Shown piece by piece: positions 1-64,000 of a stretch of DNA of 64,000 bases. Within the stretch, counting starts at the first letter, position 1; the number at the start of each line of letters is the position of its first letter. The stretch is from contig VGES01000007.1 of assembly GCA_016869765.1 (NCBI GenBank), forward strand, positions 13,708 to 77,707. Direction: 5' to 3'. Source of the stretch: Alphaproteobacteria bacterium. GTDB taxonomy: Bacteria > Pseudomonadota > Alphaproteobacteria > SHVP01. The notes below the pieces were generated by a model. That model was not told where the DNA came from. It was given only the letters and a program-made list of their open reading frames with translations, and did not search any database. Position numbers and translations under genes: made by a program.

Positions 1-68
1 CGCCTATGTAGAATGCGCAAGCGCTGGCTCGGCCAGTCTTTCTCCGATGCCCCTACGAAGGCACGATA

Positions 69-1205
69 ATGAACGAACCGACTGTTGTCTGTTTTCCTTT
101 CATGGGAACGTCTCTTGGTGGCGCTCAACTGTCTAGCTTGATTCTAATCAAGAGCCTGCCTGCGAGCTTTCGTCCGCTGGTCGTCGCACACACTCGGGGA
201 GTGTTCACCGAACACCTAGACGCGCTGGATATTCCGTACGAAATCCTTCCGTTGCCTTCGGTGGTAGGAGCGGACAGGTATCGCCTGGCCCTAATGGTGC
301 AGGTCGCCCTTGCTACTCCAGCACTGCTTTCCTACCTTCGGCAGCAAAGGGTGTCGCTTGTTCACGCCAACGATGGGCGCACGAACATGACATGGTGTAT
401 CCCAACCCATCTTTCGTCGAGACCCTTCGTCTGGCATCAGCGTTCACATTTTCAACAATCTCGTGCAGTCGTCGCCGTGGCTCGACGTGCATCTGCGCTG
501 ATAGGTATCTCAAGGTTCTCAGTCGAGCAAATCCCCCCAGAAATCCGTGCCAAGACTTTGATCGTAGAGAACCCATTCTTAGCGTCGGGACCAGTAGACC
601 GCCAGGAAGCGCACGCGGTCATGTGCCGCGAATTTGGTCTTCAACAAGGCACCAAAGTAGTTGGTTTCTTTGGGAATATGCGCGAACTGAAACGGCCGCT
701 TACGTTCGTGAAGGTAATCGAGAGCATTGGAAAACTTGTTCCTGAGCCCGTGGTTGGTGTCATGTTTGGGGACGCCCGATCACCGCTTGGTGTTTCTATC
801 AGGGAGTATGTCGAGGCCAGAGACCTCCGTCAGCGCGTTTGTCTTGCAGGTTTCCGCTTTCCTTCTGAAAAGTGGATGGCCGGCTGCGACGTGATGCTCG
901 CGCCAGCGGTACGGGAAGGCTTCGGAAGGACGTTGGTCGAGGCTATGCTGGTCGGTACGCCGGTCGTTGCAACGAGATCCGGAGGGCACGAGGAAATTGT
1001 CGACGATGGTCGAACGGGATTGCTCGTTCCCGTAGATGATGTTGTGGCCATGAGTGCAGCCGTAGTGTCGATTCTTCGAGATGCTGTCCTCGCCCAAGCG
1101 ATACGAAACACGGCGCTTGATGAGGCGGCACGTCGCTACGGGGTCGAACACCACACGGAATCCGTGACCTCGCTCTACGGTCGGCTTCTCCAACCGAAGC
1201 GGTAA
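69..1205 (+). CDS. Glycosyltransferase family 1 (GT4-type, GT-B fold)
   Basis: The C-terminal region EGFGRTLVEAMLVGTPVVATRSGGHEEIV...GLLVP matches the canonical GT1 EX7E/G-rich nucleotide-sugar motif. ATG start at 69. Convergent with the long minus-strand operon. Confidence 0.8.
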   Translation: MNEPTVVCFPFMGTSLGGAQLSSLILIKSLPASFRPLVVAHTRGVFTEHLDALDIPYEILPLPSVVGADRYRLALMVQVALATPALLSYLRQQRVSLVHANDGRTNMTWCIPTHLSSRPFVWHQRSHFQQSRAVVAVARRASALIGISRFSVEQIPPEIRAKTLIVENPFLASGPVDRQEAHAVMCREFGLQQGTKVVGFFGNMRELKRPLTFVKVIESIGKLVPEPVVGVMFGDARSPLGVSIREYVEARDLRQRVCLAGFRFPSEKWMAGCDVMLAPAVREGFGRTLVEAMLVGTPVVATRSGGHEEIVDDGRTGLLVPVDDVVAMSAAVVSILRDAVLAQAIRNTALDEAARRYGVEHHTESVTSLYGRLLQPKR

Positions 1206-1255
1206 ACCCTACGAACGACATCCTCTCAGGCAAAGGTCGGGAGGACAGCGCGCTT

Positions 1256-2863
1256 CTATGACATCTTGTGTTGTGACACGGCTCCCTCGCGGATCCGGGT
1301 CGACGCGTCGGGCTGGGGATTGCCTTGTCGGGTGATGTCCGTATTCGGTGTCGCGAAAAAGGTGGCTTGAAACTCGGTGGCCAGCTGCTCCCACTTTGCA
1401 TCGCCCTCTGGTGTCAGCTTCTCCGCGATCGATATCTCTGACCAGCGTGACTTTGGAAACTTGACGTACATGGCAAACGTACGCCTCATTCCCTTCATTT
1501 CTTCTCGAGTATAAAACGGCATGGTCATCAAGGTGTCGTCGGAGTTCGCGGGGCAAATTACATCAGGATTGAGGTACCCGCGCGATACCGCTCGACGGCG
1601 AAGGGCCGTGCCAAAGTACGGCTGGAGGATCGAACAACTCATCTGGTCGGGGTTCATCGCGCGATTAATCTCGATTGTGTCGAACGACAATTCACGCGTT
1701 TCGTCGGGAAATCCAATAATGTTGTTGACCGAGAATGGGATCCCGTGATCGCGCGGGATCTTGAGAGCATCGATCGCTAAGCTGTTTTTGTACCGCCGAT
1801 CTACGACCTCGGCCCTGAACCGCTCATTCCCGTGTTCCATGCCGAAGGCGATTAGGTGGAGGCCAACGTCTTTGAGCTTCTTGATGCGTTCGTGCGTCAC
1901 GGTTTCAGGACGGGTCTGACACCAGAACGGGAGTTTGACACTCGAGTACATCTCGCAAAATGCATCGAATTCCTTTGCTGAATAGGCAAAGAACGTGTCC
2001 GCCCAAAAGTACACGTACTCACCCTTCACCTCGTCTCGGAAGTAGATCAGGTCTTCGTAGACCTTTTCGAGGGAACGCTTTCGGAAGAATGAGGATCCAG
2101 TGGTTTCGGCATAGAGGGCGTTCTGGGACGGTGAATTGCAAAATGTACAGGTATAGGGGCAACCGCGATGCGTCTCGATCGGGGCCATCTTGTATATCTT
2201 GCCGTACATTGGCCGATAGAAACGGGCGTCCTCGAAAATCTGCCAATCGGGCATTGGGACGGCATCGACGTCGACAGGGTAGGTCACGCTATTCTTGACA
2301 ATCCCGTTCCTGGTCTTGACCCAGAGATTCGTCACTGTCGAGTAGTCCTTGCCCGACTGCATCCGCTCGCATAGGTCGACGATGGCATTCTCGCCCTCGC
2401 CGACACAGATCATGTCGATCTCATCGAAGCCGATGGCGCGTTCGGGGGCAAACGTACAAAAGACGCCTCCCACAATGGTCGGTATTTTCGCATATCGGAC
2501 GGATCGCAGAAGGTGAACCGCGAGGAGAAACGTACTTTCCGTCGTCGTGACAGCGATGAGATTGGGGCTAAAACTCTCGACCTTGGCAACGAGGTCGTCG
2601 ACTGCGCTCCGGTGCTTGCGAAAGGAATCGGCGCGAGATTCGTAGGGCCTGGTCAGCAGAAGTTTGGAAACGATCTGCTCAGAACTGGGGCCGCGCTGAA
2701 TGTCGGAGTAGTCGTCAGCATCAATATCATAGAACGATGTGTCGAAGAGGGCGACCTCGATCCCGCGCTGCTTGAGCAACTTGGAGAAGATCGCGATTGC
2801 CGGCGGGACAAGGCTCTCCGCGCGCTGGTTGGGGTAGATGAAAAGAACCCTGAAAGTCGACAT
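1256..2863 (-). CDS. B12-binding domain radical SAM enzyme (probable cobalamin-dependent C- or hetero-atom methyltransferase class)
   Basis: N-terminus FRVLFIYPNQ...AIAIFSKLLKQRGIEVALFD is a B12-binding Rossmann region. A radical SAM cluster motif THRGCPYTCTFC (C-x3-C-x2-C) follows, and the length of about 535 aa is typical of class B radical SAM enzymes. Confidence 0.8.
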   Translation of the reverse strand: MSTFRVLFIYPNQRAESLVPPAIAIFSKLLKQRGIEVALFDTSFYDIDADDYSDIQRGPSSEQIVSKLLLTRPYESRADSFRKHRSAVDDLVAKVESFSPNLIAVTTTESTFLLAVHLLRSVRYAKIPTIVGGVFCTFAPERAIGFDEIDMICVGEGENAIVDLCERMQSGKDYSTVTNLWVKTRNGIVKNSVTYPVDVDAVPMPDWQIFEDARFYRPMYGKIYKMAPIETHRGCPYTCTFCNSPSQNALYAETTGSSFFRKRSLEKVYEDLIYFRDEVKGEYVYFWADTFFAYSAKEFDAFCEMYSSVKLPFWCQTRPETVTHERIKKLKDVGLHLIAFGMEHGNERFRAEVVDRRYKNSLAIDALKIPRDHGIPFSVNNIIGFPDETRELSFDTIEINRAMNPDQMSCSILQPYFGTALRRRAVSRGYLNPDVICPANSDDTLMTMPFYTREEMKGMRRTFAMYVKFPKSRWSEISIAEKLTPEGDAKWEQLATEFQATFFATPNTDITRQGNPQPDASTRIREGAVSQHKMS

Positions 2864-2937
2864 TGGCCCTCCGGAACATGTGCTCTTAGATATTGGGCGC
2901 GAGTGTCAGTCGCAAGAGAAAACCAATAACCGGCTTC

Positions 2938-3657
2938 TCATTGTGGGCTTGGCGAGGGCAACCCGGGGCCGGATCCGAGGACCCTTTGAATGAGCGCTTC
3001 CAATACTTGGAAATCCGTCAACGAGTCGATCTCGTAGGACTCGTCTTCTTCCATCTCGAACAGTCCTATCTTGCCGCCGAGCCGATTTTTCGTGGCAAGA
3101 AGGAGATCGGTTTTCGTGACATAGAGCGACCCCGTCTCCCGCCACCAGCGATCTTGAGGTGCGATGTCCTGGCGCCGTGGTCGACGGTGGTAGTCATAAA
3201 GAGCTTCAGGAGCGTGAGGATATCGCCAAAAAAAGTGGTTGTTCTGGCAAACGCTTAGGATTGAATCCGCGCTTTGTCGTTCGAATTCGGCGATAGCGCG
3301 ATCAATCGTGCCCGGTCGTCGTATCGGCGACGTTGCTTGCAGCAGAACGATCGCGTCGGGCTTGTATCCCGCGGTCGCAAGTTCCTCCACCGCATGAATC
3401 ATCGCCGATTCTGTACTGGCTTGATCGGTCGCCAGGGAAGCCGGCCTCATGAACGGCACATCAGCGCCCCAGTTACGGGCAACGTCAGAAATTTCCGGCG
3501 AATCGGTTGAAACGACCACCCGATCGATTGCTGACGACTGACGGGCCTGCTCGATCGTCCATGCAACGAGCGGCCGCCCGGCGATGAGGCGAATGTTCTT
3601 GCCCGGCACGCCCTTTGAGCCACCACGGGCTGGAATGAGCGCCAAATATCGGCTCAT
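2938..3657 (-). CDS. Acylneuraminate (CMP-nonulosonate) cytidylyltransferase, NeuA-like #1
   Basis: N-terminal LALIPARGGSKGVPGKNIRLIAGRPL matches the CMP-NeuAc synthetase signature. The ATG overlaps the stop of the upstream gene (ATGA). Confidence 0.8.
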   Translation of the reverse strand: MSRYLALIPARGGSKGVPGKNIRLIAGRPLVAWTIEQARQSSAIDRVVVSTDSPEISDVARNWGADVPFMRPASLATDQASTESAMIHAVEELATAGYKPDAIVLLQATSPIRRPGTIDRAIAEFERQSADSILSVCQNNHFFWRYPHAPEALYDYHRRPRRQDIAPQDRWWRETGSLYVTKTDLLLATKNRLGGKIGLFEMEEDESYEIDSLTDFQVLEALIQRVLGSGPGLPSPSPQ

Positions 3658-5258
3658 GCGGGGCTCTGCGCGAGTTGCGCGTTCTTGGCTCGCTCCGCAA
3701 GGCTGGCCAACGCAGGTTCCAGCGACTCCGCCAGTCGATCACAAGCTCGGGCTGCTGTGTCATCACCGTAGCCCATGAGATTCCGAACGGTAAATTCCCG
3801 CATGTCGAAACTCGATGATACCACCGCGCCGAGGAACCGTTCTCCTGCTCTGCGCTCGCCATCGTGGGGTTGCTCCAACTCCAGGGCCCACTGCAGCGCC
3901 CCGCGAAGGTCTTCCTCGCGAGTTATCGTTCTAGAGTTTGGCAATATTCGGAACAAGTTGTGGCGCCCAAAACAAACAACCCGCTTGCCGAGGATCGCGC
4001 CCTCGTGGCCCGCCGTGCCGCAGATCGTCGCTACCGCGCTGGCTTGCTTGATGATCTCTTGTCCCTTTTCCTCGATGTCGAGGAGTACGACATTCTTCAA
4101 TGTCTTGATTTGATCGTAGAAGCGATCGGGCCGTCGCCCGACTGCTGGATGATGCTCTTTTACTGCGAGACGCACTCCAGCAGGAAGGTCCCGTGAAAGC
4201 GAGACGATCGTTGCGAGTTGATAGGTCCACTCCGGGGACCGTCCTTGGAACCAAATTTCCGGTTCCACATGTAGCGCGAAGAAGACGAACCGTTGCCCGG
4301 CCAAATCGCTGAGCTTCGTCGTACAACGCCCCGTGACCTGTCGAAAGCTCCGGACGCGCCGGATCGCGAGGGCGACCATGTCTCGGTAGCGATATAGATC
4401 CGACTTGTGGTAGCCCGTGAGGTGCCATTGGACGTAGTTGCGAGTATGGGCAAGGATATCCCTCATCATGCCGGAGATTCTAAAGCGTCGGCGGGCCTCA
4501 TCGTTGAACAAGGCTCCCTGAAACGGGACGCCGGCGAGTTGTTCGTCTGGATTGAGGGGGGCGCCCGAGTGATATTTCGCGGCGGCCAGCTCACAGAAGC
4601 CGAACGTATCGGTCCAGTAGTAGAGGTTCTTGTGGCGTGCGGGAATAAAGTTCCTGACCAAAATTCCATGCCGTTCGGCAACGGTTCCCTGCAGGAGGTT
4701 GGCCTCGACCAAGGCCGTGATTTGAAGCGTCTGAAGAGCCGTTGCCCAGAGGCCTACCTGCTGGTTATAGGCTTCCAAGAGTTGCCAGTAGTCGGCGCCC
4801 TCTGAGTGTCGGGATCTCGGGTGGTAGAAGCCGCCAAGGGCATAACCCTTCCCGTAAAGGCGGTCGGGGACGGCCATCCAATTGTACGTCACGCCGTAGT
4901 TCTCTTCGTTTCGTCGCGCCGCCGCAACCGTCATCGCGCGATCCTCGACCATGGGGATCGGCATCGTCACGAGCGAGGGTATCACTTCGATCGTGTCGTA
5001 GAGATCGTCTGGTGCGCATGTGCGGAAGAGGTTCGCCGCCTCCCGGGAAGAAGCAAAAAGAACGAGGCGGCTGCCGAAGCGGCTTTTCAGTTCTCGCCCT
5101 AGCTGTGGGTAAAAGTGCCGGTACCATGGGTTACCTACGAGGCCAACGCACCGGAGCGCATCGGTCGTGGTCGGTCGCGAATTCACGACAACTCCAAAGT
5201 CCAACCGGCGGCGATGCGCAAAAGGGCGGTTCCGCTGTCGACGCGAAAGAAAGCGCAA
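3654..5258 (-). CDS. Large GT-B-like protein with K-x-HP motif (putative nonulosonate/Kdo transferase, capsule-polysaccharide-biosynthesis-like); start uncertain
   Basis: Long ORF with protein-like composition. Internal LAVKEHHPAVG...VATICGTAGHEGAILGKRVV resembles the HP-motif region of bacterial sialyl/Kdo transferases. The 76-nt overlap with the HAD gene suggests the true start is downstream of 5258. Confidence 0.35.
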   Translation of the reverse strand: MRFLSRRQRNRPFAHRRRLDFGVVVNSRPTTTDALRCVGLVGNPWYRHFYPQLGRELKSRFGSRLVLFASSREAANLFRTCAPDDLYDTIEVIPSLVTMPIPMVEDRAMTVAAARRNEENYGVTYNWMAVPDRLYGKGYALGGFYHPRSRHSEGADYWQLLEAYNQQVGLWATALQTLQITALVEANLLQGTVAERHGILVRNFIPARHKNLYYWTDTFGFCELAAAKYHSGAPLNPDEQLAGVPFQGALFNDEARRRFRISGMMRDILAHTRNYVQWHLTGYHKSDLYRYRDMVALAIRRVRSFRQVTGRCTTKLSDLAGQRFVFFALHVEPEIWFQGRSPEWTYQLATIVSLSRDLPAGVRLAVKEHHPAVGRRPDRFYDQIKTLKNVVLLDIEEKGQEIIKQASAVATICGTAGHEGAILGKRVVCFGRHNLFRILPNSRTITREEDLRGALQWALELEQPHDGERRAGERFLGAVVSSSFDMREFTVRNLMGYGDDTAARACDRLAESLEPALASLAERAKNAQLAQSPA

Positions 5259-5800
5259 CAGTTCCTTCGGGCAGCGTTTTCGTCCGACTCGCCATCCCCA
5301 ACTACCGCAACGCTGGCGCCTGGAAGCGCGGTCTCGGCCAAGATCGTCGCCAAGGTCTCGGGTTTCGAACGCGGGTAACCGTAGGCACGCGTGATGTACT
5401 TACTCCAACCACGTGCGCGCAGAATCTTGAGCAAAGAGGTTTCAGGGGTGTTGGAGCTCACGAAGAGCGTTGCAGACTGGCTTGCACTCATGATGACTTG
5501 TGTAGCGCCTTCCAATTCCGGGCAGTGCGATATCTTTTTGATCATGGCTCGATCGTAGGCTTTGACGTAGTAGGAAACGTCGGCTGAGGCGAGAGGCAGG
5601 CTCTTCCCGCGCATGTGCTCGATCATTCTCGGGATCGTCTGGTAGCGGGTGTCGTTGTCATTTGCGTTGGCCAACGCCTCTTCGACGCATGAGGCATGTT
5701 CTGGCGTTCGTGGAAACAGATCGAAGAAACCCTGCCGTTTGATGTCGTTGGAATCGACCAGGGTACCATCAAAGTCGAAAACGACCGCCTTATAGCGCAT
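5183..5800 (-). CDS. HAD-superfamily hydrolase (probable sugar-phosphate phosphatase)
   Basis: Motif I MRYKAVVFDFDGTLVDS (DxDGT). Start reassigned to the internal ATG at 5800, because the ORF-track start at 5926 lies deep inside the upstream NeuB-like gene. Confidence 0.7.
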   Translation of the reverse strand: MRYKAVVFDFDGTLVDSNDIKRQGFFDLFPRTPEHASCVEEALANANDNDTRYQTIPRMIEHMRGKSLPLASADVSYYVKAYDRAMIKKISHCPELEGATQVIMSASQSATLFVSSNTPETSLLKILRARGWSKYITRAYGYPRSKPETLATILAETALPGASVAVVGDGESDENAARRNCCAFFRVDSGTALLRIAAGWTLELS

Positions 5801-7328
5801 GTCGACGGCGAAAGTAGTTCGTCCAGTTATCGACGTTGGTCTTTCGCTTCGAGCGCTCCAAACGGGCGATTGCAGGATCTTCATAGAAGGAGTCGTTGTT
5901 GTAGTGCGTCGTCGATATCTCTTCAATGATGGCGCCGGTCAGGGTGTGGAACTTGTGCCAGCTTTCTGGTTCAACCAGGAATGTGTCGCCGGGCGTAAGG
6001 GAGAGGTGGAAGCCGTTCTTGACGATTTCGAGGTCTCCATCGATGAGTTGGAAGGTTTCTTCTTTCCTTTTGTGGAAGTGGTACGGATGCTGCTGTCGGG
6101 GAAGCTGGACGACCAGTTTCTTCGCGTATTCGCGATTGATGCAAGTGATAATCACGGCGCCATATTCGCGAAATCGCTTGAGGCCGTAGTGGTGGGAGAT
6201 TTCGATCGAGGCATCGGCGTTGATGTGGACGTTTGCCTGGTTGAGCATGCCGCGAACCTGCAGCATGATTTGATAGATCAGCTGATCGTCGGACACGGTT
6301 GGAAGCGACAGCCCGCCGGGCAACGGGGCCAACGCCGGGTAATCCTTATCGGCGACCAATCCTTCGCGCCAGCTTCCGCTGATCAGTTGGCCGTCCGAAA
6401 CCGGCATTGCGAAGAACACGTCGTCACGGGTCAGTACTTGACCCTTTGTCGTAGCCTGCTTCAGAAAGACCCCTCGCTTCAACTCAAGCAGGGTCCGTCG
6501 TTCTTCCGGTGAGGAAGGCGGTCGGTCGGGGGCCCCAAGCATGGTCTTTGCTTTCGCGTGGGAGGCAAGCCATGTTTCGATTTGGGCGGGCGTGGACGAG
6601 TAACCGTTCAGCGTGTAGCGGTCGTTACCAATGCCAACGTGACGCTCAAAGAGGCGAGCCCCTTTTGCAAGGGCGATCTTGACGGCGTCGACGTTGTTCG
6701 GGTCCTCGTGGGTTGACCAACCGATCGGGACGCTCCGATATCGGTTGACCATCGCGGAAATCTGGTTGAGTTGCAGAAGCTCGTCGGGTGTCGGGTAAAT
6801 CGAGACGCAATGCATCAGCGCGAAGTCGACCTTCTCTGCCTCGAGGAAATTTACCAACCAGTCGATTTCGGCAATGCGCAAACCCGCGGTGGACACGACG
6901 ACTGGCTTTCGGCTCTGGGCGACTCGTTCGAGCAATGGCCGGTCATCCGCGGAGCAACTTGCGACCTTGATGATGTCCAGGTCCATGTTTTCGATGACAT
7001 CGACAGATTCCTCGTCGAATGGCGTGCACATGGTCAGCAGACCGGCGTCTTTAACCGATTTGGCCAACGACCGAAAATCATCCATTGACAGCCGGGTTTC
7101 GGAAAATCGCTTGATGAACTTCAGGTCGGTGCGAGTTCGATAATCCGGATGAATGAAGGAATCGAGTTGCCGAAACTGGAACTTTAGCGCTCCCCGAACC
7201 TTGGCGGCACGACTGACGCTTCCCACTGCGCCGATGATCTGTTGAGCGTGGGCGAGGTCCCCTTGATGGTTGTTGGCCAGGTCGTATATGAACAATTCAT
7301 CGAAGCTGAAAGTTTTCATTCCCTGCAT
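5790..7328 (-). CDS. NeuB-family nonulosonate/ulosonate synthase #1 fused to a C-terminal cupin domain (512 aa)
   Basis: N-terminal ELFIYDLANNHQGDL...KFQ is NeuB-like and an SAF-like segment ELKRGVFLKQATTKGQVLTRDDVFF follows. An extra 150 aa or so follows, with cupin motifs HPYHFHKRKEETFQLIDGDLEI and LTPGDTFLVEPESWHKFHT. Confidence 0.75.
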   Translation of the reverse strand: MQGMKTFSFDELFIYDLANNHQGDLAHAQQIIGAVGSVSRAAKVRGALKFQFRQLDSFIHPDYRTRTDLKFIKRFSETRLSMDDFRSLAKSVKDAGLLTMCTPFDEESVDVIENMDLDIIKVASCSADDRPLLERVAQSRKPVVVSTAGLRIAEIDWLVNFLEAEKVDFALMHCVSIYPTPDELLQLNQISAMVNRYRSVPIGWSTHEDPNNVDAVKIALAKGARLFERHVGIGNDRYTLNGYSSTPAQIETWLASHAKAKTMLGAPDRPPSSPEERRTLLELKRGVFLKQATTKGQVLTRDDVFFAMPVSDGQLISGSWREGLVADKDYPALAPLPGGLSLPTVSDDQLIYQIMLQVRGMLNQANVHINADASIEISHHYGLKRFREYGAVIITCINREYAKKLVVQLPRQQHPYHFHKRKEETFQLIDGDLEIVKNGFHLSLTPGDTFLVEPESWHKFHTLTGAIIEEISTTHYNNDSFYEDPAIARLERSKRKTNVDNWTNYFRRRHAL

Positions 7329-7898
7329 CCTATCGTATCGTAGGCCTTCGCCATGAGGGCGACCCTCCCGTCGGACTGATCGCTATCCCGAAACAAGACC
7401 TCATCATAGGGGTTTCCACGGAGTCGTACGTCACTTGTCGCCGGCCGCCAGTAGGGGGTAAGAACCCTTCCGGCGTAGCGAAGATCAGCAACCCGCCTGA
7501 ACAATTTCGCTTGGGTCCGCGATGGCACGGGCTCGCGCGCGAATAGATTTCTGCGCGCTTCCGAACGCCGGTCGGCGCCAACAACGATCCAGTACGCCTT
7601 ACGCCTTGCTGAGGTGCATCGGCGATCCGTCGGGCCGCTGAACTGGATCGAGGAGCGTGAGTTCTCCCTTTCCCAGGGGGCGTCCCGTGATCGGCGTAGT
7701 TGAAGGGGGGCGCCAAGAGACACTGCAACATTCGACATTTTCGCTCGGCCACTGCGGGGCCATCCTCAGAATCGATCAAGGCGAACGTATTGGCGCTGAA
7801 AGGATTTCACACCTCACCCCCGGTGGGGGGAGGTGCACCAGCAGGTAACTTTTTCATTGGACCAAATTTGGGCCCAACAGTAGGTCGCCGCACGCGTT

Positions 7899-8639
7899 TC
7901 AGTCCGTCGAGGCCGTATCGGCGGAAGCGGAGTCACCGGAGCGGAACAACCATTCTGCGAAATGGAGGTCATGGACGTCGTCAATATTCACTACTGGGCG
8001 ATCCACGATGATGGCTTGGCATGATCTATCGATGATTTGCCCATGTTCCAGCAAGTGGGTGCGCTCGACCGCATAGCATAGCCCGTTACGGTGATAGTAG
8101 GCGGGGATCAGATGACGGTTGGAAAACTGTGTTCCATCGGCGACGTAGAAACGGATCCGACCATCGTCCGCCACCAAGAGCGTCTTCTGCGGAGTGAAGT
8201 GTGCCGGTGTGCGGGAGATAGTCGCCGCCGCAGCGTGACCGTCGACGGCAACTGCTCGAACTGTCCTTTCTGCGTCGTGCGAAATGCGAAGCGGACTTGT
8301 CGGCTCAAGCAATATTGAAACGTCAAATATCCGACCATAGTGGCACTCAGCTGCCCGCCAAGCGTGCTGCCACATCGCCACGGAGGTTGCATAGTCTCCT
8401 GCAAGTTCGGGTGGCCTGCGAAAAAAGTCGTCGAGACCATGACGTCTCGCCTCTTCGGCGATCATCTCGTCGTCGGTGGATATGAGGGCGGCATCCACCC
8501 ACGGGAGGGCCCGCGCGAACCGTGCAGCGCGCCCAACTAGACTTGTTCCGCCGACGGTTCTCAGGTTTTTTCCAGGGATTCCCTTAGAGCCTCCGCGTGC
8601 CGGCACGACGGCGAGGATCGACTTCCCTGCAATCGTCAT
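7899..8639 (-). CDS. Acylneuraminate (CMP-nonulosonate) cytidylyltransferase, NeuA-like #2
   Basis: ILAVVPARGGSKGIPGKNLRTVGGTSL signature. A 4-nt overlap with the upstream Gfo/Idh/MocA gene. Confidence 0.8.
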   Translation of the reverse strand: MTIAGKSILAVVPARGGSKGIPGKNLRTVGGTSLVGRAARFARALPWVDAALISTDDEMIAEEARRHGLDDFFRRPPELAGDYATSVAMWQHAWRAAECHYGRIFDVSILLEPTSPLRISHDAERTVRAVAVDGHAAAATISRTPAHFTPQKTLLVADDGRIRFYVADGTQFSNRHLIPAYYHRNGLCYAVERTHLLEHGQIIDRSCQAIIVDRPVVNIDDVHDLHFAEWLFRSGDSASADTASTD

Positions 8640-9652
8640 TCTAGTTGGACACCCTCTAACGACACACGACGACCCTCGGAGCTGCTCGTACGAGCTGCTT
8701 CGATGATCTCAAGCACACGCCGCCCATCGGATGCCGTGCATGTTGGCGATGTTCTTCGAGCACAGACGTCAAGAAACTCCCTAGCAACGGCCAAGAACAT
8801 GTCATTGCGCTCGCAGCAAAAGTCCTTGTCCTTCCACCCCGGTGCTGTCTCGGTGCTTACGGAAATTCGGTTCGGATTCTCGCGCCAAATCAACGTCCCA
8901 TGATCACCCAGGAACGTAATGGTCTTCTCGTGTGGTCGACCAAGAATATCGAGGTGAAGCGCAACTCGAAGCCCGTTTCGGTAACCGACCGACATGTCGA
9001 CATTGTCGTCGACGTCGATCTCAAGTTGGCCGAGCTTGGCGACGTCGGCATGCACCCAAGATGGTCTTCCGAACAGCCAAAGCATAACGTCAATCCAATG
9101 ACTCTCGTCCAAAAGAGCCCCGCCCCCCAACGCCTTGCTCGACATGAAGAAGTCTTGGTAGCGTTCCCATGGATGCCAGTCGGCGAGATGAGCTGAGATG
9201 ACCATACGTACGTGGCGGAGCGTCCCGATAGTGTTGGCCTCAATCAAATCGCGCGCCTTGCGGAGCGGCTCCCACCAACGCCAAGTGTAGCCCAATAGAA
9301 GCGGCGCTAGGCCGGTTTCGGTCAAGCGCTCCAAGCGGACGGCACCCTGCAGCTCCGGCGAGATTGGTTTCTCCAGCAGGACGGGGATTCCGCGCTGCAA
9401 GGCTTCTGTCGCTTGGTCAACATGAAACACTGGTGGCGACCCAATCACCACGCCGGTTAAGTCGTGGTGAGTGGCCAACGCCTCCGACACGTGCGGGTGA
9501 CCCGCGACCGTTGGAACCTCGCTCGACAGTTCAGCGCGTCGATCGGCCCTCGGGTCGACGCAAGAAATTCGACAGCCAAGCGTCGCGAGGTTTCTCGCGT
9601 GACGTCTTCCAACGCTACCACTTCCGACGATCAAGATATGAGGGCCATGCAT
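8636..9652 (-). CDS. Gfo/Idh/MocA-family NAD(P)-dependent oxidoreductase
   Basis: N-terminal Rossmann ILIVGSGSVGRRHARNL and a family-typical EKP motif (LLEKPIS). Confidence 0.75.
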   Translation of the reverse strand: MHGPHILIVGSGSVGRRHARNLATLGCRISCVDPRADRRAELSSEVPTVAGHPHVSEALATHHDLTGVVIGSPPVFHVDQATEALQRGIPVLLEKPISPELQGAVRLERLTETGLAPLLLGYTWRWWEPLRKARDLIEANTIGTLRHVRMVISAHLADWHPWERYQDFFMSSKALGGGALLDESHWIDVMLWLFGRPSWVHADVAKLGQLEIDVDDNVDMSVGYRNGLRVALHLDILGRPHEKTITFLGDHGTLIWRENPNRISVSTETAPGWKDKDFCCERNDMFLAVAREFLDVCARRTSPTCTASDGRRVLEIIEAARTSSSEGRRVSLEGVQLE

Positions 9653-11242
9653 CTAGCGTATTCCGGTGACCATCGTTTGATAGGCGTTAGGATCGAAGTC
9701 CGCGCGAACGAAAAGCGGCTCGGTTGCCTTCCAACTGTGTAGAGCCCTCGAGAAAGACTCGTGTGAGGTAACGTGCCTAGTCGGGAGGCCAAAACCTTCG
9801 GCATACCGGAGCCAGTCCCGATGGGGAAACAGGAGGCTACGCTGGTCCAACCCATCTCGAATCGCTCTCACACGAATCGAACCGAACCCGCCGTCGCTCA
9901 TCAAAATGATTGCTATCGGTAGGCGAGCGGATACAGCTATTTCAATGTCGGCCCAATACATTCCGATACCGCCGTCGCCGATCAGCAACACGGTGGGAAC
10001 TGTTGAATCAACAAGAGCAGCAGCAAGTGCCATCGGTAGTCCAACACCCATGTCTCGTCCTGAACCCGAACCCAGGTAGGTGTTTGGCCCCGTGGCTTGC
10101 CAGGCATGTTCTGCAATCGTGCAAAAGTAGCCAGTATCGACGACAAGCCGTACGTTGCTGCCGAATCGATTTTGGATGGCCGCGCATGCCGGCCCTGGCA
10201 GAAAGGGTTCCGCGTCGAATCGGCGTTTGAGAGCGGCGCGATGGCGACTGAGCTCTTCCAACCCCCAAGACCGTGCTCGTAGCGATTCGAATACCAACTG
10301 AACGGAGTTTGGTTCGAGCCGATGATCGAACGGGATTTTCGAGCATGCCGCCGGGATATCGTCGACACCGATTGATGAACAGGGGAAGCGCCCGTAGTTT
10401 AAGAGTTCATTCGCGCGCAGGCCGAGTCCGACGACCAAGTCCGCAGCGGACAAGATTGTTGCTTCGGGAACAAGCTCCAGTCCGACTCCTGTATAAACGC
10501 CGGCGGCATGCTTTAGGCGCTCGTCAATCAGGCCTTTGGCCGAAGCCGTTGTGAAAACTGGGACGTTGAGCGCAGCCAGTTCCGGGCCCCACCCACGTCG
10601 CAACGCTAGCGCTCCGGCGACCACTACGGGCCGCTTCGCGCGCTCGACCAACTCAAGTCCGGCCCTATCTCGGGACGAAGTTTCTGGTTCGAAAGGTGGG
10701 GGCAGCTCGCTCTTCGGTGGCTTCGGGGCGAGTTGGAAGACGACGGGGCCGGGCGGTTCCGTTGCAGCCCAGCGTGCCATCGCCCGATAGCTTGGTCCAT
10801 CCTCGGACAACGATCGAATTCCCTTGCTGACCGCCATAACGAGGCCCTTATGGTCCAGCCACTTGTGTACCGTATTGGTTGGCTGTTCCGCCGCGTATGC
10901 TTCCGCCACGGCGACCATCGGGAAGCCTTCAAGACAGCAAGCCGCAAGCCCGGGCACCATGTTGGCAAGACCGGGACCTTTGATGGCAACTGCCACACCA
11001 GGGATTTCGGTCAACCTGCCCAGTGTACCCGCCATTATTGCGGCGGTTCCCTCGAAATGTGTCGTACGGAAGTTGACGCCCCGGCGACTCAATGCGTCGA
11101 TCAACGAAAGCGTTGAACCACTGCCGGGAATTCCAAAAACATGCTTCAACCCTGCCGAGGCAATTTCATCTGCTAGACGCGCGATGCTCACGGCGTTGAA
11201 AGACCAAGGTGATGAGCGACCTTTTCCGCGGCTCTTGCGCAA
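9653..11242 (-). CDS. Thiamine-pyrophosphate enzyme, acetolactate-synthase-like (three-domain ALS/YerE-type); start uncertain
   Basis: N-terminal HVFGIPGSGSTLSLIDAL (Pyr domain). C-terminal TPP motif LLIGDGGIGMYWADIEIAV...MSDGGFG. The 55-nt overlap with the upstream gene suggests a later start. Confidence 0.75.
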   Translation of the reverse strand: MRKSRGKGRSSPWSFNAVSIARLADEIASAGLKHVFGIPGSGSTLSLIDALSRRGVNFRTTHFEGTAAIMAGTLGRLTEIPGVAVAIKGPGLANMVPGLAACCLEGFPMVAVAEAYAAEQPTNTVHKWLDHKGLVMAVSKGIRSLSEDGPSYRAMARWAATEPPGPVVFQLAPKPPKSELPPPFEPETSSRDRAGLELVERAKRPVVVAGALALRRGWGPELAALNVPVFTTASAKGLIDERLKHAAGVYTGVGLELVPEATILSAADLVVGLGLRANELLNYGRFPCSSIGVDDIPAACSKIPFDHRLEPNSVQLVFESLRARSWGLEELSRHRAALKRRFDAEPFLPGPACAAIQNRFGSNVRLVVDTGYFCTIAEHAWQATGPNTYLGSGSGRDMGVGLPMALAAALVDSTVPTVLLIGDGGIGMYWADIEIAVSARLPIAIILMSDGGFGSIRVRAIRDGLDQRSLLFPHRDWLRYAEGFGLPTRHVTSHESFSRALHSWKATEPLFVRADFDPNAYQTMVTGIR

Positions 11243-12135
11243 ACCCGCGCCACGGCATCGGGGCTAAAGCCACCGCAATGGGGCGTGATAAGAAGATTGT
11301 CGTGATGCCTCGCGTAATTCACCAGCGGGTGATCGGCGATGTCAGGCTCGCCGTCGAGAACATCAACGGCAGCCGCAGCCAACTTCCCCGTCTTGAGCGC
11401 ATCTAGCAACGCGAGTTCATCCACGACGGCACCCCGAGAAGTATTGATCAGGATGGCGGTGGGCTTCATCGCCGCGAACTGGCTCGCGCCCAGGAGGCCG
11501 CGTGTCGACTCGCTCAAATGGACGTGGATTGACACGACATCTGAGCGGGCTAGGACTTCCTCCAAAGTCCCGCGCTCGACGTCGGCGGGCCAAGGTTCGA
11601 TATACGGGTCCGTACCAAGGACGGTCATGCCAAACGCCCGGCCATATCGAGCCATCCACTGCCCAATCCTGCCGCAACCAATCAGCCCAAGAACGCGACC
11701 GTTGAGCATCAAGCCAGGAAAGTCTTCGCGTACCCAAGATCCAGATCGAACATGCGCTATCGCTGGCACGAGGCGGCGAGCGCAAGCGAGAACCAGAGCC
11801 CAGCTCAATTCGGCCGCGGGGGTGAGGTTATTCAGCAACGGTCTATCTTCGCGCAACGTTAGAACAACAATCCCGTTGCTTGCCGCCGCCGAATGATCGA
11901 TGTGATCTGACCCTGTGGTTGCAGTCGAAATGATGCGCAACTGCTTTGCTCGCGTAAGGACCTCGGCAGTCAGCCGAACTTTCATAGAGGCGTCGATCAG
12001 GGCGTTAGCGGTGGTTAGTGCGTTGGCGACCGCAATTTCCGTAGCCGGCACGTGTTTGATCTTTGCCCGCACGTTGAGAACGTCTTTTACGGCGACGAAT
12101 CCTGCAGTTGCGCCGATGTACGCAACTTCGATCAC
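11188..12135 (-). CDS. D-isomer-specific 2-hydroxyacid dehydrogenase family (NAD-binding)
   Basis: GLIGCGRIGQWMARYGRAFGMTVLGTDPY glycine-rich NAD fold and the catalytic region ...RGAVVDE...LITPHCGG. Confidence 0.75.
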   Translation of the reverse strand: MIEVAYIGATAGFVAVKDVLNVRAKIKHVPATEIAVANALTTANALIDASMKVRLTAEVLTRAKQLRIISTATTGSDHIDHSAAASNGIVVLTLREDRPLLNNLTPAAELSWALVLACARRLVPAIAHVRSGSWVREDFPGLMLNGRVLGLIGCGRIGQWMARYGRAFGMTVLGTDPYIEPWPADVERGTLEEVLARSDVVSIHVHLSESTRGLLGASQFAAMKPTAILINTSRGAVVDELALLDALKTGKLAAAAVDVLDGEPDIADHPLVNYARHHDNLLITPHCGGFSPDAVARVCARAAEKVAHHLGLSTP

Positions 12136-13310
12136 ACGTGATCTCCGAAGGAGAGGCGCTTCTGAACCTGAAAGGTCGAGGTAGCGAGTAGGTCGGCGAT
12201 TCGCTTGCCCGCGTGGCCGTCTCCGAATCGTGTCGACCGGCGGTAGCGGCCGTGATCGATCTGAAAGTGAACGGCCCTCTCGATGTCCCTGGCTTCGTAC
12301 CCTACGTCCCTGACATTCTCATCTCGTTCGCGCCCAGCCTGGCGCGTCCCGATGTTTACGGCTGGCACGCCCAAGAACGACCCTTCGCGGAGCGCGCTGG
12401 ATGAATTCCCGACGAGGCAAGACGCGTGATAAATCAGACGTGCGTAGTCTTCGACCGAGAAGTTGCGGTAGAAATGAATCGGCGCCGAAGGGTGCTGTTC
12501 GCGAAATTGGCGGAGCCCTTTGGAGATGTCATCCGAGCCCGCATCAACATTGGGCCATAACCATATCGCTTGAAGGCCGATGCGAAGCACCGCAGACAGA
12601 GTCTCGCGGATTTGTTTTAGGCCGTTGCCGTACTCGGTGGTTACCGGGTGCTGGAGCACGACGACATAGCGGCGGCTGGGGTCAATCGTTGCGCCAACGC
12701 CCTTTCCACCGCTGAAGAAATCGGCGCGCAGGGATAGGTCAAGCGCAGCCAGGACATCAATTGATGGGCAGCCGGTGAGGTGGACGGTTGCCCGCTCTTC
12801 GCCCATCCGCACCAGGTTCTCCGCTGCTAGCGCGGTTGCGGGAAAATGAATGTGTGCAAGCTTAGTAACAGCATGCCGTACACTCTCATCGATCGACCCC
12901 GTGACCTCCCCTCCCTGGGTATGAGCAACCGGTATATTCATGTAGGCGCCCGCAATTGCGGTGGCGATCGTCTCGAATCGGTCAGCCACGGTCAGCACTA
13001 CGTCGGGTCGAATGTTCTCAAAAGTGGTTGCAAGCTCCATGATGGCCAACCCTGTCGACTTGGCCATTGTCGTTGGGGTTTCCCCCTCGACAATGGAATA
13101 AACCGTCGCAACGGGCGAAAACCCATCGCGGGCGATCACCTCGCTGACGTTTCCGAATCGCCAAAGCAGCGCAGATGCCCCGATCACAAGCTGAAGTTCG
13201 AGTCTCGGATGCTCGGTGATCGATCGCAAGACCGTCTTGATCCGGCCGTAGTTCGCGCGGCTATTGACGACGACGCAAATTTTGCGCCGACTCCCCGTCG
13301 AATGGCTCAT
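12132..13310 (-). CDS. neuC: UDP-N-acetylhexosamine 2-epimerase, hydrolysing (NeuC/LegG-like)
   Basis: KICVVVNSRANYGRIKTVL...HTQGGEVTGSIDESVRHAVTKLAHIHF matches the hydrolysing UDP-GlcNAc 2-epimerase family. Confidence 0.75.
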   Translation of the reverse strand: MSHSTGSRRKICVVVNSRANYGRIKTVLRSITEHPRLELQLVIGASALLWRFGNVSEVIARDGFSPVATVYSIVEGETPTTMAKSTGLAIMELATTFENIRPDVVLTVADRFETIATAIAGAYMNIPVAHTQGGEVTGSIDESVRHAVTKLAHIHFPATALAAENLVRMGEERATVHLTGCPSIDVLAALDLSLRADFFSGGKGVGATIDPSRRYVVVLQHPVTTEYGNGLKQIRETLSAVLRIGLQAIWLWPNVDAGSDDISKGLRQFREQHPSAPIHFYRNFSVEDYARLIYHASCLVGNSSSALREGSFLGVPAVNIGTRQAGRERDENVRDVGYEARDIERAVHFQIDHGRYRRSTRFGDGHAGKRIADLLATSTFQVQKRLSFGDHV

Positions 13311-13361
13311 CTTCGTTGTTGCTTTCCAACACGTCTCAAGTTCGGCACCGAATGGGTCACG

Positions 13362-14513
13362 CTAGGAATCCGATTGGACATCATCCCACGTGAGTATTCG
13401 AAGTTCGTTAACGGATCGGCGAAGGCGTTTGCCAACGAGGCGTGGCAAATCGGACTCCGGAATACCGCCCCCGGGTTTCTTCATCGTCAACATCTCGGCG
13501 GTAAGGACTGTGCCGGCAGACAATTCGCGTGATGGCGCGACGCTCTTGGTGAAAGTCGAACGCATCGTTGACAGCTCGCGAGCCATCGAGTCCTTGTCGA
13601 TCGGATTCGCGTCCATCGTCCAGATGCTGGATCGAGCTTCCGACAATCGCCGAAACTCGGCGATCGTCAAAGAAGACGTGGTGTCAGGGCCAAACATACG
13701 ACGATCGAGAGTTAGGTGGGCTTCGACGAGGTCGAACCCCCGCATGATCGTGGCGATCCCCGGCCAGATAGTACCGGAATGATCTGAAAGCCCCACTGGA
13801 CACCCGAAGCGCCGACGATACTCATTCATGACGTTCAGTCCGACCTCAGTCAACGGGGTCGGATACTTGCTAGTACACTGCAGGAGGGCGATGGCACTAC
13901 CGCTGCCGACGATCCGATGAACGGCTCGGCTGACGTCCTCGTATGTACACATTCCAGTGGAAAAGATTATTGGCAGCTTTGTCGCGGTCATTGCCTCGAT
14001 AAGGTAGGACGATGAAAATTCCCCGGAGCCGACCTTCCATGCAGGGACACCAATTTTCTCCAGCAGCTCGATAGCTTCGACCGAGAACGCGCTGCTCAAG
14101 AAAACCAGATTTCGCTCTCGAGCATGATCGGAAAGACCCAACCAATGCTCGGGAGAAAACTCCATTCGTCTCCAATAGTCATAGCGGGTCTGATCTTGGC
14201 GACTAAATCGCACGCGAAAAGGCTCGTCCAGTGTCGACTCGGCGGTGGCTATGTGCGTCTGGAACTTGACCGCGTCAGCTCCCGCTTCAGCGGCGGCGTC
14301 CACGAAGGCATGTGCCATTCCCAGCGATCCATCGTGCGCTTGGGCGATCTCGGCGATGAGGAAGGGCGGATGGCCGGATCCGATGTTGCGCCCGCAAATG
14401 GAGAACGTGTCATGGGCCCTCGAGTTGGTAGCTTTGTCCACGCCGTTATACCCGCGCCTCCGCGGCCGTCGCTCTATCTGGCGCGTCGGGCGGCCGCAAA
14501 GAACCGTTCTCAA
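13362..14513 (-). CDS. NeuB-family N-acylneuraminate/nonulosonate synthase #2 (with SAF domain); 5' end probably shorter
   Basis: IGSGHPPFLIAEIAQAHDGSLGMAHAFVDAAAEAGADAVKFQTH plus a C-terminal SAF segment LSAGTVLTAEMLTMKKPGGGI. The ORF-track start overlaps the ABC gene by 68 nt. An in-frame GTG at 14441 lies 4 nt after the ABC stop. Confidence 0.8.
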   Translation of the reverse strand: MRTVLCGRPTRQIERRPRRRGYNGVDKATNSRAHDTFSICGRNIGSGHPPFLIAEIAQAHDGSLGMAHAFVDAAAEAGADAVKFQTHIATAESTLDEPFRVRFSRQDQTRYDYWRRMEFSPEHWLGLSDHARERNLVFLSSAFSVEAIELLEKIGVPAWKVGSGEFSSSYLIEAMTATKLPIIFSTGMCTYEDVSRAVHRIVGSGSAIALLQCTSKYPTPLTEVGLNVMNEYRRRFGCPVGLSDHSGTIWPGIATIMRGFDLVEAHLTLDRRMFGPDTTSSLTIAEFRRLSEARSSIWTMDANPIDKDSMARELSTMRSTFTKSVAPSRELSAGTVLTAEMLTMKKPGGGIPESDLPRLVGKRLRRSVNELRILTWDDVQSDS

Positions 14514-16263
14514 GGAAAAGAACTTGATCAGCGATTCGGATCACCTCCGGTTGGTGGCTAATTGCAATCACTGTTGTGGAATGGGCAATGACCGAGAGCC
14601 GTTTGATGAGATCCCGCGCAGTGGCTGAATCCAATGAGGCCGTTGCTTCATCAAGGATGAGGAGGGCGGGCCGGCGCGCCAAAGCGCGCGCCAGCACGAG
14701 ACGTTGGCGTTGACCACCCGATAGTCTTCCGCCGCGTTCGCCGACCACAGTATTGAGTCCTTCGGGTAGCGCCGAAACGAACTGATCTGCCCCCGCAGTC
14801 GCCAGTGCACTGGTGATATCGTCTTCGCTGATGTTGGATCGGCCAAGCGTCATGTTGGCTCGGATGGTGTCGTTTAGGAGGACGGGCTCTTGGGGAACAT
14901 AGCCGATGTGGTTGCGCCAGTCGGCGAGAGCAATCGTCGCGAGATCTTTGTCATCTATCAAGACGCGGCCGGCCTTTGGCCAGTAGAGCCCGACAATCAA
15001 GTCGATCAAAGTGGTCTTTCCGGTGCCGGAGGGGCCGACAATGACGGTGATTTGTCGAGCAGGAATGCGCGCGGTCACCAGGGTTAGGACATCTTTCTCC
15101 GAGTGTCCGAAGGAAACGCGGTCGAAGGTGATTGCATCGGTCAAGGATGCTCGCGCCTGTCCTCCGCTGGCTTCTCGGCGCTCAGCAGTCGTTTGTGTCA
15201 TTCCTTCCACAAACCAGAACCCTCCCTCGGATGCTACGACAGTCTGGATATTGCCTTGGATGCCCGTAACTGACGCGATGGCTCGCGAAAATATGACGCC
15301 GAGCGTCATCAAGGTTTCAAGCGGCGTACCGCCCAGGGTGAGCAGATAATAGGCGCCACCGGCCAAAGCGATCGCGACCAGCGGTTCAGTAACTTGAGGC
15401 AATGTGAGTAGAAGGATCGTCAATCTCCGTCGCACCTTCTCAAGAGCGACGATGTCGGCCGTGATCAAGTCGCCGAGGTACCGCGTGCCGTTCATGATCT
15501 TGGCCGGTTTCATAGAGGCGAGACCATCAACTAAGCGAGTCATGAGGGCATTCTGAACCGTGGTTTGCTCGGCTCCAACTCTTCGAGTTTTTCGAATGTA
15601 GCCGAAGAGAACTAGGCTGATGAGCCCCCCAAATAGAATTCCGGCGGTCGTAACTTGCCAGGAGATCATCAGGGCCACGCCAGTCAAGATGACGACGCGG
15701 ATCACTGACGCGGCAAACTTGCTCGATGCAACGTAGCCGTTTCCACCGCGTCCCGCCTCGGTTCCCATGGCCGAGGCGATTCGTCCAGCCGGCATGTCGA
15801 TCAAGAGATCCCACCTTGCCGAGAGGATGCCGTCGCTCAGCCGCTTTCGCATATCCGCCACCACCAGTTGACCGGTGTGGGCCACGACGAAGGTCGACGA
15901 TATCGAGAAAAGCGCCTTCACCAACATCGTCAAGACAAACAGGGCGATCATAACCTCCAGGGTTGGCGCAACGGAAACGAACGACAGGGCCTCTGTTACA
16001 GATTGGGTGATCACATCATCGGACCGTATTTCGTCGGTTCCCCGGACGAACAAGGTGAGGAGTGGCAACAAGACCGCGAGGCCGACTCCCTCAAGTAGTC
16101 CGCTCAACAGCAGGGCCAAGACTGTGGCGACGGCGTGAAACGGGTAGCGCCTAGCTATCAGCGACACCATCGCCCACGTTCGGCGAGGAACAATTTCCGA
16201 GGCGGTTGACGTCACCGTAGATTGAATCCTACTAGATGCTCGCGGAACGACGTCGGGTCGCAA
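14446..16263 (-). CDS. ABC exporter, fused permease-ATPase (MsbA/PglK-like)
   Basis: Six predicted TM helices N-terminally. Walker A GPSGTGKTT, ABC signature LSGGQRQRLVLARAL, Walker B LILDEATASLD. Confidence 0.85.
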   Translation of the reverse strand: MRPDVVPRASSRIQSTVTSTASEIVPRRTWAMVSLIARRYPFHAVATVLALLLSGLLEGVGLAVLLPLLTLFVRGTDEIRSDDVITQSVTEALSFVSVAPTLEVMIALFVLTMLVKALFSISSTFVVAHTGQLVVADMRKRLSDGILSARWDLLIDMPAGRIASAMGTEAGRGGNGYVASSKFAASVIRVVILTGVALMISWQVTTAGILFGGLISLVLFGYIRKTRRVGAEQTTVQNALMTRLVDGLASMKPAKIMNGTRYLGDLITADIVALEKVRRRLTILLLTLPQVTEPLVAIALAGGAYYLLTLGGTPLETLMTLGVIFSRAIASVTGIQGNIQTVVASEGGFWFVEGMTQTTAERREASGGQARASLTDAITFDRVSFGHSEKDVLTLVTARIPARQITVIVGPSGTGKTTLIDLIVGLYWPKAGRVLIDDKDLATIALADWRNHIGYVPQEPVLLNDTIRANMTLGRSNISEDDITSALATAGADQFVSALPEGLNTVVGERGGRLSGGQRQRLVLARALARRPALLILDEATASLDSATARDLIKRLSVIAHSTTVIAISHQPEVIRIADQVLFLENGSLRPPDAPDRATAAEARV

Positions 16264-16286
16264 ACGACATGGTGGCGGTGCGGGTA

Positions 16287-17186
16287 TCAGAGTCGCAGGG
16301 CATTCGAACGATATTCGACAAATACGGAGTGGCGCTCGTGCCCTGGGGAGAATATCCCCCTAGCGTGCCAACCAAAGGTGTTCGCAATCATAAGCGTATT
16401 GGCGTCGCAGCTCAGAGTCACCTTCCTCAGGCCCCACTTCTCGAGATCGACATCGGTGATGCGCGGCGCGCGCTGTCCTATGCCAACGCTGTTCGAATAC
16501 TCGAACAGGAGCCGGCGCGGATGAAGGCGATGGGACTTGGGGACGAAGACAAAGGCAGCGCTATCCGCATCCGTTGGCCGCAGGTACAAATATGCCTTGG
16601 TGATCGAATAGAACGTATCCGAATGCAGGTCACTATTCGTATCTTCGGTATAGGCAGCGGTAGGACCGCCGTCGTGTAACAGGGCGCGCTCAAACCGCGC
16701 CTTGAACATACCGCGACGATACAGCGTTTCCTCTGTTTGGCCCTCGTGGGCCATGACGATTCTCACGAATCGTTCGTCACGCAAGACTGAACGCGTCGTT
16801 TCTGGATAAATACTCTCGTTCCCGCTGATCGTTTCCGAGTGAACAACGGTTCTTACACGATCGAGTAGGGGTAATATTCTTTGTTCCCGCAGCCGCTGTT
16901 GCGCTGCGTCGAATTCTCGCCGAACCAATGCAAGGTCGCGTTCGCTCAGAAAATTGGGGATCGTGCAGTAGCCCTGCTCTATCAATTGACGAGTGGGGGT
17001 CTCTTTCGTTGATCGATCTCGCATGCGACGCACGTGCAAGAGAGTGCGGGCCGCGCAAATTCGCGCCAGTTGAAGGCCTAGGCGGTTCAGCGCCGCAGAT
17101 GGGATCAGCTTGTCGTTGGACAGGATATTTGCCAGTTGACTCATGTCGATATCCGGATCGCGATCAAGACGAAACAGGCGTTCCAA
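16287..17186 (-). CDS. Putative Fe(II)/2-oxoglutarate dioxygenase, PhyH-like; start uncertain
   Basis: GYCTIPNFLSERDL start-like motif and an HSD...H arrangement (LHSDTFYS ... FGWHARG) typical of phytanoyl-CoA-dioxygenase-type folds. Weak. Confidence 0.45.
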   Translation of the reverse strand: MERLFRLDRDPDIDMSQLANILSNDKLIPSAALNRLGLQLARICAARTLLHVRRMRDRSTKETPTRQLIEQGYCTIPNFLSERDLALVRREFDAAQQRLREQRILPLLDRVRTVVHSETISGNESIYPETTRSVLRDERFVRIVMAHEGQTEETLYRRGMFKARFERALLHDGGPTAAYTEDTNSDLHSDTFYSITKAYLYLRPTDADSAAFVFVPKSHRLHPRRLLFEYSNSVGIGQRAPRITDVDLEKWGLRKVTLSCDANTLMIANTFGWHARGIFSPGHERHSVFVEYRSNALRL

Positions 17187-17204
17187 AGCCGACGAATACT
17201 GATC

Positions 17205-17981
17205 TCATTCTCGGGCGATCGAAATAGGTTTCTGTTCCACGTGAGCATTGATCGCAATCCATGCGGGGTTTTGCCGCAGGCATTCGAGGCAGTCCTCCAA
17301 GTTGAACCAGGGCCGCTCCTTGTGCAGAACCAGCAGCATCCGATCGATGAGCTCAAAGTCCGCGGCCGTATCAACGGTCCAACGGTGCCGACTTTGATCC
17401 GATGAATAGGCGACGTTGTGCAGACGAAAGCGGCTTGGCTGGCGCCACACAAAGAGAGTCACATGTTCACGATCCTCGGGATTGCTGGCTTCGGCGTGGG
17501 CCAATTCGAGCACGCTACGCGGCAGAACCTCGGTATCCATCCCCCGGGGATAGGTCGGGATCAACCGATTGCTCACATAGTCGACATCGGCTCGGCGCCC
17601 TAGAAACGCTTCGATGGTCCGATCGATAACGGCAGGGTCGATCAAGGGGCAATCTGAAGTGACGCGAACGACAATATCAGCGTCAGAGTGTCGAGCCGCG
17701 CCAACATAGCGAGCCAAGACATCTTTCTCCGGGCCGCGAAACACCTCTAGCCCCATCGCCCGAGATAGTTCGACAATCGGCAAGTCGTCATCCTTGTCCG
17801 TCGTAGCGACGACGACGGCATCAGCAAGTCGAGAGCGCGCTATACGTTCCAAGTGATGGCCGAGAAGCGACTTTCCCGCCGAGACCTTCATCACCTTTCC
17901 CGGCAATCGGGTCGAGCCCACTCGAGCCTGGGTAACGATGACGACTCTCGATCCGGAACGTTCGTTCATCCCATTTTTCAA
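17205..17981 (-). CDS. CMP-sugar cytidylyltransferase, PseF/SpsF-like (third cytidylyltransferase)
   Basis: VVIVTQARVGSTRLPGKVMK is the PseF/SpsF/KdsB-type motif (ARxGSxRLPGK). Confidence 0.7.
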   Translation of the reverse strand: MKNGMNERSGSRVVIVTQARVGSTRLPGKVMKVSAGKSLLGHHLERIARSRLADAVVVATTDKDDDLPIVELSRAMGLEVFRGPEKDVLARYVGAARHSDADIVVRVTSDCPLIDPAVIDRTIEAFLGRRADVDYVSNRLIPTYPRGMDTEVLPRSVLELAHAEASNPEDREHVTLFVWRQPSRFRLHNVAYSSDQSRHRWTVDTAADFELIDRMLLVLHKERPWFNLEDCLECLRQNPAWIAINAHVEQKPISIARE

Positions 17982-18140
17982 TTCATCTAGGTCTTACCAA
18001 AACCGAGCCATCTACTCGGGGCATCGCAAAGCCGCTGCACGGTCCGCATCCGGTTATCGTGGAGTCTTTGTACTGTCGCCAGCGATCCCCGATGGCGATC
18101 GCCTGCCAACCCTTTTCGAAAAGGCTCCGAGACGCGAGTC

Positions 18141-18860
18141 TCAGGCGCGGTCGGTCCATGATGGGCTTCTTGCGTGACGCCAACCGACCAGGTCGAACCA
18201 AACCGTAATTGCAAGAGCTCTCAAGATTCGTGCATTGGCACGCAAGCGACGGCCAAAGCGTGGGGCTCCCGAACGCTGAGATACCGGAACGTTGATAAGG
18301 CGATGACGTGCACCGGCGGCCAAGCTCGCCGACGCAAGTTCCGTGCCGATCAGACGGTAGCGGTCGAAGCAACCGTGTTTTCGGTATAACGCCGTGTTGT
18401 ATCCCTTGAGGCCGCAGAGAATATCGGGAACGCCATGACGCCATCGCGCGTACTGATTGAACAAGTACTCGGCGGTCCGCGCCGCTGCAGGTCTTTCGCC
18501 AATCACGAGATCGGCCTCGCCGCTAAGCAAGATAGCCAGTAGACTGGGCACAGCCGTTGGTTGATGCTGTCCATCGGCATCGAACGTGACGACGATGTCA
18601 GCACCTAGGGCCTCGGCTTTCTCGAAGCCCGACTGCAGGGCGGCGTCATAGCCGCGGTTACTGGGGTGGCGTACCACCAAGGCACCAGCCGACTCCGCGA
18701 GCGCGCCTGTCGCATCGGTAGAACCATCATCAACTACGATCGGTCGACCAAATGCAATGAGCGAACCTACGACCCGACCAATCGTCTCCGCTTCGTTGAG
18801 TGCCGGTATAACGATGACGCTATTCAACGTCGCGCAACAATACGCAACTGCCCTCGGCAA
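18141..18860 (-). CDS. Glycosyltransferase family 2 (short, DPM1/GtrB-catalytic-domain-like)
   Basis: VIVIPALNEAETIGRVV...VVDDGSTDAT (DxD region). The ORF-track start at 18860 is a TTG. An alternative TTG lies at 18827. Confidence 0.75.
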   Translation of the reverse strand: MPRAVAYCCATLNSVIVIPALNEAETIGRVVGSLIAFGRPIVVDDGSTDATGALAESAGALVVRHPSNRGYDAALQSGFEKAEALGADIVVTFDADGQHQPTAVPSLLAILLSGEADLVIGERPAAARTAEYLFNQYARWRHGVPDILCGLKGYNTALYRKHGCFDRYRLIGTELASASLAAGARHRLINVPVSQRSGAPRFGRRLRANARILRALAITVWFDLVGWRHARSPSWTDRA

Positions 18861-19890
18861 CGCTGCGTCGCGTCACTCTGCCGATTAGCTCACCGATGCG
18901 GTAAGGCGGCAAAGCGTCTCTTGGGCATGGGCGAAGTACGATCAGGTCGCGTTCGACTATCCGATGGCCCTCCGGCAGTGGACGACGGGCTCGAATAGCT
19001 CGGCGCTGTAGGACGACAGTTTCCCGTTCATTCTCCATGACTCTTTTTTCGTCGGTGCCCAGGGCTTGTTCGAGTTCGCGTGTGCGGTCGACCATTTCTT
19101 GCCATGACCTAGGATCCATCGAGAAGGCGTGGTCCGGCCCTTTTCTGGAGAGATCATCTGTGAAGTGCTTCTCGATCGCTCTCGCGCCCAACGCGACCGC
19201 ACCGAGGACCGTGGCATGACCAGGAGTATGGTCTGAGAGGCCGAGGACCAAGCCTTCGAACTCGCGGGCGTAAGTCTTTAGGACGTTGAGGGCGACGTGC
19301 CGAAAATTCTCCAGCGCGGCCGTGTAGTTCGTGTTGCATTGCATTAGGACGATGTCTTGTGTCCATCGGCGCACGATCTCGACCGCGGACCGGACTTCAT
19401 GCATTTCTGATGCGCCTGTCGCAAGCAATATCGGTTTTCCGGTTCGAGCCATCGCTTCAATGCTGGCATGCCAAGTGATGTCACCGGATCCAACCTTCCA
19501 CGCACACACATGCTTTGAAAGGTCATCGAGGAGGTCGAGGTCGTAAGGCGCGGTAAAATAGTCGATTCCTGCATCATCGCACGTTTCCTTGAGTATCGGG
19601 CTCCAATCCTGCGGTATTGATGCAGCGCGATAGACCTCCTCGACGGACTTTTCCCATTTGGCTTGGTGGGACTGTTGCTCTCCGAGATCTCGGAACCCCT
19701 TCCCCGAGACGATCGTCTCAGCGCGAAAATTCTGAAACTTTGCGGCATTGGCACCCGCGCTTGCGCAAAGGCGGATCAAATCCTTGGCGCGTTCGATGTC
19801 TCCGTCATGGTTCGCAGCAATGTCGGCGATGAAATAGGTGGGCGAAGTGTCACCAACCTCATGACGACCTATTCGAATCGATGCGGCCAT
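18820..19890 (-). CDS. NeuB-family nonulosonate synthase #3 (PseI/LegI/NeuB-like, with SAF domain)
   Basis: IGRHEVGDTSPTYFIADIAANHDGDIERAKDLIRLCASAGANAAKFQ. C-terminal SAF-like GHRIVERDLIVLRP. Confidence 0.8.
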   Translation of the reverse strand: MAASIRIGRHEVGDTSPTYFIADIAANHDGDIERAKDLIRLCASAGANAAKFQNFRAETIVSGKGFRDLGEQQSHQAKWEKSVEEVYRAASIPQDWSPILKETCDDAGIDYFTAPYDLDLLDDLSKHVCAWKVGSGDITWHASIEAMARTGKPILLATGASEMHEVRSAVEIVRRWTQDIVLMQCNTNYTAALENFRHVALNVLKTYAREFEGLVLGLSDHTPGHATVLGAVALGARAIEKHFTDDLSRKGPDHAFSMDPRSWQEMVDRTRELEQALGTDEKRVMENERETVVLQRRAIRARRPLPEGHRIVERDLIVLRPCPRDALPPYRIGELIGRVTRRSVAEGSCVLLRDVE

Positions 19891-19930
19891 TTGCGTTCCC
19901 CTTGCCCGCGAAGAGTCCTACCGCTCAGTC

Positions 19931-20722
19931 TTACTTCGACGTCGCAAGATACTGGCGCACAAACTGATTGCCCGGAGCGGTCGGATCCGGGTTGCGGTCC
20001 ATGGACATGGAAGCCCGAGCGCTGCGAAGATAAGGGACGTGATTGAGTTCGCTCCAACGCCCCACCAATGTCCAGCGTATGGTGGAACTGGAATTGGGCA
20101 CAGATCCATGAAAAAGGAACGGATGAAACACCAAGGCATCGCCCGCCGCCAAGTCCAATGTGACAACTCTCTCTTCGTCGATCAATGAAAGGGGAAGGGA
20201 CCAGTAGTTTTGTGGTTCCTCGACCCGATGGTGGACGTGCAGCCCCGATCGGTGTGAACCCGGGACGACGCGGAGTCCTCCACGATTTCCCCCGGTATCG
20301 GTTAGCGGAATCCAGATGTTTAGATTCATCAACGACATCAACTCAAGTTCCTGGTGCATAGGGAGGAGACGGTCGTCGCTGGGGTCGTCGATTCGCACCT
20401 GCATGTACCCAGCAAGAAGTGGCGTGCCATAGAGCTTTCGGCCAAATGCGAGAACGGTTTCGTTGGATAGCGCATGTCGTACGCCATGGAGCATGCCGAG
20501 GACGTTGTAGCAGTACGCTTTGATCTCCGGGTGCCTCGTCTTTAGCTGCAAGTACTTCGCATCGACTCCGGCGTGGTCAGTTATCCTTTCCCCGATGGCA
20601 CTCAAAGAGGTGTCAAACACTCTTTCGATCTGATCGAAGATGTCGGAAATCGAGTCGTTGGACAAAAGGCCCCGAAAGACCGCATACCCGTTGCGATCGT
20701 AGTCGTCATCGATTTGGGTCAT
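19931..20722 (-). CDS. Phytanoyl-CoA dioxygenase (PhyH) family Fe(II)/2OG oxygenase
   Basis: NIWIPLTD (metal HxD-equivalent region) and C-terminal FHPFLFHGSVPNSSSTIRWTLVGRW, typical of PhyH-family hydroxylases. Confidence 0.6.
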   Translation of the reverse strand: MTQIDDDYDRNGYAVFRGLLSNDSISDIFDQIERVFDTSLSAIGERITDHAGVDAKYLQLKTRHPEIKAYCYNVLGMLHGVRHALSNETVLAFGRKLYGTPLLAGYMQVRIDDPSDDRLLPMHQELELMSLMNLNIWIPLTDTGGNRGGLRVVPGSHRSGLHVHHRVEEPQNYWSLPLSLIDEERVVTLDLAAGDALVFHPFLFHGSVPNSSSTIRWTLVGRWSELNHVPYLRSARASMSMDRNPDPTAPGNQFVRQYLATSK

Positions 20723-20731
20723 TTGATCTTT

Positions 20732-21478
20732 TCAACCACCATCCGGTTGCGTGGGTTGAGGGGACATTTTGTTGTTCCTCGTCGCGGTGATTTCCCAGCT
20801 AGCACGTACAGTGCCTCCGAGCGCATCGCGCCTCAGGACGTGCTGAAGGTCGACGATGGCGAAATATTCGCCGAACAAAGCCTCGATGTCGCGCGGCGAC
20901 ACGAAGAACATCGTCCCTTCCTCGTCGTATGGTGTGCCACGAAAGTGGTTGTAGCTACCGTCTCCGAGGGGGTGGCCGCCGGAAACATGGGTGTCAGCGG
21001 TGCTAAACATGTGGCTATAGAGGAGGCCGCCTCTATCCAACACCCTCGCAATTTCTTCGATCGCCCTTTCGACAATGGAGCGGGCGTTGTGTGAGACCGC
21101 GGCCCGGTCGATGACAGCTTGGAACGAGCTAGTCGGCCAAGGAAGGGCATCTAGCCTCCCGACCCGAAAATCGGCGTCGTAGCCTTCTCCGGCCAGAAGC
21201 TTCCGTGCATGATCGATTGCCGTTGGCGAGCCGTCGATACCGTGCGCTGAGAATCCTTCACGTGCTAGAAACCAAACGGTATTGCCAGCACCGCAACCTA
21301 CATCGAGGATGCGAATGGATCGCCGCTCGACCCAATTTGCATCGGCAAAGCGTCTCATGACTGCGGCGACCACCCCCTGATAGGGGTAACGATTGAGCTG
21401 TCGTCCACGGCCATAAATCTGGCGCTCCCAGTGGTCGGACTGGGCGGCGGAAGGGCTATTCCCTTGGTCTCCGGTCAC
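20732..21478 (-). CDS. Class I SAM-dependent methyltransferase
   Basis: Motif I ILDVGCGAGNTVWFLAREG. Confidence 0.7.
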   Translation of the reverse strand: MTGDQGNSPSAAQSDHWERQIYGRGRQLNRYPYQGVVAAVMRRFADANWVERRSIRILDVGCGAGNTVWFLAREGFSAHGIDGSPTAIDHARKLLAGEGYDADFRVGRLDALPWPTSSFQAVIDRAAVSHNARSIVERAIEEIARVLDRGGLLYSHMFSTADTHVSGGHPLGDGSYNHFRGTPYDEEGTMFFVSPRDIEALFGEYFAIVDLQHVLRRDALGGTVRASWEITATRNNKMSPQPTQPDGG

Positions 21479-21487
21479 CGCCCCGCC

Positions 21488-22612
21488 TCAAGGATTCGCT
21501 GGTCGCGATAACCAGTGGGCCGGGTGATCGGTTGGGTGTACCGAGTTCGCGCGCCCAGAGAGCTCTTTCTTAATGCGGTCGTCAATCATCAATCCCGGCC
21601 GCCTGGTCCATGGCACCAGTCGGTTAGCGTCTTCTTGGTAGTCGAGAAATGCGTTCAGTGCTTGCTCAGAGCTCATCGACAATTCGTAGCCCTCGGACGT
21701 CATCTCATGCCGGCAGATCCATTCTATTGCCCCCAAAGCCTCGACAGGCAGCACGCTTCTCCACGTTTGCGAAGCCGGACTCTGCCCTGGGTGACTTGAG
21801 TTTCCCCGCCATCGTCCGCCTTGTTCTGTCATAAATTCTGATGGCCCGGTTGACCAGAACTCGTCGCCGATCTCGAGAAATGAGGACACGCGCGCCAGAG
21901 TTTTCGGGGTGTCTGCCACCATTTCTTCGAAGGAAAGCAGCAACACTCGATCGGCGAATCGAGCCTTCAGTTCGCGCCTATACTGTGCGGCCGTAGTCCA
22001 CATACGACCTACGAAAAGAAGTGGATGGAGGCCATCCGGGTTCCGGGATGCTCCAATCGGGTAGTTCCTCGAGGCCAGAACACCGCGTGGATCGCGAATA
22101 ATGTGAACAATACGAAGCGTCCGATCGGTGGCTACCAGTGGCGCCAACAGTTCTTCGACATAGACCTCTTTGAGTCCAACCCACGATCCCGCCGGCGCAC
22201 GGCGATATTCGGCCAATATCCCAAACAACGAATCAAGCAGTTGTGACGGGGTTGAACCGGTCAGTCGCTTTGTCACCAGTTCATCGAAAGTGACCGGCAG
22301 AGCATCTTCCTCGCCTGCCGCTCGCAGTCGTTGCTGAAGCTCGATGAGTTCGTTGGCGATCTTCGCGACGTCATATCGACCGATTGCAAGCTCTGATGGC
22401 CAATGGTCATCTCGGTCACGCAGGAAAGAAATGCCCATTGGGTCCGAGGGGTTTGACGCCAGAAATCCGCCATCATGCAGCAAGCGCCTGAGGCCCAGGA
22501 AGAGGGGAAGGGCGGGTTGATGAACGACAGAACACAGCGGATGCCGGTCGATCGTCTTCTGCAAAATCGTCGTACCCGAGCGGTAGGTTCCGCAAAGGAC
22601 TAGATGCTTCAT
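21488..22612 (-). CDS. Sulfotransferase-domain protein (PAPS-dependent)
   Basis: 5-prime PSB loop LVLCGTYRSGTTIL and 3-prime PB-like IIRDPRGVLASR. Confidence 0.65.
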   Translation of the reverse strand: MKHLVLCGTYRSGTTILQKTIDRHPLCSVVHQPALPLFLGLRRLLHDGGFLASNPSDPMGISFLRDRDDHWPSELAIGRYDVAKIANELIELQQRLRAAGEEDALPVTFDELVTKRLTGSTPSQLLDSLFGILAEYRRAPAGSWVGLKEVYVEELLAPLVATDRTLRIVHIIRDPRGVLASRNYPIGASRNPDGLHPLLFVGRMWTTAAQYRRELKARFADRVLLLSFEEMVADTPKTLARVSSFLEIGDEFWSTGPSEFMTEQGGRWRGNSSHPGQSPASQTWRSVLPVEALGAIEWICRHEMTSEGYELSMSSEQALNAFLDYQEDANRLVPWTRRPGLMIDDRIKKELSGRANSVHPTDHPAHWLSRPANP

Positions 22613-22710
22613 GCGGCGTTCAATTTCACCGCCGACAACCTGTGCGTTCCACTGTTGGTGTCAGGCGTCACGTCCTGTTTCAACCAGACCGGCGCTGTTT
22701 GACGGTGCAC

Positions 22711-23826
22711 CTAGCTCTTTCCGAGATATCCATCCGGCAGCGCACCAGCGAGGGCGACCGGCATAGCTTGTCGATCGGGCTTGCGGCTTGCGCGCACGAG
22801 CACTTCTTTCGAATAAATCTGACACTTTCGGCAAGTGTCGGGGAGCGGTTTCGTTACACCGAAGGTTGCAATGGCTTGTCGCAAGGAGCGATATTTCGAG
22901 TTGTTCCATATCTCAAGCAGATCGCTGGTACGGATGTTGCCCATCCTCAGTTCGCCGGTGATGTCATAGCAGCAAGCAGTAACTTCCCCATTGGCCCGGA
23001 CAACGATTTCATTGAACGGCATTGTGCACAATCCGAGGCCTGCCTTGGTGGCATGGCCCTCAGCGGTCGAGATCTCAAGCCCCTGTTGAGTTGCACTTTC
23101 AGCGGTCAGCCCAGGCCAGCGCATGGCATGCCCGGAATGAATCGTGCCAGGACCGAAATCATCGGCAAGAAATTTCGGTACCTGCGGTCGTGAGCCAAGT
23201 TCCGCCCGGGATGGGATTCGAATGTTGTGGATCAAGATACGAGTCTTGTCGAGAATCTTTCTCGCGCGAAGGACGTTCTCTCGAACCTTGAAATAGTTGC
23301 TTCTGATTCGGATGGCATCGTTTTCCAGCGGAGTGTCGCCATCGATCGAAACAATGATGGTGTCGACTTCGGACTCCGAGAGCTTTCTGCATGCTTGTTC
23401 GGTCAACAACATGCCGTTGGTGTGAAAATCTGTTCTTTCGACGCTCGTCTCTTTCTTTGTGCGGGAGAGCATCTCGGCAAGGCGAGGGTTCAGAAGAGGT
23501 TCTCCACTGAAGTAGAACGCGGCGTGCTTGATGCTCTTGATTGGGGTGATCTGGCCAATAATCCTATCGAAGAGCGTTGCATCCATGATGTCCTTATTGG
23601 GCGTTCCGGCGACAGCAGCCGCACCGGTTGGGCAATGGGTGCAACGAAGGTTGCACGCACTTGCTGGCTCGATGCGAATTCGTCTAGGGGAGGCAAGTCG
23701 GTATCTACGAAGGATTGCCGGTATCCCCCATTCTATGGCGTAAGGCCAAAGTCGATGGACCTCGCGTAACGGACGTTCGACCACGCCGGGGAGCAAAGAA
23801 ACGAATAACTTCCTGAGCTTTTTCAT
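22711..23826 (-). CDS. Radical SAM enzyme with SPASM/twitch-type C-terminal Cys cluster (anSME/peptide-maturase-like family)
   Basis: IRIEPASACNLRCTHCPTG (C-x3-C-x2-C) and C-terminal Cys pairs ...GEVTACCYD...CRKCQIY. Confidence 0.75.
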   Translation of the reverse strand: MKKLRKLFVSLLPGVVERPLREVHRLWPYAIEWGIPAILRRYRLASPRRIRIEPASACNLRCTHCPTGAAAVAGTPNKDIMDATLFDRIIGQITPIKSIKHAAFYFSGEPLLNPRLAEMLSRTKKETSVERTDFHTNGMLLTEQACRKLSESEVDTIIVSIDGDTPLENDAIRIRSNYFKVRENVLRARKILDKTRILIHNIRIPSRAELGSRPQVPKFLADDFGPGTIHSGHAMRWPGLTAESATQQGLEISTAEGHATKAGLGLCTMPFNEIVVRANGEVTACCYDITGELRMGNIRTSDLLEIWNNSKYRSLRQAIATFGVTKPLPDTCRKCQIYSKEVLVRASRKPDRQAMPVALAGALPDGYLGKS

Positions 23827-23989
23827 TCTGTCCGGTGTCTAGCGAAGTTGCGCCATATGAAGGGCATTCTACGTAATGCTCACGAGATGGGCACGATTGA
23901 TCATGACGCCCGGGGCGTCCTGCCTCCTATAACTCTGCCGCACCTCGAGCCTCCCGATGCGCGCAATGTCCCCGTTCAGGATGAGGATA

Positions 23990-25369
23990 TCACCCGTTCT
24001 TCCCTCGCGAACCCCTGATCACTGAACTGAAGTGGGCAACGTACTCGTCTTGAGCCGTTGGCGTTAAGGGTGAAACGTATTTCTCGAATAGCGCTCGGTA
24101 AGCGGAGTAGTAGGGCTCCGGGAGTCTTCTCGTGTCTAGTCCGGTCTGCATCAAGGTCGTCAGCTCTTCCGGAGATCGTGCCACCAATAGCCCTTCGAAC
24201 GCGTCACGATATAGGATGCGCTGATCATAGTACTCGGTTCGGACTTCGTCGAAGTGGGGGACAATGACGTAGCGCCGCGCAACGCCGGCTTCGATCAGCG
24301 TTGTGGAGTTTATCCCGACCACGACATCGCTTCTGAGGATCAGATTTTGAGCGTCCGGTTTGCTCGAAATTACGAGATTTGGAATCGTCTTTGGGTCGAT
24401 GGATGCGGCGGTCAATGCCAAACGAAAGTTCCGACGCCATTCATCTTCTGCATCTGATTTCGGTTTGATCACAACTTCGATCCCGGAGTTGTTCATAGCG
24501 AAGCGGGTGATTGTCACGGCGACCCGATCGAAATAGTCGCGCGCCATATCCGGGGGAAACGTGCCGCCTGTCCCACCGACAAGGTTGAACGGAAAGAACG
24601 TCAGTCGTCGATGGGGTGCTTCATTGTCCGGTAGTGCCGCAATTCGACGGAGAAAACGATCCATCCGGATAGCGCCCAGCGTGACCACACGATCCGCAGG
24701 CGCTACACCACATTCGATGAGGTGTCGTCTCGCGATCTCATTGTGGACGACAATCGAATCCCCCTCGAACGAAAACTTGAGCAGCGAGAGCCGCTCTCGG
24801 ATTCTTTTGAGCAATGCCGGGGACGCGTAGAGATTCTCACGATGCAAAACGACGTATGGAACCCTAAGTTCCTGGGACACAGCACCCCAGTCGAAGTCTA
24901 ACCCAAAATGGATGTGCGGACTGATGACGCAGTCGGCTCCTATGCGCCGATACAAGATCGGCAAGAAAGCGGCGAGAAAGGAACGATACCGGGATTTGGA
25001 GCGTAGCTGCTTCGAGTCCCCGTCCGGGTTGACGATCTGGCGCCAAGACGTTCGGCGGTCGTAGAAGCAATAGACGAGACGGCGAAGCCATTCTGCCGAC
25101 AATTCCAGGACACGCAACCTGCCATCGGCCGCAAGAATTTCTGGGTCGCCACGAAAACTCTCGCCCAACAGGGCGAGCACCGTTGGACGGCCCTGCTGAT
25201 GCCGCCAGCGACTAACCTGGCGTCCGTCAGGCGTACGCTCTTTTGTAGCACGTGCGAAGACGATGGCCAGCAACCTATAGGCACGTGCAGCAACGAGAAG
25301 CTTGACGACTGCCGTCTTGCCACGATGGCGGCTCGGCCAGTACCGGGTAATCTCACGTCTGATCAACAC
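23990..25369 (-). CDS. Hypothetical large cytoplasmic protein, possibly GT-B-like transferase
   Basis: 459-aa ORF, coding-like. It sits between the FemAB-like and radical SAM genes. No confident family assignment from sequence. Confidence 0.3.
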   Translation of the reverse strand: MLIRREITRYWPSRHRGKTAVVKLLVAARAYRLLAIVFARATKERTPDGRQVSRWRHQQGRPTVLALLGESFRGDPEILAADGRLRVLELSAEWLRRLVYCFYDRRTSWRQIVNPDGDSKQLRSKSRYRSFLAAFLPILYRRIGADCVISPHIHFGLDFDWGAVSQELRVPYVVLHRENLYASPALLKRIRERLSLLKFSFEGDSIVVHNEIARRHLIECGVAPADRVVTLGAIRMDRFLRRIAALPDNEAPHRRLTFFPFNLVGGTGGTFPPDMARDYFDRVAVTITRFAMNNSGIEVVIKPKSDAEDEWRRNFRLALTAASIDPKTIPNLVISSKPDAQNLILRSDVVVGINSTTLIEAGVARRYVIVPHFDEVRTEYYDQRILYRDAFEGLLVARSPEELTTLMQTGLDTRRLPEPYYSAYRALFEKYVSPLTPTAQDEYVAHFSSVIRGSRGKNG

Positions 25370-25420
25370 AACAATACTCGTTCCAATCGATCTTTCATGG
25401 GGCCGCCTTGGAGCAGTGCC

Positions 25421-26389
25421 TCATAGGTGAATGTCAAAGAACAGTCGAGGCGATGCACCAAGACTGTGCTTGAAGTCGGCCCGCGCGGGCGAGTTCGCAC
25501 CGTTGAAGTCCGCCCACTGGAGTTTCTTGTCGAAGACCCGATTGACAAAAGCGACGCACGCCATAGTCGCAGCCCCCGCGAGGCGACCGTCATCGATGGA
25601 CGCATTAGCCACAGCGTGGCCGCTACGAGAGTCGTACAGCGCAAGCTGCGCTGCGACCGGCTCACGATCTCGATCGGTGACAAATAGTATTTCCCCGATA
25701 CTTTCGGTCACGGCCGCCGTCGCCATCGCTCGGAGAGCCCGCCGGTGGTCAGCGGAAACCAGAGTTCCCTGGCGCTCGAACATCGCCGAGTACAGCCTTA
25801 AGAGAAGATCGACATCATTTCCGGAGCTTACCGTGAGACCTTCCTGTTGCGCCCTTCTCAGGTCTTGCCGACGGTCCTTTCGCCCAGCTTTGAGAACCGC
25901 CTCTACGCTGCGCAACTCTGAGCAATCGAGTAGGGCCGTATAGCGAGGCGTGATGGTACACCGGCGTTGGCCTGGTCTCCCGTAGTTGAACCAATCGAAG
26001 CCCCTGATATCCGTAATCGAATGGTGAAGGCCAAAGTGCAGTTGGCCATATTCACGGGTCAGCGTTTCGAGCAACAGGTTGGTCAGGGTCAATAGCCAAA
26101 ACGATTTGCGGGGAATCGGTAGCCCGTCAACATCGGGACTAAACATCACGCCCTGGTAGTAGGCGAACGGCATTCCCGGCAGCACATTCCCCGCTCGACG
26201 CAGTACCGCCACACCGGCCTTGATCTCACCATTTCGGGCGACGAACCATATGTCGGATACGAGATCGTGATACTTAAGAAGCCGGCCATCTTGGAACACC
26301 GTTCCCTGGAGAGAACTCGTTACAAGCAAGCTCCAATCGTCGCCTTCTGAAGAGCCGCGAAAAACCTCGAGGCCGGGGACTGGCAGCAT
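25421..26389 (-). CDS. FemAB-like / GNAT-fold acyl(aminoacyl)transferase, putative
   Basis: Size (about 320 aa) and composition resemble FemAB-family (BioF2-like) transferases. Weak motif-level support only. Confidence 0.4.
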   Translation of the reverse strand: MLPVPGLEVFRGSSEGDDWSLLVTSSLQGTVFQDGRLLKYHDLVSDIWFVARNGEIKAGVAVLRRAGNVLPGMPFAYYQGVMFSPDVDGLPIPRKSFWLLTLTNLLLETLTREYGQLHFGLHHSITDIRGFDWFNYGRPGQRRCTITPRYTALLDCSELRSVEAVLKAGRKDRRQDLRRAQQEGLTVSSGNDVDLLLRLYSAMFERQGTLVSADHRRALRAMATAAVTESIGEILFVTDRDREPVAAQLALYDSRSGHAVANASIDDGRLAGAATMACVAFVNRVFDKKLQWADFNGANSPARADFKHSLGASPRLFFDIHL

Positions 26390-26446
26390 GTCTTGGTTAG
26401 CTCTTTGATTCCGTCAGTATCAGAATCCGCGCGGCATCCCTCGGTC

Positions 26447-28069
26447 TCATCGGATGTCCCCCGCTGGTATCAAGTAGCGCCGGGCATATTCGTCTGAACG
26501 ACGCATCGGGGCTTCCATAGCTGCGTTCGCCAGATCGGCTGGGTCGAACACGATTTCAAGTCCATTGGTCAATCTCGCTTTGACCCATGCGCAACGCGAA
26601 TCGAGGGATACGCGCTCCGATGCATTCCAGCATTGCCCTTCTATTTCGAGCACCACGATTGGCGTTTCGGTCATGAGGGCCTCACCGAAAGTGGTTGTCG
26701 AAACATAGCTGAAGATCAGCAGGTCACTTTCATCGATGATGTGAATGAATGGCTGCCGAACCACGCGCTGGCATGAGGATCTCATGATGGCATCAACCTC
26801 GTTTGGTGCCTCGGGGTGAGCCTTGTAGATGACGTCGTAACCGTTAGACATAAGAACCTTCGCCATTCTCAATTCCACATCGAGGCGTGGACTGAAGAAC
26901 AGAGCCACATCTGTCGGGGCCCGTCGAAACGAGTGGTTGTAGCCAACAATCATCGCGGTTTTGCCCGTGGTCTTCTTCCTCGTCGTCGCAGAGCGAGAAC
27001 GCAAATTATTCCATCGATTGGGGATCACCGAGAAAGTGATCTCGCGAACCTTGGGCACCACGGCGATTTCGGCGCGATCAATCGCCGAGTGCATCGCAGC
27101 TGTCGATTCACACAGATACTCGGTGCAGACTGCGTAGTCGTTGTAACAGATGATGTCGTTGACGATGTGGCCTGCGTTGTGGCCATGCTGTGTACCAATT
27201 ACAGGAACACCCCTTCGCTTGTTCGCTAGTGCCAAGACACGATAGAAGGGTGGGGCTCCGGCTCCCAAGAGAACTCCAGCCGGGCGAACGGTTTCTTGGA
27301 TACCGGCGGTCAATCCAGCAAGGGTTTGCAGGCGCTTGATCCAGGCGTATTTGAGGTCGTCGATCGATATCTCTCCGCCCAGGTCGCCACAGGCACGGAC
27401 GATCTTGGCGGCGCAAGTATCGATTGCGTCGAGCAGCGACGGCGGCAACGGCCGATCGTCGTGGTCCATCCAAAGGGTGGCAAAATCCAAATTATCAACG
27501 AACCAGCCTTGTCGAACTGAGTAAGCTTCTAGCATTGGAGAAAGGTGCCCGACCACTAGCGCGGTTGGTCCAGTCTGGCCAATGAGTCTGCGAAGCAGGG
27601 GGACTCCTGGGTTGGCGCCAATGCGCCGCTTGATCCTGCGGACGCGAGAACGTATCGACGATCCGCGGGCGAGCGCCACCCGATGTTGAATCGCGAGATG
27701 CCCCCAATCAGGCCGATAGTAGGTGGCCGCGTGCGGCCCGACGTCTAAGGTGAGGCCGTATTCTTCGGCCTTGCGGGCGGTCGCCGACGAGTGGCCGATC
27801 TGGATTAAGACATCCAGTATGCGCACATCAGCCAAGAACAAGTCTTGGTCGCTGCCCGCGAGACCGTCAACAGCCTCCTTGAAGGCTTGGTAGACCGTGC
27901 CGCAAAAACCTAGGAAGTCGTCTTCGGGAATAGGCCAAGGGGGAGGTCGAGCCGTCGAACCAAAGCCGAGCCTCTGGTAGCTGACAACATCAGTCGCGAG
28001 AGTCCGACCGACCGTAGTGGCATCGAGCGTCCTATGTCTCGTCGGTGGTGAGAACTCGCGGCTTCTCAT
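26447..28069 (-). CDS. Large GT-B-like protein with K-x-HP motif (putative nonulosonate/Kdo transferase)
   Basis: Start reassigned to the internal ATG at 28069, which overlaps the upstream stop (ATGA). The ORF-track N-terminal 88 aa are Arg-rich junk. Contains VIYKAHPEAPNE ... FSYVSTTTFGEALMTETPIVVLE, the same K-x-HP architecture as the 3654-5258 protein. Confidence 0.35.
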   Translation of the reverse strand: MRSREFSPPTRHRTLDATTVGRTLATDVVSYQRLGFGSTARPPPWPIPEDDFLGFCGTVYQAFKEAVDGLAGSDQDLFLADVRILDVLIQIGHSSATARKAEEYGLTLDVGPHAATYYRPDWGHLAIQHRVALARGSSIRSRVRRIKRRIGANPGVPLLRRLIGQTGPTALVVGHLSPMLEAYSVRQGWFVDNLDFATLWMDHDDRPLPPSLLDAIDTCAAKIVRACGDLGGEISIDDLKYAWIKRLQTLAGLTAGIQETVRPAGVLLGAGAPPFYRVLALANKRRGVPVIGTQHGHNAGHIVNDIICYNDYAVCTEYLCESTAAMHSAIDRAEIAVVPKVREITFSVIPNRWNNLRSRSATTRKKTTGKTAMIVGYNHSFRRAPTDVALFFSPRLDVELRMAKVLMSNGYDVIYKAHPEAPNEVDAIMRSSCQRVVRQPFIHIIDESDLLIFSYVSTTTFGEALMTETPIVVLEIEGQCWNASERVSLDSRCAWVKARLTNGLEIVFDPADLANAAMEAPMRRSDEYARRYLIPAGDIR

Positions 28070-29388
28070 CTTTCCGTATGGCCATCGCTGGGTGCCAACA
28101 AACCAGCGGAAACGAGTTTTCGCACAGCGGGGAGGAGACTCGGCAGGGGCCGCGCAATCAAATCGGCGATCGCCAAGAGGTCGATCTCGCCGTCCGAATA
28201 GGCCAGCAGATTGAGCATCACGCGGACTTGTTCGCTTGCCTGTGCACCGCCAAGACTCGGATATAGCCCGTAGCGCCCGAGCTGCGGCTCTCCGACGGTG
28301 GTGGCGCGATAGGTTTGATTTGCCTCGAGGCACTCGATCGCGTGCTTAACGATCCGAAAACCGCCTTCGAGTCCAAGAGGGGTGACCAGATCGAGGTTGT
28401 CGAGTGAGGTGTGGTACTCGGGATAGGTGCCGTACTTCGAGCGCATCAATGAGCAGACCGGAAGGTCGACGGTCGGGAAGCCGTATTGTCGCTCATCGCT
28501 GGCTCGATCGAGGTAGTCATAGGTGTTAAAGCTACCGACCAAATGTTTCAGGGAGTGGCGGGCGGCGCGGTCAGCGAGCGTATTGCCTCGTCGCGAAGCC
28601 AAATACGAATATGCCCGCTCATCGCCAATACAGGTGAGGACGAAGCCTGCTGCGACCTGTCTCTTCAGTTCGTCAAGGCTCCGGCTCAAGAACGCGAGTG
28701 TGCCTATCGTCTCCGGCACAAAAACGAGCCGGTATCCGAAACCCCGGCGCTGAAGCGACATCAACCATTTCGCGATAAACGTCGCGACAATGGGCCCCGA
28801 AAGCTCGTTGTTTGCCATCGACGGGTGGCAAACGTAGGTCGACAAAAGAATCTCTTTGTCTCGAGTGCCTGGGAGCCTGAATTCGCCGTAGGTCAGGCTG
28901 CCGCTTGTAAGCGAGGCGTCTATACAGACCTCGTAGTCGCCGGGCAGGAGGGCATCGCGCTGCCGTTGGGAAAGGCAAAACCCCCAATTCCGCGAATAGT
29001 ACGAGGTGACGTATGGAATTGCGTCTGGCAACTCGGGCTTGGAGTGCAAGTGTCGCTGAAGTTCGTCGAGGGAGAGGCGGCGGCGAACGGGAACCGAGTA
29101 GCTAACGACATGGAGGTTGTTGGTTGCGGTGTCGACAATCTTTCGGCCGTCCGGCCCGGAGATCCAAGCCTCCCTGAGATTCCACTCGTCGGGAATCGTC
29201 CAGTCGAAGACCTTCGTCCCACTCGGGACCTCGGTAATCTCCAGCGTCGGGAGGTGTTCCCTTAGGATAGAGAGTGTTTGCCGCACACCATCTCCCGTGA
29301 TCGAGCGGCAGATTGGAAAGAGGCGCCGCGCGAGCGCGTGCATCTGCGATCCGAGGGCTTCATTTTTCGAACTCGATTGACCGGTCAT
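28066..29388 (-). CDS. Aminopeptidase-like-domain protein (DUF4910-type), glycan-cluster associated
   Basis: N-terminal SITGDGVRQTLSILREHLPTLEITEVPSGTKVFDWTIPDEW resembles DUF4910/aminopeptidase-like proteins common in polysaccharide loci. Confidence 0.4.
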   Translation of the reverse strand: MTGQSSSKNEALGSQMHALARRLFPICRSITGDGVRQTLSILREHLPTLEITEVPSGTKVFDWTIPDEWNLREAWISGPDGRKIVDTATNNLHVVSYSVPVRRRLSLDELQRHLHSKPELPDAIPYVTSYYSRNWGFCLSQRQRDALLPGDYEVCIDASLTSGSLTYGEFRLPGTRDKEILLSTYVCHPSMANNELSGPIVATFIAKWLMSLQRRGFGYRLVFVPETIGTLAFLSRSLDELKRQVAAGFVLTCIGDERAYSYLASRRGNTLADRAARHSLKHLVGSFNTYDYLDRASDERQYGFPTVDLPVCSLMRSKYGTYPEYHTSLDNLDLVTPLGLEGGFRIVKHAIECLEANQTYRATTVGEPQLGRYGLYPSLGGAQASEQVRVMLNLLAYSDGEIDLLAIADLIARPLPSLLPAVRKLVSAGLLAPSDGHTER

Positions 29389-30293
29389 CGCGGATCGTCA
29401 GACAGCCTAAGCAGGTCGGAGTCGTTCCAGGCACGCCAATCATCGCAGAACGAGTCGAGGCAACGGTCCAAGGTCGGAAGGCGCATCCCGAAAGCGTGCT
29501 CGAAGAACTCTACGTTCATCGCCATGCCGCGAGGTCTGTAGGTCTTGAGCTGGGCGTCGCCAACGCTGGCAACCACGCAAGTCTCGGTCGAAAGGCCAAG
29601 GCGCGCGGCAAGTCTCATGGCGAATTCCGCCTTACTCACCCCCGGGCCGTGATAGCCCACGTTGAACGTCCCCCGCTGCCACCGCTCGACGACTCTTGCC
29701 AGAATCCCCGGCAAGAAGCCCGCATAGATCGGGTTGAAGAAGACATCACCGAAAAGGCGCAGAGGCTGTTTCGACCGAAACGATCGAGTGAGCCATCCCG
29801 CAAACCCCTCCTTCTTTTCCGTACCCAAACAAAAAAAATTGAGTCGTAGGGCAGCGGCGTTGGCTGACAGCGCGATGTCTTCTCCCCAAAGCTTGGTCAA
29901 CGCATACACGTTCGTCGGTCGGACATCGGCCTCTCGATTGGCACCGGCACCGTCATAGACGTGGTCGCTCGACACATAGATGATTTTGGCGTCACCGGCG
30001 GCCGATACGAGGTTTCGTGTAGCGTCGACGTTTAGTCGGTAGGCGCGAGTAGGATCTGCCTCGCAAGCATCGACATCGGCCAATGCGGCCAAATGAAGGA
30101 TGACATCGGGCCGACAGCGCTTCACGAGATCGTTGACCGAACCTTTTTCCGTCAGGTCGACGGCGAGGTACGATTCACCGGAGGCCGGGGCACTGCTGGC
30201 TGCATGCCGGCAGACGAAGTATGTTTCCAAGTCTTCCGCAATAGCCCGGCCCAACAGCCCGCTGGACCCGGTGACTAGGAGTGTTGGTCTCAA
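29385..30293 (-). CDS. RmlD-like NAD(P)H-dependent sugar-nucleotide 4-ketoreductase (dTDP-4-dehydrorhamnose reductase family; WbvR-like)
   Basis: LLVTGSSGLLGRAI Rossmann motif and SSDHVYDG (compare RmlD STDYVFDG). A 4-nt overlap with the next gene. Confidence 0.7.
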   Translation of the reverse strand: MRPTLLVTGSSGLLGRAIAEDLETYFVCRHAASSAPASGESYLAVDLTEKGSVNDLVKRCRPDVILHLAALADVDACEADPTRAYRLNVDATRNLVSAAGDAKIIYVSSDHVYDGAGANREADVRPTNVYALTKLWGEDIALSANAAALRLNFFCLGTEKKEGFAGWLTRSFRSKQPLRLFGDVFFNPIYAGFLPGILARVVERWQRGTFNVGYHGPGVSKAEFAMRLAARLGLSTETCVVASVGDAQLKTYRPRGMAMNVEFFEHAFGMRLPTLDRCLDSFCDDWRAWNDSDLLRLSDDPR

Positions 30294-30306
30294 CTTGATG
30301 GAGCCG

Positions 30307-31287
30307 CTACGAACCGGTGTCGAGGATTGACAGCAGCTGTTGGTTGGTCAGCCATTGATCATTGGTCTCACTAGAGTAGCAGAATTCGGGAGCAACCAGT
30401 TTGGCGCTGGCCGGGGCAACGCGGTCCCGTGACCAAAGCGCAAACGCCGGCTCGATGACGAAGCGATCCCCCATATCGTAGGTGTAACGACTATCGTCCT
30501 CGGTGATCATCACTTCGTGCAACTTCTCGCCGGGACGAATCCCGATGGTCTTGAGAGGTAACGATGGCGCGATCGCCCGGGCAACGTCGATCACCTTCAT
30601 GCTTGGGATTTTGGGGACGAAAATCTCACCACCTTGCATTTCGCGAACACAGCGTACGACAAAGTCAACGCCTTGTTGCAAGGTGAGCCAAAATCGAGTC
30701 ATGCGCGGATCGGTGATAGGGAGGTGATCGGTGCCCCGAGCGATCAACTGACGGAAGAACGGAATGACGCTACCGCGTGAACCTATGACATTTCCGTACC
30801 GTACGACGGAAAACCTGGTTCCAACCCGACCACTCAGATTGTTGGCCGCAATGAATATCTTGTCGGAAGCAAGTTTGCTGGCGCCGTAGAGATTGATCGG
30901 ATTGGCCGCCTTGTCAGTCGATAGGGCAAGCACCCTCTGGACCCGGTTCCTGATCGCGGCTCGTACGACGTTCTCGGCACCGAAGACGTTCGTATGAATA
31001 CACTCGAAAGGGTTGTATTCGGCGGTTGGTACTTGTTTGAGTGCCGCAGCATGAACAACCAGATCGACTTCCCGCATCGCCAGCTCCAGGCGCTCCGCAT
31101 CTCGAACGTCGCCGATGAAATATCGGATCCGGCGGTCGTCGCGAAGCTCCGGATCCTGCTGCATCTCGTACTGCTTGGCTTCATCACGCGAAAACACGGC
31201 AATACGTGCCGGTGCATGCTGTCGGGTCAACGTTCGGACAAACGAACGTCCGAACGAGCCTGTCGCGCCGGTGACAAGGATGGACAT
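30307..31287 (-). CDS. UDP-GlcNAc 4,6-dehydratase, inverting (PseB/FlaA1/CapE/WbvB family)
   Basis: Start reassigned to the internal ATG at 31287 (verified cat at 31285-31287). MSILVTGATGSFGRSFV...IAVFSRDEAKQ is the hallmark of this family. 327 aa fits. Confidence 0.8.
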   Translation of the reverse strand: MSILVTGATGSFGRSFVRTLTRQHAPARIAVFSRDEAKQYEMQQDPELRDDRRIRYFIGDVRDAERLELAMREVDLVVHAAALKQVPTAEYNPFECIHTNVFGAENVVRAAIRNRVQRVLALSTDKAANPINLYGASKLASDKIFIAANNLSGRVGTRFSVVRYGNVIGSRGSVIPFFRQLIARGTDHLPITDPRMTRFWLTLQQGVDFVVRCVREMQGGEIFVPKIPSMKVIDVARAIAPSLPLKTIGIRPGEKLHEVMITEDDSRYTYDMGDRFVIEPAFALWSRDRVAPASAKLVAPEFCYSSETNDQWLTNQQLLSILDTGS

Positions 31288-31710
31288 CCCATCAAGCGAC
31301 TGGATCACGATGATCTCTGTCTGTTTTTCTGAAGGCCAATCTGCGGCCAACGCAATCAAGCTCCGCCATTCGGGTGACCTGACGGGCGCCGCGTTTCTCG
31401 TAGACCGATAAGGGACTGGCCCTTCCGCGTCAAGATCGACGGGAATTCGCGGACTTGGGCATCCGGGCTGGTGAGCTGGTGGGGCGCGCCAAACTGCTGG
31501 GCGTGATCGTTCGGGTGGATCGGCGTAACCGAGTGGATGGGGCTCGGTGAACGCCGCGGAAGTCTTGGGCGCGCGACCCAACGGATACACCTCGCGGTCG
31601 GCCCATTGGCCGGCAACGGAAGGTTCTGTTCGAGGGCCTGCGCCAATGCGGAGAATAGGCTATGGTCCGCGCACTCCCGACCCGAACGGAAGAAGGCGAC
31701 TAGGCTCGGC

Positions 31711-32379
31711 ATGAGCAAGCAGATTGAAACGTGGCGTGGTGCCTTTGGCAGTGCCTATATCGCGCGGAACGAGGTCGCACCCGAGGTCGTTCAGGCGAAG
31801 ACGTTCGCTTGGGCACAAGCGTTTCGAGCGCTTGCCGGCGCAATGCCTCGCTCGATCCTCGAAGTAGGGGCGAATATCGGGCTCAATTTGCGGGCCATCA
31901 AACTTCTGTGCCCCGCCAACCTGTTCGCGGTTGAACCGAATGCGATCGCCCGCCAACGCCTTGTCGATGACAATGTGGTCCCGCTGGATCACGTACGAGA
32001 TGGATCGGCCGCAGATCTTCCATTTGACACGAGGTCGATGGACCTGGTCTTTACGTCCACGGTTTTGATTCACGTGCCGCCCGACGAGTTGCCGCGCGCA
32101 TGCCAGGAGATCTATCGCGTCTCACGTCGCTACGTGCTTTGCAACGAGTACTTCTCGGACAAGCCGATATCGATCGAGTATCGCGGGCACAACGATCTCT
32201 TGTTCAAGCAAGATTTTGGAGCCTTCTGGCTGGACAACTTCCCCGACCTCCGGCTGGTCGACTACGGCTTCTTTTGGCGCCGGGCTGCGGCCATGGATAA
32301 CACAACGTGGTGGCTCTTCGAAAAAATGGGCCCAGGCAGCGAGGTCGCCTACCAAACTGAAACACAAGTTCGCCGGTGA
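31711..32379 (+). CDS. SAM-dependent methyltransferase resembling the pseudaminic-acid-biosynthesis-associated methylase family
   Basis: ATG at 31711 verified. ILEVGANIGLNLRAIKLL motif I-like region. Divergent from the PseB-like gene. Confidence 0.6.
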   Translation: MSKQIETWRGAFGSAYIARNEVAPEVVQAKTFAWAQAFRALAGAMPRSILEVGANIGLNLRAIKLLCPANLFAVEPNAIARQRLVDDNVVPLDHVRDGSAADLPFDTRSMDLVFTSTVLIHVPPDELPRACQEIYRVSRRYVLCNEYFSDKPISIEYRGHNDLLFKQDFGAFWLDNFPDLRLVDYGFFWRRAAAMDNTTWWLFEKMGPGSEVAYQTETQVRR

Positions 32380-33479
32380 CGCCCTCGCCCGAGGGCCACG
32401 ATCTGACGATGGTCATCTCCGACCTGAGTGCGGGCGGGGCTCAGCGGGTCTTCAGTCTGCTCGTCGGCGGTCTAACAGCAGAAGGCTGGCGCGTTTGCGT
32501 CGTCACGCTGAGCGAGCCGCAGTCGGACTTTTTCACGCTGCCATCGTCGGTCACGAGGTTCTCGATCGGCGGTCTTGCCCCTTCCAGTGGCCCAATTGCG
32601 GCAGCAGTCGCCAACATTGCGCGACTGCGGTCGCTGAGAGCGGCTCTAAGGTCGGCGGGGAGCCGCCGCGTGCTGTCTTTCCTCACGGCCATGAACGTGC
32701 TCACGCTCATTGCGTCTGTGGGGATGGGAAATAGAGTTGTCGTTTCGGAGCGCAATGATCCAGCCCGTCAACCGATCGGGAGGATGTGGCGGGTACTCAG
32801 GCGAGTTTCCTATCCATTCGCGGCGATCGTAACAGCCAATAGCAGAACGGCCATCGACAGGATGAGGCCATATGTCGCCAATCACCGGCTGAGATTCGTC
32901 CGAAATCCTCTCCCAATAGTGGAGGTCCTTGGTGACCGCCGCGCAGATCCCGGCTTCGTGCTGGCGATTGGTCGCCTCGTGAGACAAAAAGGCTTCGATG
33001 TCCTGTTGCGTGCCTGGGCCATCCTCCCTGCGGAGTTGCACTCTTGGAAGTTGGCTGTCGTCGGTGAGGGTGAGCTCGCTGGAGAGCTGGAAGCCTTGGC
33101 AGCTCGTCTTGGTATTGAGGGCCGGGTTCGCTGGGTCGGCCGCGTAGCGAACCCTCGGGAATACTACCGGGGGGCGGCATTGTTCGTTCTTCCGTCGCGC
33201 TACGAGGGCACGCCCAACGTCCTCCTTGAAGCGATGGCCCACGGACTACCAGTGATCGTGACTTCGACGTGCGAAGGTGCGTTGGAATTCGTCAAAAATG
33301 ATGTCACGGGCCTGGTCGTCGCGTCGGAGGACGTATTCGCGCTTGCCCAAACGATGGAACGCTGCTTACGCGCATCCGACTTGCGCTTAAGACTCGGCGC
33401 CGCGGCAGCCGAGCGATTGCAGCAAGAGCCTGACCGTACGGGATTGGATACCTGGTTGGAGGTCCTTTCCCTGAACTGA
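32376..33479 (+). CDS. Glycosyltransferase family 1 (GT4-type)
   Basis: RLVRQKGFDVLL and EGTPNVLLEAMAHGLPVIVTS motifs. A 4-nt overlap with the methylase. Confidence 0.8.
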   Translation: MTPSPEGHDLTMVISDLSAGGAQRVFSLLVGGLTAEGWRVCVVTLSEPQSDFFTLPSSVTRFSIGGLAPSSGPIAAAVANIARLRSLRAALRSAGSRRVLSFLTAMNVLTLIASVGMGNRVVVSERNDPARQPIGRMWRVLRRVSYPFAAIVTANSRTAIDRMRPYVANHRLRFVRNPLPIVEVLGDRRADPGFVLAIGRLVRQKGFDVLLRAWAILPAELHSWKLAVVGEGELAGELEALAARLGIEGRVRWVGRVANPREYYRGAALFVLPSRYEGTPNVLLEAMAHGLPVIVTSTCEGALEFVKNDVTGLVVASEDVFALAQTMERCLRASDLRLRLGAAAAERLQQEPDRTGLDTWLEVLSLN

Positions 33480-33509
33480 GTCACCGCGTTGGCGCGGGCA
33501 TTTTTCGCG

Positions 33510-34676
33510 TTAAGAGTTTGGTCGTATCAGGCGGCGCTTGCGACCGCATACCAAGTCTCGGACAGCCCGTACTGCAAAGTAGAAAAGGATGGGTTGAACC
33601 GCGAGCAGATAGCGTTCCTGACTCACGCCAATTAGGAAAGGGATAAGGTACAGACCGAGCAAAACACGGATGTGCTTGTCGCCGGCGATGATGGCGTAAA
33701 CCAAGCCGGGCAACATGATGAATCCGGGCAACGCGCGTAGGGCGACAGCGGAGAAATCGGGGTTTGCCCAACTCGGCCTCAGACCCACGAGGTAAAGCAG
33801 TTTGGCTCCAGCGAACGCGCCCCAAGAAAGGGGAAAATTGACGAAATCGGGCAGGCCGGGGAAAAGCCCGGCTGCATAGCCGCCGGGCAGAATGCCGAAA
33901 TATGCGAGGTCAGTCTGCGAAGCCAAGAAGTCTGAGCCGTAGTCTTGATAAAACAAGAATAGCGCGATGCCCAGGGTCGTCGCGATCATCGCTGCAGCTA
34001 TGTCTTGCCCCGTTCTCAGTCTGGAGCGCTGCAGCCAAAAAAGCAGAACAAAAAGGAGCAGCACGAGTCCGTTTGGACGGATGAGGCTCGCGACGATCGC
34101 GGCGAGCAACCCTCCCCACATCCTTGGAACGCCTTTTGCGGGGCACAGCAAGAAGAAAACCACAGCGAGCGCACATGCAAAGGGCAAATCCGAACTGACG
34201 TTCAGCATGAACCAGAAAGGCGTAGGCAGGAGCGAAAACAAACAGAGCCATATGAACGAGAGTCCTCGATGATGCAGCCACCAAAGCCAACCAGACACGA
34301 GGGCGCAGCTCGCAAGAACATAGAGACTGGAAAGCGGCAGGGTATTGCCCTTGTCGTAGCCGAATACGAACAGCAAGGCGGGAATCACGGGGGCAGAGAC
34401 AAAACCGAGTTGGGCGGATTCCGTGGTTGGAGCACCAGGTGCCTCCGCGATCGCCAATAGTTCTCTGGCTAGTCCAACGTAATAGTCGCGAGAACCTTGG
34501 TAGAACGTGAAATCGATGGCCGAATTCGCGTGCAGTGGCGAGATCGGCTGGCCCAACTCGTTGGGCACGGGCCACAGCATTGTGGCCAGCGCAACGAAAA
34601 TTCGTGCGCCTACGGCAATCGCAATTGCGACGGCCAAGGGTCGACGCGTCAAGAATGCTCGAACGTTCTTTGTCAA
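33510..34676 (-). CDS. Polytopic integral membrane protein, putative GT-C-type glycosyltransferase or glycan polymerase
   Basis: At least 10 hydrophobic segments. Located next to the GT2/DUF2304 pair. Confidence 0.4.
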   Translation of the reverse strand: MTKNVRAFLTRRPLAVAIAIAVGARIFVALATMLWPVPNELGQPISPLHANSAIDFTFYQGSRDYYVGLARELLAIAEAPGAPTTESAQLGFVSAPVIPALLFVFGYDKGNTLPLSSLYVLASCALVSGWLWWLHHRGLSFIWLCLFSLLPTPFWFMLNVSSDLPFACALAVVFFLLCPAKGVPRMWGGLLAAIVASLIRPNGLVLLLFVLLFWLQRSRLRTGQDIAAAMIATTLGIALFLFYQDYGSDFLASQTDLAYFGILPGGYAAGLFPGLPDFVNFPLSWGAFAGAKLLYLVGLRPSWANPDFSAVALRALPGFIMLPGLVYAIIAGDKHIRVLLGLYLIPFLIGVSQERYLLAVQPILFYFAVRAVRDLVCGRKRRLIRPNS

Positions 34677-34681
34677 GCTGC

Positions 34682-35026
34682 TTACTGGGACAAGGACCGC
34701 GATTCGTCGCGATCCTGAGCCGCTAACTCCAGGGCAGCTACTCGCCGTACCAAGGCGAGATCTCTTTGTTCAGCTCGACTCATGTACACCGAAAGCAGAG
34801 TTACCAAACACAGGAGCACAAAAAGCGCCAGTAGAACGATGGCCAGGGGTTCGTACACGATTTCGAGCACACTAGCCGCTAGCAGAATGAACGATTGGCT
34901 CAAGCTCGCCACGCTCAATAGAAGTATCGCCAGCAATAGGAAGAACGAGAGGTCGATATGCAGGAGCCGCCGTCGGACTAAGTATAGCAAACCAGCGGCA
35001 AGGAGAATCGTCACGAAGATTTTCAC
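34682..35026 (-). CDS. Small membrane protein, DUF2304-like (GT2-partner)
   Basis: 114 aa with two or three TM helices (MKIFVTILLAAGLLYLVRRRL...). Immediately downstream of a GT2 with a 2-nt gap, the usual DUF2304 arrangement. Confidence 0.4.
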   Translation of the reverse strand: MKIFVTILLAAGLLYLVRRRLLHIDLSFFLLLAILLLSVASLSQSFILLAASVLEIVYEPLAIVLLALFVLLCLVTLLSVYMSRAEQRDLALVRRVAALELAAQDRDESRSLSQ

Positions 35027-35027
35027 G

Positions 35028-35756
35028 CTAACGCAACCTGTCGATCAGCAAATTTATGGCAAGCGCATTGAAGCGCAGCAGCAACTGAAACGCCCGACCG
35101 ACGGTGATGGTCGAACGGCCGTGCAGCCGCTCACCCTGTTCGATCGGTACGCCGAGAATGCGCAACTTTCGGAGGCTCGCGATGATCATCATTTCCGGCT
35201 CCGGATAGCGCTCCAGGGGCCATTCGGCGAACGTGGCGGCGGCCGATCGGTTCATCGCGTAGAACCCACTGTTGATATCCCCTGGGACCCTGCCGTCGGT
35301 CAGAAGTCGGGCAATCAAGCGGATGTAGGCCCGCACAGCTCTGGCGGCGAGCGAACGGATTCCTGTCGCCGCGCCGGCATTCGTCCGAACACCGATGGCG
35401 AGATCGCACTCGTCTCCTCTGACCGCCTCGGCCAAGCGTGGAATCTCGTGAGTGGGGTGCTGGCCATCGGCATCGATCCGAACAAGAACGTCTGCGCGTC
35501 CCGAAAGGAAATAGTCGATAGCGACATGGTTGCAAAGCCCGATCCCATAGTTGGACGGCAGGCGCACAAGACGCACGCCGACCGGAAGGCCTTCCCGAGT
35601 GACCGGAGGCACGGAACCATCGTCAACGATAAGTACGCGATTGACGCCCGGAAGCGAGGCGATGGAGTCGCAAATCTTGGCCAATTGCTCTCGGTCGTTG
35701 AAAGTCGGAACAAAGACCAGGGTCGAGGGCGAGGCAGGGCTACCTTGCGGCGTCAA
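35028..35756 (-). CDS. Glycosyltransferase family 2 (polyprenyl-phosphate sugar synthase-like)
   Basis: LVFVPTFNDREQLAKICDSI...LIVDDGSVPP and a DADGQH catalytic region. Confidence 0.75.
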   Translation of the reverse strand: MTPQGSPASPSTLVFVPTFNDREQLAKICDSIASLPGVNRVLIVDDGSVPPVTREGLPVGVRLVRLPSNYGIGLCNHVAIDYFLSGRADVLVRIDADGQHPTHEIPRLAEAVRGDECDLAIGVRTNAGAATGIRSLAARAVRAYIRLIARLLTDGRVPGDINSGFYAMNRSAAATFAEWPLERYPEPEMMIIASLRKLRILGVPIEQGERLHGRSTITVGRAFQLLLRFNALAINLLIDRLR

Positions 35757-35959
35757 TTGACGTCACGGTTCACAATGGTTACCTCCTGGGCACCAATAGG
35801 CCCATTTTGGTTGACCCCCAATCTAGCGCTAGCTATTCGTAGCCTCAATTGATTCGCAGACTGCCCGAAGGTCGAGGGCAACTCATAGCCACCCCTTGTT
35901 TTCGTCAGACGGGCGAGGAAGTTCGGGTGCCATCAACGTCCCAAAACGTCCGGCCATCG

Positions 35960-36868
35960 ATGCGGCACATGAATTTCTTCAATAGCCTACCGTTCTTTGA
36001 AGTTAACCGGCGTCCGGGCCTGGAGTATTGCTCCATGCAGTTCGGAGCGGAGGATCGGGCGGTCGGGACGTTGTCGGGGGTCATAGCCGAAGGCACGTTC
36101 ACGTCGGGATTCAGCGCGCCCTACGGGGGCTTCGACTTCGTTCGCGAACGCGAAGATCCAATCGTCGTTTCAGAAATGGTAGTGGCTTTGACGAACCGTC
36201 TCCACGAACGGGGGGTTCGCGAAATCGTAGTCCGAGGCAAGCCTGCTGCCTATTCGCCCAACGAACCAGCGGTGCAGGCGAGCCTGCTCAATGCGGGGTA
36301 TCGCGTCGTCTCGGCGACCCTTAGTTTTCATTTGGACATTTGCCGCTTCTCGACGCCCGAGGATTACGTTGGGCGCCTTCGTTCGGCGGCGCGTCGCCAT
36401 CTTTTGCGTGGAATGTCGAAGGATTATCGGCTCGCGGAGGCACGGACTGACGAAGACCGTCAGCTCGCCTATTCGATCTTGGTTGAGAATCGCGAGGTGC
36501 TCGACCGCGAGCTCACGCTTTCCGAGGACTATGTGTTGGCAATGCAAGCGCGCTTCCCAGATCGTGTTCGCTCGTTTCTTTTGCTGCAAGATGGCACGCC
36601 CTCGGCTGCCGCCTTGACGTACCGTGTCGCTCCTCAACGAGAGCTCGTGGTGTATTGGGGGGATCGACCTGAGCGGCGCGCCGCCTCCCCGATGAATCTG
36701 CTGGCCTATTGTCTCTTTGTTCGTGCCCATCGCACCGGTATTCGTCACCTCGATTTGGGGACGGTACCGCTTCACATCGGCGCTGACGCCAGCGGCTTGG
36801 CTCGTTTCAAAAGGTCCGTTCTGGGGGAGCCCAGTTTGGTCAACGTCGTGAGCTGGCAGCGGCTGTGA
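35960..36868 (+). CDS. FemAB-like / GNAT-fold transferase, putative; start uncertain
   Basis: Coding-like 300-aa ORF. Internal ATG at 35960. The paralog-like architecture to 25421-26389 is weak. Confidence 0.35.
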   Translation: MRHMNFFNSLPFFEVNRRPGLEYCSMQFGAEDRAVGTLSGVIAEGTFTSGFSAPYGGFDFVREREDPIVVSEMVVALTNRLHERGVREIVVRGKPAAYSPNEPAVQASLLNAGYRVVSATLSFHLDICRFSTPEDYVGRLRSAARRHLLRGMSKDYRLAEARTDEDRQLAYSILVENREVLDRELTLSEDYVLAMQARFPDRVRSFLLLQDGTPSAAALTYRVAPQRELVVYWGDRPERRAASPMNLLAYCLFVRAHRTGIRHLDLGTVPLHIGADASGLARFKRSVLGEPSLVNVVSWQRL

Positions 36869-36942
36869 CCGCTGGTGCTGGCCCCTGTCGAACAAGGCAG
36901 GGGCTGTGTTCGAATGACAAGCGAGAATAATTCGGAGGTCCT

Positions 36943-37878
36943 GTGTCGCGATCGACGAGAAAACTGACGGTCCTTGTCCCCGTCTATTTCAACGCTCCGA
37001 CACTTGAGGAACTGGCTCGCCGTTTGCGGGACGCCGAGAAGACGCTCGGAGAGATTGGCGTCGAACTTGAGCTGATCTTCGTCGACGACGGCTCGAAAGA
37101 TCAGTCGCTCGATGTATTGGGTCGCATCAAGTCGGAGCGGCCAGCCACAGTCGTTATCAAGCTGAGCCGGAACTTCGGCGTGATCGCAGCGCTGAAAGCA
37201 GGCTTGAAGTACATGACCGGCGACGCCTATATCGCGGTAAGTGCCGATTTGCAGGATCCCATCGAACTGATCGTTCCCATGGTGCGACACTGGCTCGATG
37301 GCGCGAAATTCGTGATTTGCGCACGAAACAGGCGTGACGATCCGGCAATGACACGCCTCTTTGCCGGGACGTTCTACTGGTTTGTCCGTCGCATGGTGTT
37401 TCCGCACTACCCAAGACGGGGCTTTGACCTAGCCCTGCTAGACAGGTCGCTCGCCGTCGAGCTCCGCGACACAGGAAAAAACGTCAATGGAAATATGCTG
37501 GCCTACTGGTTGGGCTATGAACCGGTGGTGATCCGTTACGATCGGCCAGCGCGCGAGATCGGGCGGTCACGGTGGTCTTTCGCGAAGCGGTTGATCTTGT
37601 TTATCGATTCGTTGGTCGTGTTCTCGCCGGCTCCGATCCGGCTATTGGGGGGCATCAGCCTTTTCGTCGCAGTGTTGGCGTTCGTTTACGCCCTCTTCAT
37701 GGTCATGGCCGCTGTCGTCGGCGACCGGGAGGTGCCAGGTTTTGCGACGATCGTGGCGCTCATCGCATTTGTCGGTGGAATGCAACTCGCGCTTCTCGCG
37801 CTCATCGGCGAATACATCTGGCGCATCTACGATGACATCAATCGTCGACCCGAGGCGGTTATCGAGCGTGTACTGTGA
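36943..37878 (+). CDS. Glycosyltransferase family 2 with C-terminal TM helices (GtrB/ArnC-like polyprenyl-phosphate glycosyltransferase)
   Basis: LTVLVPVYFNAPTL...FVDDGSKDQS plus two C-terminal hydrophobic helices (LLGGISLFVAVLAFVYALFMV...). Confidence 0.75.
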   Translation: MSRSTRKLTVLVPVYFNAPTLEELARRLRDAEKTLGEIGVELELIFVDDGSKDQSLDVLGRIKSERPATVVIKLSRNFGVIAALKAGLKYMTGDAYIAVSADLQDPIELIVPMVRHWLDGAKFVICARNRRDDPAMTRLFAGTFYWFVRRMVFPHYPRRGFDLALLDRSLAVELRDTGKNVNGNMLAYWLGYEPVVIRYDRPAREIGRSRWSFAKRLILFIDSLVVFSPAPIRLLGGISLFVAVLAFVYALFMVMAAVVGDREVPGFATIVALIAFVGGMQLALLALIGEYIWRIYDDINRRPEAVIERVL

Positions 37879-37886
37879 GTTCGCTC

Positions 37887-39935
37887 CTATCGCTCGAGGC
37901 GGATGCGCTCTCGAAGAGCCGGGTACGGCGCTGTAGCTAACTCTCGGGCGACTCGATGGCCGGCGTAGACCGCCGCGGCAATCGTCCCAGGCGCGTTGCA
38001 ATCGCCAGCGCGGGTGATCGATTTGAACGGACGATTCTCTTCCGGAATGGCGTCGAGGGTGGCATAGAGTTCTACCCGCGGAACCCGCGCTGTCACCAGG
38101 ACGGTGGTTGCGGCCTGAAGGGCAAACTCACGAGCCGTCGTTAGATCCGTCACCCGGACCGAGTCGTCTGCGATCGAGCTCAACTGGTGGCGGCGATGGA
38201 TGATGATCCCGAGGAACTTCAGTCGTCGCTCGATCGCTCCCAATTCCAATGTCCATGCTGTCCACGCAGACGGAGCCGCTTCCGGGGTCACCAAGATTGT
38301 GACATGACCCTCGGAGCGGAATTTCTCGGCCAGCACCCCCCCTAAATAGTAATGGTCGTCGTCATAGATGACGACCGGACTGGTCACGATTGCGCCAGAA
38401 AAGATGTCATCGGGAGTGAGAATGCGGGCGCCGGGGCTAACCGGCGGGGCGACTCGCAAGGAACGTCCTAGCCCGTCCCGTCGCCACCGCGCGCCAGTTG
38501 CGATCACCACCCGCTCTGGTGCGGCCTCCAGGACGTAGTCGGCGTCAATGGTACTCGAAGGGTAGACCGCAACATTCGGTTGTTGCCGAATCTGGGACAA
38601 CCGATAGTCCCGAACCCGACTCCAGCGAGCGAGGCCTGGAAGCCGCGCCTCACGCGTTACGCGACCGCCCACCTCGTCGGAAGCCTCAGCCAGCGTCACG
38701 TCGAAGCCGCGTCGGCCCAACGTTAGGGCACACTCGAGCCCCGTCGGTCCACCTCCGACGATCAGGACCGTCCCTTTCGAATCTCGGCGAATGATCTCCG
38801 GGTGCCAATCGCGTCGCCATTCTTCACCGGCCGTAGGGTTCTGCGTGCAACGCAACGAGACGCTGCTTCGGTGAGCAGCAACGCAGATGTTGCACCCAAT
38901 GCACTCACGGATGTCGTCGAGGCGGCCCTCGGCGATCTTCCTGGGTAGAAACGGGTCGGCGATGGAGGGCCGGGCGGCCCCGATCAAGTCGAGCACGCCC
39001 CGTCTTATCTGCGATACCATGGCGTCTGGCGACGTGAACAAGCCGACGCCGACCACGGGTTTGGACGTCAGGCTTTTCACGAAGCGCACGTAGGGCTCTT
39101 GAAACCCCTCGTCCGCGAACCGTGACGATTGGGAATCGTTGGCCCAGTTGCTCAGATTGACGTCCCATAGATCCGGTAGCTCCGCGAGCATCGCAACGAT
39201 ATCGCGGCCCTCTCCGTCGCAGGAAATTCCGGATGGGCCGAGTAGTTCGTCGACGGCGAGGCGAACAGCGACGGCGCTGCGGTCACCGACCGCATCTTTT
39301 GTGTCTTCGATCAACTCTCTTAGCAGCCGGACTCGATTTTCCAAGGGGCCGCCGTACTCGTCCGATCGATCGTTGTGGCGCCGGGACAAGAAGTGCATCG
39401 GAAGCGTGGCATCATGCACGGCGGCGACGTAGATGATGTCAAAGCCGGCGCGCTGAGCGAGCTTTGCCGCACGGCGGTGGCTCTCCCGAATGGCCCGTAG
39501 GTCGGCTCGGTCGATGGCCCGTGGCTGGATCGGGTCGAGGCGACTTGGGAACGGCAGGCAACTTGGCCCCATCGTGATACCGCGTGAGTCCCGATTCGCG
39601 GCCACCGGCCCATAGTGCATCAGTTCGACTCCCGCGAGTGCGCCATGGCGATGGATGCCGGCCGCGATAGCGGCGGCGAGCGGCAGGTCACCATCGTCCC
39701 AGAGCTGGAGTCCAACGGAAGGAGAGATGTCGACGTCGGGCTCGATAGACGTTTCTTCGGTGCATACGACTCCCCATCCACCCTCGGCTTTGATCTCGCG
39801 CAAGCGGACAAGAGCGTTGGCTCGAGCGGAGCCCATGCCGTTGCAATGGGGAACCTGATAGAAGCGGTTCTTGGCCGTAACCGGGCCAATTCGAATCGGT
39901 TCGAAAAGCACGTCGAAACGCGGGTCCCGCGTCAT
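37887..39935 (-). CDS. NADH:flavin oxidoreductase (OYE-like TIM barrel) fused to FAD/NAD(P)-binding domain (2,4-dienoyl-CoA-reductase/TMADH-like)
   Basis: N-terminal FYQVPHCNGMG, 4Fe-4S CIGCNICV, and C-terminal dinucleotide fold VLIVGGGPTGLECALTLGRRGFDVTLAEA. Confidence 0.75.
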   Translation of the reverse strand: MTRDPRFDVLFEPIRIGPVTAKNRFYQVPHCNGMGSARANALVRLREIKAEGGWGVVCTEETSIEPDVDISPSVGLQLWDDGDLPLAAAIAAGIHRHGALAGVELMHYGPVAANRDSRGITMGPSCLPFPSRLDPIQPRAIDRADLRAIRESHRRAAKLAQRAGFDIIYVAAVHDATLPMHFLSRRHNDRSDEYGGPLENRVRLLRELIEDTKDAVGDRSAVAVRLAVDELLGPSGISCDGEGRDIVAMLAELPDLWDVNLSNWANDSQSSRFADEGFQEPYVRFVKSLTSKPVVGVGLFTSPDAMVSQIRRGVLDLIGAARPSIADPFLPRKIAEGRLDDIRECIGCNICVAAHRSSVSLRCTQNPTAGEEWRRDWHPEIIRRDSKGTVLIVGGGPTGLECALTLGRRGFDVTLAEASDEVGGRVTREARLPGLARWSRVRDYRLSQIRQQPNVAVYPSSTIDADYVLEAAPERVVIATGARWRRDGLGRSLRVAPPVSPGARILTPDDIFSGAIVTSPVVIYDDDHYYLGGVLAEKFRSEGHVTILVTPEAAPSAWTAWTLELGAIERRLKFLGIIIHRRHQLSSIADDSVRVTDLTTAREFALQAATTVLVTARVPRVELYATLDAIPEENRPFKSITRAGDCNAPGTIAAAVYAGHRVARELATAPYPALRERIRLER

Positions 39936-40678
39936 CTTCGGTCACACATCGGGGATGATCGTTCCGGAGGTCCCTCGGCATTCGCTCGGGCGAGCACAAA
40001 GTACTGGATCGCCGCGTATTCATCGAGGTGGTGAGCGATTCGATCGAGCGCTTCGATCAGTTGGTCGGTAAGGCGCGCCATCGCATCGTTCGGCAGGGGC
40101 TTAAGCAATATCCCTTCCCGATGGACGACCTGAAATCCGGCAGAGGCGGCAATGCGCTCGACTTCTTCGCGGTCGAATGGTCTCGTGCCATGGCGAACGT
40201 TCGCGGCGCTGAGATCGTGAAAGCTTGCGATTAGACCCATTTCGACCGCCAACAGTCGGTGAAGGGAACGGGGATTGTTGACAGTGACGTGAACTAGGCC
40301 GCCTCCTGAAAGTAGCGGCCTCATGTTTCGGAGGAAGCGTCGCTGATCGGAGAGATTGCCGAACAGACTCGTAGCTACGACGTGATTGAACGTAGCGTCA
40401 CTCGAGAAATTCTCAGCATCGCCCTGGTGAACGGCGACGTTGCTCAACCCCCGGCTACGCAGCTTGTCGACGTAGGCCGGTGACCGCTCCACGCTGGTGA
40501 TCGAGTTGACCAGGGGCGCGATCATCGCGGTCATCAGGCCGGTCGCCGCACCCATCTCGAGCACGCGGTCCGGCGGCCGTAGCCAACGCCGAATTCGATC
40601 GGCCGTGAATTTCGTGAACCAACGGTCGAAATCCGCGTCCGGGTCGTAGTCATGGGAATAGTCAAGGACAGGGTTCAT
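39932..40678 (-). CDS. Class I SAM-dependent methyltransferase (paralog A)
   Basis: VLEMGAATGLMTAMI motif I. N-terminal LDYSHDYDPDADFDRWF is shared with the 42241-43005 paralog. Confidence 0.65.
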   Translation of the reverse strand: MNPVLDYSHDYDPDADFDRWFTKFTADRIRRWLRPPDRVLEMGAATGLMTAMIAPLVNSITSVERSPAYVDKLRSRGLSNVAVHQGDAENFSSDATFNHVVATSLFGNLSDQRRFLRNMRPLLSGGGLVHVTVNNPRSLHRLLAVEMGLIASFHDLSAANVRHGTRPFDREEVERIAASAGFQVVHREGILLKPLPNDAMARLTDQLIEALDRIAHHLDEYAAIQYFVLARANAEGPPERSSPMCDRR

Positions 40679-42165
40679 AGCCTGCGATCGAGCGATGTTG
40701 CGGCGTTGATCGTGGTCTGCCGACGTCGTTGGTACCAGAGCTCGCCAAGGGCGGCAGCCACAATAACCTGGAAGAAGACGTAAGGCGGCAGTGACAGTCG
40801 TGGGTCGTCATGCCCCAAGACAGTCACTAGCATCGTCCTGACGATTGCAAAGGCGAGGGCGATCGAAGCGAGTTGACGTAACGGCGGACTACCGAGTTTT
40901 CCGAGAAGCACCGCTACGAGCAAAACAAGAACGACCAATCGGTAGACGGTGAGTCCACCCTTGATGGCGAAGCTGAGAGGCGACGAAAGGACAACCTCCG
41001 CTTTGCCAATCCATGTGGCTTCGGCAAGCTGACGTCTCACGTCCGGGCCGACTTCCGCATTCCACCCGATGCTTGCACCGGGGGAGAGCCACATCGAGAG
41101 CGTCCGCTTCAACGGCAACATGACAAAGTGAAAGAAAGGCGCAGCTGACCTTCGAGCCGTCGCGAGTTCAGCAAAAGCGGCGTCCAATTCATCGGGGAAC
41201 GGGGCGCCATCGTGATCTCCAAGTCGACGCAGCAAGTCGGACGTCAGCAGCTGCTCATCGGGCGAACGAAAGATGGTTGTCGGGACCACGATCTCCGAAT
41301 AGCGGCGATTCGCTACCGGGTATGCCGCCGCAGCGCCGTCGTAAAGGTCGTAAGTCCAGGTTGCCAGCCAGCCGTAATACCCCCCAGCTTTGTGTGTTCC
41401 AGCACCATAGTCTGGCATCGGCATCACGCTGAGCCCGACCATCACGTTGCGGGCCGTCCAAACCGCGATCGGCAACGAGAACACGAGCGCGACGACTGCG
41501 CCACGCAAAAGGGCCCGCCTGATCGGGACTCCTATGAAAACCGCCAAGGCGACGCAGATCGTCAGGGCCACGGCGTCATAGCGCACAAAAAATGCTGCGG
41601 CGAGAACGATTCCAACGCGAACTAGATGCCAGCGACCATCCCTGATCGCATGAATCAGTTCGGCCAAGACCCAAGCAGTGAGGGCGATCGAAATGGCTTC
41701 GGTTAGGATGAAGCGGGGCCACGCGATGTGTAACGGGGACAATGCGACGATGAGCGTAGCCGCTTTGCCTGCAGCGGGATTGGCCGTGACCCTGGAGATC
41801 GCGGAGCCCACGAGTATCGCCGTTCCGACCAGTGCGGTCGCTTGAACCACGACCATTGCTTGCGCAAAGTCATGGGTGTTTGTGGAGAGGTCGCCGCCGG
41901 CGATGGCGAGAATCGCGGCCAGAACCAGGGGGTAGCCCGGGAACTGATTGCCGCCCCAGTGGGGTACGCATTCGCCTGTGCTAGGGTCCGAGACGGAAAC
42001 GCAGTTGTGGAGGTAGATGTTCTTGGCAACGATCAGGTATCTCTCACTGTCGCCGCCACCTGCCGTGAACGCGAAGCCATAGGCCACCATTCCCGACAAC
42101 CCAAGGAACAAGATCACCAGCAGGAAGCCGTTGCCGGCAAGAAACTCGACTCTTCCGCTGCGCAT
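40675..42165 (-). CDS. Polytopic membrane protein, GT-C-like (ArnT/PMT GT39/83-like) glycosyltransferase, putative
   Basis: More than 10 TM helices with periplasmic-loop composition. Start moved to the ATG at 42165 (MRSGRVEF...), because the ORF-track start leaves only 6 nt between it and the divergent methyltransferase start. Confidence 0.45.
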   Translation of the reverse strand: MRSGRVEFLAGNGFLLVILFLGLSGMVAYGFAFTAGGGDSERYLIVAKNIYLHNCVSVSDPSTGECVPHWGGNQFPGYPLVLAAILAIAGGDLSTNTHDFAQAMVVVQATALVGTAILVGSAISRVTANPAAGKAATLIVALSPLHIAWPRFILTEAISIALTAWVLAELIHAIRDGRWHLVRVGIVLAAAFFVRYDAVALTICVALAVFIGVPIRRALLRGAVVALVFSLPIAVWTARNVMVGLSVMPMPDYGAGTHKAGGYYGWLATWTYDLYDGAAAAYPVANRRYSEIVVPTTIFRSPDEQLLTSDLLRRLGDHDGAPFPDELDAAFAELATARRSAAPFFHFVMLPLKRTLSMWLSPGASIGWNAEVGPDVRRQLAEATWIGKAEVVLSSPLSFAIKGGLTVYRLVVLVLLVAVLLGKLGSPPLRQLASIALAFAIVRTMLVTVLGHDDPRLSLPPYVFFQVIVAAALGELWYQRRRQTTINAATSLDRRL

Positions 42166-42240
42166 TCGCTCCCTACGGTCCGGGTATCGAGCTTCCGAAG
42201 CTGTTTCCGAGGCGTCGTCGCGGCAGGGTAGCATGGACCG

Positions 42241-43005
42241 ATGAACAGCGGTTTCGATTACGCAGGGGTCTACGACCCTGAGACGGACTTTGACCGTTGG
42301 TACGCGATCCTGGTGGCGCGGCGAGTGACTCCTTGGATCCGACCAGGAGATCAGGTGCTCGAATACGGCTGTGCAACGGGATTGATGACTGAGCGACTCC
42401 TCAACGCGGGTGCCATCGTGGATTGCTTGGATCGTTCGTCCCAGTACCTGGACACTCTCAAATCGAAAGGCCTATCGGTTCGGCGGATCGTTCTCGGTGA
42501 CGCAGAAGGTTACGAGACCGATCGTTGTTACGACCATGTCGTCGCGACCGCGCTTCTCGCCAATTTGGAAGAACCAGCGGAATTCTTGAAGCGAATTCGA
42601 ACACAACTTGCGCCACATGGGAAACTGCACGTTACGGTAGCGAATCCTCAATCCTTGCACCGCCTTCTCGCGGTCGAAATGGGTCTTATCCGGAATGTCA
42701 GCGAGCCGAGTGAGCGGGACAAGTTGCTGCGCGCTCGTACAATCGACTTGGATGCACTATTGACGATGGCAGAAACCGCGGGGCTTGCGTGTCATCACCA
42801 AGGGGGAGTCTTGCTCAAGCCCTTTCCCAACGCGATGATGACGCAGTTTCCGGATTCGATGATCGAGGGACTTGACCGCCTGGCAACTCTTTTTCCCGAG
42901 TTTGCCAGCGTCCACTATCTCATTTTTGCGAACTCTGCGTCGACGCAAGTCTCGAGCTCAGGAACTCGCCGACGTTTTCGCGACGTGTCGACGGCCTCCA
43001 GTTGA
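42241..43005 (+). CDS. Class I SAM-dependent methyltransferase (paralog B)
   Basis: VLEYGCATGLMTERL. N-terminal FDYAGVYDPETDFDRWY aligns with paralog A. The 3' end is possibly over-extended, since it overlaps a convergent membrane ORF by 86 nt. Confidence 0.65.
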   Translation: MNSGFDYAGVYDPETDFDRWYAILVARRVTPWIRPGDQVLEYGCATGLMTERLLNAGAIVDCLDRSSQYLDTLKSKGLSVRRIVLGDAEGYETDRCYDHVVATALLANLEEPAEFLKRIRTQLAPHGKLHVTVANPQSLHRLLAVEMGLIRNVSEPSERDKLLRARTIDLDALLTMAETAGLACHHQGGVLLKPFPNAMMTQFPDSMIEGLDRLATLFPEFASVHYLIFANSASTQVSSSGTRRRFRDVSTASS

Positions 43006-44053
43006 GGCGCATGAACACAACTGTCAAGAAAAATAGAAGAGGAAGATAGCTCGTACGATACCTTATCGCCGACCCCCCGTTCATTATCCCCAGAGGGTAG
43101 GTTGCGAACAGCAACAGCAAAACACCAAACGCTGCGATCCAGAAGCTGAACAGCGGGGCGCGAAGCGCACTCCGAAGCATGACAAGGCTCATGACGAGGA
43201 TGAGCGCAATGCTCTCCCAAAACGCGGCTAAGCGGAGAAATCCCTGACTGGTCTCCTGCCACGTCGGGCCAACAAACGCTTGTAACATCCCCTCCGGTGC
43301 CTTGATCAAGACATCGCTAGGATCGTGCCAAAACGCCGGGCGAGATCCGCTTTGTCCGGCGAAATGCGGGACGATCTGCAGCGCTAGCTTCCCAACTGTG
43401 TCCTGTAGCGCAATGAGAAGAGCGAGCGCAATGAACGCCCCGAGCAGTACCGACAGCGCGCGCTGCCGTACAAATCGTTGCAGGTATCCGCCCACGAGAA
43501 TGAGGCCGACTGCCGGTACGTAGTGAACCTTGAAAATGGCGATTGTGGTAATCGCGACCACATACACGAGTCGCAGGCGACCCCGCCCCTCGAACAATTC
43601 GATCAGGTACGCTATGCAAAATCCAAGTGCACCGACGACGAGGGCTTCCTTGCCTGCCACAGAAGACCAAATTGTAAAGGACGGTGTCATCAAGAGTCCG
43701 AAAACCAGAAGACGTCCCCTGGGTTCCACGCGACGCAGGAATGCTACGAGCCCCATGAAAGCAATTGTCTGGAAGACGAAATTCGCCAAACTTGCGCTTC
43801 CACCGGTCGCATAGTTGAGCAGGAGGCCAAGGCCGTCCGCAATGGCCGTCGAAAGCGTCCACGTCGATGCGCCAGACAGCTCGAATTCCGATCCAAGTTG
43901 GTAACGCGAGGAGTCGCCGAGCGAAGTAAGTCCAGAGACAACGTTCTGCGCGACAAACGAATAGAGCGCCCTATACAACCAAAGCACACAATAGAGAGTC
44001 CACCAGATGCGCCGGGACCTTGTTGACTCGAAGAAGGAGGGTCGGACTGTCAT
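42920..44053 (-). CDS. Polytopic membrane protein, possibly O-antigen polymerase/ligase-like
   Basis: 377 aa, about 10 TM helices. No motif-level assignment. Confidence 0.35.
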   Translation of the reverse strand: MTVRPSFFESTRSRRIWWTLYCVLWLYRALYSFVAQNVVSGLTSLGDSSRYQLGSEFELSGASTWTLSTAIADGLGLLLNYATGGSASLANFVFQTIAFMGLVAFLRRVEPRGRLLVFGLLMTPSFTIWSSVAGKEALVVGALGFCIAYLIELFEGRGRLRLVYVVAITTIAIFKVHYVPAVGLILVGGYLQRFVRQRALSVLLGAFIALALLIALQDTVGKLALQIVPHFAGQSGSRPAFWHDPSDVLIKAPEGMLQAFVGPTWQETSQGFLRLAAFWESIALILVMSLVMLRSALRAPLFSFWIAAFGVLLLLFATYPLGIMNGGSAIRYRTSYLPLLFFLTVVFMRLNWRPSTRRENVGEFLSSRLASTQSSQK

Positions 44054-44334
44054 CGTTCTACGTTTGTCAATCTTCTACGTCTTTGCACACCGCGCCAAGT
44101 CGGTTGCACGTCCAGTGACGCGCCCGTTGCGGTATGCCAAGCCGCGGTGGAATGACCGGCTCAATCCGGCAGATCCGCGCCGGCGTCGGCTGGCAGCAGT
44201 TGCCGGGAGCGCCGGACATATTCGATCGCGGAGAAGACCCACGAGCCCGATCAAAAGCGACGGCCAGCGCCTGCCTACTTGGCCCATGCGTCAGGAAGGT
44301 TATCAACGAGCGGCCGTAGTATTCCGGCAACGAG

Positions 44335-44363
44335 AACATGCCCTTCTGCCGAAACATGCCCTT
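44335..44363 (+). promoter_or_regulatory. Perfect 11-bp direct repeat AACATGCCCTT x2 in the rmlB operon leader
   Basis: Copies at 44335-44345 and 44353-44363 (18-bp periodicity), about 250 nt upstream of the rmlB ATG in a 560-nt non-coding leader. Confidence 0.3.
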
Positions 44364-44613
44364 GAGCCCCAAGCGCAATCGGCCGCCGCTTGTCGAACAC
44401 GTAGGATCGAATCGTCAAACCTGTCGCACCTCGGCGGCTATTCTCCCAAGGGGCTCACGTTCCGGCTACGGTGAACCAACGCAGCGCTTGGCTTTGAGCG
44501 GTCGATACACCTCACCCAGGCAGAAGTATGGCGCGGATACGCGAAAGACCAGTCGAATTGGCCCCGGAAAACGTGCTAGGGCCTGACTGAGGTACTCCAT
44601 TGCGACAGTTCAG

Positions 44614-45684
44614 ATGAGAGTCTTGGTCACAGGCGGCGCTGGCTTCATTGGTTCCGCAGTCGTGCGGCGGATGCTGTCCGACCCGGCGACCGTCGCCGTA
44701 GTCGTCGTCGATAAGCTGACCTATGCCGGTCATCGGGTCAATCTGACGCAGGTCGAGGGGAACCCGCGCTACGCCTTCGTTCAGGCCGACATCGTCGACG
44801 GGGCGGCAATGGCAGCTGTCTTCGATGAGCACCAACCCGACTCAGTCATGCACCTGGCGGCCGAGTCCCACGTCGACCGATCCATCGACGGACCGCGACC
44901 TGCAGTCGAGACGAACGTCCTTGGGACGTTCACGTTGCTTGAGGCCGCTCGCGCCTATTGGGGCCAGATGAAGGGTGAGCGGCGCGATCGTTTCCGTTTC
45001 CACCACGTTTCGACGGATGAAGTGTTCGGCAGCTTGGGGCCGGAGGGAGTGTTCACCGAAGCCTCGACCTACGACCCGCGCTCGCCTTACTCCGCCAGCA
45101 AGGCCGGATCCGATCACCTCGTAAGAGCTTGGCATCACACGTACGGTTTGCCAGTTGTCGTGAGCAACACGTGCAACAACTATGGGCCGCGGCAGTACCC
45201 CGAAAAGCTCATCCCCGTCCTCATCGGTCGTGCACTGACGGGTGAGCGACTGCCGATCTACGGCTCGGGTACCAACGTCCGCGATTGGATCTTCGTAGAG
45301 GATCACGCCGAAGCATTAATCGCCATTCTCCAACGCGGCCGAGCCGGAGAGTCCTACAACGTCGGCGCACGCGCAGAACGCACCAACAATCAGGTCGTCG
45401 AGCTGGTATGCCGCATGCTCGACGAGTTGATTCCGCAATCCACGCACCGCCCGCACAGACAGCTCATCGAGTATGTGGCCGACCGTCCGGGACACGATCA
45501 GCGCTACGCGATCGACCCATCGAAGGTGGAGCGCGAATTGGGCTGGCGACCGAAAGTAAGTTTCGAACAAGGGCTTCGCATGACTGTGGAATGGTACATC
45601 TCCAACCAGGAGTGGTGCCGTGTCGTCACGCGGGATCGCTATGATGGCGGTCGATTGGGGGTCACTGCAGGGTATCGGCGATGA
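44614..45684 (+). CDS. rmlB: dTDP-glucose 4,6-dehydratase
   Basis: [31 protein letters not shown] catalytic YxxxK, and the typical 356 aa. Confidence 0.85.
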
Positions 45685-46559
45685 CGCGCCGCGGCATCAT
45701 TCTGGCCGGTGGTAGCGGTAGCCGCCTCTATCCGGCAACGCTTGCGGTGAGCAAGCAACTGCTACCGGTCTATGACAAGCCGATGATCTACTACCCGTTG
45801 ACCACCCTGATGATGGCGGGGATCAGGGAAATCCTTCTCATTACGACGCCTCGTGACCAAGCCGCGTTTCAGGCGCTCCTGGGCGACGGAACGCAGTGGG
45901 GCCTGGAGATTTCATATGTTGCTCAACCCAGGCCCGCTGGGATTGCCCAAGCGTTTCTCCTTGGACGGTCGTTTGTTGGACGGAGCCCCGTGGCGCTGAT
46001 TCTCGGCGACAACCTGTATTTCGGCGACGGTCTCCGGCTCCATCTACAACGGGTCAGCGAGGATGCTGGCGGTGCCACGGTCTTCGCGTACCAGGTCCGG
46101 GATCCGGAGCGCTACGGTGTGGTCGAGCTCGATGCATCGGGTCGAGCCATAAGCATCGAAGAGAAACCAATCAAACCCAAGTCGCGACTCGCGGTGACGG
46201 GGTTGTATTTTTACGATCACAACGTGGTGGCGATCGCCGAGTCCTTGCGGCCCTCGGCGCGCGGTGAACTCGAGATAACGGATGTCAACGCCCAATACCT
46301 CGCCGCTGGTCAACTCAAGGTCGAAGTGCTAGGGCGCGGCATCGCGTGGTTGGACACCGGGACTCATCAGGCATTGCTGCACGCTCAACAGTTCGTCGAG
46401 GTCGTAGAGACTCGGCAGGGGCTGAAGATCGCATGTCCGGAGGAGATCGCGTGGCGGATGGGCTACATCACAGCCGCCCAACTCGAGGCGCTGGCGCAGC
46501 CGTTGGTGCCGAGCGGGTACGGCGCTTACCTGCTCGACTTGCTCCGATACTCGCCCTAA
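45681..46559 (+). CDS. rmlA: Glucose-1-phosphate thymidylyltransferase
   Basis: [36 protein letters not shown] is essentially the RmlA signature. Confidence 0.9.
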
Positions 46560-46569
46560 ACATGGCGCG

Positions 46570-47568
46570 ATGAAAGCGATCGTCACAGGCGGCAGCGGTT
46601 TCATCGGCAGCCATCTCGTCGACCTGTTGCTGGCCAAGGGCCATGATGTCGTGGTCATCGACAACCACAGCACGGGTCGGGCGGCCAATCTCGCCCATGT
46701 CCACGATCGCATTCGCCTCGTCGAGGCAGACATTGCCCAGGGCGGGCGTTGGCAAGCCGAACTGACGAGCGGTTCTTGGGTTTTCCACTTGGCGGCGTTG
46801 GCCGACATCGTGCCATCGATCCAGAACCCCGAAGGCTATTTCCGAGCCAATGTCGATGGCACGTTCAATCTTCTCCGGGCAGCACACTCCGCCGGCATTG
46901 GACGCTTGGTCTACGCTGCATCGTCTTCGTGTTATGGCATTCCCGATGCCTATCCGACGCCGGAATCGGCGGAGATGCGACCGCAGTACCCTTACGCGCT
47001 CACCAAACGTTTGGGGGAGGAGCTCGTTCTGCATTGGGCCCAGGTCTACAAACTCCCGGCCCTATCCTTACGGTTCTTCAACGTCTATGGCCCGCGATCC
47101 CGCACGTCCGGCACCTACGGCGCGATGTTCGGCGTTTTTCTCGCCCAGAAGCTGGCGGGGAAGCCGTTTACGATTGTCGGTGACGGCACGCAGACGCGGA
47201 ATTTTACCTATGTGACCGACGTGGCGGAGGCGGTTTATGCGGCGGCGAGCAGCCGCGTTGTCGGTGAAGTATTCAACGTCGGCAGCGGCGCCACCGTATC
47301 GGTGAACCGTATCGTCGAGTTGCTCGGTGGTTCCGCGGCGTATATTCCGAAGCGGCCGGGTGAACCCGATATGACGTTCGCCGACATTTCGAAGATCGCG
47401 CGCGCCATCGGTTGGCGGCCGCGTATCCCGATCGAGCGGGGCGTCGCGGAGCTGCTGCGCCATATCGACTACTGGCGGGAAGCCCCGGTGTGGGAGCCCG
47501 CCTCGATTGCGGAGGCCACCCGAGATTGGTTCCGGTTCCTCGGTGGCAACGACGCGGGGCGACGATGA
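46570..47568 (+). CDS. NAD-dependent sugar-nucleotide epimerase/dehydratase (short-chain dehydrogenase/reductase family)
   Basis: MKAIVTGGSGFIGSHLVDLLL and YALTKRLGEEL (YxxxK). Confidence 0.75.
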   Translation: MKAIVTGGSGFIGSHLVDLLLAKGHDVVVIDNHSTGRAANLAHVHDRIRLVEADIAQGGRWQAELTSGSWVFHLAALADIVPSIQNPEGYFRANVDGTFNLLRAAHSAGIGRLVYAASSSCYGIPDAYPTPESAEMRPQYPYALTKRLGEELVLHWAQVYKLPALSLRFFNVYGPRSRTSGTYGAMFGVFLAQKLAGKPFTIVGDGTQTRNFTYVTDVAEAVYAAASSRVVGEVFNVGSGATVSVNRIVELLGGSAAYIPKRPGEPDMTFADISKIARAIGWRPRIPIERGVAELLRHIDYWREAPVWEPASIAEATRDWFRFLGGNDAGRR

Positions 47569-48137
47569 CCGGCGACTTTTTTGACCGAGAACTCGCTGAA
47601 CATGAGGCAGTGGTGCGCGGCGTCCGACCGTTGGCGAACCCCTTCGGCAAACTTGTGAGCGTCTGCGTCACATGCCTCCATGCCGGGGGCAAACTCATGT
47701 TCTTCGGCAACGGGGGGAGTGCCGCCGATGCGCAGCACCTCGCGACCGAACTGACCGTTCGCTACATCGACAACCGCCGTGCGCTCGCAGCAATTGCCCT
47801 GACCACGGATACCTCGGCGCTCACGGCGATTGGCAACGATCTTGGCTTCGAGCAGCTTTTTGCACGTCAAATCGAAGCGTTGGGCAGGGCGGGCGATGTC
47901 GCCATTGCAATTTCGACCTCCGGGCGCAGCCCCAACGTGACCCTGGCGCTCAAGCAGGCGCGGACCATGGGGATCGTGGCAGCTGCGTTGACCGGAAAGG
48001 GTGGCGGGGATCTCGTCGGCCTCGCCGATCCCATCCTGGTCGTTCCCTCCCGAACGACCGCGCGCATCCAGGAGATGCATATCATGCTGGGCCAGATGCT
48101 CTGCGGCGCGATCGAGTACGAACTCGGCCTGGCATGA
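47565..48137 (+). CDS. gmhA: Phosphoheptose (sedoheptulose-7-phosphate) isomerase, SIS domain
   Basis: ATG at 47565 verified (ATGA overlap with the upstream stop). KLMFFGNGGSAADAQHLATEL and AISTSGRSPNV are SIS/GmhA motifs. Confidence 0.8.
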   Translation: MTGDFFDRELAEHEAVVRGVRPLANPFGKLVSVCVTCLHAGGKLMFFGNGGSAADAQHLATELTVRYIDNRRALAAIALTTDTSALTAIGNDLGFEQLFARQIEALGRAGDVAIAISTSGRSPNVTLALKQARTMGIVAAALTGKGGGDLVGLADPILVVPSRTTARIQEMHIMLGQMLCGAIEYELGLA

Positions 48138-49435
48138 GCGGTGGTTCCGCCTGGGTTGTGGCCTATCGATTGGCCCTGACCCTCACAGCCCCGATTGCCC
48201 CCCTCGTCCTTCGTCACCGTCTTCGGCGAGGCAAGGAGCATCCGGATCGCTGGTGTGAGCGTCTCGGGATCGCCGGACAGCCAAGGCCGCCGGGAGCTCT
48301 TGTGTGGTTGCACGGGGCCAGTATCGGCGAGGTCCTGTCGGCGTTGCCATTCGCCGAGCAGATCACCCGAGAGCATCCGTCCGTCAATCTTCTTTTCACC
48401 AGTGGCACCGTGACGTCGGCGGAGCTCCTTCAAAAAAGGCTTCCGCCGTGTGCTCGACACCAGTTCTACCCACTGGATATTCCGGGTGCTGTGCGTAGGT
48501 TCCTGGACCATTGGCGCCCGGATCTGATGCTGTGGATCGAATCGGAGTTTTGGCCATCGATGTTGACGGAGGCCAAACGACGGAACGTTCCAAGAGTCTT
48601 GGTCAACGGCCGAATGTCCCCGCGGTCGTTCGAGCGCTGGCGCCGGATGCCGGCGATGGCCGCCGAACTCGTTTCCGGCTTCGACCTTTGCCTCGCCCAG
48701 TCCGAACGTGATGGCGAACGCCTCCGGGCACTCGGGGGCTCTGAGGTCCGGGTCGCGGGGAATCTGAAGTTCGCCGCGACACCATTGCCCGTCGACGAAA
48801 CCGAGCTCACCCACTGGAAACGGGCGTTCGACGGTCGGCCGCGGTGGTTGGCGGCCAGCACTCATCCTGGCGAAGAGGCGTTCGCCGCGCGGGTGCACGT
48901 TGCGCTCGCACGGACTTACCCTGATCTGTTGACGGTCATCGTGCCCCGCCACCCCGATCGCGGTGCAGCCATCGAGGAAGAACTGCGCGCTTCGGGACTG
49001 CGAATCGTGCGTCGTTCTCAGCACCGCGAAGCGAGGGCTGACACACAAGTCTATCTGGCGGATACCTTCGGGGAACTGGGGCTTTGGTACCGATTTTGTC
49101 CGCTAACACTGATCGGAAAGTCGCTCCTTAACGGCGGCGGCCAGAACCCGATCGAACCGGCAATTCTCGGCTGTGCCGTGCTGTTTGGCCCGCACATGGA
49201 CAACTTTGAGCCGATTGCGACCGAACTCGCACAATGTGGAGCGGCACGTCGCTTTGTCGACGAAGCGGACTTGGTTAACCAGCTTTTGCGCTGTCTGAAC
49301 GATCGCGGGATAACCGACGCGATGGGGGCTGCAGGCCGGGCCTTCGCCATGCAGCATGGCAACTCCCTGGGTATGACGATGGATTCGATTCGCCCATTCC
49401 TCGAGCGTCTCCCACCGTCGCCCGAAGTGACGTAG
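48134..49435 (+). CDS. waaA: 3-deoxy-D-manno-octulosonic-acid (Kdo) transferase
   Basis: ATG at 48134 verified (ATGA overlap with the gmhA stop). N-terminal ...LVWLHGASIGEVLSALPF is the KdtA/WaaA signature. 433 aa. Confidence 0.8.
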   Translation: MSGGSAWVVAYRLALTLTAPIAPLVLRHRLRRGKEHPDRWCERLGIAGQPRPPGALVWLHGASIGEVLSALPFAEQITREHPSVNLLFTSGTVTSAELLQKRLPPCARHQFYPLDIPGAVRRFLDHWRPDLMLWIESEFWPSMLTEAKRRNVPRVLVNGRMSPRSFERWRRMPAMAAELVSGFDLCLAQSERDGERLRALGGSEVRVAGNLKFAATPLPVDETELTHWKRAFDGRPRWLAASTHPGEEAFAARVHVALARTYPDLLTVIVPRHPDRGAAIEEELRASGLRIVRRSQHREARADTQVYLADTFGELGLWYRFCPLTLIGKSLLNGGGQNPIEPAILGCAVLFGPHMDNFEPIATELAQCGAARRFVDEADLVNQLLRCLNDRGITDAMGAAGRAFAMQHGNSLGMTMDSIRPFLERLPPSPEVT

Positions 49436-49455
49436 AATTCACCTGGGGACAGCCG

Positions 49456-50481
49456 ATGGATTACGTCGTCTATGCATTGACGGCCGCCGCGACCCTCGCC
49501 ATTTGCTGGCGGGCCGACGCGATCGCGCGCGTTCTCGGCGTTATGGACGAACCTGACGGCAAACGAAAATTGCATGCTCGCGCGACCCCGCTCGTCGGGG
49601 GCCTCGCGATCATGCTGCCGGTGATCGGCCTTGGACTCCTCTGCGCTCTGACCCCTCCGCTCGACCGCTTCTTTCTCGCGATTGCTCTGGCCGGGGGTGG
49701 GGCGACGCTGCTCGGTTATCTCGATGATCGCCGGCATATCCCGGCGCTTCGTCGCCTCATCGTGTCGGTGGCGATCGGCGCAGGCGCCATGCTGTATGCG
49801 CCTGGTTTCGTGGTCGACGTGCTGCACTTCAGTCTTCCCGGCGCCACGTTCTTCCTCGGGGTCCCTGCGGGCGTCACCTTCACGATGTTCTGCCTCGTCG
49901 GCCTGCAGAACGCCGTCAACATGGCGGATGGCAAGAACGGTCTCGTCATCGGCATGGCGCTCATCTGGGTCCTCATTCTGATGGCACACGCCCCCGAGCC
50001 ACTGGTTCCGCTGCTCGTGGTGTTCTCCATTGGCCTCGCGATCACGTTCGTGTTCAACGTCCGCGGGCGGCTTTTTCTCGGTGACGCCGGTACCTATGGA
50101 CTTTCGATGACTCTCGGGCTGATCGCCATCTACGTGTACGAAGTGACGCCCATGACCTTCCGGGCCGACACCGCGGCTCTTCTGTTCCTGATCCCCGTGG
50201 TCGACACCTTGCGGCTCATGCTGTTTCGCGCACTGGCGGGCCATTCTCCCTTCCGTTCCGACCGCTGCCATTTCCACCACATCTTGCTCGAGCTGATGCC
50301 CTGGCATTGGTCGTTGCTGGTCTACCTGGCGCTGGTCGCGATCCCGAGTTTCCTGGCGCGCTATTGGCCGGAGTGGGCGCTGCTGTGGGCCATCGGAGCC
50401 GTGGCCATCTACGTCTGTATTGCGGCCCTACGGTATCGGGTTGCAATGGCCCGTCCGCTGGGCCATCCGTTCACCGGCTGA
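49456..50481 (+). CDS. Polyprenyl-phosphate HexNAc-1-phosphate transferase (WecA/MraY GT4 family, initiating transferase)
   Basis: About 10 TM helices. DDxxD-like GYLDDRRHI and the MADGKNG region typical of MraY/WecA. Confidence 0.75.
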   Translation: MDYVVYALTAAATLAICWRADAIARVLGVMDEPDGKRKLHARATPLVGGLAIMLPVIGLGLLCALTPPLDRFFLAIALAGGGATLLGYLDDRRHIPALRRLIVSVAIGAGAMLYAPGFVVDVLHFSLPGATFFLGVPAGVTFTMFCLVGLQNAVNMADGKNGLVIGMALIWVLILMAHAPEPLVPLLVVFSIGLAITFVFNVRGRLFLGDAGTYGLSMTLGLIAIYVYEVTPMTFRADTAALLFLIPVVDTLRLMLFRALAGHSPFRSDRCHFHHILLELMPWHWSLLVYLALVAIPSFLARYWPEWALLWAIGAVAIYVCIAALRYRVAMARPLGHPFTG

Positions 50482-50500
50482 CGGACCCCGCCCGACCAGG

Positions 50501-51004
50501 CTAGGCGCGGTGCGGCACGATGTCGGCGCGATCCAATCCAACCCGCACGTTTCGCCCCAGGAACTGGAGCAGCACGATCACGCGATCATTGTCGGTCGCG
50601 CACTGGAAGATTCCAATCTGGTCACACAGCGAGGTCGTCACGATTCGCACCGCGTCCCCGGTCGTGAACTCACCTCCGCCGAGCGGGATGTAGCCATCCG
50701 AATCCTGGCGCTCTTGCAGCTCGGCGATGATTCGAGGGGAAACGACCGAGGGATGAGGGCCCATGCTGACGAGATCGACAACCCCGTTCGTCGACCTAAT
50801 GCGGCGCAGTGGGATATGTTCCAAGTCCGCCCTGACGAACAAGTAACGTGGAAACAACGGTCGCGCGACGATCGTCGTCTCCCGCGCGTGCCGACGAGTC
50901 TTGCGATATTCGGGAAGATAAACCTCGAGGCCGAGTTCCCAAAGATTGGAACGCGCCCAGCGCTCCCGGTTGGGTTGAGTGTAGGCGCAAAACCAAGCCG
51001 TCAC
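50501..51004 (-). CDS. NusG-paralog transcription antiterminator (RfaH/UpxY/LoaP-like, NGN + KOW)
   Basis: NGN-like N-terminus WFCAYTQPNRERWARSNLWELGLEVYLPEY...PLFPRYLFVRAD and a KOW-like FTTGDAVRIVTTSLCDQIGIF. Convergent with the wecA-like gene. Confidence 0.65.
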   Translation of the reverse strand: MTAWFCAYTQPNRERWARSNLWELGLEVYLPEYRKTRRHARETTIVARPLFPRYLFVRADLEHIPLRRIRSTNGVVDLVSMGPHPSVVSPRIIAELQERQDSDGYIPLGGGEFTTGDAVRIVTTSLCDQIGIFQCATDNDRVIVLLQFLGRNVRVGLDRADIVPHRA

Positions 51005-51630
51005 GGTCGTCTCACGATCTTGAGCAGCGGCGGGGCGAAAACGCGCTCGCGACCGTAGCCGTCGACGAGGGCGTCGTAGGCCGACTGCGGCGCCTTCGAG
51101 TCCGTCACGAGGAAGGCGGCGACGTTGCTGAGCGCAGCGGCATTGGTCACGGTTGGCACGCCCATGATCTCAGGGCCGCCCTCGGACGCAATGATTCCCG
51201 CAATGGCGACGCCTCGGTGGGACGCGAAGAGCAGAGCAATCTCCGAAAGGTCGCCACGGCCGACCAAGGCGATCGGCGTCAGCCGCTGGGTCGCCACCGT
51301 GTCGAGCAACTGTTCGATCTCGCTGCGGGCCCGGCGATAGAACCGCAAGGAATCGGAAAGGTATTGCGCCGTCAGGCGTCCCTTTTCGCTGAAGCCTTTG
51401 GGCGTGAGGTAATAGGCGTAACGGTTCGCCGGCGCTTCCGACACCTTAATGAGGCCCTTGCGGATGCACCGCTTGAGGTAGGCGTTGGTCAGGCCGAGCG
51501 CGATGCCCAATTCCTGGGCCAAAGATCGTTGCGATCGCTGACCGTCGCTCTCGACGGCCTGAAGCAAACCCAGCGTAATTTCGCCTTCGATTGGGCCGCC
51601 GCCCACGGGGGCGCCGTTCCTCGTGTTCAT
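51001..51630 (-). CDS. Winged-HTH transcriptional regulator with C-terminal Rossmann-like domain
   Basis: LLQAVESDGQRSQRSLAQELGIALGLTNAYLKRCIRKGLI (wHTH). 4-nt overlap with the NusG-paralog gene, so the two form one operon. The start codon is embedded in a palindromic element. Confidence 0.5.
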   Translation of the reverse strand: MNTRNGAPVGGGPIEGEITLGLLQAVESDGQRSQRSLAQELGIALGLTNAYLKRCIRKGLIKVSEAPANRYAYYLTPKGFSEKGRLTAQYLSDSLRFYRRARSEIEQLLDTVATQRLTPIALVGRGDLSEIALLFASHRGVAIAGIIASEGGPEIMGVPTVTNAAALSNVAAFLVTDSKAPQSAYDALVDGYGRERVFAPPLLKIVRRP

Positions 51631-51663
51631 GGCGTGAACACTAGGGTGTTCATGCCATGAACG
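51623..51663. promoter_or_regulatory. Tandem palindromic operator-like element in divergent regulator/HK promoter region
   Basis: GTGTTCA-n5-TGAACAC-n4-GTGTTCA-n5-TGAACG: four alternating 7-bp half-sites. The regulator ATG (cat at 51628-51630) lies inside the first half-site. Confidence 0.4.
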
Positions 51664-51703
51664 TCAAGGACCGCGCGTTGACAGTGGCGTCGTCCGGAGG
51701 ACA

Positions 51704-54268
51704 ATGACGCGTCCGCCGCAAAGGATTCTCCGAATTTCGACCCCATCGCCTTATCGCCCGTCGCTGCGCGCGTTGGTCGCGGGTGGCGTCATTGCCGCCG
51801 CGGCCATCGCTGTGGCGTTGCTGTGGCGGGGGGCTGAAAATGCCCATCAGGTGGCGGATCTCCAGATCCGGCGCCTCGCGGCACTCGAGCGGGACGTCCG
51901 AGCGGCAGCCATCGTTGCCCAGGAACTGGCTCTGGTGGAACGCCGCCAGGAAGCGGAGGTGGTCGCAGATCGTGCGCTCGCCTTGGTGGTGACCCTGCGG
52001 CAGGCGACGAGCGGGTTGCCGGGATCGGCGCCGAGTGGCGAGGTTGTGCGGGTCGGTGCCGATCTGGCGCGTAGCGTCGATGGACTGCTTGGCGACCTGA
52101 ACGATCTGGCAGTCGATGGCGGCGAGCGGTCGCTACGCGCGACGCGGGCCGCGGCGATCGTCGATGCCGTCCGCGGTCCGGTGACCGAAAACGCACTCCG
52201 GTTGGTCGTTGCGATCGAAGAGCGCCGCGCCGAGCGCGTCGGTCTCTACACGACGATCGGCTACGTCCTCACCACGGTCCTGGCGGGTTTGGCGCTCGGT
52301 TCGATGGCCAGGCGCCGCCGCTCCGAGCGTCCCGCTCGCGAAACCTCGGCGGTCTCCGGCCGACATGCGCCGGCCGACATCCTCGGTCAATTGGCTGCGG
52401 GTGGAGCACTGTTCGATGCCCAGGATCGGCTGATCTACGCCAACGAGGCGTTCCGCGACGTCTTCGAGGTGGGCGATGACCCGATCCCGGCCGGCACGCC
52501 CTATGAGATGGTCTTTCGCGGGGCCGCCGTCAAAGGCCGCATCGCCGGCGTACGGCGCGATGAAACCGATTGGCTCGCGCGGCGCATGGAGCGTCATCGC
52601 GATGAAGGGACGGTTCGCGACAAGTTGTCCACCAGCACCGGCCGGTCGTTCGAAACCATGGAAACGCGCCTCGCCAACGGTGGCACTTTCGTTCTGCATA
52701 TCGACGTCACCGACTACGAACGACGGGAAGCGGCGCGCCAAACCGCCGAGCAAAAGGCTCTGGCGATGCTCGACACCGTTTTCGACGGCGTCATGACGTT
52801 CGATGTCGACGGCACGATCGATACGGTCAACAAACGGACGGCCGACATTTTTTCCTACCAGGTCGAAGACCTACGCGGTCGCCCATTGCGCACGATCATG
52901 CCTCATCTCGATCTCAAGCAGGCGCTCAACGGCGACCTTTCCAATGGCACCTTGTCCGAAATCGTCGGTCGTCGGCGGGACGGAAACGAGTTTCCGCTCG
53001 AGATCTCCGGCAACGAAATCAAAGACACTTGGTCCCTGGCGGATCGGCGCCGGGCACAGCGGCGGACCTTCATGTTTACGCTGCGCGATGTGACCCGGCA
53101 AAAACAACTCGCACGCCAGGTCGAACAGGCGCAACGCATGGACGCCATCGGCACGCTCGCCGGCGGCATTGCCCACGACTTCAACAACATTCTTTCGATC
53201 ATCATGGGCTATGGCGGCCTCCTGCAGCAGGAATTGCCGGACGGCAGCGAAGGGCGCGAGCATGCGGACATGGTTGTCCAGGCGGCCCGCCGTGGGCGTG
53301 GCCTGGTGGATCAGATACTGACCTTCAGCCGGCGCACCGATCTTCAGAAGAAACCGCTCGACCCCGCGCCTGTCGTCAAAGAAGCGCTCAAACTCATGCG
53401 CTCGACCTTGCCCGTGACCCTTCGCATCGAACAGTCCATCGATTCGCGAGGACGTACCGTCGTGGCCGATCCGTCGCAGCTCCATCAGGTGCTAGTCAAC
53501 CTGTGCACCAATGCCGCCCAGGCGATCGGCGACCGTCCAGGGGAAGTTCGTGTGGGCCTCGATGTTCGACCTTTGTCGGCCTCGGATGCCGAGCGCCTGG
53601 GAGTCCCGGCGGGCGACTATTTCCGTCTGACCGTGGCCGACGATGGGGCCGGGATCGACTCGGCGATCCGGGAACGGGTGTTCGAACCGTTCTTCACGAC
53701 CAAGGAACGTGGTCGCGGAACGGGTCTCGGGCTATCGGTGGTGCACGGCATCGTCAGCGATCTCGGCGGCTCGATTGCTCTCACGAGTGCTGTCGGCAAG
53801 GGCACCACGTTCGAAATCTTGCTGCCCGCAGACCGCGCGCCGGCCGTTCCCGAGGTCGCCACCGAACCGGGACGCGCGCCGCTTGGAAAGGCCCGCGTTC
53901 TCTTCGTCGATGACGAAGAGCCGATCGTTCGCATGGGGCAGAAGGTGCTGGCGCGCCTGGGCTACACGGTTGTCGGTGCGACGATCTCGGAAGAAGCGTT
54001 GGCAGCCTTCCGAGCCACGCCGCAGAGTTTCGACCTCGTCATTACCGATCAGACGATGCCTGGCCTCACGGGTGATGCTTTGGTTCGCGAGATCCGGCGT
54101 TTGCGCCCGGATATTCCGATCATCCTCTGCACGGGTTACAGCCAGTCGGTCGGGGTCGACGAAGCCAAGCGACTCGGGATCGACCGGTTCCTGATGAAGC
54201 CGCTCGAGGCGTCCGAACTCGGCCAAGCGGTCGGCGAAGCACTGGCTGCGGAAGACCGCAGCGGCTAG
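51704..54268 (+). CDS. Hybrid sensor histidine kinase (TM, PAS x2, HisKA, HATPase_c, C-terminal receiver)
   Basis: H-box IAHDFNNILSIIMGY, G-boxes in ...GTGLGLSVV..., and REC VLFVDDEEPIV...DLVITDQTMPGLTG. SD ggagga lies 4 nt upstream of ATG 51704. Confidence 0.85.
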   Translation: MTRPPQRILRISTPSPYRPSLRALVAGGVIAAAAIAVALLWRGAENAHQVADLQIRRLAALERDVRAAAIVAQELALVERRQEAEVVADRALALVVTLRQATSGLPGSAPSGEVVRVGADLARSVDGLLGDLNDLAVDGGERSLRATRAAAIVDAVRGPVTENALRLVVAIEERRAERVGLYTTIGYVLTTVLAGLALGSMARRRRSERPARETSAVSGRHAPADILGQLAAGGALFDAQDRLIYANEAFRDVFEVGDDPIPAGTPYEMVFRGAAVKGRIAGVRRDETDWLARRMERHRDEGTVRDKLSTSTGRSFETMETRLANGGTFVLHIDVTDYERREAARQTAEQKALAMLDTVFDGVMTFDVDGTIDTVNKRTADIFSYQVEDLRGRPLRTIMPHLDLKQALNGDLSNGTLSEIVGRRRDGNEFPLEISGNEIKDTWSLADRRRAQRRTFMFTLRDVTRQKQLARQVEQAQRMDAIGTLAGGIAHDFNNILSIIMGYGGLLQQELPDGSEGREHADMVVQAARRGRGLVDQILTFSRRTDLQKKPLDPAPVVKEALKLMRSTLPVTLRIEQSIDSRGRTVVADPSQLHQVLVNLCTNAAQAIGDRPGEVRVGLDVRPLSASDAERLGVPAGDYFRLTVADDGAGIDSAIRERVFEPFFTTKERGRGTGLGLSVVHGIVSDLGGSIALTSAVGKGTTFEILLPADRAPAVPEVATEPGRAPLGKARVLFVDDEEPIVRMGQKVLARLGYTVVGATISEEALAAFRATPQSFDLVITDQTMPGLTGDALVREIRRLRPDIPIILCTGYSQSVGVDEAKRLGIDRFLMKPLEASELGQAVGEALAAEDRSG

Positions 54269-54311
54269 CTTGCCGCCGCCGCACCCGCCTCTTATGGTGC
54301 GGCCGGTTCGA

Positions 54312-54386
54312 TGGGGCGTCGCCAAGTGGTAAGGCACCGGGTTTTGGTCCCGGCATTCGTGGGTTCGAATCCTACCGCCCCAACCA
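54312..54386 (+). tRNA. tRNA-Gln: tRNA-Gln (anticodon TTG)
   Basis: Cloverleaf folds by hand: acceptor TGGGGCG/CGCCCCA, D-arm GCC-AAGTGGTAA-GGC, anticodon stem CCGGG/CCCGG with loop TTTTGGT, T-arm GTGGG-TTCGAAT-CCTAC, discriminator A, encoded CCA. Confidence 0.85.
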
Positions 54387-54543
54387 ACCCCTCAATTATC
54401 CGGCCCGGAGACATAGGTAACAGCTTGTACCGGAGACACGGGTTACAACCCGTGGCCAAACGGGTTGTCTGTGGGTTGCAGGTTTGTCCAGCTCAGATAG
54501 AAGAGACCAATCCCTCACCCATTGTCCGTACCCCGCGGGCGCG

Positions 54544-54873
54544 CTAAGCCGCTTCACGCAAGACTCTCATGACCGCGTTCGGCATCCGGGCGATAACCCT
54601 CAGATAATTTCTCGTTGCCGCGTCCAGGGTGCGCCGTCCTTGCTCCCAATCGCGCAGGCTTCCGACCGGTATCCCAAAGCGGACGGCGAAGGCGTTCTGC
54701 GATAAGCCGGTGACCGCGCGCGCGCGCCGAGCCAACATGGCTCCATGTCCGCGTTCGAAATCCGTATCCGAGAGTGGCGCGTCGCCATCCGGTTGCTTGA
54801 GTTTGCGCGCGGCAGACCGGAGCTTCGCTGAGTCAGCGCGGCGTTTCTTTGTAGCGCTTCGTTTCGCGGTCAT
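54544..54873 (-). CDS. brnA: BrnA-like antitoxin (DUF4415-type, C-terminal HTH)
   Basis: Basic N-terminus, PDGDAPLSDTDFERGHG and LSQNAFAVRFGIPVGSLRDWEQGRR are typical of BrnA/DUF4415 antitoxins. Lies directly downstream of the BrnT-like ORF. Confidence 0.55.
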   Translation of the reverse strand: MTAKRSATKKRRADSAKLRSAARKLKQPDGDAPLSDTDFERGHGAMLARRARAVTGLSQNAFAVRFGIPVGSLRDWEQGRRTLDAATRNYLRVIARMPNAVMRVLREAA

Positions 54874-54945
54874 TGGCCTTCCTCACGCTGATGATTCGAT
54901 AAACTCCACCTCGAGCGGCGAAGACGCAAACCCAGATCCGTTTCT

Positions 54946-55107
54946 CTACCATGCCATAGGCGACAAACCGTTCCTCGACGTCCAAGACCGAACGTCGAGA
55001 ACGTCAAGTCTGTTCGAATCGATCAGCACCTGGGTCCCGTAGGCGAGAGAAACACCGTGCTTTGCCCGGTTGCTCGCATCCTTGCCAGGATCGAAGGCGA
55101 TCCGCAT
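54946..55107 (-). pseudogene. brnT: BrnT-like (DUF497) toxin, apparently truncated or frameshifted
   Basis: MRIAFDPGKDASNRAKHGVSL matches the BrnT N-terminus (M-x-I-x-FDP-x-KD-x-SN-x-AKHGV), but only about 53 aa remain in frame, whereas BrnT is about 90 aa. Confidence 0.4.
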
Positions 55108-55220
55108 GGCTCGATAATACGGTATTCCCGTATGCCCCGAAACGGGATCTGGAGGTTCCGTTGTCTCTGGTAGCTTCTTTCGCCAATGTCTCGGGCCGCC
55201 TGATCGGTCAGCCGCCTCGG

Positions 55221-56210
55221 CTACTGATCGCAACGAATGGCGGGGCGGTAGACCTGATTGAGCTTCGAGCCGCTCGATCCACCCTGGCTCGTGCCACCGC
55301 CAACCACCCGGATCAGGCCATCGACGAATGCGGCACCGGTCACGCCATGCACGGGGAGCGGCATGTCGGGAAGCTTCGTCCAGCGGCCGGCGCGCGGGTC
55401 ATAGACGTCGTGATCGGGGAACACACCCGTGGTGTGTTCCCCGCCCCATACGTGAAAACAGCCGAACGCCATGGCGCCATTGATGCCGCTTCGGGGCCGC
55501 GGCAGGGCGGCGCCCGAGGTCCAGGTGCGGCTCGCGGGGTCGAAGTATTCGGTCACCGCAGTCAGCTCGCTCTGAAACCCTCCGCCCAGCCGACCGCCGA
55601 CGACCAGCATGCGGCTGCCGATCACGGCGCCGGCGATGTGGTTGCGCTGACTTGGCAGGGGCGGAAGCGTTTCCCATCGGTCGACAGCCGGGTCGTAGAC
55701 GGCAAAATCATTGCCGCGGGGTGGGCGTCCTCCTGCGACGTAGATCTTGCCTCCGAGCACCAGGGCAACCCCGGCACTCCGTTTGGATGGCATCGGCGCT
55801 TTCTCGACCCATCGCCCGATCTTGGGATCGAGCGCGTACACGGTGTCGACATAGGCGGTGGCCGGATCGGTCTGGCCGCCGATCAAGTAGATGACGCCCT
55901 CGACCGCGGCCGCCATTCCGTGGTTGTTGGGTTGCGGCAGCGGCGGGCCCAAACGCCAAGTATCCGACTTGGTATCGTATATCTGTACTGTCGTCACCGA
56001 CTGGCGGTTTGCGGGATAGCCGCCGAGCACATAGATCGTGCCTCCGGTTTCAGCAACGGCGAACTCCGAGTTGGCCTCGATCAGCTCTGCGCGCTTGCCC
56101 CAGGATCCTGGCGCGAGCTCGGCACCAAGCGCCGATGTGGCGCCCGGGATCAACCACGCGAGCAGCGCCGCCCGGCCAAGATCGACGAACGTGTTTCTTC
56201 GACGCATCAC
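55221..56210 (-). CDS. Secreted Kelch-repeat beta-propeller protein
   Basis: Signal peptide (AALLAWLIPGATSALG) and repeated ...YVLGG/YVAGG/MLVVGG... Kelch blades. Confidence 0.6.
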   Translation of the reverse strand: MMRRRNTFVDLGRAALLAWLIPGATSALGAELAPGSWGKRAELIEANSEFAVAETGGTIYVLGGYPANRQSVTTVQIYDTKSDTWRLGPPLPQPNNHGMAAAVEGVIYLIGGQTDPATAYVDTVYALDPKIGRWVEKAPMPSKRSAGVALVLGGKIYVAGGRPPRGNDFAVYDPAVDRWETLPPLPSQRNHIAGAVIGSRMLVVGGRLGGGFQSELTAVTEYFDPASRTWTSGAALPRPRSGINGAMAFGCFHVWGGEHTTGVFPDHDVYDPRAGRWTKLPDMPLPVHGVTGAAFVDGLIRVVGGGTSQGGSSGSKLNQVYRPAIRCDQ

Positions 56211-56275
56211 GCCCCCCTCGTCGGCCTCTCGTGGCCGTCGCGCGATACCTTACCGGGAAGCACGGTGGCGGGACT

Positions 56276-57829
56276 TCAAGATTTGGTAGGCGGCTCGTAG
56301 CCGGGGGTGGTTTTGAGGGGCGTTTCGCGCAACAGCAACGCGACCACCGTGGAGAAGACGGCGAGACCGGTGACGACCCAGAACGCGTCGTGAAAAGCCT
56401 CCGTCGCGGCCAAACGAAACGCATCGTGCGCCGAGGCGGGAAGACGGCCGAGGATCTCGCTGCCGTTGCGTATGACCTGGAAACCAGCGTCCGCGCCAAA
56501 GGCTTCGCGGCCCGGCACGCGCCGCAGTGCCGAGTCGAGGCTGGTCACCAAAACGGTGCTCACGAGCGGTACGCCAAGCGCCCCACCCATCGAGCGAAAG
56601 AACGAGATCGATGCCGTTGCCGTTCCCAGGTCGCGGGAGTCGACGGCATTCTGGACCGCGACCATGATCGTGGGGCCGATCAGGCCCGATCCGAAACCGC
56701 AAATTCCGATGAAGACGCTGAGCAGCCAGGCCGGGCTCGCTGGCGTGGTTTGGGTGAGCAGTCCGACCCCGAGCGCGCAGAAGATCATGCCGAGCACCGG
56801 CAGGAACTTGTAGCGGCCGGTCACGGCAGTGATGCGGCCAGCGGCGATTGCGCCGATGGTACCGGCTGCCATCAATGGGATGAGAACGATTCCCGCTTGG
56901 CTGGCGGTCATCCCGAACACCAGTTGCAGGTAGATCGGGATCAACACCAGGAGGCCGAACGCGATGGCCGACATCGTGACGTTGATGGTATTCGAGACAA
57001 TGAAGACGCGATTGCCGAACACGTGCGGCGGTAGAATGGCGTCGCGCGCCAGCCGCTCCTGAACGATGCAGCCCGCGAACAGCACGATCGTGCCAGCCGC
57101 GAGGCCGATCACCAGGGCCGAGTCCCAGGTCGCCGCCCGCCCGAGGATCGTCATGATCATGATGACGCCGGTGATGGCACCCACGATGAGGGTGGCGCCG
57201 AGGTAGTCGATGGTGTGACGAACGCGGCGAACGACCAGTGCCCCGAGCGTTCGCTCCGCCAGGTAGAGCGCGCCGAGGGCGATCGGAACATTGATCAGGA
57301 AGATCCAGTGCCAGCTCAGGTAGTCGACGAACAAACCGCCGACAATCGGACCAAGGACGCTGGCCATCGTGAATGCCGTCGCGATGTAGATCTGATAGCG
57401 GCCTCGCTCACGGGGCGAAATGACGTCCGCGATGGTGGCGTGGGCCATGGTCATGAGACCGGCGCCGCCAATTCCTTGGAGGGCCCGGAAAGCGATCATC
57501 TGCAGCATGCTGTCGGCGAGGGCGCAGAGCACCGAAGCGATCAAGAAGATGATGATCGCCACCTGTAGCAGCAGCTTGCGTCCGTAGAGATCCGACAGTT
57601 TCCCGTAGATCGGAGTCGACGCCGTCGAGGTCAGCAAGTAGGCCGAGATGACCCAAGGCAACAGCTCGACGCCGTGCAGGTCCGAGGCGATGGTGGGGAG
57701 TGCGACCGCGACGATGGTTTGATCGAGCGCCGACAGGAATAGGCCAAGCATCAAACCCACCAGGATGCGCACAGTCGCTCGGTGGGAAAACGCAGTCTGG
57801 CTCGAATCCGGCTGGGACACGCTCAACAC
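56276..57829 (-). CDS. MFS transporter, DHA2 (EmrB/QacA, 14-TM) drug:H+ antiporter family
   Basis: LDQTIVAVALPTIASDLHG is motif A of the DHA2 family. About 14 TM segments. Confidence 0.8.
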   Translation of the reverse strand: MLSVSQPDSSQTAFSHRATVRILVGLMLGLFLSALDQTIVAVALPTIASDLHGVELLPWVISAYLLTSTASTPIYGKLSDLYGRKLLLQVAIIIFLIASVLCALADSMLQMIAFRALQGIGGAGLMTMAHATIADVISPRERGRYQIYIATAFTMASVLGPIVGGLFVDYLSWHWIFLINVPIALGALYLAERTLGALVVRRVRHTIDYLGATLIVGAITGVIMIMTILGRAATWDSALVIGLAAGTIVLFAGCIVQERLARDAILPPHVFGNRVFIVSNTINVTMSAIAFGLLVLIPIYLQLVFGMTASQAGIVLIPLMAAGTIGAIAAGRITAVTGRYKFLPVLGMIFCALGVGLLTQTTPASPAWLLSVFIGICGFGSGLIGPTIMVAVQNAVDSRDLGTATASISFFRSMGGALGVPLVSTVLVTSLDSALRRVPGREAFGADAGFQVIRNGSEILGRLPASAHDAFRLAATEAFHDAFWVVTGLAVFSTVVALLLRETPLKTTPGYEPPTKS

Positions 57830-57938
57830 GGCCGGCGATGCGTCGACGGCTCAGGTAGGGACAAAGGCGTTCGAACCTTAACGGTTCAATAGTCTCGCGT
57901 CCTCTGTCAAACTTGCATGGCAGATCGGAGGGGGTGTC

Positions 57939-58352
57939 GTGGCAGGGCAGTGGGACGCGTTTCTGGCCGGGGCCCCGGTGGCGGTCAGCCACTTCGCGAT
58001 CACGCTCGCGCTCCTGACGCTGGGCGTTGCAGCCTATGTCGCGATCACGCCCCACCGGGAGTTGCAGTTGATCCGCGCTGGGAATAGCGCGGCTGCCTTG
58101 TCCCTGGCCGGCGTCGTGGTCAGCTTGGCGTTGCCGCTGTCGGTCAGCATGTCGGAAAGCCTGGGTCTGCTGGAGATCGTGCTCTGGGGCCTCGCCGCGT
58201 TGGTCGGGCAAATCTTCGTGTTCTGGGTGCTCGACAAGTTGCTCCGCAACCTGCCCAAGCGGATCGAACAAGGGGATATGGCGGCGGCGATTGCCCTGTG
58301 TGGCGCCAAACTGGCGATCGGCATCGTCGGTGCCGCCGCGCTCACCAACTGA
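57939..58352 (+). CDS. DUF350-like small membrane protein
   Basis: 137 aa with four predicted TM helices. No catalytic motifs. Confidence 0.4.
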   Translation: MAGQWDAFLAGAPVAVSHFAITLALLTLGVAAYVAITPHRELQLIRAGNSAAALSLAGVVVSLALPLSVSMSESLGLLEIVLWGLAALVGQIFVFWVLDKLLRNLPKRIEQGDMAAAIALCGAKLAIGIVGAAALTN

Positions 58353-58364
58353 GCGGCCTGCGCC

Positions 58365-59243
58365 ATGCGGGCGCTCGACTGGATCCTGGTCATCCTGCTG
58401 TTGATCGGGATCGCATTCTTGTTCGCCAACGGGAAGGTCAACGAAGAGCCACGGCGCCCGGACGTCATTGCAATGCCCATGGCGGATCGGTTCTCCGATC
58501 GTCCGCTCTTGCCTCGTTCCGATCCACGCGATCCCGTGTTCACAGTCGAGGTGAAGCCGCGCACCGGGGATGCGACCGGAACCGCCTTTGCCATCAATCT
58601 CGCAGGGTGGTGGGTCACGGCGGCGCATGTCACCGAATCCTGCTCCGAGTTGCTGCTCGTCACCGAGCCGATTTCGCGACGGGCCGTGCGCGTCGATGGC
58701 GTCATTGAACACGATCGTGCGGATGTCGCCTTGCTGCGTTCGCGGGGTGGTGGACCGGTTTTGCCGCCGGTCGCCCGAGATCTTCGCATCGGTGAAGACG
58801 GTTTTCACGTCGGGTTCCCCCGGGGGCGGCCGGGCGATGCCCGCTCACAACTCGTGCAGCGGGGACGATGGGTTCGCGGCGAACAAACCGACGATCGGGT
58901 CTTGGCATGGGTCGAGCGCGAACGCCGCCCGGGAGAGCTCGACGCGTTGGCGGGGATGAGTGGTGGCCCGGTGCTCGATGCCCAGGGTCGTGTGGTCGGC
59001 GTCACGATCGCGACCTCGACCCGCCGTGGTTACGTTGTGAGCACGACGAACCAACCGGTCTTCGATCTGCTGGGCGAGGTCGAGGGTACCTGGGACCGCC
59101 CCGAGCGTACGCCTCTCGATGCCACGCAATTGGTCGAGGACTCGTTCGATCGAGCCGGCACGGCCCTACGCGACCAATTGTCGGTCGTCCAACTCGTGTG
59201 TCGCTATGGTCCCGGGGTCGGTCGGCGCCGTGGCCGAATCTAG
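58365..59243 (+). CDS. Trypsin-like serine peptidase (S1 family)
   Basis: His region GTAFAINLAGWWVTAAHV, Asp region, and Ser GMSGGPVLDAQGRVVGV. N-terminal membrane anchor. Confidence 0.65.
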   Translation: MRALDWILVILLLIGIAFLFANGKVNEEPRRPDVIAMPMADRFSDRPLLPRSDPRDPVFTVEVKPRTGDATGTAFAINLAGWWVTAAHVTESCSELLLVTEPISRRAVRVDGVIEHDRADVALLRSRGGGPVLPPVARDLRIGEDGFHVGFPRGRPGDARSQLVQRGRWVRGEQTDDRVLAWVERERRPGELDALAGMSGGPVLDAQGRVVGVTIATSTRRGYVVSTTNQPVFDLLGEVEGTWDRPERTPLDATQLVEDSFDRAGTALRDQLSVVQLVCRYGPGVGRRRGRI

Positions 59244-60202
59244 CCGAAGCGCCCGCGATCGTGGGGCGCCGCGAAATCATCGCTCGGACCTGACGCGACA
59301 ATCCCGGTCGGGTTGATGGTGCGATGGCTGTGATAGTAGTGCCAGCGGATGTGGTGCAGGTCGACGGTCGCAGCCACCCCCGGAAGCGCGTAGAAGTCGC
59401 GCACGTAGTTCGACAGGTTGGGATACTCGCGAATCTTGCGACGATTGCACTTGAAGTGGCCGTGGTAGACGGCATCGAAACGAATCAACGTCGGAAACAA
59501 CCGGATGTCTGCTTCGGTTACCCGCGGCCCAACCAGGTAGCGCTGCTTGGCGAGCCGATCTTCGAGTTCATCCAGGGTCTCGAATAGGGCGATAAACGCC
59601 TGTTCGTAGGCCGTTTGCGAGGTGGCAAACCCGCATCGGTAGACGCCATTGTTGACGTGGTCATAGACCTTCGCGTTCACGGCATCGATATCCCGCCGTT
59701 GCGCTTCCGGGTAGAAGTCGAACGGCGTCCGCGCCAGTCCCCGGAAGGCGCCATTGAGCATCCGGAGAATTTCCGAGGATTCGTTGTTGACGATGCGCTG
59801 GCGCTCCCGATCGTAGAGCACCGGGACCGTCACGCGCCCCGAATAGTCGGGATGAGATCGTACGTAGAGATCGCGAAGGTAAGCGAGGCCATGTTCGTGA
59901 TCCCGGGTCGCGCCGTCCCGTTCGGAGAAATGCCAGCCATCCTCGGTCATGTGCCAGTCGACGATCGACACCGGCAATACGTCGTCGAGGCCGAGCAGGG
60001 CCCGCGCGATCAGGGTGCGATGGGCCCAGGGGCAGGCAAGCGAGACATAGAGCCGGTATCGTCCGGCGACAGCCGCGTACTTGGCTCCGACGCGGTCTTC
60101 GACACTGTCGCGAATGGCCGAGGCCTTGCGTTGGAAGCTGCCGTCGCCGCTCCGTGGGATGTCCGCGTCCCGGACCCAGCGCCCGTCGAGAAGCGCGCCC
60201 AC
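59240..60202 (-). CDS. Glutathionyl-hydroquinone reductase-type GST (YqjG/ECM4, Xi class)
   Basis: RYRLYVSLACPWAHRTLIARAL (CPWA active site) and 320 aa. Confidence 0.7.
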   Translation of the reverse strand: MGALLDGRWVRDADIPRSGDGSFQRKASAIRDSVEDRVGAKYAAVAGRYRLYVSLACPWAHRTLIARALLGLDDVLPVSIVDWHMTEDGWHFSERDGATRDHEHGLAYLRDLYVRSHPDYSGRVTVPVLYDRERQRIVNNESSEILRMLNGAFRGLARTPFDFYPEAQRRDIDAVNAKVYDHVNNGVYRCGFATSQTAYEQAFIALFETLDELEDRLAKQRYLVGPRVTEADIRLFPTLIRFDAVYHGHFKCNRRKIREYPNLSNYVRDFYALPGVAATVDLHHIRWHYYHSHRTINPTGIVASGPSDDFAAPHDRGRFG

Positions 60203-60206
60203 GGGG

Positions 60207-60617
60207 TCAGACGGTGGCGCGAGCGTCGAAGCTGCGCGCGCCGGGCCCGAGAACCACGACCATCAAAAGCCCACCGGCGATCGACAGGTTCTTGAGGAAG
60301 CTTGCCATCTCCAACATCTGCATTTGGCCAGCGGGCTGTGCCCAAAACGCGTGGAACAGGAACGCGGCGACAATACAAAAGCCGGCCAGCGCCGCGGCCC
60401 CCCAACGGGCGCGGTAGCCGGCGATCACCGACAGGCCACCGAGCACTTCGACGACCACCGCACCAGCCAGAAACACGGGCGCCAAGAAGAGTCCTTTGGC
60501 CTCAATGTACTGAACGTTCATGTCCCACGTTCCCAGCTTGCCCAGGCCGCTGAGCACGAAGATGAGGCCAAGAAGGCCTCGGGCGACAAAGGGAAGGTTG
60601 TGACGAATGGAGTCCAT
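60207..60617 (-). CDS. DoxX-family membrane protein
   Basis: LPFVARGLLGLIFVLSGLGKL and four TM helices. Confidence 0.65.
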   Translation of the reverse strand: MDSIRHNLPFVARGLLGLIFVLSGLGKLGTWDMNVQYIEAKGLFLAPVFLAGAVVVEVLGGLSVIAGYRARWGAAALAGFCIVAAFLFHAFWAQPAGQMQMLEMASFLKNLSIAGGLLMVVVLGPGARSFDARATV

Positions 60618-60652
60618 CGTGAGGTCCCTGGTTCGTTGTTCTTGGACAAACG

Positions 60653-60985
60653 TTGCGTGATCGTCGCGACGTGGCGGCCTTGGAAGCGGGCCAACTCACA
60701 CTCGTTTGCGCGCGGCTGGCGTTCACCGCGGCGGCCAGTGATCGTACTCGCGCGCGCGATTCTGCTCCAGGAGTTTGGAATCGCCAAGTTACCGACGTTC
60801 ATCTTCGGCGAGGACCGGCGGGTCGGTCGGCTGCAAGCCCCTGGCCGGGAGCGTACGCCGAGGGGGTCGCTCTCTTCGCGGTCTATCCATCGCAGCGTTT
60901 CCTTGCTGCCAAGGTGCGTGTGTTCATCGACTATCTTGCCGAACGGGCCGCCGGCCTCCGTGGGACCCCGATGGATGACCCTTGA
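60653..60985 (+). pseudogene. Remnant of a LysR-type regulator (C-terminal about 100 aa only)
   Basis: GVALFAVYPSQRFLAAKVRVFIDYLAE is the classic LysR C-terminal tail. No HTH/N-terminal domain is present upstream. The first codon is an alternative-start artefact. Confidence 0.4.
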
Positions 60986-61042
60986 GTCGCGAGGACGCTC
61001 GTGTAACCTCGCAACTATGGACGGCACCCGACTCCGACGACG

Positions 61043-61675
61043 ATGACGGACACGGCCCAGCAAGAGGCCCGCGAACCGTTGGCCGAGGTCAAACCCTCGG
61101 TCGGTAACAAGTCCCCATCCCGGGACACGTTGTTGGAGGAAGGTGTGTTTCAGATTGTCGCCGAGCGGCCGGAAGATGCCGCTGCCATCGAGGCCCTGCT
61201 CGATGTCGCCTTTGGCCCCGATCGTCACCGCAAGACGTCCTATCGCTTTCGTGACGGGCTGACCCCAGCCGAGGGGCTTTCTCTGATCGCACTCGATGCC
61301 GGCACTTTTCAAGGCAGCCTGCGGTTTTGGCCGGTACAGATCGACGGTGCGAAGAAACCGTTGCTCCTGGGGCCTCTAGCAGTCGACCCGGCGCGCCGTG
61401 GGCAAGCGATTGGTGTCGCGCTCGTGCGGCGAGGTCTGCGCCTGGCGCGCCGTCTCGGCCACGATTGGGTCATCCTGATCGGCGACTATGCGTATTACAA
61501 ACGCTTCGGCTTCGTGCACGCGTTTCCGCATGGTCTGCGCTTTCCCGAGCCGGTCGACGCCCGGCGCTTTCTGGTGCGGCGGATTCCGCGCGGGCCGATC
61601 ACGGGAATCTCGGGGCTGGTGCGACGCGCTGATGGGGCGGCCGTCAGTGCCGAGGTCGTGCGGCCACCGTCCTGA
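61043..61675 (+). CDS. GNAT-family N-acetyltransferase
   Basis: AVDPARRGQAIGVALVRRGLRLARRLGHDWVIL (acetyl-CoA binding motif A). Confidence 0.65.
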   Translation: MTDTAQQEAREPLAEVKPSVGNKSPSRDTLLEEGVFQIVAERPEDAAAIEALLDVAFGPDRHRKTSYRFRDGLTPAEGLSLIALDAGTFQGSLRFWPVQIDGAKKPLLLGPLAVDPARRGQAIGVALVRRGLRLARRLGHDWVILIGDYAYYKRFGFVHAFPHGLRFPEPVDARRFLVRRIPRGPITGISGLVRRADGAAVSAEVVRPPS

Positions 61676-61681
61676 ACGCGC

Positions 61682-63760
61682 TCAGCGGCCTTCGCGATGC
61701 CAGGCCCACACGAGGCCACCGAGCAACAACAGCAGCGTGAGTAGCGCGGGCATCAGCGGCGTCTGGCGAACGCCAGTGACCACGTAACTCTCGTTGGCGA
61801 TGACGCCCATCCAGTCGCGCCCGAACGTCGTCCGACCCGCCCGTACCCGACGAACCTCCGGCACGCCCTCGTCGGCAAGCCAGGCAATTCGGCCGCCGCT
61901 TTGATCGACCAAGGGGCCGACGATGTTGCCCGTCGCGCGAACATCGGCGAACTCACGCGGGTTGATCGCGCCGACGGCGGCCACCGTCGAGCGTTGTCCA
62001 TCATCGATGCGATAGAGGCCGGATTCCTCGGCCAGGACACCACCCTGCCACTTGCCCAGGCCGGCACCGGTCATTGCCACGGCCTGTTTCTGGCCGGAGG
62101 GGGTCGTCACGGTCACTGTCGTATCGTCGTCCGACATGCTGCGGCGGGTGATGTCGATCCGGTTGCCAACGGTCACACTCCGCAGATCCTCTTCTTCGAG
62201 GTCGGGTTCTTTCATCAGCCAGTGTACGAGCCGTCGCAACAGCTCGAGTTGCGGGCCGCCGCCCTCGTAGCCCCGCGACCACAGCCAGCCATGATCCGAC
62301 AAGAACTGCGCCACACGTCCCTTGCCCGCACGGTTCAACACCAGCAGGGGCTTGTCGCCGATCCCGGACATCAACGAGGTTCCGGCCGTCAAATTGCTGT
62401 CGATCAATCGGAACCAGCGACCCCACGTCGGCGGCGCCCCCACGGCCCCGGCCCCGGCCAGGTCGCCCGACACAGGATGACGCCGCCCTTGGTCGGTCAG
62501 GGTCGGCTTGAAGCCCTGCGAGAAGACGTTTCCGGTCGGTTCCGCCGGCAACACCTTGGCGAGGGCGGTGCGATAGAGGCTGAGTGGGGTCGCGAACGCC
62601 GAACCCGCGGCTTCCAGAACGGCGCCGCCCTCCATCACGTAGTTGGCGATGTTCTCGAGATATACCGGCAGCAGGATGCCGCGACGCTTGTAGTTGTCGA
62701 AGATCACGAGATCGAACTCGCTGAGCTTGACCTCGAACAACTCGCGGGTCGGAAAAGCGATCAGCGAAAGCTCCCGCACACTCGTGCCGTCCTGTTTTTC
62801 AGGGGGGCGCAGGATCGTGAAGTGCACCAGATCCATCGATGGGTCGGACTTGAGCAGGTTGCGCCAGGCCCGCTCGCCAGCGTGGGGCTGGCCCGATACG
62901 AGCAGGACGCGTAGGCGTTCACGCACGCCGTTGACGTTGAGCGCAGCGCGGTTGTTCTGCAGCGTCAACTCGCGGGCACCCTCTTCGGCTTCGAGCTCGA
63001 CGATCGTCTGTCCGCCGTGGCTCAGGACGAACGTAAGCGTGAACGGTGCATTGACCGGAACCCGGTGAATGGTCGGGTCGCCGCCGTCGATACGCATCGT
63101 GACGCGCGCCGTCGTACGGCCCTCGTCCGGCGTGTCGACGACCCGTACCGTGACCTGCAACTCGTTGCCGACGATGCCGTAGGTCGGCGCCTTCTCGATC
63201 ACCAACCGCCGGTCGCCCTCTTGGCGGGAGCCCGTCAGCAACGCGTGGAGTGGCGCCTTGAGGCCCAGCGCTTCGAGGCGTGCCGGCGGATCGTGAATCT
63301 GTCCGTCGGTCACCAGGAACGCTCCGGCCACTTGCTCAGCCGGAATGTCGGAGAGCGCGCGTTCCAGCGCCGAAAACAAGCGCGTCCCGTCGTCGGCGGT
63401 CGTCGCGGCGCGGCTGGCCGAGCGTACCACCCGGACTTCGAGGTCACGGTAGCCGCCGAGTTGACGCTCGAGGGCGTCGACCGCGTCCTGCGCCTGCGTG
63501 CGTCGATCCCCGATGCTCTGGCTCTGGCTGTCGTCGACGACGACCACGGCAACGTCCTTGAGCGGCTGGCGTTCCTCCCGTACGAGGGCCGGATTTGCGA
63601 GCGCTAGCAGGCCGATAGCCAGCGCGATCGTGCGCCAGCCAACTCCTGTCATGCGTCGCCAGACGGCGACCAATACCAGCAGGAGCCCGACCACCGCGAG
63701 GGCGACGAGCACCCACCATGGCAGGTAAGGCGCAAAGGCGATGTCGGCAAAAACCGTCAT
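61682..63760 (-). CDS. Membrane protein with N-terminal double-transmembrane anchor (Bat/DUF4159-neighbourhood family)
   Basis: Two N-terminal TM helices followed by a 600-aa soluble region. Its start overlaps the stop of the DUF4159-like partial ORF. Confidence 0.45.
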   Translation of the reverse strand: MTVFADIAFAPYLPWWVLVALAVVGLLLVLVAVWRRMTGVGWRTIALAIGLLALANPALVREERQPLKDVAVVVVDDSQSQSIGDRRTQAQDAVDALERQLGGYRDLEVRVVRSASRAATTADDGTRLFSALERALSDIPAEQVAGAFLVTDGQIHDPPARLEALGLKAPLHALLTGSRQEGDRRLVIEKAPTYGIVGNELQVTVRVVDTPDEGRTTARVTMRIDGGDPTIHRVPVNAPFTLTFVLSHGGQTIVELEAEEGARELTLQNNRAALNVNGVRERLRVLLVSGQPHAGERAWRNLLKSDPSMDLVHFTILRPPEKQDGTSVRELSLIAFPTRELFEVKLSEFDLVIFDNYKRRGILLPVYLENIANYVMEGGAVLEAAGSAFATPLSLYRTALAKVLPAEPTGNVFSQGFKPTLTDQGRRHPVSGDLAGAGAVGAPPTWGRWFRLIDSNLTAGTSLMSGIGDKPLLVLNRAGKGRVAQFLSDHGWLWSRGYEGGGPQLELLRRLVHWLMKEPDLEEEDLRSVTVGNRIDITRRSMSDDDTTVTVTTPSGQKQAVAMTGAGLGKWQGGVLAEESGLYRIDDGQRSTVAAVGAINPREFADVRATGNIVGPLVDQSGGRIAWLADEGVPEVRRVRAGRTTFGRDWMGVIANESYVVTGVRQTPLMPALLTLLLLLGGLVWAWHREGR

Positions 63761-64000
63761 TGGCCGAGGCGCTCCAGGATGGCCGGTACGTGAACCTGGT
63801 CGGCCTTGTAGTTACCGGTGAACGCGTACATCACGAGGTTGACGCCGAAGCGATAAGCCATTTCGCGCTGTTGTGCGCCGCCGGGCACGGGCTGGGCCAT
63901 CGGCCGACCGTTGTCGTCGGTCGCCCAGGCCGCTGCCCAATCGTGCGATCCGATGATGATCGAGGATACGCCGTCGTTGGAGCCGCCGGCGTGGCGCTCC
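63757..64000 (-). CDS. Partial ORF (C-terminal end), DUF4159-like
   Basis: Hand translation of the minus strand gives ...FGVNLVMYAFTGNYKADQVHVPAILERLGQ*. Truncated by the window edge and not in the ORF track. Confidence 0.4.
   Translation of the reverse strand, partial: ERHAGGSNDGVSSIIIGSHDWAAAWATDDNGRPMAQPVPGGAQQREMAYRFGVNLVMYAFTGNYKADQVHVPAILERLGQ

Follow-up and report, generated by a model that had tools for sequence, protein, structure and literature searches.

[quoted passage not shown] In Fusobacterium nucleatum fusaminic acid, a 3,5,9-trideoxy nonulosonate (NulO), co-occurs with L-6dAltNAc (PMC13014188), and proteins of the DUF4910 family have been linked to carbohydrate clusters that carry spsE/spsF (PMC4000134). 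We have found no paper that describes the association of NulO genes with radical SAM genes or with sulfotransferase genes of the kinds treated below, nor any bacterial NulO sulfotransferase in the literature searched.

The window, by which we mean the whole 64,000-nucleotide stretch of DNA that was analysed, contains a minus-strand surface-glycan locus (LPS or capsule type) of ∼31 kb from an uncultured alphaproteobacterium, Table 1. It encodes three homologues each of NeuB and of CMP-sugar cytidylyltransferase, and both PseB and NeuC score above their NCBIfam equivalog cut-offs. The four genes that concern us here are separated by gaps of 9, 9, and 98 nt, their Pfam domain calls all lie above the gathering scores, and neither an intergenic terminator-like site nor an Rfam match was found from 16 to 32.5 kb around them. 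The sequence-only reading of this DNA had placed a PhyH dioxygenase, a methyltransferase, a sulfotransferase and a radical SAM enzyme in tight succession inside a NulO locus; the open reading frames bear out its coordinates and spacing, and the Pfam matches, together with the NeuB, PseB and NeuC context, show that its four domain assignments and the setting were right. On balance, and with moderate confidence in the explanation as a whole, we favor the view that the four genes encode accessory enzymes of one of the three NulO pathways in the locus.

Table 1. Features of the NulO locus, numbered by position in the window
Position	Strand	Feature	Evidence
1256..2863	-	B12-binding radical SAM enzyme, far end of gene run	Pfam B12-binding and Radical_SAM
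16287..17186	-	Second PhyH-like dioxygenase, directly downstream of CMP-transferase	Pfam PhyH 25.3 bits (cut-off 22)
17205..17981	-	CTP_transf_3 cytidylyltransferase, putative CMP-NulO synthetase	
18141..18860	-	Short GT2 protein, overlaps NeuB_A by 41 nt	Pfam Glycos_transf_2
18820..19890	-	NeuB-family NulO synthase (NeuB_A) with SAF domain	Pfam NeuB 228 bits
19931..20722	-	PhyH-family Fe(II)/2-oxoglutarate dioxygenase, 263 aa	Pfam PhyH 87.7 bits, E 1.7e-24
20732..21478	-	Class I SAM-dependent methyltransferase, 248 aa	Pfam; motif I LDVGCGAGN
21488..22612	-	PAPS-type sulfotransferase, rare subfamily, 374 aa	Pfam, alignment A2, PDB profile, Foldseek
22711..23826	-	Radical SAM enzyme with BtrN-like Twitch domain, 371 aa	Pfam, PDB, alignment A1, AF2/Foldseek
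23990..25369	-	459-aa surface-carbohydrate-biosynthesis-like protein	Weak BFO_1060/TIGR04396 similarity
25421..26389	-	FemAB-like GNAT (Acetyltransf_6), possibly aminoacyl or acyl transferase	
26447..28069	-	∼540-aa protein without Pfam domain (540 aa in public contigs)	LIC12162/TIGR04326 similarity, faint and far short of cut-off
28066..29343	-	DUF4910/DUF2172 metallopeptidase-like protein	Pfam; homologue of PDB 3k9t, 7e-111
29385..30293	-	RmlD-family SDR, putative 4-ketoreductase on PseB product	Pfam RmlD_sub_bind; NCBIfam rmlD 129 bits, below cut-off 224
30307..31590	-	PseB, inverting UDP-GlcNAc 4,6-dehydratase, first enzyme of module	TIGR03589 509.9 bits (cut-off 407.75)
31537..32379	+	Methyltransferase akin to the 'pseudaminic acid biosynthesis-associated methylase' family, divergently transcribed	tblastn with TIGR03587-type proteins, 39% identity, E 4e-40

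The radical SAM enzyme matches the Pfam Radical_SAM (E 9e-17) and SPASM (E 4e-16) models, and anSME and RiPP maturases appear among its weaker sequence and fold matches, as would be expected of a full SPASM, anSME-like maturase that acts on a peptide or protein (generating formylglycine, a RiPP or a glycan cross-link) in functional partnership with the sulfotransferase. Its cysteines argue otherwise. Besides C58, C62 and C65 of the radical SAM cluster and C267, C285(/C286), C332 and C335 of the auxiliary cluster, alignment A1 reveals only five conserved Cys in the C-terminal domain and no CX2CX5CX3C block with its trailing Cys, so that the ligands of a second auxiliary cluster are missing and there is room for one auxiliary cluster only, as in a Twitch domain. 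The best PDB sequence match is BtrN, which spans both domains with an E-value (1e-16) ten orders of magnitude better than that of anSME (1e-6), and BtrN (4m7t) is also the top Foldseek match of the AF2 model (pLDDT 87). No NCBIfam family reaches its cut-off, the anSME equivalog giving 53 bits where 349 are called for. Neither a sulfatase nor a convincing peptide-like precursor ORF was found nearby, the flanking gaps holding just two short, unremarkable ORFs, and the adjacency of radical SAM and sulfotransferase genes is not conserved, all of which leaves a maturase highly improbable. The sequence-only reading, which had favored an enzyme of the SPASM/anSME type and had named a lack of further cluster cysteines as the finding that would count against it, thus gives way to an alignment with Cys for a single auxiliary cluster, and the CNLRCTHC stretch that it took to be anSME-like is a generic CX3CX2C radical SAM motif. 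Judged by its sequence and modeled fold, then, the enzyme resembles the sugar-oxidising carbohydrate dehydrogenase BtrN and not a peptide maturase.

For such a BtrN-like enzyme, cleavage of SAM at the CX3CX2C cluster would produce a 5'-deoxyadenosyl radical that takes H from a sugar carbinol carbon, probably of a nucleotide-sugar or NulO intermediate, and the single auxiliary [4Fe-4S] cluster could accept the second electron to leave a ketone. A net epimerisation could then be finished by a neighboring SDR or by the conserved second Cys of the CC pair, and the radical-mediated epimerisation that was first proposed is hence still a live option, although it now stands among other reactions. All family members aligned have the CC pair where BtrN has a single Cys, a difference that would suit a redox-neutral epimerase of the NeoN type, in which H removed from a sugar carbon is replaced on the opposite face by H from C286, yielding a novel stereoisomer of the NulO such as one epimeric at C4 or C8. 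To our knowledge many NulO stereoisomers have been described for which no epimerase is known, which can be counted in favor of this chemistry. In addition, fusaminic acid is gluco in configuration (PMC13014188), where manno would be expected from 6dAltNAc. However, the second Cys might just as well serve as a reserve ligand of the cluster, and the frequent presence of an adjacent SDR gene fits oxidation followed by reduction equally well, so that we consider an epimerase of this kind unlikely.

The genomic company of the radical SAM gene points in the same direction as its nearest structural relative. In two loci an orthologue with 46-47% identity has a PseB-like gene on one side and an RmlD-like gene on the other, with NeuB, GT2 and CMP-transferase genes coming next, and the same module is found elsewhere. 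The gene order of the two loci, along with the sugar-acting radical SAM enzymes DesII and BlsE among the top fold matches, might also indicate an AprD4/DesII-type diol dehydratase or deoxygenase, which would hand a keto product to the RmlD-like SDR for reduction to a further deoxygenated NulO precursor. We judge this to be quite improbable, since it was the B12 radical SAM enzyme, and not the present one, that the AprD4 NCBIfam model picked up, BtrN is clearly the closest relative and, as far as we know, a Twitch domain of the type seen here is absent from AprD4 and DesII. An enzyme of the BtrN kind remains our preferred assignment, whether it would oxidise, epimerise or dehydrate its substrate. 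Among its homologues with 29-37% identity, NulO genes lie within 10 kb in 19 of the 22 loci of at least 12 kb; the corresponding count is only 2 of 26 for relatives below 29% identity, and for homologues at or above 38% NulO genes occur in only three of six GTDB loci. The neighbors of the 29-37% homologues include PseB, PseC, PseF, PseG, NeuB, WbuX and HisH/HisF-like genes. Some close orthologues (50-53%) are located outside of NulO clusters, beside DUF4910 and formyltransferase genes or housekeeping genes. For the distant homologues the tightest linkage is to an acetamidino-forming trio, and as this trio is absent from the window the function of the enzyme may differ between subgroups. A radical SAM enzyme had initially seemed anomalous in a sugar pathway; with BtrN as best match, and with NulO genes so regularly beside the 29-37% homologues, it is not.

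The core enzymes, in the order of the proposed pathway, are PseB, RmlD-like 4-reductase, short GT2, NeuB and CMP-transferase and would convert UDP-GlcNAc via a 6-deoxy-L-HexNAc to a 5-amino-3,5,9-trideoxy (7-hydroxy) NulO of the fusaminic acid type. PseB is 333 aa long in public gene calls and its true start is probably near 31308; the RmlD-like gene is paired with PseB, NeuB and GT2 genes in other loci. NeuB_A falls below both the NeuB and the PseI equivalog cut-offs, with orthologues of 66% and 57% identity in the loci L093 and L098, respectively, and the short GT2 gene, a constant companion of NeuB_A-type genes whose position is conserved across loci, may encode a substitute for PseG, that is, a UDP-sugar hydrolase. 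Homologues of DegT/PseC, PseG, WbuX and HisH/HisF were found nowhere in the window, and because an aminotransferase is missing from it a product of the fusaminic acid type is expected. L098 does carry a DegT gene beside the same module, and an aminotransferase encoded elsewhere in the genome could provide an alternative. The literature searched gave no paper on the genes behind fusaminic acid, so the fusaminic assignment is one that we infer. We think it probable that the module builds a 3,5,9-trideoxy NulO of this type and that the tailoring enzymes then carry out an oxidation or epimerisation, a hydroxylation, a methylation and possibly a sulfation.

Whether the four genes constitute a single functional cassette, as had been supposed, can be judged from other loci. 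The syntenic locus L093 retains the methyltransferase (47%), adjoining the sulfotransferase (34%), as well as the PhyH dioxygenase (57%), DUF4910, the FemAB-like protein (50%), NeuB_A, GT2, the CMP-transferase and a second PhyH protein (47%) in the same position as here, along with orthologues of the 540-aa protein (32%), the 459-aa protein (43%, in a different position) and the divergently transcribed methyltransferase (59%). The 20 kb of L093 that are available contain no radical SAM gene. In other genomes, the radical SAM gene accompanies the core of PseB, RmlD-like, NeuB, GT2 and CMP-transferase genes without the other three. Since its adjacency to the sulfotransferase gene is not conserved, the four genes do not form a functional cassette. 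They are juxtaposed, the radical SAM gene going with the core module and the sulfotransferase, methyltransferase and PhyH genes belonging to a variable set that includes those for DUF4910, the FemAB-like protein and the 540-aa protein.

The sulfotransferase (Sulfotransfer_3, 44.3 bits; Sulfotransfer_1, 39.5 bits) belongs to a rare subfamily, with eight word-index matches among 5.8 billion sequences, in which both the 5'-PSB motif R11-S-G-T-T15 (RSGTT) and the 3'-PB motif R173-D-P-R...S181 (RDPRxVxxS) are invariant. Its profile matches TPST and the CurM sulfotransferase in the PDB at 1e-10 to 1e-11, and every Foldseek match of its AF2 model (pLDDT 79.5) at E <= 0.001 is a sulfotransferase-family protein of the PAPS/PAP fold. 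Loss of the PAPS-binding residues had been named at the outset as the sign of a wrong assignment; they are retained, and the identity of the enzyme stands. Across unrelated metagenomes the subfamily repeatedly has NulO genes and DUF4910 as neighbors: the nearest homologue (39%) is directly upstream of a PseB gene, L098 has PseB, RmlD, NeuB and GT2 genes followed by three sulfotransferases, and DUF4910 adjoins a sulfotransferase homologue in six metagenome loci.

The methyltransferase matches Methyltransf_25 (E 6.5e-19), Methyltransf_11 (E 2.5e-16) and Methyltransf_31 in Pfam and no specific NCBIfam equivalog. In the first PhyH protein the iron/2OG residues are H123-x-E125, H205 and R216, with H123, H205 and R216 invariant and E125 consensus only in alignment A3; in the PDB it is best matched by PtlH, a hydroxylase, and it also matches EvdO2, which acts on sugars. 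The second PhyH-like protein and the B12-dependent radical SAM enzyme, both noted previously, are real, as shown by a weak match above threshold for the former, which is not significantly similar to the first PhyH protein, and by both domains of the latter, whose homologues recur in NulO loci. The B12-dependent enzyme is at most a candidate for C-methylating the NulO. It is awkward that one operon should combine two dioxygenases, which need O2, with two radical SAM enzymes that are O2-labile, and this counts against our best explanation.

With their catalytic motifs in place, the PhyH dioxygenase would add OH, the methyltransferase CH3 and the sulfotransferase SO3 from PAPS, the predicted acceptor being the NulO, its N-acyl substituent or the finished glycan. 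It is possible, if rather doubtful, that these three enzymes act elsewhere. Their target would then be another polysaccharide residue, a side chain (aminoacyl or acyl) that the FemAB-like and DUF4910 proteins attach, or a compound other than a glycan that leaves the cell through the fused ABC exporter encoded within the operon. The FemAB-like and DUF4910 genes do co-vary with all three, a role in acyl or peptide transfer has been proposed for DUF4910 (PMC4000134), and the solved proteins nearest to the sulfotransferase in sequence and fold, TPST and CurM/OLS, act on protein tyrosine or acyl chains and not on sugars. Yet the three genes are flanked by early and late genes of one NulO module, and sulfotransferase homologues from unrelated metagenomes sit directly beside NeuB, PseB and CMP-transferase genes. 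A NulO pathway is thus the setting that we prefer for these enzymes and, because the radical SAM enzyme is BtrN-like rather than a peptide maturase, the product of the locus is probably an unusually decorated, possibly sulfated, surface sugar.

BtrN (2-deoxy-scyllo-inosamine dehydrogenase of butirosin biosynthesis, PDB 4M7T) shares with our radical SAM enzyme the CX3CX2C cluster, a SPASM domain shortened to the Twitch form, its four Cys aligning with C267, C285, C332 and C335, and a sugar-pathway gene cluster with a carbohydrate-like substrate. However, the identity is only ∼20%, our enzyme is ∼100 residues longer (an N-terminal helical extension and an insert between core and Twitch), and its context is NulO without an aminotransferase partner in the window, whereas that of BtrN is aminoglycoside. 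The anSME/SPASM maturases (TIGR03942; PDB 4K36-4K39) have in common with it the radical SAM core and the first half of SPASM, but possess the CX2CX5CX3C...C second-cluster Cys and a peptide or sulfatase partner, both of which it lacks. From the pseudaminic acid pathway (PseB, C, H, G, I, F) the locus has PseB, a NeuB-family synthase, a CMP-transferase and a gene like that of the Pse-associated methylase, with an RmlD-like reductase and a short GT2 protein instead of PseC, PseG and PseH; PseB followed by 4-reduction would be a logical route to L-6dAltNAc and to a 3,5,9-trideoxy NulO like those in the glycans of F. nucleatum. The solved sulfotransferases are at most 16% identical to the one described here, although GGVPRSGTTL of TPST aligns with its RSGTT motif and the 3'-PB spacing is the canonical R-x7-S; the position of the TPST catalytic Glu is Q or D in the subfamily, and the eukaryotic sialate O-sulfotransferases may be regarded as functional analogues only. 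Finally, PtlH and EvdO2 share the HxD/E...H...R residues with the first PhyH protein at low identity, and KdoO, which hydroxylates an ulosonic acid, is presumably a functional analogue of it.

The sequence-only reading had described a dense tailoring cassette inside a nonulosonic acid (NulO) operon, and its inventory of genes stands: ORFs for a PhyH protein, a methyltransferase, a sulfotransferase and a radical SAM enzyme are all found where they had been placed on the minus strand, with domains assigned by Pfam (see the table) and intergenic gaps of 9, 9 and 98 nt. They are enclosed by a minus-strand gene run of ~1.2 to 31.6 kb that contains three NeuB-family synthases, three CTP_transf_3 cytidylyltransferases (Pfam), NeuC and PseB, both above their NCBIfam equivalog cut-offs. 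A fused ABC exporter is encoded in it too, as are a B12-binding radical SAM enzyme and a second protein resembling PhyH. The assignment as a NulO locus is likewise borne out, with a NeuB synthase, a CMP-NulO cytidylyltransferase and an early nucleotide-sugar enzyme all present, and the neighborhood is of the LPS or capsule type because its flanks hold rfbB, rfbA, an epimerase gene and waaA. Near-identical contigs were found in one JGI metagenome and two Logan assemblies. Neither intergenic terminator-like sites nor Rfam matches were detected within 16-32.5 kb of the window. GC content is ~55-60% over 1-44 kb, the glycan locus, and ~61-66% over 44-64 kb, with a step near ~44000, the high-GC part holding rfbBA, waaA and a histidine kinase gene; the step fits a glycan locus that is a horizontally acquired or fast-evolving island.

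Coordinates of features in the window (nucleotides)
Feature	Coordinates	Strand	Remarks
B12-binding radical SAM ORF	1256-2863		
Third NeuB homolog	5790-7328	-	512 aa; fused to a C-terminal cupin/D-lyxose-isomerase-like domain
NeuC/NeuB module	8636-13310	-	Neu5Ac-type
Second PhyH-like protein	16287-17186		
Short GT2	18141-18860		
NeuB_A, NeuB-family synthase	18820-19890		
PhyH ORF	19931-20722	-	Pfam PhyH above gathering threshold
Class I methyltransferase ORF	20732-21478	-	Pfam, above gathering threshold
Sulfotransferase ORF	21488-22612	-	Pfam Sulfotransfer_3 and Sulfotransfer_1 above gathering thresholds
Radical SAM ORF	22711-23826	-	Pfam Radical_SAM and SPASM above gathering thresholds
459-aa protein	23990-25369		
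FemAB-like protein	25421-26389		
628-aa ORF	26447-28333		Longest-ORF call, true size suggested to be ~540 aa
DUF4910 ORF	28066-29388		Longest-ORF call, true size suggested to be ~425 aa
PseB ORF	30307-31590		Longest-ORF call, true size suggested to be ~333 aa
ORFs of 350-520 aa (several)	33510-35852, 40675-44053		No Pfam or NCBIfam match
OYE/FadH-like flavoenzyme gene	37887-39935		

The starts of the three longest-ORF calls in the table overlap or overextend, and the sizes suggested there come from public calls and Pfam alignments. The ORFs that lack a family match have GT4 and FemAB-like genes as neighbors, together with the flavoenzyme gene.

PseB is genuine, and the genes around it are not those of the canonical pseudaminic acid pathway with PseC and PseG; an RmlD-like reductase and a short GT2 stand instead, the latter always accompanying, in the loci examined, a NeuB of the NeuB_A type. 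A tblastn search of the 64-kb window, with PseC and PseG queries taken from related loci, returned no homologs of DegT/PseC, PseG, WbuX, HisH/HisF or PIG-L. Among the locus ORFs scanned with Pfam there are two Acetyltransf_6 proteins, both FemAB-like, and no GNAT of the PseH type. In the scheme that we propose the PseB product would be reduced at C4 by the RmlD-family SDR to a UDP-6-deoxy-L-HexNAc such as L-6dAltNAc; once released, this sugar would be condensed with PEP to a 5-acetamido-3,5,9-trideoxy (7-hydroxy) NulO. The product is thus probably of the 3,5,9-trideoxy class. A sugar of this class, fusaminic acid, does exist and, according to PMC13014188 (citing Vinogradov 2017), occurs with L-6dAltNAc in the O-antigen of Fusobacterium nucleatum 25586; a literature search on the genetics of fusaminic acid returned nothing. 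A gene for an aminotransferase could lie in another part of the genome, and in one metagenomic comparison locus, L098, a DegT gene does lie beside the same module.

Of the candidate tailoring enzymes the first PhyH protein (Pfam score 87.7 bits) has invariant H123, H205 and R216, and E125 of its HQE sequence is the consensus residue, aligning with HQD of PtlH. This hydroxylase is the best solved relative, the sugar-acting EvdO2 was matched also, and homologs at 53-57% identity are found again in NulO loci. The second PhyH-like protein occupies a conserved position after the CMP-transferase both in the window and in L093, a syntenic Logan locus; the two PhyH proteins are unrelated to each other, excluding them as paralogs. 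The methyltransferase belongs to class I and is otherwise generic (Methyltransf_25, E 6.5e-19, with the motif LDVGCGAGN visible). At the end of the operon, where a B12-dependent radical SAM enzyme had been suspected, an HMM scan found both of the domains in question, PF02310 with 40.3 bits (cut-off 32.1) and PF04055 with 71 bits; no NCBIfam equivalog was reached, so that the protein is at most a candidate methylase. Homologs at no more than 46% identity are found again in NulO loci with a Twitch-type radical SAM gene, in 13 of 80 loci (L015, 16631-18097, is an example) and also in P0006 and P0071. The co-directional run encodes two O2-dependent Fe/2OG dioxygenases (within 16287-23826) as well as two O2-labile radical SAM enzymes, that with the B12-binding domain included.

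The PAPS-binding residues expected of the sulfotransferase are retained, since both motifs are invariant, the first of them aligns with TPST and the only fold matched at significant E values is that of a sulfotransferase. In the homolog alignment (A2) the 5'-PSB, R11-S-G-T-T15, and the 3'-PB, R173-D-P-R...S181, at canonical spacing, are invariant, as is K148. When the PDB is searched with the profile, the first motif falls on GGVPRSGTTL of TPST, and TPST and the CurM sulfotransferase are returned at E values of 1e-10 to 1e-11. With the predicted AF2 structure (pLDDT 79.5), every Foldseek match at E <= 0.001 is to a member of the PAPS/PAP-fold sulfotransferase family. The position of the catalytic Glu99 of TPST is taken by Q32, or by D, in this subfamily (alignments A2 and TPST); a conserved K148-E149 pair could, to judge from the alignment, take over its role.

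Relatives of the sulfotransferase are rare, only 8 being recovered in a word-indexed search of 5.8 billion sequences, and in the case of the nearest homolog (39%) the next gene downstream encodes a PseB with 67% identity to that of the window. A profile scan of metagenomes yielded 80 sulfotransferase loci, with NeuB, PseB or CMP-transferase genes recurring alongside, and in six of them (L104, L105, L112, L117, L125 and L132) DUF4910, an M28-like protein, is the immediate neighbor. In L098 the order is CMP-transferase, GFO, DegT, PseB, RmlD-like, NeuB (57% to NeuB_A), GT2, two sulfotransferases, MBL, a transferase, a further sulfotransferase and a flippase. On this unrelated metagenome contig (L098, 7335-13889) three sulfotransferase genes come straight after the PseB/RmlD-like/NeuB/GT2 module, suggesting that heavily sulfated NulO-containing glycans occur in the environment.

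The association of this rare subfamily with the PseB/RmlD-like/NeuB/GT2 module and with DUF4910 appears to be undescribed; a link of DUF4910 to spsE/spsF clusters was published in 2014 (PMC4000134). The recurrence of the subfamily beside NulO genes makes sulfated bacterial sialic-acid-like sugars directly testable and bears on the co-occurrence of sialylation and sulfation in environmental EPS, for which one study measured NulOs and sulfate, with the sulfotransferases not identified and no genetic link drawn (PMC10483923). In our scheme PhyH, the methyltransferase and the sulfotransferase would each modify either the NulO itself, the N-acyl group on it or the glycan, and, speculatively, DUF4910 might prepare an amine for re-substitution, with which the adjacency patterns are compatible. 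A less likely rival has the three enzymes tailor an acceptor other than a NulO. It is favored somewhat by the FemAB-like and DUF4910 genes, which co-vary with the tailoring genes and for which a role in transferring acyl or peptide groups to an amino sugar has been proposed (PMC4000134); the recurrence of NulO genes beside sulfotransferase homologs speaks against it.

The four genes do not constitute a single unit. Locus L093 (Logan SRR23272297, contig SRR23272297_1199, of which 20 kb of 98 kb are visible) reads, with identities to the window, PseB 67%, RmlD 38%, NeuB_B 59%, DUF4910 60%, methyltransferase 47%, sulfotransferase 34%, 540-aa protein 32%, FemAB-like 50%, PhyH 57%, an extra Methyltransf_21, NeuB_A 66%, GT2 57%, CMP-transferase 54%, PhyH2 47%, ABC 43%, 459-aa protein 43%, NeuC 69% and 2-hydroxyacid dehydrogenase 64%. 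The sulfotransferase, methyltransferase and PhyH genes are therefore all there in an arrangement different from that of the window, and no Twitch radical SAM gene lies within the visible 20 kb. Conversely, when all locus proteins were compared by tblastn with 80 GTDB loci that have a relative of the radical SAM gene, only contigs of the same organism showed homologs of the trio next to it, and loci with PseB-like/RmlD-like flanks have neither a sulfotransferase nor a PhyH gene beside the radical SAM gene. A conserved four-gene cassette is excluded by these two results, and the pairing of a sulfotransferase with a radical SAM enzyme, which had seemed a twist on anSME and its sulfatase, is an incidental adjacency, given that the L093 trio does without the radical SAM gene and the radical SAM loci do without sulfotransferase or PhyH genes.

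Two further modules share the gene run. After the third, fused NeuB homolog, which has a 43% homolog in locus L032, come genes for a Capsule_synth-like protein, a PseF-like cytidylyltransferase and the B12 radical SAM enzyme. The NeuC/NeuB module includes an unusual trio of a TPP-dependent enzyme, a D-2-hydroxyacid dehydrogenase and a GFO/IDH/MocA oxidoreductase, pointing to yet another modified NulO or N-acyl group; in L093 the NeuC, 2-hydroxyacid dehydrogenase and TPP-enzyme genes are consecutive and in the same order as in the window.

The radical SAM gene, by itself, does keep company with NulO genes. Its subfamily is a small one, with 79 cluster representatives recovered at E <= 1e-30 from 1.84 billion proteins, and three metagenomic orthologs of 46-47% identity share the NulO module of the window, two contigs having the order PseB-like, radical SAM, RmlD-like, NeuB, GT2, CTP_transf_3 and the third the same five core genes with the radical SAM gene a few genes further on. 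Among relatives of 29-37% identity, from cyanobacteria, Nitrospirota, Planctomycetota, Leptospirales, SAR324, Geobacter, Sulfurimonas and Patescibacteria, NeuB, CMP-transferase or PseB lies within 10 kb in 19 of the 22 loci of at least 12 kb, while for relatives below 29%, an internal control, NulO genes occur in just 2 of 26. Clustering of neighbors gives NeuB, PseG-like, PseC, PseF, PseB and a 'Pse-associated methylase' as the commonest families, with the acetamidino-forming trio WbuX, HisH-like and HisF-like also frequent. HisF-like is the tightest neighbor, 10 of 20 such genes lying within 300 nt (GTDB loci L010-L039 and L060); it is to this trio, which the window does not have, that the distant Twitch members are linked most closely. 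Two alphaproteobacterial orthologs of 50-53% identity are exceptions, located outside NulO clusters, one of them adjoining DUF4910 and a formyltransferase; in loci L090-L092 DUF4910 has a formyltransferase gene as well as the Twitch radical SAM gene beside it. In the literature searched, no paper linked radical SAM enzymes to nonulosonic acid, and those that name radical SAM alongside pseudaminic appear, by title and abstract, to be on other subjects. A family of Twitch radical SAM enzymes encoded inside NulO clusters of many phyla, and lacking a curated family name, appears to be undescribed.

This protein had been read as a SPASM enzyme of the anSME or peptide-maturase type, and both the number of its cysteines and its equivalog score contradict that assignment. 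An alignment of 22 homologs (A1) shows no variation at C58, C62 and C65, which form the CX3CX2C motif of the radical SAM cluster, nor at C267, C285, C286 and C332, and very little at C335; no other cysteine is conserved in this alignment, translation and alignments place none after C335, and the seven- or eight-Cys SPASM motif (CX9-15GX4C ... CX2CX5CX3C ... C) with its AuxI and AuxII ligands is absent. The sequence-only reading had itself named the lack of cysteines for the second and third Fe-S clusters as refuting it; those for the third are missing and those for one auxiliary cluster are present. The Pfam SPASM HMM matches regardless because the model also covers Twitch domains (as defined in PMC9012708), so that a 'SPASM' match should not be equated with a peptide maturase until the cysteines have been counted. 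No NCBIfam radical SAM family attains its cut-off, and the score for the anSME equivalog TIGR03942, 53.1 bits against a cut-off of 349.45, rules out anSME membership together with the cysteine count. A RiPP or protein maturase was discarded as well, the search for a co-localized peptide giving no convincing precursor near the gene: the gaps on either side of it contain just two unremarkable short ORFs, of 24-33 aa, and no peptide rich in Cys, Ser or Gly. Nor do the annotated ORFs of the locus include a sulfatase partner, and the peptide-maturase idea is largely excluded. We note that in the JGI and Logan contigs inspected the gene calls begin at M81 (291 aa), removing CX3CX2C (window gene; L001, 8756-9631; L082, 9027-9902); the 371-aa ORF is the real gene because homologs conserve the N-terminal 80 residues.

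The radical SAM protein is a Twitch enzyme, BtrN-like, and not a SPASM maturase. BtrN is the best PDB sequence match (E 1.1e-16, over the core and C-terminal domain), anSME following at 1.3e-6, and in a Foldseek search with the confident AF2 model (pLDDT 87) BtrN takes ranks 1-2 (E 4.6e-15, TM 0.70 on target) ahead of BlsE, CteB, DesII and anSME. By analogy two [4Fe-4S] clusters and a two-electron oxidation of a secondary alcohol are predicted, and the enzyme might in this way attack a carbinol carbon in one of the sugar intermediates of the pathway, the oxidation possibly being completed to an epimerization by an SDR or the extra cysteine C286. Rival proposals are a NeoN-like redox-neutral epimerase and, with DesII among the structural matches, an AprD4- or DesII-like dehydratase paired with a reductase; BtrN leads both the sequence and the structure comparisons, and oxidation of the BtrN type is the best-supported reading. 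The folds, catalytic and cofactor motifs, cysteine count and genomic associations are observed; the substrates, regiochemistry and order of steps throughout the scheme are inferred.

NulOs, namely sialic, pseudaminic and legionaminic acids and their relatives, are key surface determinants in immune evasion, phage recognition and flagellar function, and their chemical diversity far exceeds the known enzymes that produce it. NulO loci with variable tailoring genes are already well known. What had seemed most surprising, that a sugar pathway should include a SPASM enzyme of the peptide type, no longer stands, and a more specific, testable point takes its place. The Twitch family is a concrete candidate source of unexplained NulO stereoisomers or keto intermediates. 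Taken jointly, a sulfated trideoxy-NulO, a new sulfotransferase subfamily, often with DUF4910, and a Twitch oxidase/epimerase family make up a reading that we consider unlikely to hold in full. If it did, an O- or N-sulfo 3,5,9-trideoxy NulO would be the first bacterial sulfated NulO and the sulfotransferases would be unrecognized NulO sulfotransferases, rare in databases and spread over many environments; DUF4910 and sulfotransferase would form a possible deacylase/sulfotransferase pair analogous to eukaryotic NDST, and an oxygen-independent Twitch family of NulO pathways, from cyanobacteria to Patescibacteria, would be making new stereoisomers.

BtrN itself carries out a two-electron oxidation of an aminocyclitol with four Cys ligands on its auxiliary cluster (PMC9012708). 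It aligns with the window enzyme over the core and C-terminal domain, and both proteins hold four aligned auxiliary cysteines, C267, C285, C332 and C335 pairing in phmmer with Cys of '...msC', 'lpCfed' and 'dlCknC' of BtrN (4m7s). The anSME sequence, in contrast, goes on with the CX5CX3C...C ligands of a second auxiliary cluster, whereas the radical SAM protein has no further Cys after C335.

Follow-up and report, generated by a model that had tools for sequence, protein, structure and literature searches.

Two adjacent minus-strand genes in the window, i.e. the whole stretch of 64,000 nucleotides that was analysed, on contig C7, encode a PseB-type dehydratase and a reductase resembling RmlD, and belong to a longer run of genes on that strand (Table 1). 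The sequence-only reading had paired a PseB/CapE-like dehydratase with an RmlD-like reductase at 29385-31287, and these coordinates proved exact.

The dehydratase ORF, which contains RIAVFSRDEAKQ, starts with ATG at 31287, an alternative GTG being possible at 31308. Its product scored 509.9 bits on the PseB model (equivalog cut-off 407.75) and 233.8 bits on the FnlA model (cut-off 730), and is the single PseB equivalog of the whole genome. The top solved relative is Helicobacter pylori FlaA1/PseB (2GN4, 400 bits). The stretch ALSTDKAANPINLYGA(S/T)KL, which includes STDK...YGASK, is common to both proteins, and ALSTDKAANPINLYGASKL of the window dehydratase aligns with 2GN4 residue for residue; we take the STDK...Y-x3-K stretch to be the catalytic stretch of FlaA1/PseB. 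The protein belongs to the PseB family, and its activity is predicted from the equivalog.

The reductase ORF has a TTG start 13 nt downstream of the PseB stop. Its product contains YVSSDHVYDG, a GxxGxxG motif in the form TGSSGLLG and a Ser/Tyr/Lys triad (S108, Y130 and K134) that is invariant across an alignment of 18 homologues. It matched Pfam RmlD_sub_bind with 129 bits and the rmlD model TIGR01214 with 129.2 bits, below the equivalog cut-off of 224.05, whereas the true RmlD of the same genome, encoded on contig C6, scored 271.1 bits on the rmlD model. The window reductase was not matched at E < 1e-5 by NF047837, the model for WbcJ/WbjC reductases, and has no cupin domain. In a quick IQ-TREE tree, all 30 reductases adjoining both PseB and a cassette NeuB (see below) sit in one 41-row group (SH-aLRT support 85–87), and the genome's own RmlD lies outside it, in the other half of the tree, so that the clustering with true RmlD which the sequence-only reading had proposed to look for was not seen. 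The PseB/NeuB-linked label required 9 changes on this tree compared with a shuffled mean of 25, a value equalled in 0 of 500 shuffles. Judged from its sequence, the enzyme is an RmlD-like SDR and not a true RmlD; we infer its substrate, its cofactor and the stereochemistry at C4.

Table 1. Genes of the nonulosonic acid module and other genes of the window discussed in the text
Feature	Position	Strand	Basis and remarks
NeuC equivalog	12132-13310		367.8 bits (cut-off 235.9)
NeuB adjoining NeuC	13362-14513		
Second PhyH-like dioxygenase, weak, at distal module end	16287..17186	(-)	PF05721, 25 bits
CMP-ulosonate cytidylyltransferase	17205..17981	(-)	PF02348; cassette-locus orthologues 34–57% identical
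Small soluble GT2 adjoining cassette NeuB	18141..18860	(-)	PF00535
NeuB-family nonulosonate synthase, cassette-specific clade	18820..19890	(-)	PF03102, 228 bits
Tailoring block	19931..23826	(-)	Pfam
 PhyH dioxygenase	19931-20722	(-)	Pfam
 Methyltransferase	20732-21478	(-)	Pfam; also in L024
 Sulfotransferase	21488-22612	(-)	Pfam; also in L024
 Radical SAM/SPASM	22711-23826	(-)	Pfam
Protein with Lept_O_ant_chp1/GT-B-like features	23990..25369	(-)	Weak BFO_1060 glycosyltransferase family match; Atlas leads; 39% identical homologue in L024
FemAB-like GNAT (Acetyltransf_6)	25421..26389	(-)	Pfam and NCBIfam; homologue in L024
Soluble protein with LIC12162/GT-B-like features	26447..28333	(-)	Atlas feature leads only
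DUF4910/DUF2172/wHTH aminopeptidase-like protein	28066..29388	(-)	Pfam; PDB 3K9T 'putative peptidase', 379 bits
RmlD-like SDR, proposed UDP-4-keto-6-deoxy-L-AltNAc 4-reductase	29385..30293	(-)	Pfam, tree; proposed step 2
PseB-type inverting UDP-GlcNAc 4,6-dehydratase/5-epimerase	30307..31287	(-)	TIGR03589, PDB 2GN4 match; proposed step 1
rmlB-rmlA genes	44614-46559		On the strand opposite to the reductase

The start codon of the DUF4910 protein, possibly an N-deacetylase, directly follows the reductase stop; its slot holds a 60% identical homologue in the related locus L024 and PIG-L in sister loci. The next ORF probably has its true start downstream of the DUF4910 stop. Its product gave no match in a Pfam and NCBIfam search and has no TM segments, and its Atlas feature matches, to clusters with LIC12162, Capsule_synth or Glyphos_transf, are leads only; it is a candidate ulosonic-acid transferase. 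The FemAB-like GNAT may re-acylate N5. A gap of 9.5 kb separates the reductase from NeuB, the five-gene core being interspersed with tailoring genes. The cassette NeuB scored below the cut-offs of both the NeuB (256.9 vs 399.65) and PseI (214 vs 340.25) models, and the cytidylyltransferase gave no match to the PseF model at E < 1e-5. The GT2 has as its top solved relative DPM synthase, at an uninformative 36 bits. Near the cassette are two further NeuB genes and the NeuC gene, which adjoins a different NeuB and is 16 kb away from the reductase. The sequence-only reading had placed a NeuC-like step after the reductase, but this NeuC is part of the adjacent NeuB module.

A cassette conserved across phyla

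A cassette was defined by synteny as i) a PseB equivalog, ii) a PseB-linked reductase, iii) a NeuB of the cassette clade with at least 50% identity and iv) a cytidylyltransferase, all on one strand; in the window, the four are found at 17205-31287(-). Of the 80 best loci retrieved, 30 combine PseB and the reductase with a distinct NeuB clade (52–70% identity), the CMP-transferase and a small GT2. Carriers of the cassette belong to Chloroflexota, Acidobacteriota, Pseudomonadota, Verrucomicrobiota, Gemmatimonadota, Bdellovibrionota, Spirochaetota and Fusobacterium. The window's cassette NeuB is 45–70% (mostly 54–64%) identical to the NeuB proteins of these loci, whereas the second NeuB of the window shares just 25–33% identity with the same proteins. 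L024 is a compact version of the window locus, with identities of 72% for PseB, 48% for the reductase, 70% for NeuB and 57% for the cytidylyltransferase. Orthologues of the GT2 (40–57% identity) immediately follow NeuB in L024, L034-L037, L039, L040, L042 and L043, and the same slot is filled by a Pfam GT2 in L113 and L115; the Chloroflexota and Acidobacteriota cassettes have a GT4 in its place. The genes are often translationally coupled; in L113, L115 and L172 the reductase gene directly adjoins or overlaps that of NeuB. L115 is a minimal cassette (PseB-CMP-transferase-reductase-NeuB-GT2) with no other sugar-nucleotide-related gene. Within 10 kb of the 30 cassettes, a NeuC homologue was detected in a single locus, where it adjoins an additional NeuB of a different kind, and DegT in 11. 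A pairing of DegT with a GFO/IDH/MocA oxidoreductase was seen in four loci, three of them among the 30.

The Fusobacterium link was found by searching the genus with the cassette NeuB as query, followed by retrieval of the cluster members and then of the encoding contigs. According to the published structure, L-6dAltNAc and a 5-amino-3,5,9-trideoxy (7-hydroxy) nonulosonic acid are constituents of the O-antigen of F. nucleatum ATCC 25586, so far as is known the one strain for which such a 7-hydroxy nonulosonic acid has been demonstrated chemically. Inside its O-antigen locus, at 170225-191103 of AE009951.2, lies a cassette like that of the window. It comprises a PseB equivalog (520.5 bits, 53% identical to that of the window), an RmlD-like reductase, AAL93800.1, that, with 130 bits on rmlD, is sub-threshold like the window's, a cassette NeuB and a CMP-transferase, and no DegT or other aminotransferase was found within 10 kb of it. 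The window's cassette NeuB is 52–53% identical to the Fusobacterium NeuBs (52% for ATCC 25586). The reductases are about 24% identical, the placement of the Fusobacterium one in the PseB-linked group being weakly supported (0.74). Genes for an aldo-keto reductase, a short-chain dehydrogenase and a small GNAT are additional in the ATCC 25586 cassette, whose cytidylyltransferase also carries a fused NeuB-like domain. Nothing there corresponds to the GT2 after NeuB, and genes like the window's for DUF4910, FemAB, sulfotransferase and radical SAM proteins are missing. This match of genotype and chemotype supports the prediction of a 7-hydroxy nonulosonic acid. F. nucleatum strain SB042, the species representative, has only a 43% identical PseB-like gene, which stands beside a DegT gene, and no cassette. 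A second Fusobacterium reductase group, P0146, was not counted as a cassette, since it lies in a legionaminic-like O-antigen locus with DegT and an FnlA-like dehydratase.

A proposed aminotransferase-free route

The sequence-only reading had found no aminotransferase in the window and had asked whether one is encoded just outside it in the same operon. Models for DegT (PF01041), class III (PF00202) and class I/II (PF00155) aminotransferases gave matches elsewhere in the genome and none on the whole of contig C7, which bears out the first point and answers the second in the negative. As DegT genes were present somewhere in 5 of 5 cassette-carrying genomes tested, whole-genome absence of DegT would be uninformative, and the PseC and PseG equivalog models were used instead. 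No PseC equivalog was found in the genome, the best score being 316.5 bits on C12 against a cut-off of 423.5, with none on C7, and PseG had no match at E <= 0.001 across this 99.6%-complete genome. Three further cassette genomes likewise lack both PseC and PseG.

We propose, with a probability of roughly 0.7, that the enzymes of the window pair catalyse steps 1 and 2 of a route to a 7-hydroxy nonulosonic acid that resembles the pseudaminic acid pathway but needs no aminotransferase. PseB would convert UDP-GlcNAc to UDP-2-acetamido-2,6-dideoxy-beta-L-arabino-hex-4-ulose. The RmlD-like reductase would then, with NAD(P)H, reduce the 4-keto group to give UDP-6-deoxy-L-AltNAc or possibly its C4 epimer, replacing PseC and PseH. 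Removal of UDP would come next; our candidate for this step is the small GT2 conserved in the cassette, to which we give slightly less than an even chance of being a UDP-sugar hydrolase and which would otherwise be a transferase. From PEP and the free 6-deoxy-HexNAc, the cassette NeuB would form by condensation a 5-acetamido-3,5,9-trideoxy (7-hydroxy) non-2-ulosonic acid, which the cytidylyltransferase would activate to the CMP form. The tailoring genes (DUF4910, FemAB-like GNAT, radical SAM, sulfotransferase, methyltransferase and PhyH) make it probable that the end product carries a new acyl group at N5 together with other modifications. Reduction of the PseB product in place of its amination, as the sequence-only reading had predicted, is supported by the synteny in 30 loci, by the lack of PseC and PseG equivalogs and by the ATCC 25586 locus.

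The pair might instead make UDP-6-deoxy-L-HexNAc (e.g. L-6dAltNAc) as a direct glycosyl donor, with the NeuB of the locus using another aldose such as ManNAc from the window's NeuC. Six loci do hold PseB and the reductase with no cassette-type NeuB within 10 kb, the ATCC 25586 O-antigen contains L-6dAltNAc itself, and the window does encode a NeuC equivalog, while the UDP-sugar hydrolase is a candidate only. We nevertheless consider this unlikely, because the distinct NeuB clade travels with the pair, its gene abutting or overlapping that of the reductase in the three loci named above, because all but one of the 30 cassette loci lack NeuC, which where it occurs stands beside another NeuB, and because the gene list of L115 offers no other source of aldose for NeuB. 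It is rather improbable that an aminotransferase and an acetyltransferase encoded elsewhere act on the PseB product to give a 5,7-diamino sugar of the pseudaminic type, the reductase serving another branch. There are six strong DegT genes in the genome, all off contig C7, and a fourth NulO module on C30 (NeuB, rSAM, CMP-transferase and DegT) lacks its own dehydratase. However, the best DegT falls short of the PseC cut-off, PseG is missing, and the aminotransferase-free arrangement recurs in many genomes. Moreover, the C30 module is of the legionaminic type and would expect a D-configured keto sugar, since its aminotransferase resembles LegC (379.8 bits vs 214.9 on PseC) and its NeuB exceeds the cut-off of the NeuB/LegI-type equivalog.

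Two other roles for the reductase can be imagined. That it acts late, on a keto group of the finished nine-carbon sugar introduced by, for example, the radical SAM or PhyH enzyme, accords with the oxidizing tailoring enzymes of the locus and with its generic SDR fold, but is very improbable, as the gene is kept in the minimal cassettes without tailoring genes (L115, L113 and L172), and the 4-keto product of PseB would otherwise have no onward enzyme. Hardly credible is an ordinary dTDP-4-dehydrorhamnose reductase serving the rmlB- and rmlA-like genes of the window, although these are present and the Pfam RmlD domain is matched; the score is well under the rmlD cut-off, a true RmlD is encoded on C6, and the gene lies directly behind PseB, on the strand opposite to rmlBA, with its product in the PseB-linked tree group.

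Comparison with known pathways and implications

The proposed aminotransferase-free route shares its first enzyme and its logic with the CMP-pseudaminic acid pathway of H. pylori and Campylobacter jejuni (PseB, PseC, PseH, PseG, PseI and PseF), in which UDP-GlcNAc is converted to a 6-deoxy-L-altro hexose, condensed with PEP by a NeuB-type enzyme and activated with CMP. It differs in that the window has neither PseC nor PseG, its GNAT is FemAB-like, and its synthase and cytidylyltransferase fall below the PseI and PseF cut-offs. Because the reductase would replace both amination and acetylation, C7 should carry a hydroxyl group. In the WbvB-WbvR-WbvD pathway to UDP-L-RhaNAc/UDP-L-QuiNAc of Vibrio cholerae O37, an inverting dehydratase is likewise followed by an SDR 4-reductase acting on UDP-2-acetamido-2,6-dideoxy-L-hex-4-ulose, and the same order is found in the CapE/FnlA-CapF/WbjC-CapG pathway to UDP-L-FucNAc. 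In the window, however, the pair is not followed by a non-hydrolysing 2-epimerase, and the product would feed NeuB. The analogy to WbvB/WbvR drawn in the sequence-only reading therefore holds for the order of dehydratase and 4-reductase but not for the dehydratase itself, which is a PseB equivalog and not FnlA/WbvB-like, so that no C3 epimerization, and 6-deoxy-L-AltNAc rather than L-RhaNAc, would be expected. With RmlD, the reductase shares the SDR fold, the substrate-binding domain, the S/Y/K triad and 4-keto reduction of a 6-deoxy-L-hexulose nucleotide, but its genetic ties are to PseB and NeuB, and its predicted substrate is a UDP sugar, not a dTDP sugar.

On bacterial surfaces, nonulosonic acids form caps that influence how phages, Siglecs and antibodies recognize the cell, and three textbook routes lead to them, Neu, Leg and Pse. 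To our knowledge, F. nucleatum ATCC 25586 is the only strain in which the one-nitrogen, 9-deoxy class has been detected chemically. A literature search for a described pathway returned structures only, with no genes assigned to this class; the PseB-reductase-NeuB cassette appears to encode a widespread but undescribed pathway. We tentatively suggest, as possible rather than probable, that PseB-reductase-NeuB-cytidylyltransferase is the route to L-6dAltNAc and fusaminic-type 7-hydroxy 3,5,9-trideoxy nonulosonic acids in many phyla, that it leads here to an N5-re-acylated, methylated and sulfated derivative, and that a small GT-A enzyme (GT2) replaces PseG as UDP-sugar hydrolase. If the cassette is the route to the one-nitrogen, 9-deoxy class, this class would be far commoner than chemistry suggests, loci would often be wrongly annotated as 'pseudaminic acid' where the call relies only on PseB and NeuB, and the Siglec-7-binding O-antigen of a colorectal-cancer-associated bacterium would gain testable biosynthetic genes. 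The window locus supplies candidate enzymes for the sulfation and N-re-acylation of such sugars.

The dehydratase-reductase pair and its surroundings

Nearly all genes between about 1256 and 31287 of the window lie on the minus strand, and the dehydratase-reductase pair stands at the head of this block (Table). The dehydratase is a PseB equivalog (TIGR03589, 509.9 bits with a cut-off of 407.75), scoring 233.8 bits on the FnlA model against a cut-off of 730. Among solved structures it matched H. pylori FlaA1/PseB (2GN4) with 400 bits and CapE with 223 bits, and its STDK...YGASK stretch is identical to that of 2GN4. A longer ORF, GTG-started and extending to 31590, has an unlikely N-terminus. 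With the rmlD equivalog model, whose cut-off is 224 bits, the reductase scored 129 bits and the genome's real RmlD, on contig C6, scored 271 bits; score, tree position and context exclude a true RmlD role for the window reductase. Identity to its relatives does not exceed about 50%, the closest by tblastn being 54% identical. Both motifs quoted in the sequence-only reading were found in these ORFs.

Table. Features of the cassette and of the neighbouring NeuB modules in the window
Feature	Position	Strand	Remark
PseB-type dehydratase	30307-31287	-	start ATG at 31287
Extended SDR with RmlD substrate-binding domain	29385-30293	-	129 bits; 13 bases downstream of dehydratase
DUF4910/DUF2172/wHTH aminopeptidase-like protein	28066-29388	-	starts directly after reductase stop
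Soluble protein without family match	26447-28333	-	downstream of DUF4910 gene
FemAB-like GNAT		-	between the two proteins without Pfam match
Second protein without Pfam match	23990-25369	-	
Radical SAM/SPASM enzyme, sulfotransferase, methyltransferase, PhyH dioxygenase		-	downstream of 23990-25369
Cassette NeuB	18820-19890	-	
Small GT2	18141-18860	-	
Cytidylyltransferase	17205-17981	-	weak PhyH beyond
Second NeuB	13362-14513	-	module with NeuC equivalog
NeuB-cupin fusion	5790-7328	-	module with HAD phosphatase

The absence of an aminotransferase, first claimed for the locus, extends to the whole contig, where no match to the DegT (PF01041), class-III (PF00202) or class-I/II (PF00155) families was found; all three classes match elsewhere in the genome. 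In this genome (completeness 99.6%) the PseB equivalog is the only one, no PseC scored above cut-off (best 316.5 vs 423.5), and PseG gave no match at all. PseC and PseG equivalogs are also absent from three further cassette genomes; a fourth, Psychrobacter Arc29, carries a separate canonical PseC-PseG pair. The flagged observation, a PseB-type dehydratase paired with an RmlD-like reductase with no aminotransferase at the locus, is confirmed.

The cassette NeuB falls below the cut-offs of both the NeuB (256.9 vs 399.65) and PseI (214 vs 340.25) models and matches the solved NeuB, PseI and SpsE structures to about the same degree (131, 131 and 123 bits). It is one of five NeuB-family genes of the genome, found at sites including the window block, contig C30 (25-30 kb) and contig C50. 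Three belong to the minus-strand super-locus (1256-31287), each with a cytidylyltransferase, and an ABC exporter and the two other nonulosonic acid modules lie further down this block. As the true NeuC equivalog (367.8 bits vs 235.9) is paired with the second NeuB, the NeuC step proposed from sequence must be assigned to that neighbouring module rather than to the cassette. The fourth module, on C30, contains NeuB, a radical SAM/SPASM enzyme, a CMP-transferase and a LegC-like DegT, with no dehydratase of its own. Its aminotransferase (LegC 379.8 bits vs PseC 214.9) and its NeuB, which passes the NeuB equivalog, identify it by similarity as legionaminic-type.

The DUF4910 protein matches a solved 'putative peptidase' (3K9T, 379 bits). 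The slot directly behind the reductase is filled either by this M28-like 'peptidase' or, in two other loci (L114:10831-11535 and one more), by a PIG-L deacetylase, which hints at N-deacetylation followed by FemAB-like re-acylation and points to a role as sugar N-deacetylases, not peptidases, for the DUF4910 proteins of glycan loci. Both proteins without Pfam match have LIC12162/Capsule_synth-like features; these are leads only, by which they may be candidate transferases for the activated sugar. On the plus strand, region 44614-50481 encodes rmlB-like and rmlA-like genes, a further epimerase/reductase, a Kdo transferase (WaaA) and a WecA-like initiating transferase; neither rmlC nor rmlD lies beside them, rmlD being on another contig.

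Recurrence of the cassette

The gene contexts of the reductase's relatives contain a recurring cassette. Locus L024 is a compact copy of the window locus (PseB 72%, reductase 48% and DUF4910 60% identity), in which DUF4910 is followed by genes for a methyltransferase, sulfotransferase, FemAB-like GNAT, NeuB (70%), GT2 (57%) and cytidylyltransferase (57%). L115 represents the minimal cassette (PseB, cytidylyltransferase, reductase, NeuB and GT2), and variants include L113 and two loci with PIG-L. When species genomes were scanned with a profile of the reductase alignment and the best 80 loci kept, 30 had both PseB and the cassette NeuB clade within 10 kb, the latter sharing 45-70% identity (mostly 54-64%) with the window NeuB. 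They belong to Pseudomonadota, Verrucomicrobiota, Bdellovibrionota, Gemmatimonadota, Acidobacteriota, Bacteroidota and Chloroflexota; reductase, NeuB and GT2 are also present on a truncated contig from Leptospiraceae. Cultured organisms with the cassette include Psychrobacter sp. Arc29 and Neptuniibacter caesariensis MED92. Two architectures were seen, with GT2 after NeuB (window included) or GT4 in that slot (Chloroflexota and Acidobacteriota). A quick ML tree placed every one of the 30 cassette reductases in a single 41-row group (SH-aLRT 85-87), separate from the RmlD of the window's genome, and put the window reductase within a 16-row clade with 99% support. The cassette is recurrent, and no description of its genes was found in the literature searched.

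DegT occurs within 10 kb in 11 of the 30 cassette loci and is absent from that range in 19. In four retrieved loci (L039:12559-14958, L042, L045 and L057) a gene for a GFO/IDH/MocA oxidoreductase directly precedes DegT, usually downstream of NeuB; by analogy with WbpB/WbpE, this might be an oxidise-then-transaminate pair adding a late-stage amino group. In L113:7974-10001 and one more cassette locus, a fusion protein of 675-678 aa joins the cytidylyltransferase to a class-III aminotransferase; beside it lies an aldo-keto reductase, an enzyme that recurs in Fusobacterium cassettes. The closest relative of the window reductase (54%) resides in L023:6804-18800, with no PseB within reach; its neighbours are an ABC exporter, a cytidylyltransferase, a HAD hydrolase, an aldehyde dehydrogenase, a transketolase-GNAT fusion and a NeuB just 30% identical to that of the cassette. 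L023 may direct the synthesis of another ulosonic acid or of one with more carbons.

The Fusobacterium O-antigen locus

A one-nitrogen 3,5,9-trideoxy nonulosonic acid has been reported only from the F. nucleatum ATCC 25586 O-antigen, where it occurs alongside L-6dAltNAc (PMC7371886) in the repeat [4-beta-Non5Am-4-alpha-L-6dAltNAc3PCho-3-beta-D-QuiNAc] (PMC13014188). Among 22 Fusobacterium species genomes, the window NeuB had one match (53% identity), in Fusobacterium sp. oral taxon 370 F0437, whose cassette comprises PseB, aldo-keto reductase, SDR, cytidylyltransferase, RmlD-like reductase, NeuB and GNAT. The PseB gene of this draft genome (L164:12052-13061) is in two frames around 12351-12378, a frameshift or sequencing error. 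At 90% identity, the F0437 reductase clusters with AAL93800.1, a protein of F. nucleatum subsp. nucleatum that is encoded in AE009951.2 (locus 170225-191103), the genome of ATCC 25586 (PMC3237422).

In ATCC 25586 the cassette lies inside the O-antigen locus, together with a PglF-like dehydratase, initiating transferase, further SDR, GT2, EpsG-type polymerase and flippase, and no DegT was found within 10 kb of it. The model scores closely resemble the window's, with 520.5 bits for PseB, 130 bits on rmlD for the reductase, and 280.6 and 232.2 bits, both below cut-off, for the cassette NeuB; PseB and NeuB are 53% and 52% identical to the window proteins. These genes are consistent with all three sugars of the repeat, for which we infer that QuiNAc would be made by the PglF-like dehydratase and extra SDR, L-6dAltNAc by PseB and the reductase, and Non5Am from L-6dAltNAc via NeuB.

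In the Fusobacterium cassette (L175:8212-9987 of F. nucleatum CP028101.1, and L173 and L174) the cytidylyltransferase is part of a 591-aa fusion protein. The divergent NeuB-like domain at its N-terminus scored about 50 bits with each of the NeuB and PseI models and could supply the missing UDP-release or epimerase function; in AE009951.2, the called protein covers just the C-terminal 259 aa. Another O-antigen locus that is common in Fusobacterium (L166-L171, from metagenomic and NCBI contigs) encodes DegT, a PglD-like acetyltransferase, NeuB, NeuC, cytidylyltransferase, an FnlA-like dehydratase with a Polysacc_syn_2C domain, and an RmlD-like reductase (group P0146, 288 aa) 43% identical to the Fusobacterium cassette reductase. 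It may come from a strain with diamino fusaminic acid.

Proposed pathway and alternatives

PseB would yield the L-arabino 4-hexulose, and hydride delivery by the RmlD-like reductase would set the altro configuration at C4, an outcome resting on established carbohydrate stereochemistry. The predicted product, UDP-6-deoxy-L-AltNAc, would be the 4-hydroxy analogue of the Pse precursor. Since NeuB-family enzymes require a free aldose, UDP must be removed; neither PseG in this genome nor a cassette-linked NeuC was found. The small GT2 is conserved across phyla (40-57% identity), always immediately next to NeuB where it occurs in the GT2-type cassettes, and, being the only unexplained sugar-nucleotide enzyme of the minimal cassette, is the best candidate for the UDP-sugar hydrolase, by analogy with PseG, a hydrolase with GT-B fold. 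Other phyla have a GT4 in place of the GT2, however, and the Fusobacterium cassette lacks an equivalent at that position; we put the hydrolase assignment at slightly under even odds. Condensation with PEP by NeuB would then give an acid of formula C11H19NO8 (calculated mass 293.11 Da), an isomer of 9-deoxy-Neu5Ac, which the cytidylyltransferase would activate with CTP.

The pair may instead serve a hexose branch alone, and in Fusobacterium, where L-6dAltNAc is itself a residue of the repeat, this is partly true; however, the coupling of reductase and NeuB favours the nonulosonate route as well. Amination of the PseB product in trans is weakened as an explanation, because the only other dehydratase-less nonulosonic acid module, that on C30, is legionaminic-type. 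The core of the sequence-only reading, 4-keto reduction without amination leading to a 7-hydroxy, one-nitrogen nonulosonic acid, is supported, its NeuC step being given up. On the similarities presented here, the cassette is a variant of the pseudaminic-type pathway that can be linked to an O-antigen structure already published.

Follow-up and report, generated by a model that had tools for sequence, protein, structure and literature searches.

RfaH is the textbook example of an operon-specific elongation factor, and what is known about it is nearly all enterobacterial. The rfaH gene of enterobacteria stands alone and its product acts in trans, and residue F56 of the protein has been tied to stable RNA polymerase binding and a tight hold on the beta' clamp helices (Wang et al. 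2020; PMC7593976). Contacts of E. coli RfaH with the ops element (GGCGGTAGCGTG) involve K10, H20, R23, also Q24, and R73, and T6 of this element is one of the two bases that are read (PMC5995543). Other NusG paralogs, such as UpxY of Bacteroides fragilis, TaA of Myxococcus and LoaP of Bacillus, head the long polysaccharide or antibiotic operon that they serve, a layout that recurs in relatives of the locus described here. The two-gene unit of UpxY and UpxZ also resembles this locus. UpxZ follows UpxY and is not known to bind DNA, whereas here the partner is a winged helix-turn-helix (wHTH) protein, and its gene comes before that of the factor.

The locus lies in a 64-kb stretch of alphaproteobacterial DNA (64,000 nucleotides, hereafter the window) and encodes an RfaH-like protein of a family that occurs in at least 585 species genomes of Alphaproteobacteria. 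This family probably corresponds to CL4, an RfaH cluster of Wang et al. (2020; mBio, PMC7593976), to which one sentence is given there, without analysis of an operator, promoter, loading element, partner domain or gene cassette. No experimental study of the family was found in the literature.

The gene pair and its RfaH-like product

The rfaH-like gene (50501–51004, minus strand, GTG start, 167 aa) and the gene for the wHTH partner regulator (51001–51630, minus strand, ATG start, 209 aa) form, as had been described in an earlier note on this DNA, a bicistron with a 4-nt overlap, in which the nucleotides GTGA at 51001–51004 are common to both reading frames. Both are real genes, with Pfam matches to NusG/NGN (E=7.6e-17) for the rfaH-like gene and to HTH_24 (E=1e-09) for the partner. 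The note's view of a unit with a wHTH gene is borne out by comparative data, since the two genes are adjacent, wHTH gene first, in 59 of 65 non-redundant loci, and 25 show the same 4-nt overlap. Reciprocally, a NusG-domain gene follows each of the four partner homologs that were sampled. The rfaH-like gene follows its dedicated regulator as second cistron and, in the ancestral state, stands in cis with its operon, unlike the solitary enterobacterial gene.

On the basis of its sequence, the 167-aa protein is a specialised NusG paralog that is closest to RfaH, and not a housekeeping NusG, which agrees with the earlier proposal. The best-scoring family is TIGR01955 (RfaH) with 115.7 bits, which is under the curated cut-off of 144.5, and the RfaH equivalog model NF006534 gives 80.9 bits (cut-off 124), as compared to 42.9 bits for the nusG model TIGR00922 (cut-off 135.7). 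The Pfam NusG score is 62 bits. Scores for UpxY (NF033644, 64.9 bits against 100) and LoaP (NF033641, 31 bits against 125) are far under their cut-offs and set the protein apart from these factors. E. coli RfaH is the best match in the PDB, over the full length and with 26% identity over 154 aa (E=1.5e-8, against 3.5e-3 for NusG), and the sequence is identical to an NCBI entry named 'transcriptional activator RfaH'. The architecture is also that of RfaH, with an NGN domain and a KOW domain in about 160 aa, encoded away from secE-nusG-rplKA and next to genes for a histidine kinase, a wHTH protein and a family 4 glycosyltransferase (GT4); no secE, rplK or rplA context is present at the window locus. 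It had been claimed that a NusE-type C-terminus is lacking. This claim is not borne out, since a KOW-type C-terminal domain, at aa 110–167, is evident both from the alignment to the RfaH model (positions 1–157 of 159) and from an AlphaFold2 model (pLDDT 92.9), in which the NGN fold is followed by a five-stranded KOW barrel (barrel pLDDT 85–93).

The resemblance to RfaH in two-domain size, full-length alignment and F56-type motif (Y54-L55-F56 does not vary among 40 family members) is accompanied by clear differences, which include the low identity and the score below the cut-off. At the ops-contact positions 10, 20, 23, 24 and 73 the window protein has Q, N, E, L and N. It is a member of the alphaproteobacterial 'type A' clade, in which helix alpha1 has the sequence WARSNLWELG, whereas 'type B' relatives retain R23-Q24. 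Equivalents of I93 and F130 are present, but at position 48, where RfaH has the E of its autoinhibitory salt bridge, the window protein has R48, and the family as a whole has R or A. Together with the prediction of the KOW domain as a beta-barrel rather than in its alpha-helical state, this leaves RfaH-style control by fold switching without support, in a reading that is based on a single AlphaFold2 prediction and is compatible with a switch between folds.

That the pair borders a large glycan region, another element of the earlier description, is confirmed; it lies tail to tail with a WecA/MraY-like GT4 gene (49456–50481, plus strand; Pfam, NCBIfam). The stop codons of the rfaH-like gene and this convergent gene are separated by 19 nt. 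The GT4 gene is the last of a plus-strand operon (44614–50481) with RmlB-like, RmlA-like, epimerase, SIS and WaaA genes. It is a conserved neighbour of the pair in the subclade of the window, being conserved in L005–L007, L010–L012, L016, L046 and L166 and present in the gene lists of loci L001–L004. On the other side, a divergent plus-strand gene (51704–54268) encodes a hybrid PAS histidine kinase with a receiver domain (Pfam), and the 73-nt intergenic region carries the operator-like palindromes described below. Within the subclade of the window, this kinase is conserved next to the pair, like the GT4 gene: homologs with 47–58% identity occupy the same position in L005, L006, L010–L012, L016 and L046, as do PAS_7 hybrid kinases in L166 and on the P0163 contig.

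The partner protein and the promoter of the pair

From its N to its C terminus, the partner is made up of a winged helix (about aa 17–112), a long helix and a Rossmann-like domain (about aa 115–209). Its N-terminal half aligns with the MarR_EPS family TIGR04176 (71.9 bits against a cut-off of 88), but the match covers aa 17–112 only (model positions 4–103 of 105), and members of this family are single-domain proteins of about 105 aa, whereas the partner has a further C-terminal domain of 100 aa. This domain is predicted as a beta-alpha-beta fold with a pLDDT of about 93 and resembles NAD(P)-binding N-domains weakly in fold or profile searches, which gave no stronger match. The earlier remark that the C-terminal half has no obvious assignment thus holds, as profile searches fitted it to no described family. 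The combination of wHTH and Rossmann-like domains, as well as the size, recalls Rex. A Rex-type identity was nevertheless rejected: the Rex Pfam domains Put_DNA-bind_N and CoA_binding are not detected in 40 members of the partner family, only the first glycine of GxGxxG is invariant in the family, and there are no Rex structures among the top 50 Foldseek matches. The palindrome TGTTCA-N5-TGAACA found at the promoter also differs from the Rex box.

A sigma-70-type promoter of the bicistron can be predicted from the sequence at 51638–51667 on the minus strand, with a -35 box TTGACG (51667–51662), an 18-nt spacer and a -10 box TAGTGT (51643–51638); the ATG at 51630 is 8 nt past this -10 box. TTGACG occurs in 54 of 62 upstream regions, and 39 of these 54 have TAnnnT at a distance of 16–19 nt, which is 18 nt in nearly all. 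Two operator-like palindromes overlie the predicted promoter. The proximal one, TGTTCATGGCGTGAACA (51624–51640), is an exact TGTTCA-N5-TGAACA and covers the predicted -10 box and the annotated start codon, and the distal one, TGTTCATGCCATGAACG (51647–51663), has one mismatch and covers the predicted -35 box. The distal palindrome is represented within the 12-mer CTTGACGTTCAT, of which the 10-mer and 11-mer cores are found in 54/65 and 45/65 loci, respectively.

The position of the palindrome upstream of the wHTH gene is kept family-wide. Matches number 61 in 20 kb of sequence upstream of wHTH genes and 3 in 1.07 Mb elsewhere, an enrichment of about 930-fold. Where the wHTH gene has been displaced, the palindromes stay with it (L061, L079, L081, L082), and in L069, where the two genes are separated, one copy is found upstream of each. 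Given this enrichment and the location over the -35 and -10 boxes, autorepression by the wHTH partner via TGTTCA-N5-TGAACA is likely. A search of the 64-kb window with the palindrome and inter-palindrome pattern gave no site near any glycan promoter, and a wider regulon is therefore not seen.

Glycan genes and the loading element

The 30-kb minus-strand glycan block that had been noted is indeed present in the window (1256–31308), its internal gaps reaching up to 570 nt, and is the candidate trans target of the factor. Its first gene is PseB-like and probably starts at the GTG at 31308, not at 31590 or at the ATG at 31287. Three NeuB proteins, three CMP-transferases, radical SAM enzymes and a sulfotransferase are encoded in the block, which has a G+C content of 55–59%, as compared to 61–66% from 44 kb onward. 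Within it lies a nonulosonic-acid cassette (7899–16263, minus strand, assigned with Pfam) in the order ABC exporter, NeuB, NeuC-like epimerase, 2-hydroxyacid dehydrogenase, TPP enzyme, GFO/IDH/MocA oxidoreductase and CMP-transferase. The same cassette in the same order is found directly downstream of the pair in eight relatives (L013, L015, L017, L025, L032, L033, L037, L047), with identities of 55–71% for most genes, 44–53% for the TPP enzyme and 28–32% for the ABC exporter. The link of the pair to the glycan locus is thus supported by synteny, at a distance between pair and cassette of 34 kb in the window.

Many relatives have a composite site downstream of the pair that consists of a hairpin and TGCGGTAGCnTG, also written as hairpin-TGCGGTAGC. 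It was found de novo, by masking only the two genes, and is located 34–76 nt past the stop codon of the rfaH-like gene. Carriers of this cis layout include cultivable strains of Bradyrhizobium or Afipia, as in P0108 and L052/L080. The element, GCGGTAGCnTG, corresponds to positions 2–9 and 11–12 of E. coli ops. Like RfaH, the relatives' factors are associated with LPS, capsule and other glycan operons and with a near-ops core, but their element has an extra upstream hairpin, and searches at these sites with Rfam, including JUMPStart RNA, gave no family match even with E values up to 10. The resemblance to ops DNA also distinguishes the loading signal from a LoaP-type RNA hairpin alone. Nearly all of 25 element sites have the hairpin, with covariation that exceeds controls, and covariance model R1 scores 32–60 bits in about 27 related loci. 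Downstream of the element are genes for nonulosonic acids, which are sialic-acid-like sugars, and for other glycans, the first gene encoding NeuB, a PseB-like protein, GT2, an epimerase, UDP-Glc dehydrogenase, M20 or an ABC protein. Three sites upstream of PseB-like genes (L112, L136, L114) have no rfaH-like gene in 2–4.8 kb of upstream sequence, so that the pair does not always adjoin the element. A second conserved motif common to glycan promoters was not found after masking. Analysis of k-mer enrichment in type-A loci returned only coding motifs from M20, NeuC and other downstream genes. Marine type-A loci have a short conserved GCGCTA(A/T)AGCACGG directly past the stop codon.

The window itself contains no intact loading element according to searches with a position weight matrix (PWM) and model R1, of which the maxima were 8.3 bits (25–48 for real sites) and 10.6 bits, respectively. 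The top PWM match, at 5295 on the minus strand, is a chance GCGGTAG. A search of two leaders for recruitment motifs had been suggested. In the one at 44054–44613 nothing was found: PWM scores on the plus strand do not exceed -10, and neither Rfam nor R1 gives a relevant match. The one at 31288–31710, which precedes the 30-kb block, has no canonical element. The latter contains only a degenerate look-alike, GTCACCCGAATGGCGG_AGCTTG (31357–31378, minus strand), with 48 nt between it and the likely GTG start codon of the PseB-like gene. In L048 and L080 true elements stand ahead of PseB orthologs, and the look-alike can be aligned with these. It scores 10.4 bits with R1 (E=0.13 window-wide), lacks both ops T6 and the 5' hairpin arm, and belongs to a relaxed pattern of which 0.17 occurrences are expected per window. 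Across 160 related loci no copy of the element without the T was found, and 80 PseB-anchored metagenome loci gave none. Several other candidates were discarded. Allowing at most one mismatch, the E. coli ops sequence GGCGGTAG has 75 scattered matches in the window, and the sole one in either leader, GGCCGTAG at 44312 with one mismatch, is supported by no model. All 13 GCGG[TC]AGC cores are outside the leaders and gaps examined, and the four that were read closely are Gly-Ser codons in RmlA, an epimerase, the PseB-like gene and a neighbouring ORF. An Rfam search of the window and both leaders gave one tRNA and one chance match, and no JUMPStart. Of the proposal that the protein is an antiterminator for the 30-kb operon, the tie to this locus gains indirect support from cassette synteny with relatives, whereas a canonical recruitment element is found in neither leader. 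Since canonical elements are lacking there, action of the RfaH-like factor on the 30-kb unit is rated no higher than plausible.

Proposed mechanism and competing explanations

The reading that we prefer, and regard as fairly probable, is an RfaH-type factor under the control of a wHTH autorepressor, with loading in cis in relatives, and with the pair uncoupled from its operon in the window, where action in trans would most likely concern the 30-kb block. By homology, the NGN domain would bind elongating RNA polymerase, and the bound factor may prevent pausing or termination across long glycan operons. The wHTH partner would repress its own promoter via the two palindromes over the -35 and -10 boxes and would probably be released by a small ligand, so that a signal could set the amount of the elongation factor. 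In the ancestral layout, which many relatives appear to retain, the same transcript would read through the hairpin and TGCGGTAGCnTG, where the factor may load before transcription enters nonulosonic-acid or other glycan genes. The pair of the window seems to have been uncoupled from its cognate operon and is convergent with an LPS-core and initiating-transferase operon; its factor would act in trans, with the 30-kb block as the most likely target.

A more far-reaching version is possible, but tentative. The locus might represent an undescribed signal-gated elongation switch, in which the Rossmann-like sensor reads a nucleotide-type metabolite (e.g., a nucleotide-sugar or NAD(P)H) and sets the level of the RfaH-like factor, and composite hairpin-plus-ops loading drives nonulosonic-acid operons; the lineage of the window, having lost the cis site and the reading residues, would use a different mode of recruitment. 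In this family an RfaH-like factor is placed under an autoregulator of its own that probably responds to a ligand, which would add control at the level of factor abundance. The occurrence of a core close to that of E. coli ops together with differing DNA-reading residues bears on the evolution of recruitment specificity, for which the module offers natural cis, divergent and trans layouts to compare. In many uncultured Alphaproteobacteria the module flags loci for surface glycans with nonulosonic acids, and its sequence is a simple signature by which they can be found.

A functional factor could also serve a target other than the 30-kb block, either the adjacent operon at 44614–50481 or element-bearing operons outside the window. 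The neighbourhood of histidine kinase, wHTH-rfaH-like pair and GT4-WaaA is conserved across relatives that are 50–58% identical, which suggests a functional tie to that region, and the window, being part of a genome, has no intact element of its own. Yet the 560-nt leader of the adjacent operon (44054–44613) has no element either, the operon is convergent with the pair instead of downstream of it, and the cassette that is cis-linked in relatives sits in the 30-kb block, so that we consider this explanation rather unlikely. It is still less probable that the pair is an orphaned remnant, which lost its specific target once it had become separated from the operon and the loading site had decayed. 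The degenerate leader copy, with T6 deleted and the hairpin arm gone, and the replaced ops-contact residues are in line with such a history, but neither reading frame is disrupted, the promoter and the two palindromes are near-perfect with respect to the family consensus, and the fact that many lineages with proteins about 50% identical retain the uncoupled layout argues for purifying selection.

The role of the partner may also be different from that in our preferred reading: another regulator might bind the palindromes, with the wHTH protein activating glycan promoters or acting on the RfaH-like protein, as UpxZ does on UpxY. Binding of the wHTH protein to the palindromes is deduced from their sequence and position, and the 4-nt overlap, which implies coupled and near-stoichiometric synthesis, suits a protein–protein partnership. 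This explanation is nevertheless unlikely, as the palindromes go with the wHTH gene rather than with the rfaH-like gene where these lie apart, a 17-bp inverted repeat fits a winged-helix dimer, and masking left no second motif shared by glycan promoters. Finally, the view that the 167-aa protein is the housekeeping NusG of the organism has the common NGN domain in its favour and nothing further, and is effectively refuted. The nusG score is only 42.9 bits against a cut-off of 135.7, with a far higher score for RfaH, the secE/rplK/rplA context is missing, the protein has just 167 aa and carries the RfaH-type F56, and the family coexists with large genomes, whereas housekeeping NusG is near universal (PMC7593976).

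An RfaH-type protein and its winged-helix partner

The pair consists of two minus-strand genes at the coordinates proposed in the earlier note, namely a winged-helix (wHTH) partner gene with an ATG start (51001-51630, 209 aa) and an rfaH-like gene with a GTG start (50501-51004, 167 aa); the four bases GTGA are common to both ORFs, and a 4-nt overlap had also been noted. The shorter protein carries a NusG N-terminal domain (Pfam PF02357, 62 bits, E=7.6e-17) and the longer one a winged helix (HTH_24, E=1e-09). Among the NCBIfam models, the 167-aa protein scores best with RfaH (TIGR01955, 115.7 bits, 157 of 159 model positions aligned) and lower with UpxY (64.9), NusG (42.9) and LoaP (31), without reaching the curated cut-off of any of these four, and the best match among solved structures is E. 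coli RfaH, aligned over its whole length (E=1.5e-8), followed by NusG (3.5e-3). These family scores and structure matches rule out a housekeeping NusG, in agreement with the earlier note, and on sequence grounds the protein is classified as a specialised NusG paralog of the RfaH type and no equivalog of enterobacterial RfaH. An identical sequence from an alphaproteobacterial MAG is already public as 'transcriptional activator RfaH'.

Sequence identity with E. coli RfaH is 26% over 154 residues. The latter contacts its DNA recognition element, ops, with K10, H20, R23, Q24 and R73 (Zuber et al. 2018, PMC5995543), whereas the corresponding residues in the window protein are Q, N, E, L and N. The stretch Y54-L55-F56 is invariant throughout the family, and F56 has been linked to stable polymerase binding (Wang et al. 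2020, PMC7593976, who also catalogued RfaH homologs). Residue E48 of the autoinhibitory pair in E. coli RfaH is replaced by R48. The suggestion that a NusE-type C-terminus is missing is not borne out, since a KOW domain is indicated by the C-terminal five-stranded barrel, with no helical hairpin, that AlphaFold2 modelled (one prediction, 40-sequence alignment, pLDDT 92.9). This model gives no support to a fold switch of the RfaH kind, which may nonetheless occur.

The partner has a highly conserved N-terminal winged helix that resembles TIGR04176, 'MarR family EPS-associated' (71.9 bits, cut-off 88), a match confined to the N-terminal half, and this is followed by a long helix and a C-terminal domain of about 100 aa with a predicted beta-alpha-beta Rossmann-like fold (pLDDT about 93). 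That the C-terminal half lacks an obvious assignment, as stated before, was borne out: no Pfam family covers it in any of 40 members, and the best matches are weak ones to NAD(P)-binding N-terminal domains, by fold to that of UDP-glucose dehydrogenase (Foldseek E=0.03) and by profile to that of meso-DAP dehydrogenase (E=0.02). In a GxGxxG-like motif the first glycine alone is invariant.

A conserved bicistron with operator-like palindromes

Relatives of the rfaH-like protein were detected in at least 585 genomes (pattern scan, one genome per species), the best 80 of which are nearly all Alphaproteobacteria (Rhodospirillaceae, Xanthobacteraceae, Bradyrhizobium, Afipia, Ferrovibrio and many MAGs). 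After removal of near-duplicates, 65 loci remained, the window included. A homolog of the 209-aa protein is present in 62 of these, immediately upstream and co-oriented in 59, and 25 of the 65 show the identical 4-nt overlap. In the reverse direction, a NusG-domain gene follows each of four sampled partner homologs on long contigs.

Two palindromes, TGTTCATGGCGTGAACA (51624-51640) and TGTTCATGCCATGAACG (51647-51663), spaced by 23 bp, are found in the 73 nt that precede the bicistron. The motif TGTTCA-N5-TGAACA, with at most one mismatch, has 61 copies in the 20 kb immediately preceding partner genes, against three in the remaining 1.07 Mb of related loci, which amounts to about 930-fold enrichment; one copy or more is present in 48 of 62 loci. 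Where the partner gene lies away from the rfaH-like gene (L061, L079, L081, L082), the palindromes stay with the partner gene. The top over-represented 11-mer among all loci, CTTGACGTTCA, is found in 45 of 65, and alignment on it gives cTTGACGTTCAynnnrTGAACg-nnn-TAgTGTTCAynnnrTGAACa, in which a -35 box TTGACG and a -10 box TAGTGT, 18 nt apart, are each overlapped by one palindrome. This is the typical layout of an autorepressed promoter, the simplest reading being that the winged-helix partner would bind the predicted operator palindromes as a dimer. The earlier observation of a two-gene operon is confirmed, with the rfaH-like gene in a conserved and probably autoregulated bicistron.

In the window, the annotated ATG (51630) lies within the proximal palindrome, 8 nt past the predicted -10, which suggests that the mRNA may be leaderless or that translation starts at GTG codon 9. 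The 'MNT/MNK' N-termini of many partner homologs are the translated ATGAAC half-site. A PAS_7 hybrid histidine kinase gene with a receiver domain (51704-54268, plus strand), divergent from the pair, is a conserved neighbour in the window's subclade. Its promoter must share the palindrome-bearing 73 nt (51631-51703), so the kinase gene may be co-regulated; a promoter-like site TTGACA-16-GACAAT overlaps its annotated ATG, and the true start may therefore be further downstream. Directly downstream of the kinase gene is a tRNA gene (54312-54383, plus strand, Rfam 62.5 bits). Locus L069 (1247-1837, 10140-11393) has two rfaH-like copies, each followed by an identical hairpin-ops element of the type described below; a palindrome precedes the first copy, next to which there is no partner gene, and another precedes the wHTH gene located directly before the second copy. 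The module appears to be duplicated.

A putative loading element of the relatives

When k-mers common to the loci were counted after masking both genes of the pair, GGACTGCGGTAGC surfaced. The full element, TCACCCGGAC-TGCGGTAGC-nTGGaAAA, is located on the strand of the rfaH-like gene, 34-76 nt past the stop codon of that gene. The element's core is identical to positions 2-9 and 11-12 of E. coli ops12, GGCGGTAGCGTG (PMC5995543). The sequence TCACCCGGnn is the 3' arm of a hairpin whose end meets the core, and in nearly all of 25 sites RNAfold predicts a hairpin that directly precedes the core. The base of the stem covaries (GGAC/GTCC, GAAG/CTTC, GGAG/CTCC, TGAG/CTCA), with a score of 0.17 in the model-fitted alignment versus 0.10 in shuffles (0/500) and at most 0.093 for slid partners. 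The composite is a 10-12 bp hairpin with compensatory changes adjoining TGCGGTAGC, as in L052:10526-10588, L066:10539-10601 and about 25 other loci. Rfam gave no family match at these elements. A covariance model, R1, built from 26 sites that score 32-60 bits, recovered further copies.

Type B proteins, which have an RfaH-like helix xKAxxxLxRQGF with R23-Q24 kept, are nearly always accompanied by the element. With type A proteins, to which that of the window (WARSNLWE) belongs, certain lineages have it, ops position 6 being T or C, and many type A loci have no recognisable element between the pair and the next gene. The first gene past the element encodes NeuB, a PseB-like protein, GT2, a sugar epimerase or dehydratase, a GFO/IDH/MocA oxidoreductase, UDP-glucose dehydrogenase, an M20 peptidase or an ABC exporter. 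In 10 of 80 independent metagenome loci anchored on PseB homologs, the element precedes PseB in the same orientation, and four of these have an adjoining rfaH-like gene. In three (L112, L136 and L114) no rfaH-like gene occurs within the 2-4.8 kb of upstream sequence, which indicates that the pair is not always next to the element. From these sequence comparisons, a role of the family as processive antiterminators of glycan operons is well supported. No experimental paper on the module, the palindromes, the hairpin-ops element or the second domain of the partner was found in a literature search.

Where the wHTH gene heads an rmlB-rmlA operon (L061, L081), its own leader contains the element as well. 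In the marine type A loci L020, L021, L023, L027, L031, L034 and L042 the ops-like element is absent, and the first 20-40 nt past the rfaH-like stop, before an M20 peptidase gene, contain a GCGCTA(A/T)AGCACGG-like stretch, which may be a diverged signal or merely a conserved junction.

The glycan block and its link to the pair

The pair was said to sit at the edge of a glycan locus, and a very large glycan region indeed extends to its left. The rfaH-like gene converges on a WecA/MraY-like GT4 gene (49456-50481, plus strand), the stop codons being 19 nt apart, and this gene closes a plus-strand operon (44614-50481) of RmlB-like, RmlA-like, epimerase, SIS, Kdo transferase and GT4 genes. The layout of histidine kinase, pair and GT4-WaaA is shared by relatives with an identity of only about 50-58%, which argues for a stable arrangement and against a recent accident. 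Further left, the minus strand carries the block of some 30 kb (1256 to about 31308), which starts with a PseB-like gene and encodes a NeuC-like epimerase, an ABC exporter, two radical SAM enzymes, two PhyH-like dioxygenases, a sulfotransferase, three NeuB homologs (5790-7328, with a fused cupin; 13362-14513; 18820-19890) and three CMP-transferase homologs (2938-3657, 7899-8639, 17205-17981), all six on the minus strand. This content suggests that the block would make more than one modified nonulosonic acid. Its G+C content is about 5 points below that of the flanks (55-59% over 1-44 kb, 61-66% beyond), and the gaps 5259-5789 (531 nt) and 7329-7898 (570 nt) contain no Pfam-assignable ORF.

The earlier note proposed that the pair serves this block. 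In eight type A relatives (L013, L015, L017, L025, L032, L033, L037, L047) a glycan operon lies directly behind the pair, in the order ABC exporter or M20, NeuB, NeuC, 2-hydroxyacid dehydrogenase, TPP enzyme, GFO/IDH/MocA and CMP-transferase. A cassette with identical gene order is located within the 30-kb block (16263-7899, minus strand), with identities to the relatives of mostly 55-71% (TPP enzyme 44-53%, ABC exporter 28-32%). Since the cassette sits apart from the pair in the window, the pair has become separated from its ancestral cis operon. The support that this gives to the proposed link is real but indirect. The canonical loading element is absent: the maximum for a weight matrix (PWM) of the element is 8.3 bits, compared to 25-48 for true sites, and the two top R1 hits, with filters off, score 10.6 and 10.4 bits (E=0.11 and 0.13). 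Synteny makes action of the rfaH-like protein on the block plausible, but no intact recruitment site is present in the window.

Two leaders had been named as places to look for recruitment motifs. The one at 44054-44613 yielded nothing with Rfam or the PWM. The other, 31288-31710, contains the 10.4-bit R1 match (31346-31407, minus strand) and with it a degenerate look-alike, GTCACCCGAATGGCGG_AGCTTG (31378-31357, minus strand), which is 48 nt away from the likely GTG start of the downstream PseB-like gene and can be aligned with true elements ahead of PseB orthologs in L048 and L080. When the pattern is relaxed to tolerate the missing base, it has 34 matches in 1.36 Mb, 31 of which are true sites, and its chance expectation is 0.17 per window and roughly 6e-4 for this 423-nt leader and strand. 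On the other hand, the look-alike lacks the 5' hairpin arm and T6, one of the two bases that E. coli RfaH reads (PMC5995543), and a T-less variant occurs in none of the other 160 loci. It is possibly a relic or a variant and is not taken as a sign of function.

A weak ops-like core, TGCGGTAGTTGG, is present on the operon strand at about 5301-5312, in the gap 5259-5789; as a loading site it was rejected, its PWM score of 8.3 bits probably reflecting chance. The region between 31.5 and 44 kb, left of the pair, is of mixed content. Here, two methyltransferase paralogs in opposite orientation (39932-40678, minus strand, and 42241-43005, plus strand; 43% identity over 232 aa) flank a gene for an ArnT/PMT_2-like membrane glycosyltransferase (40675-42234).
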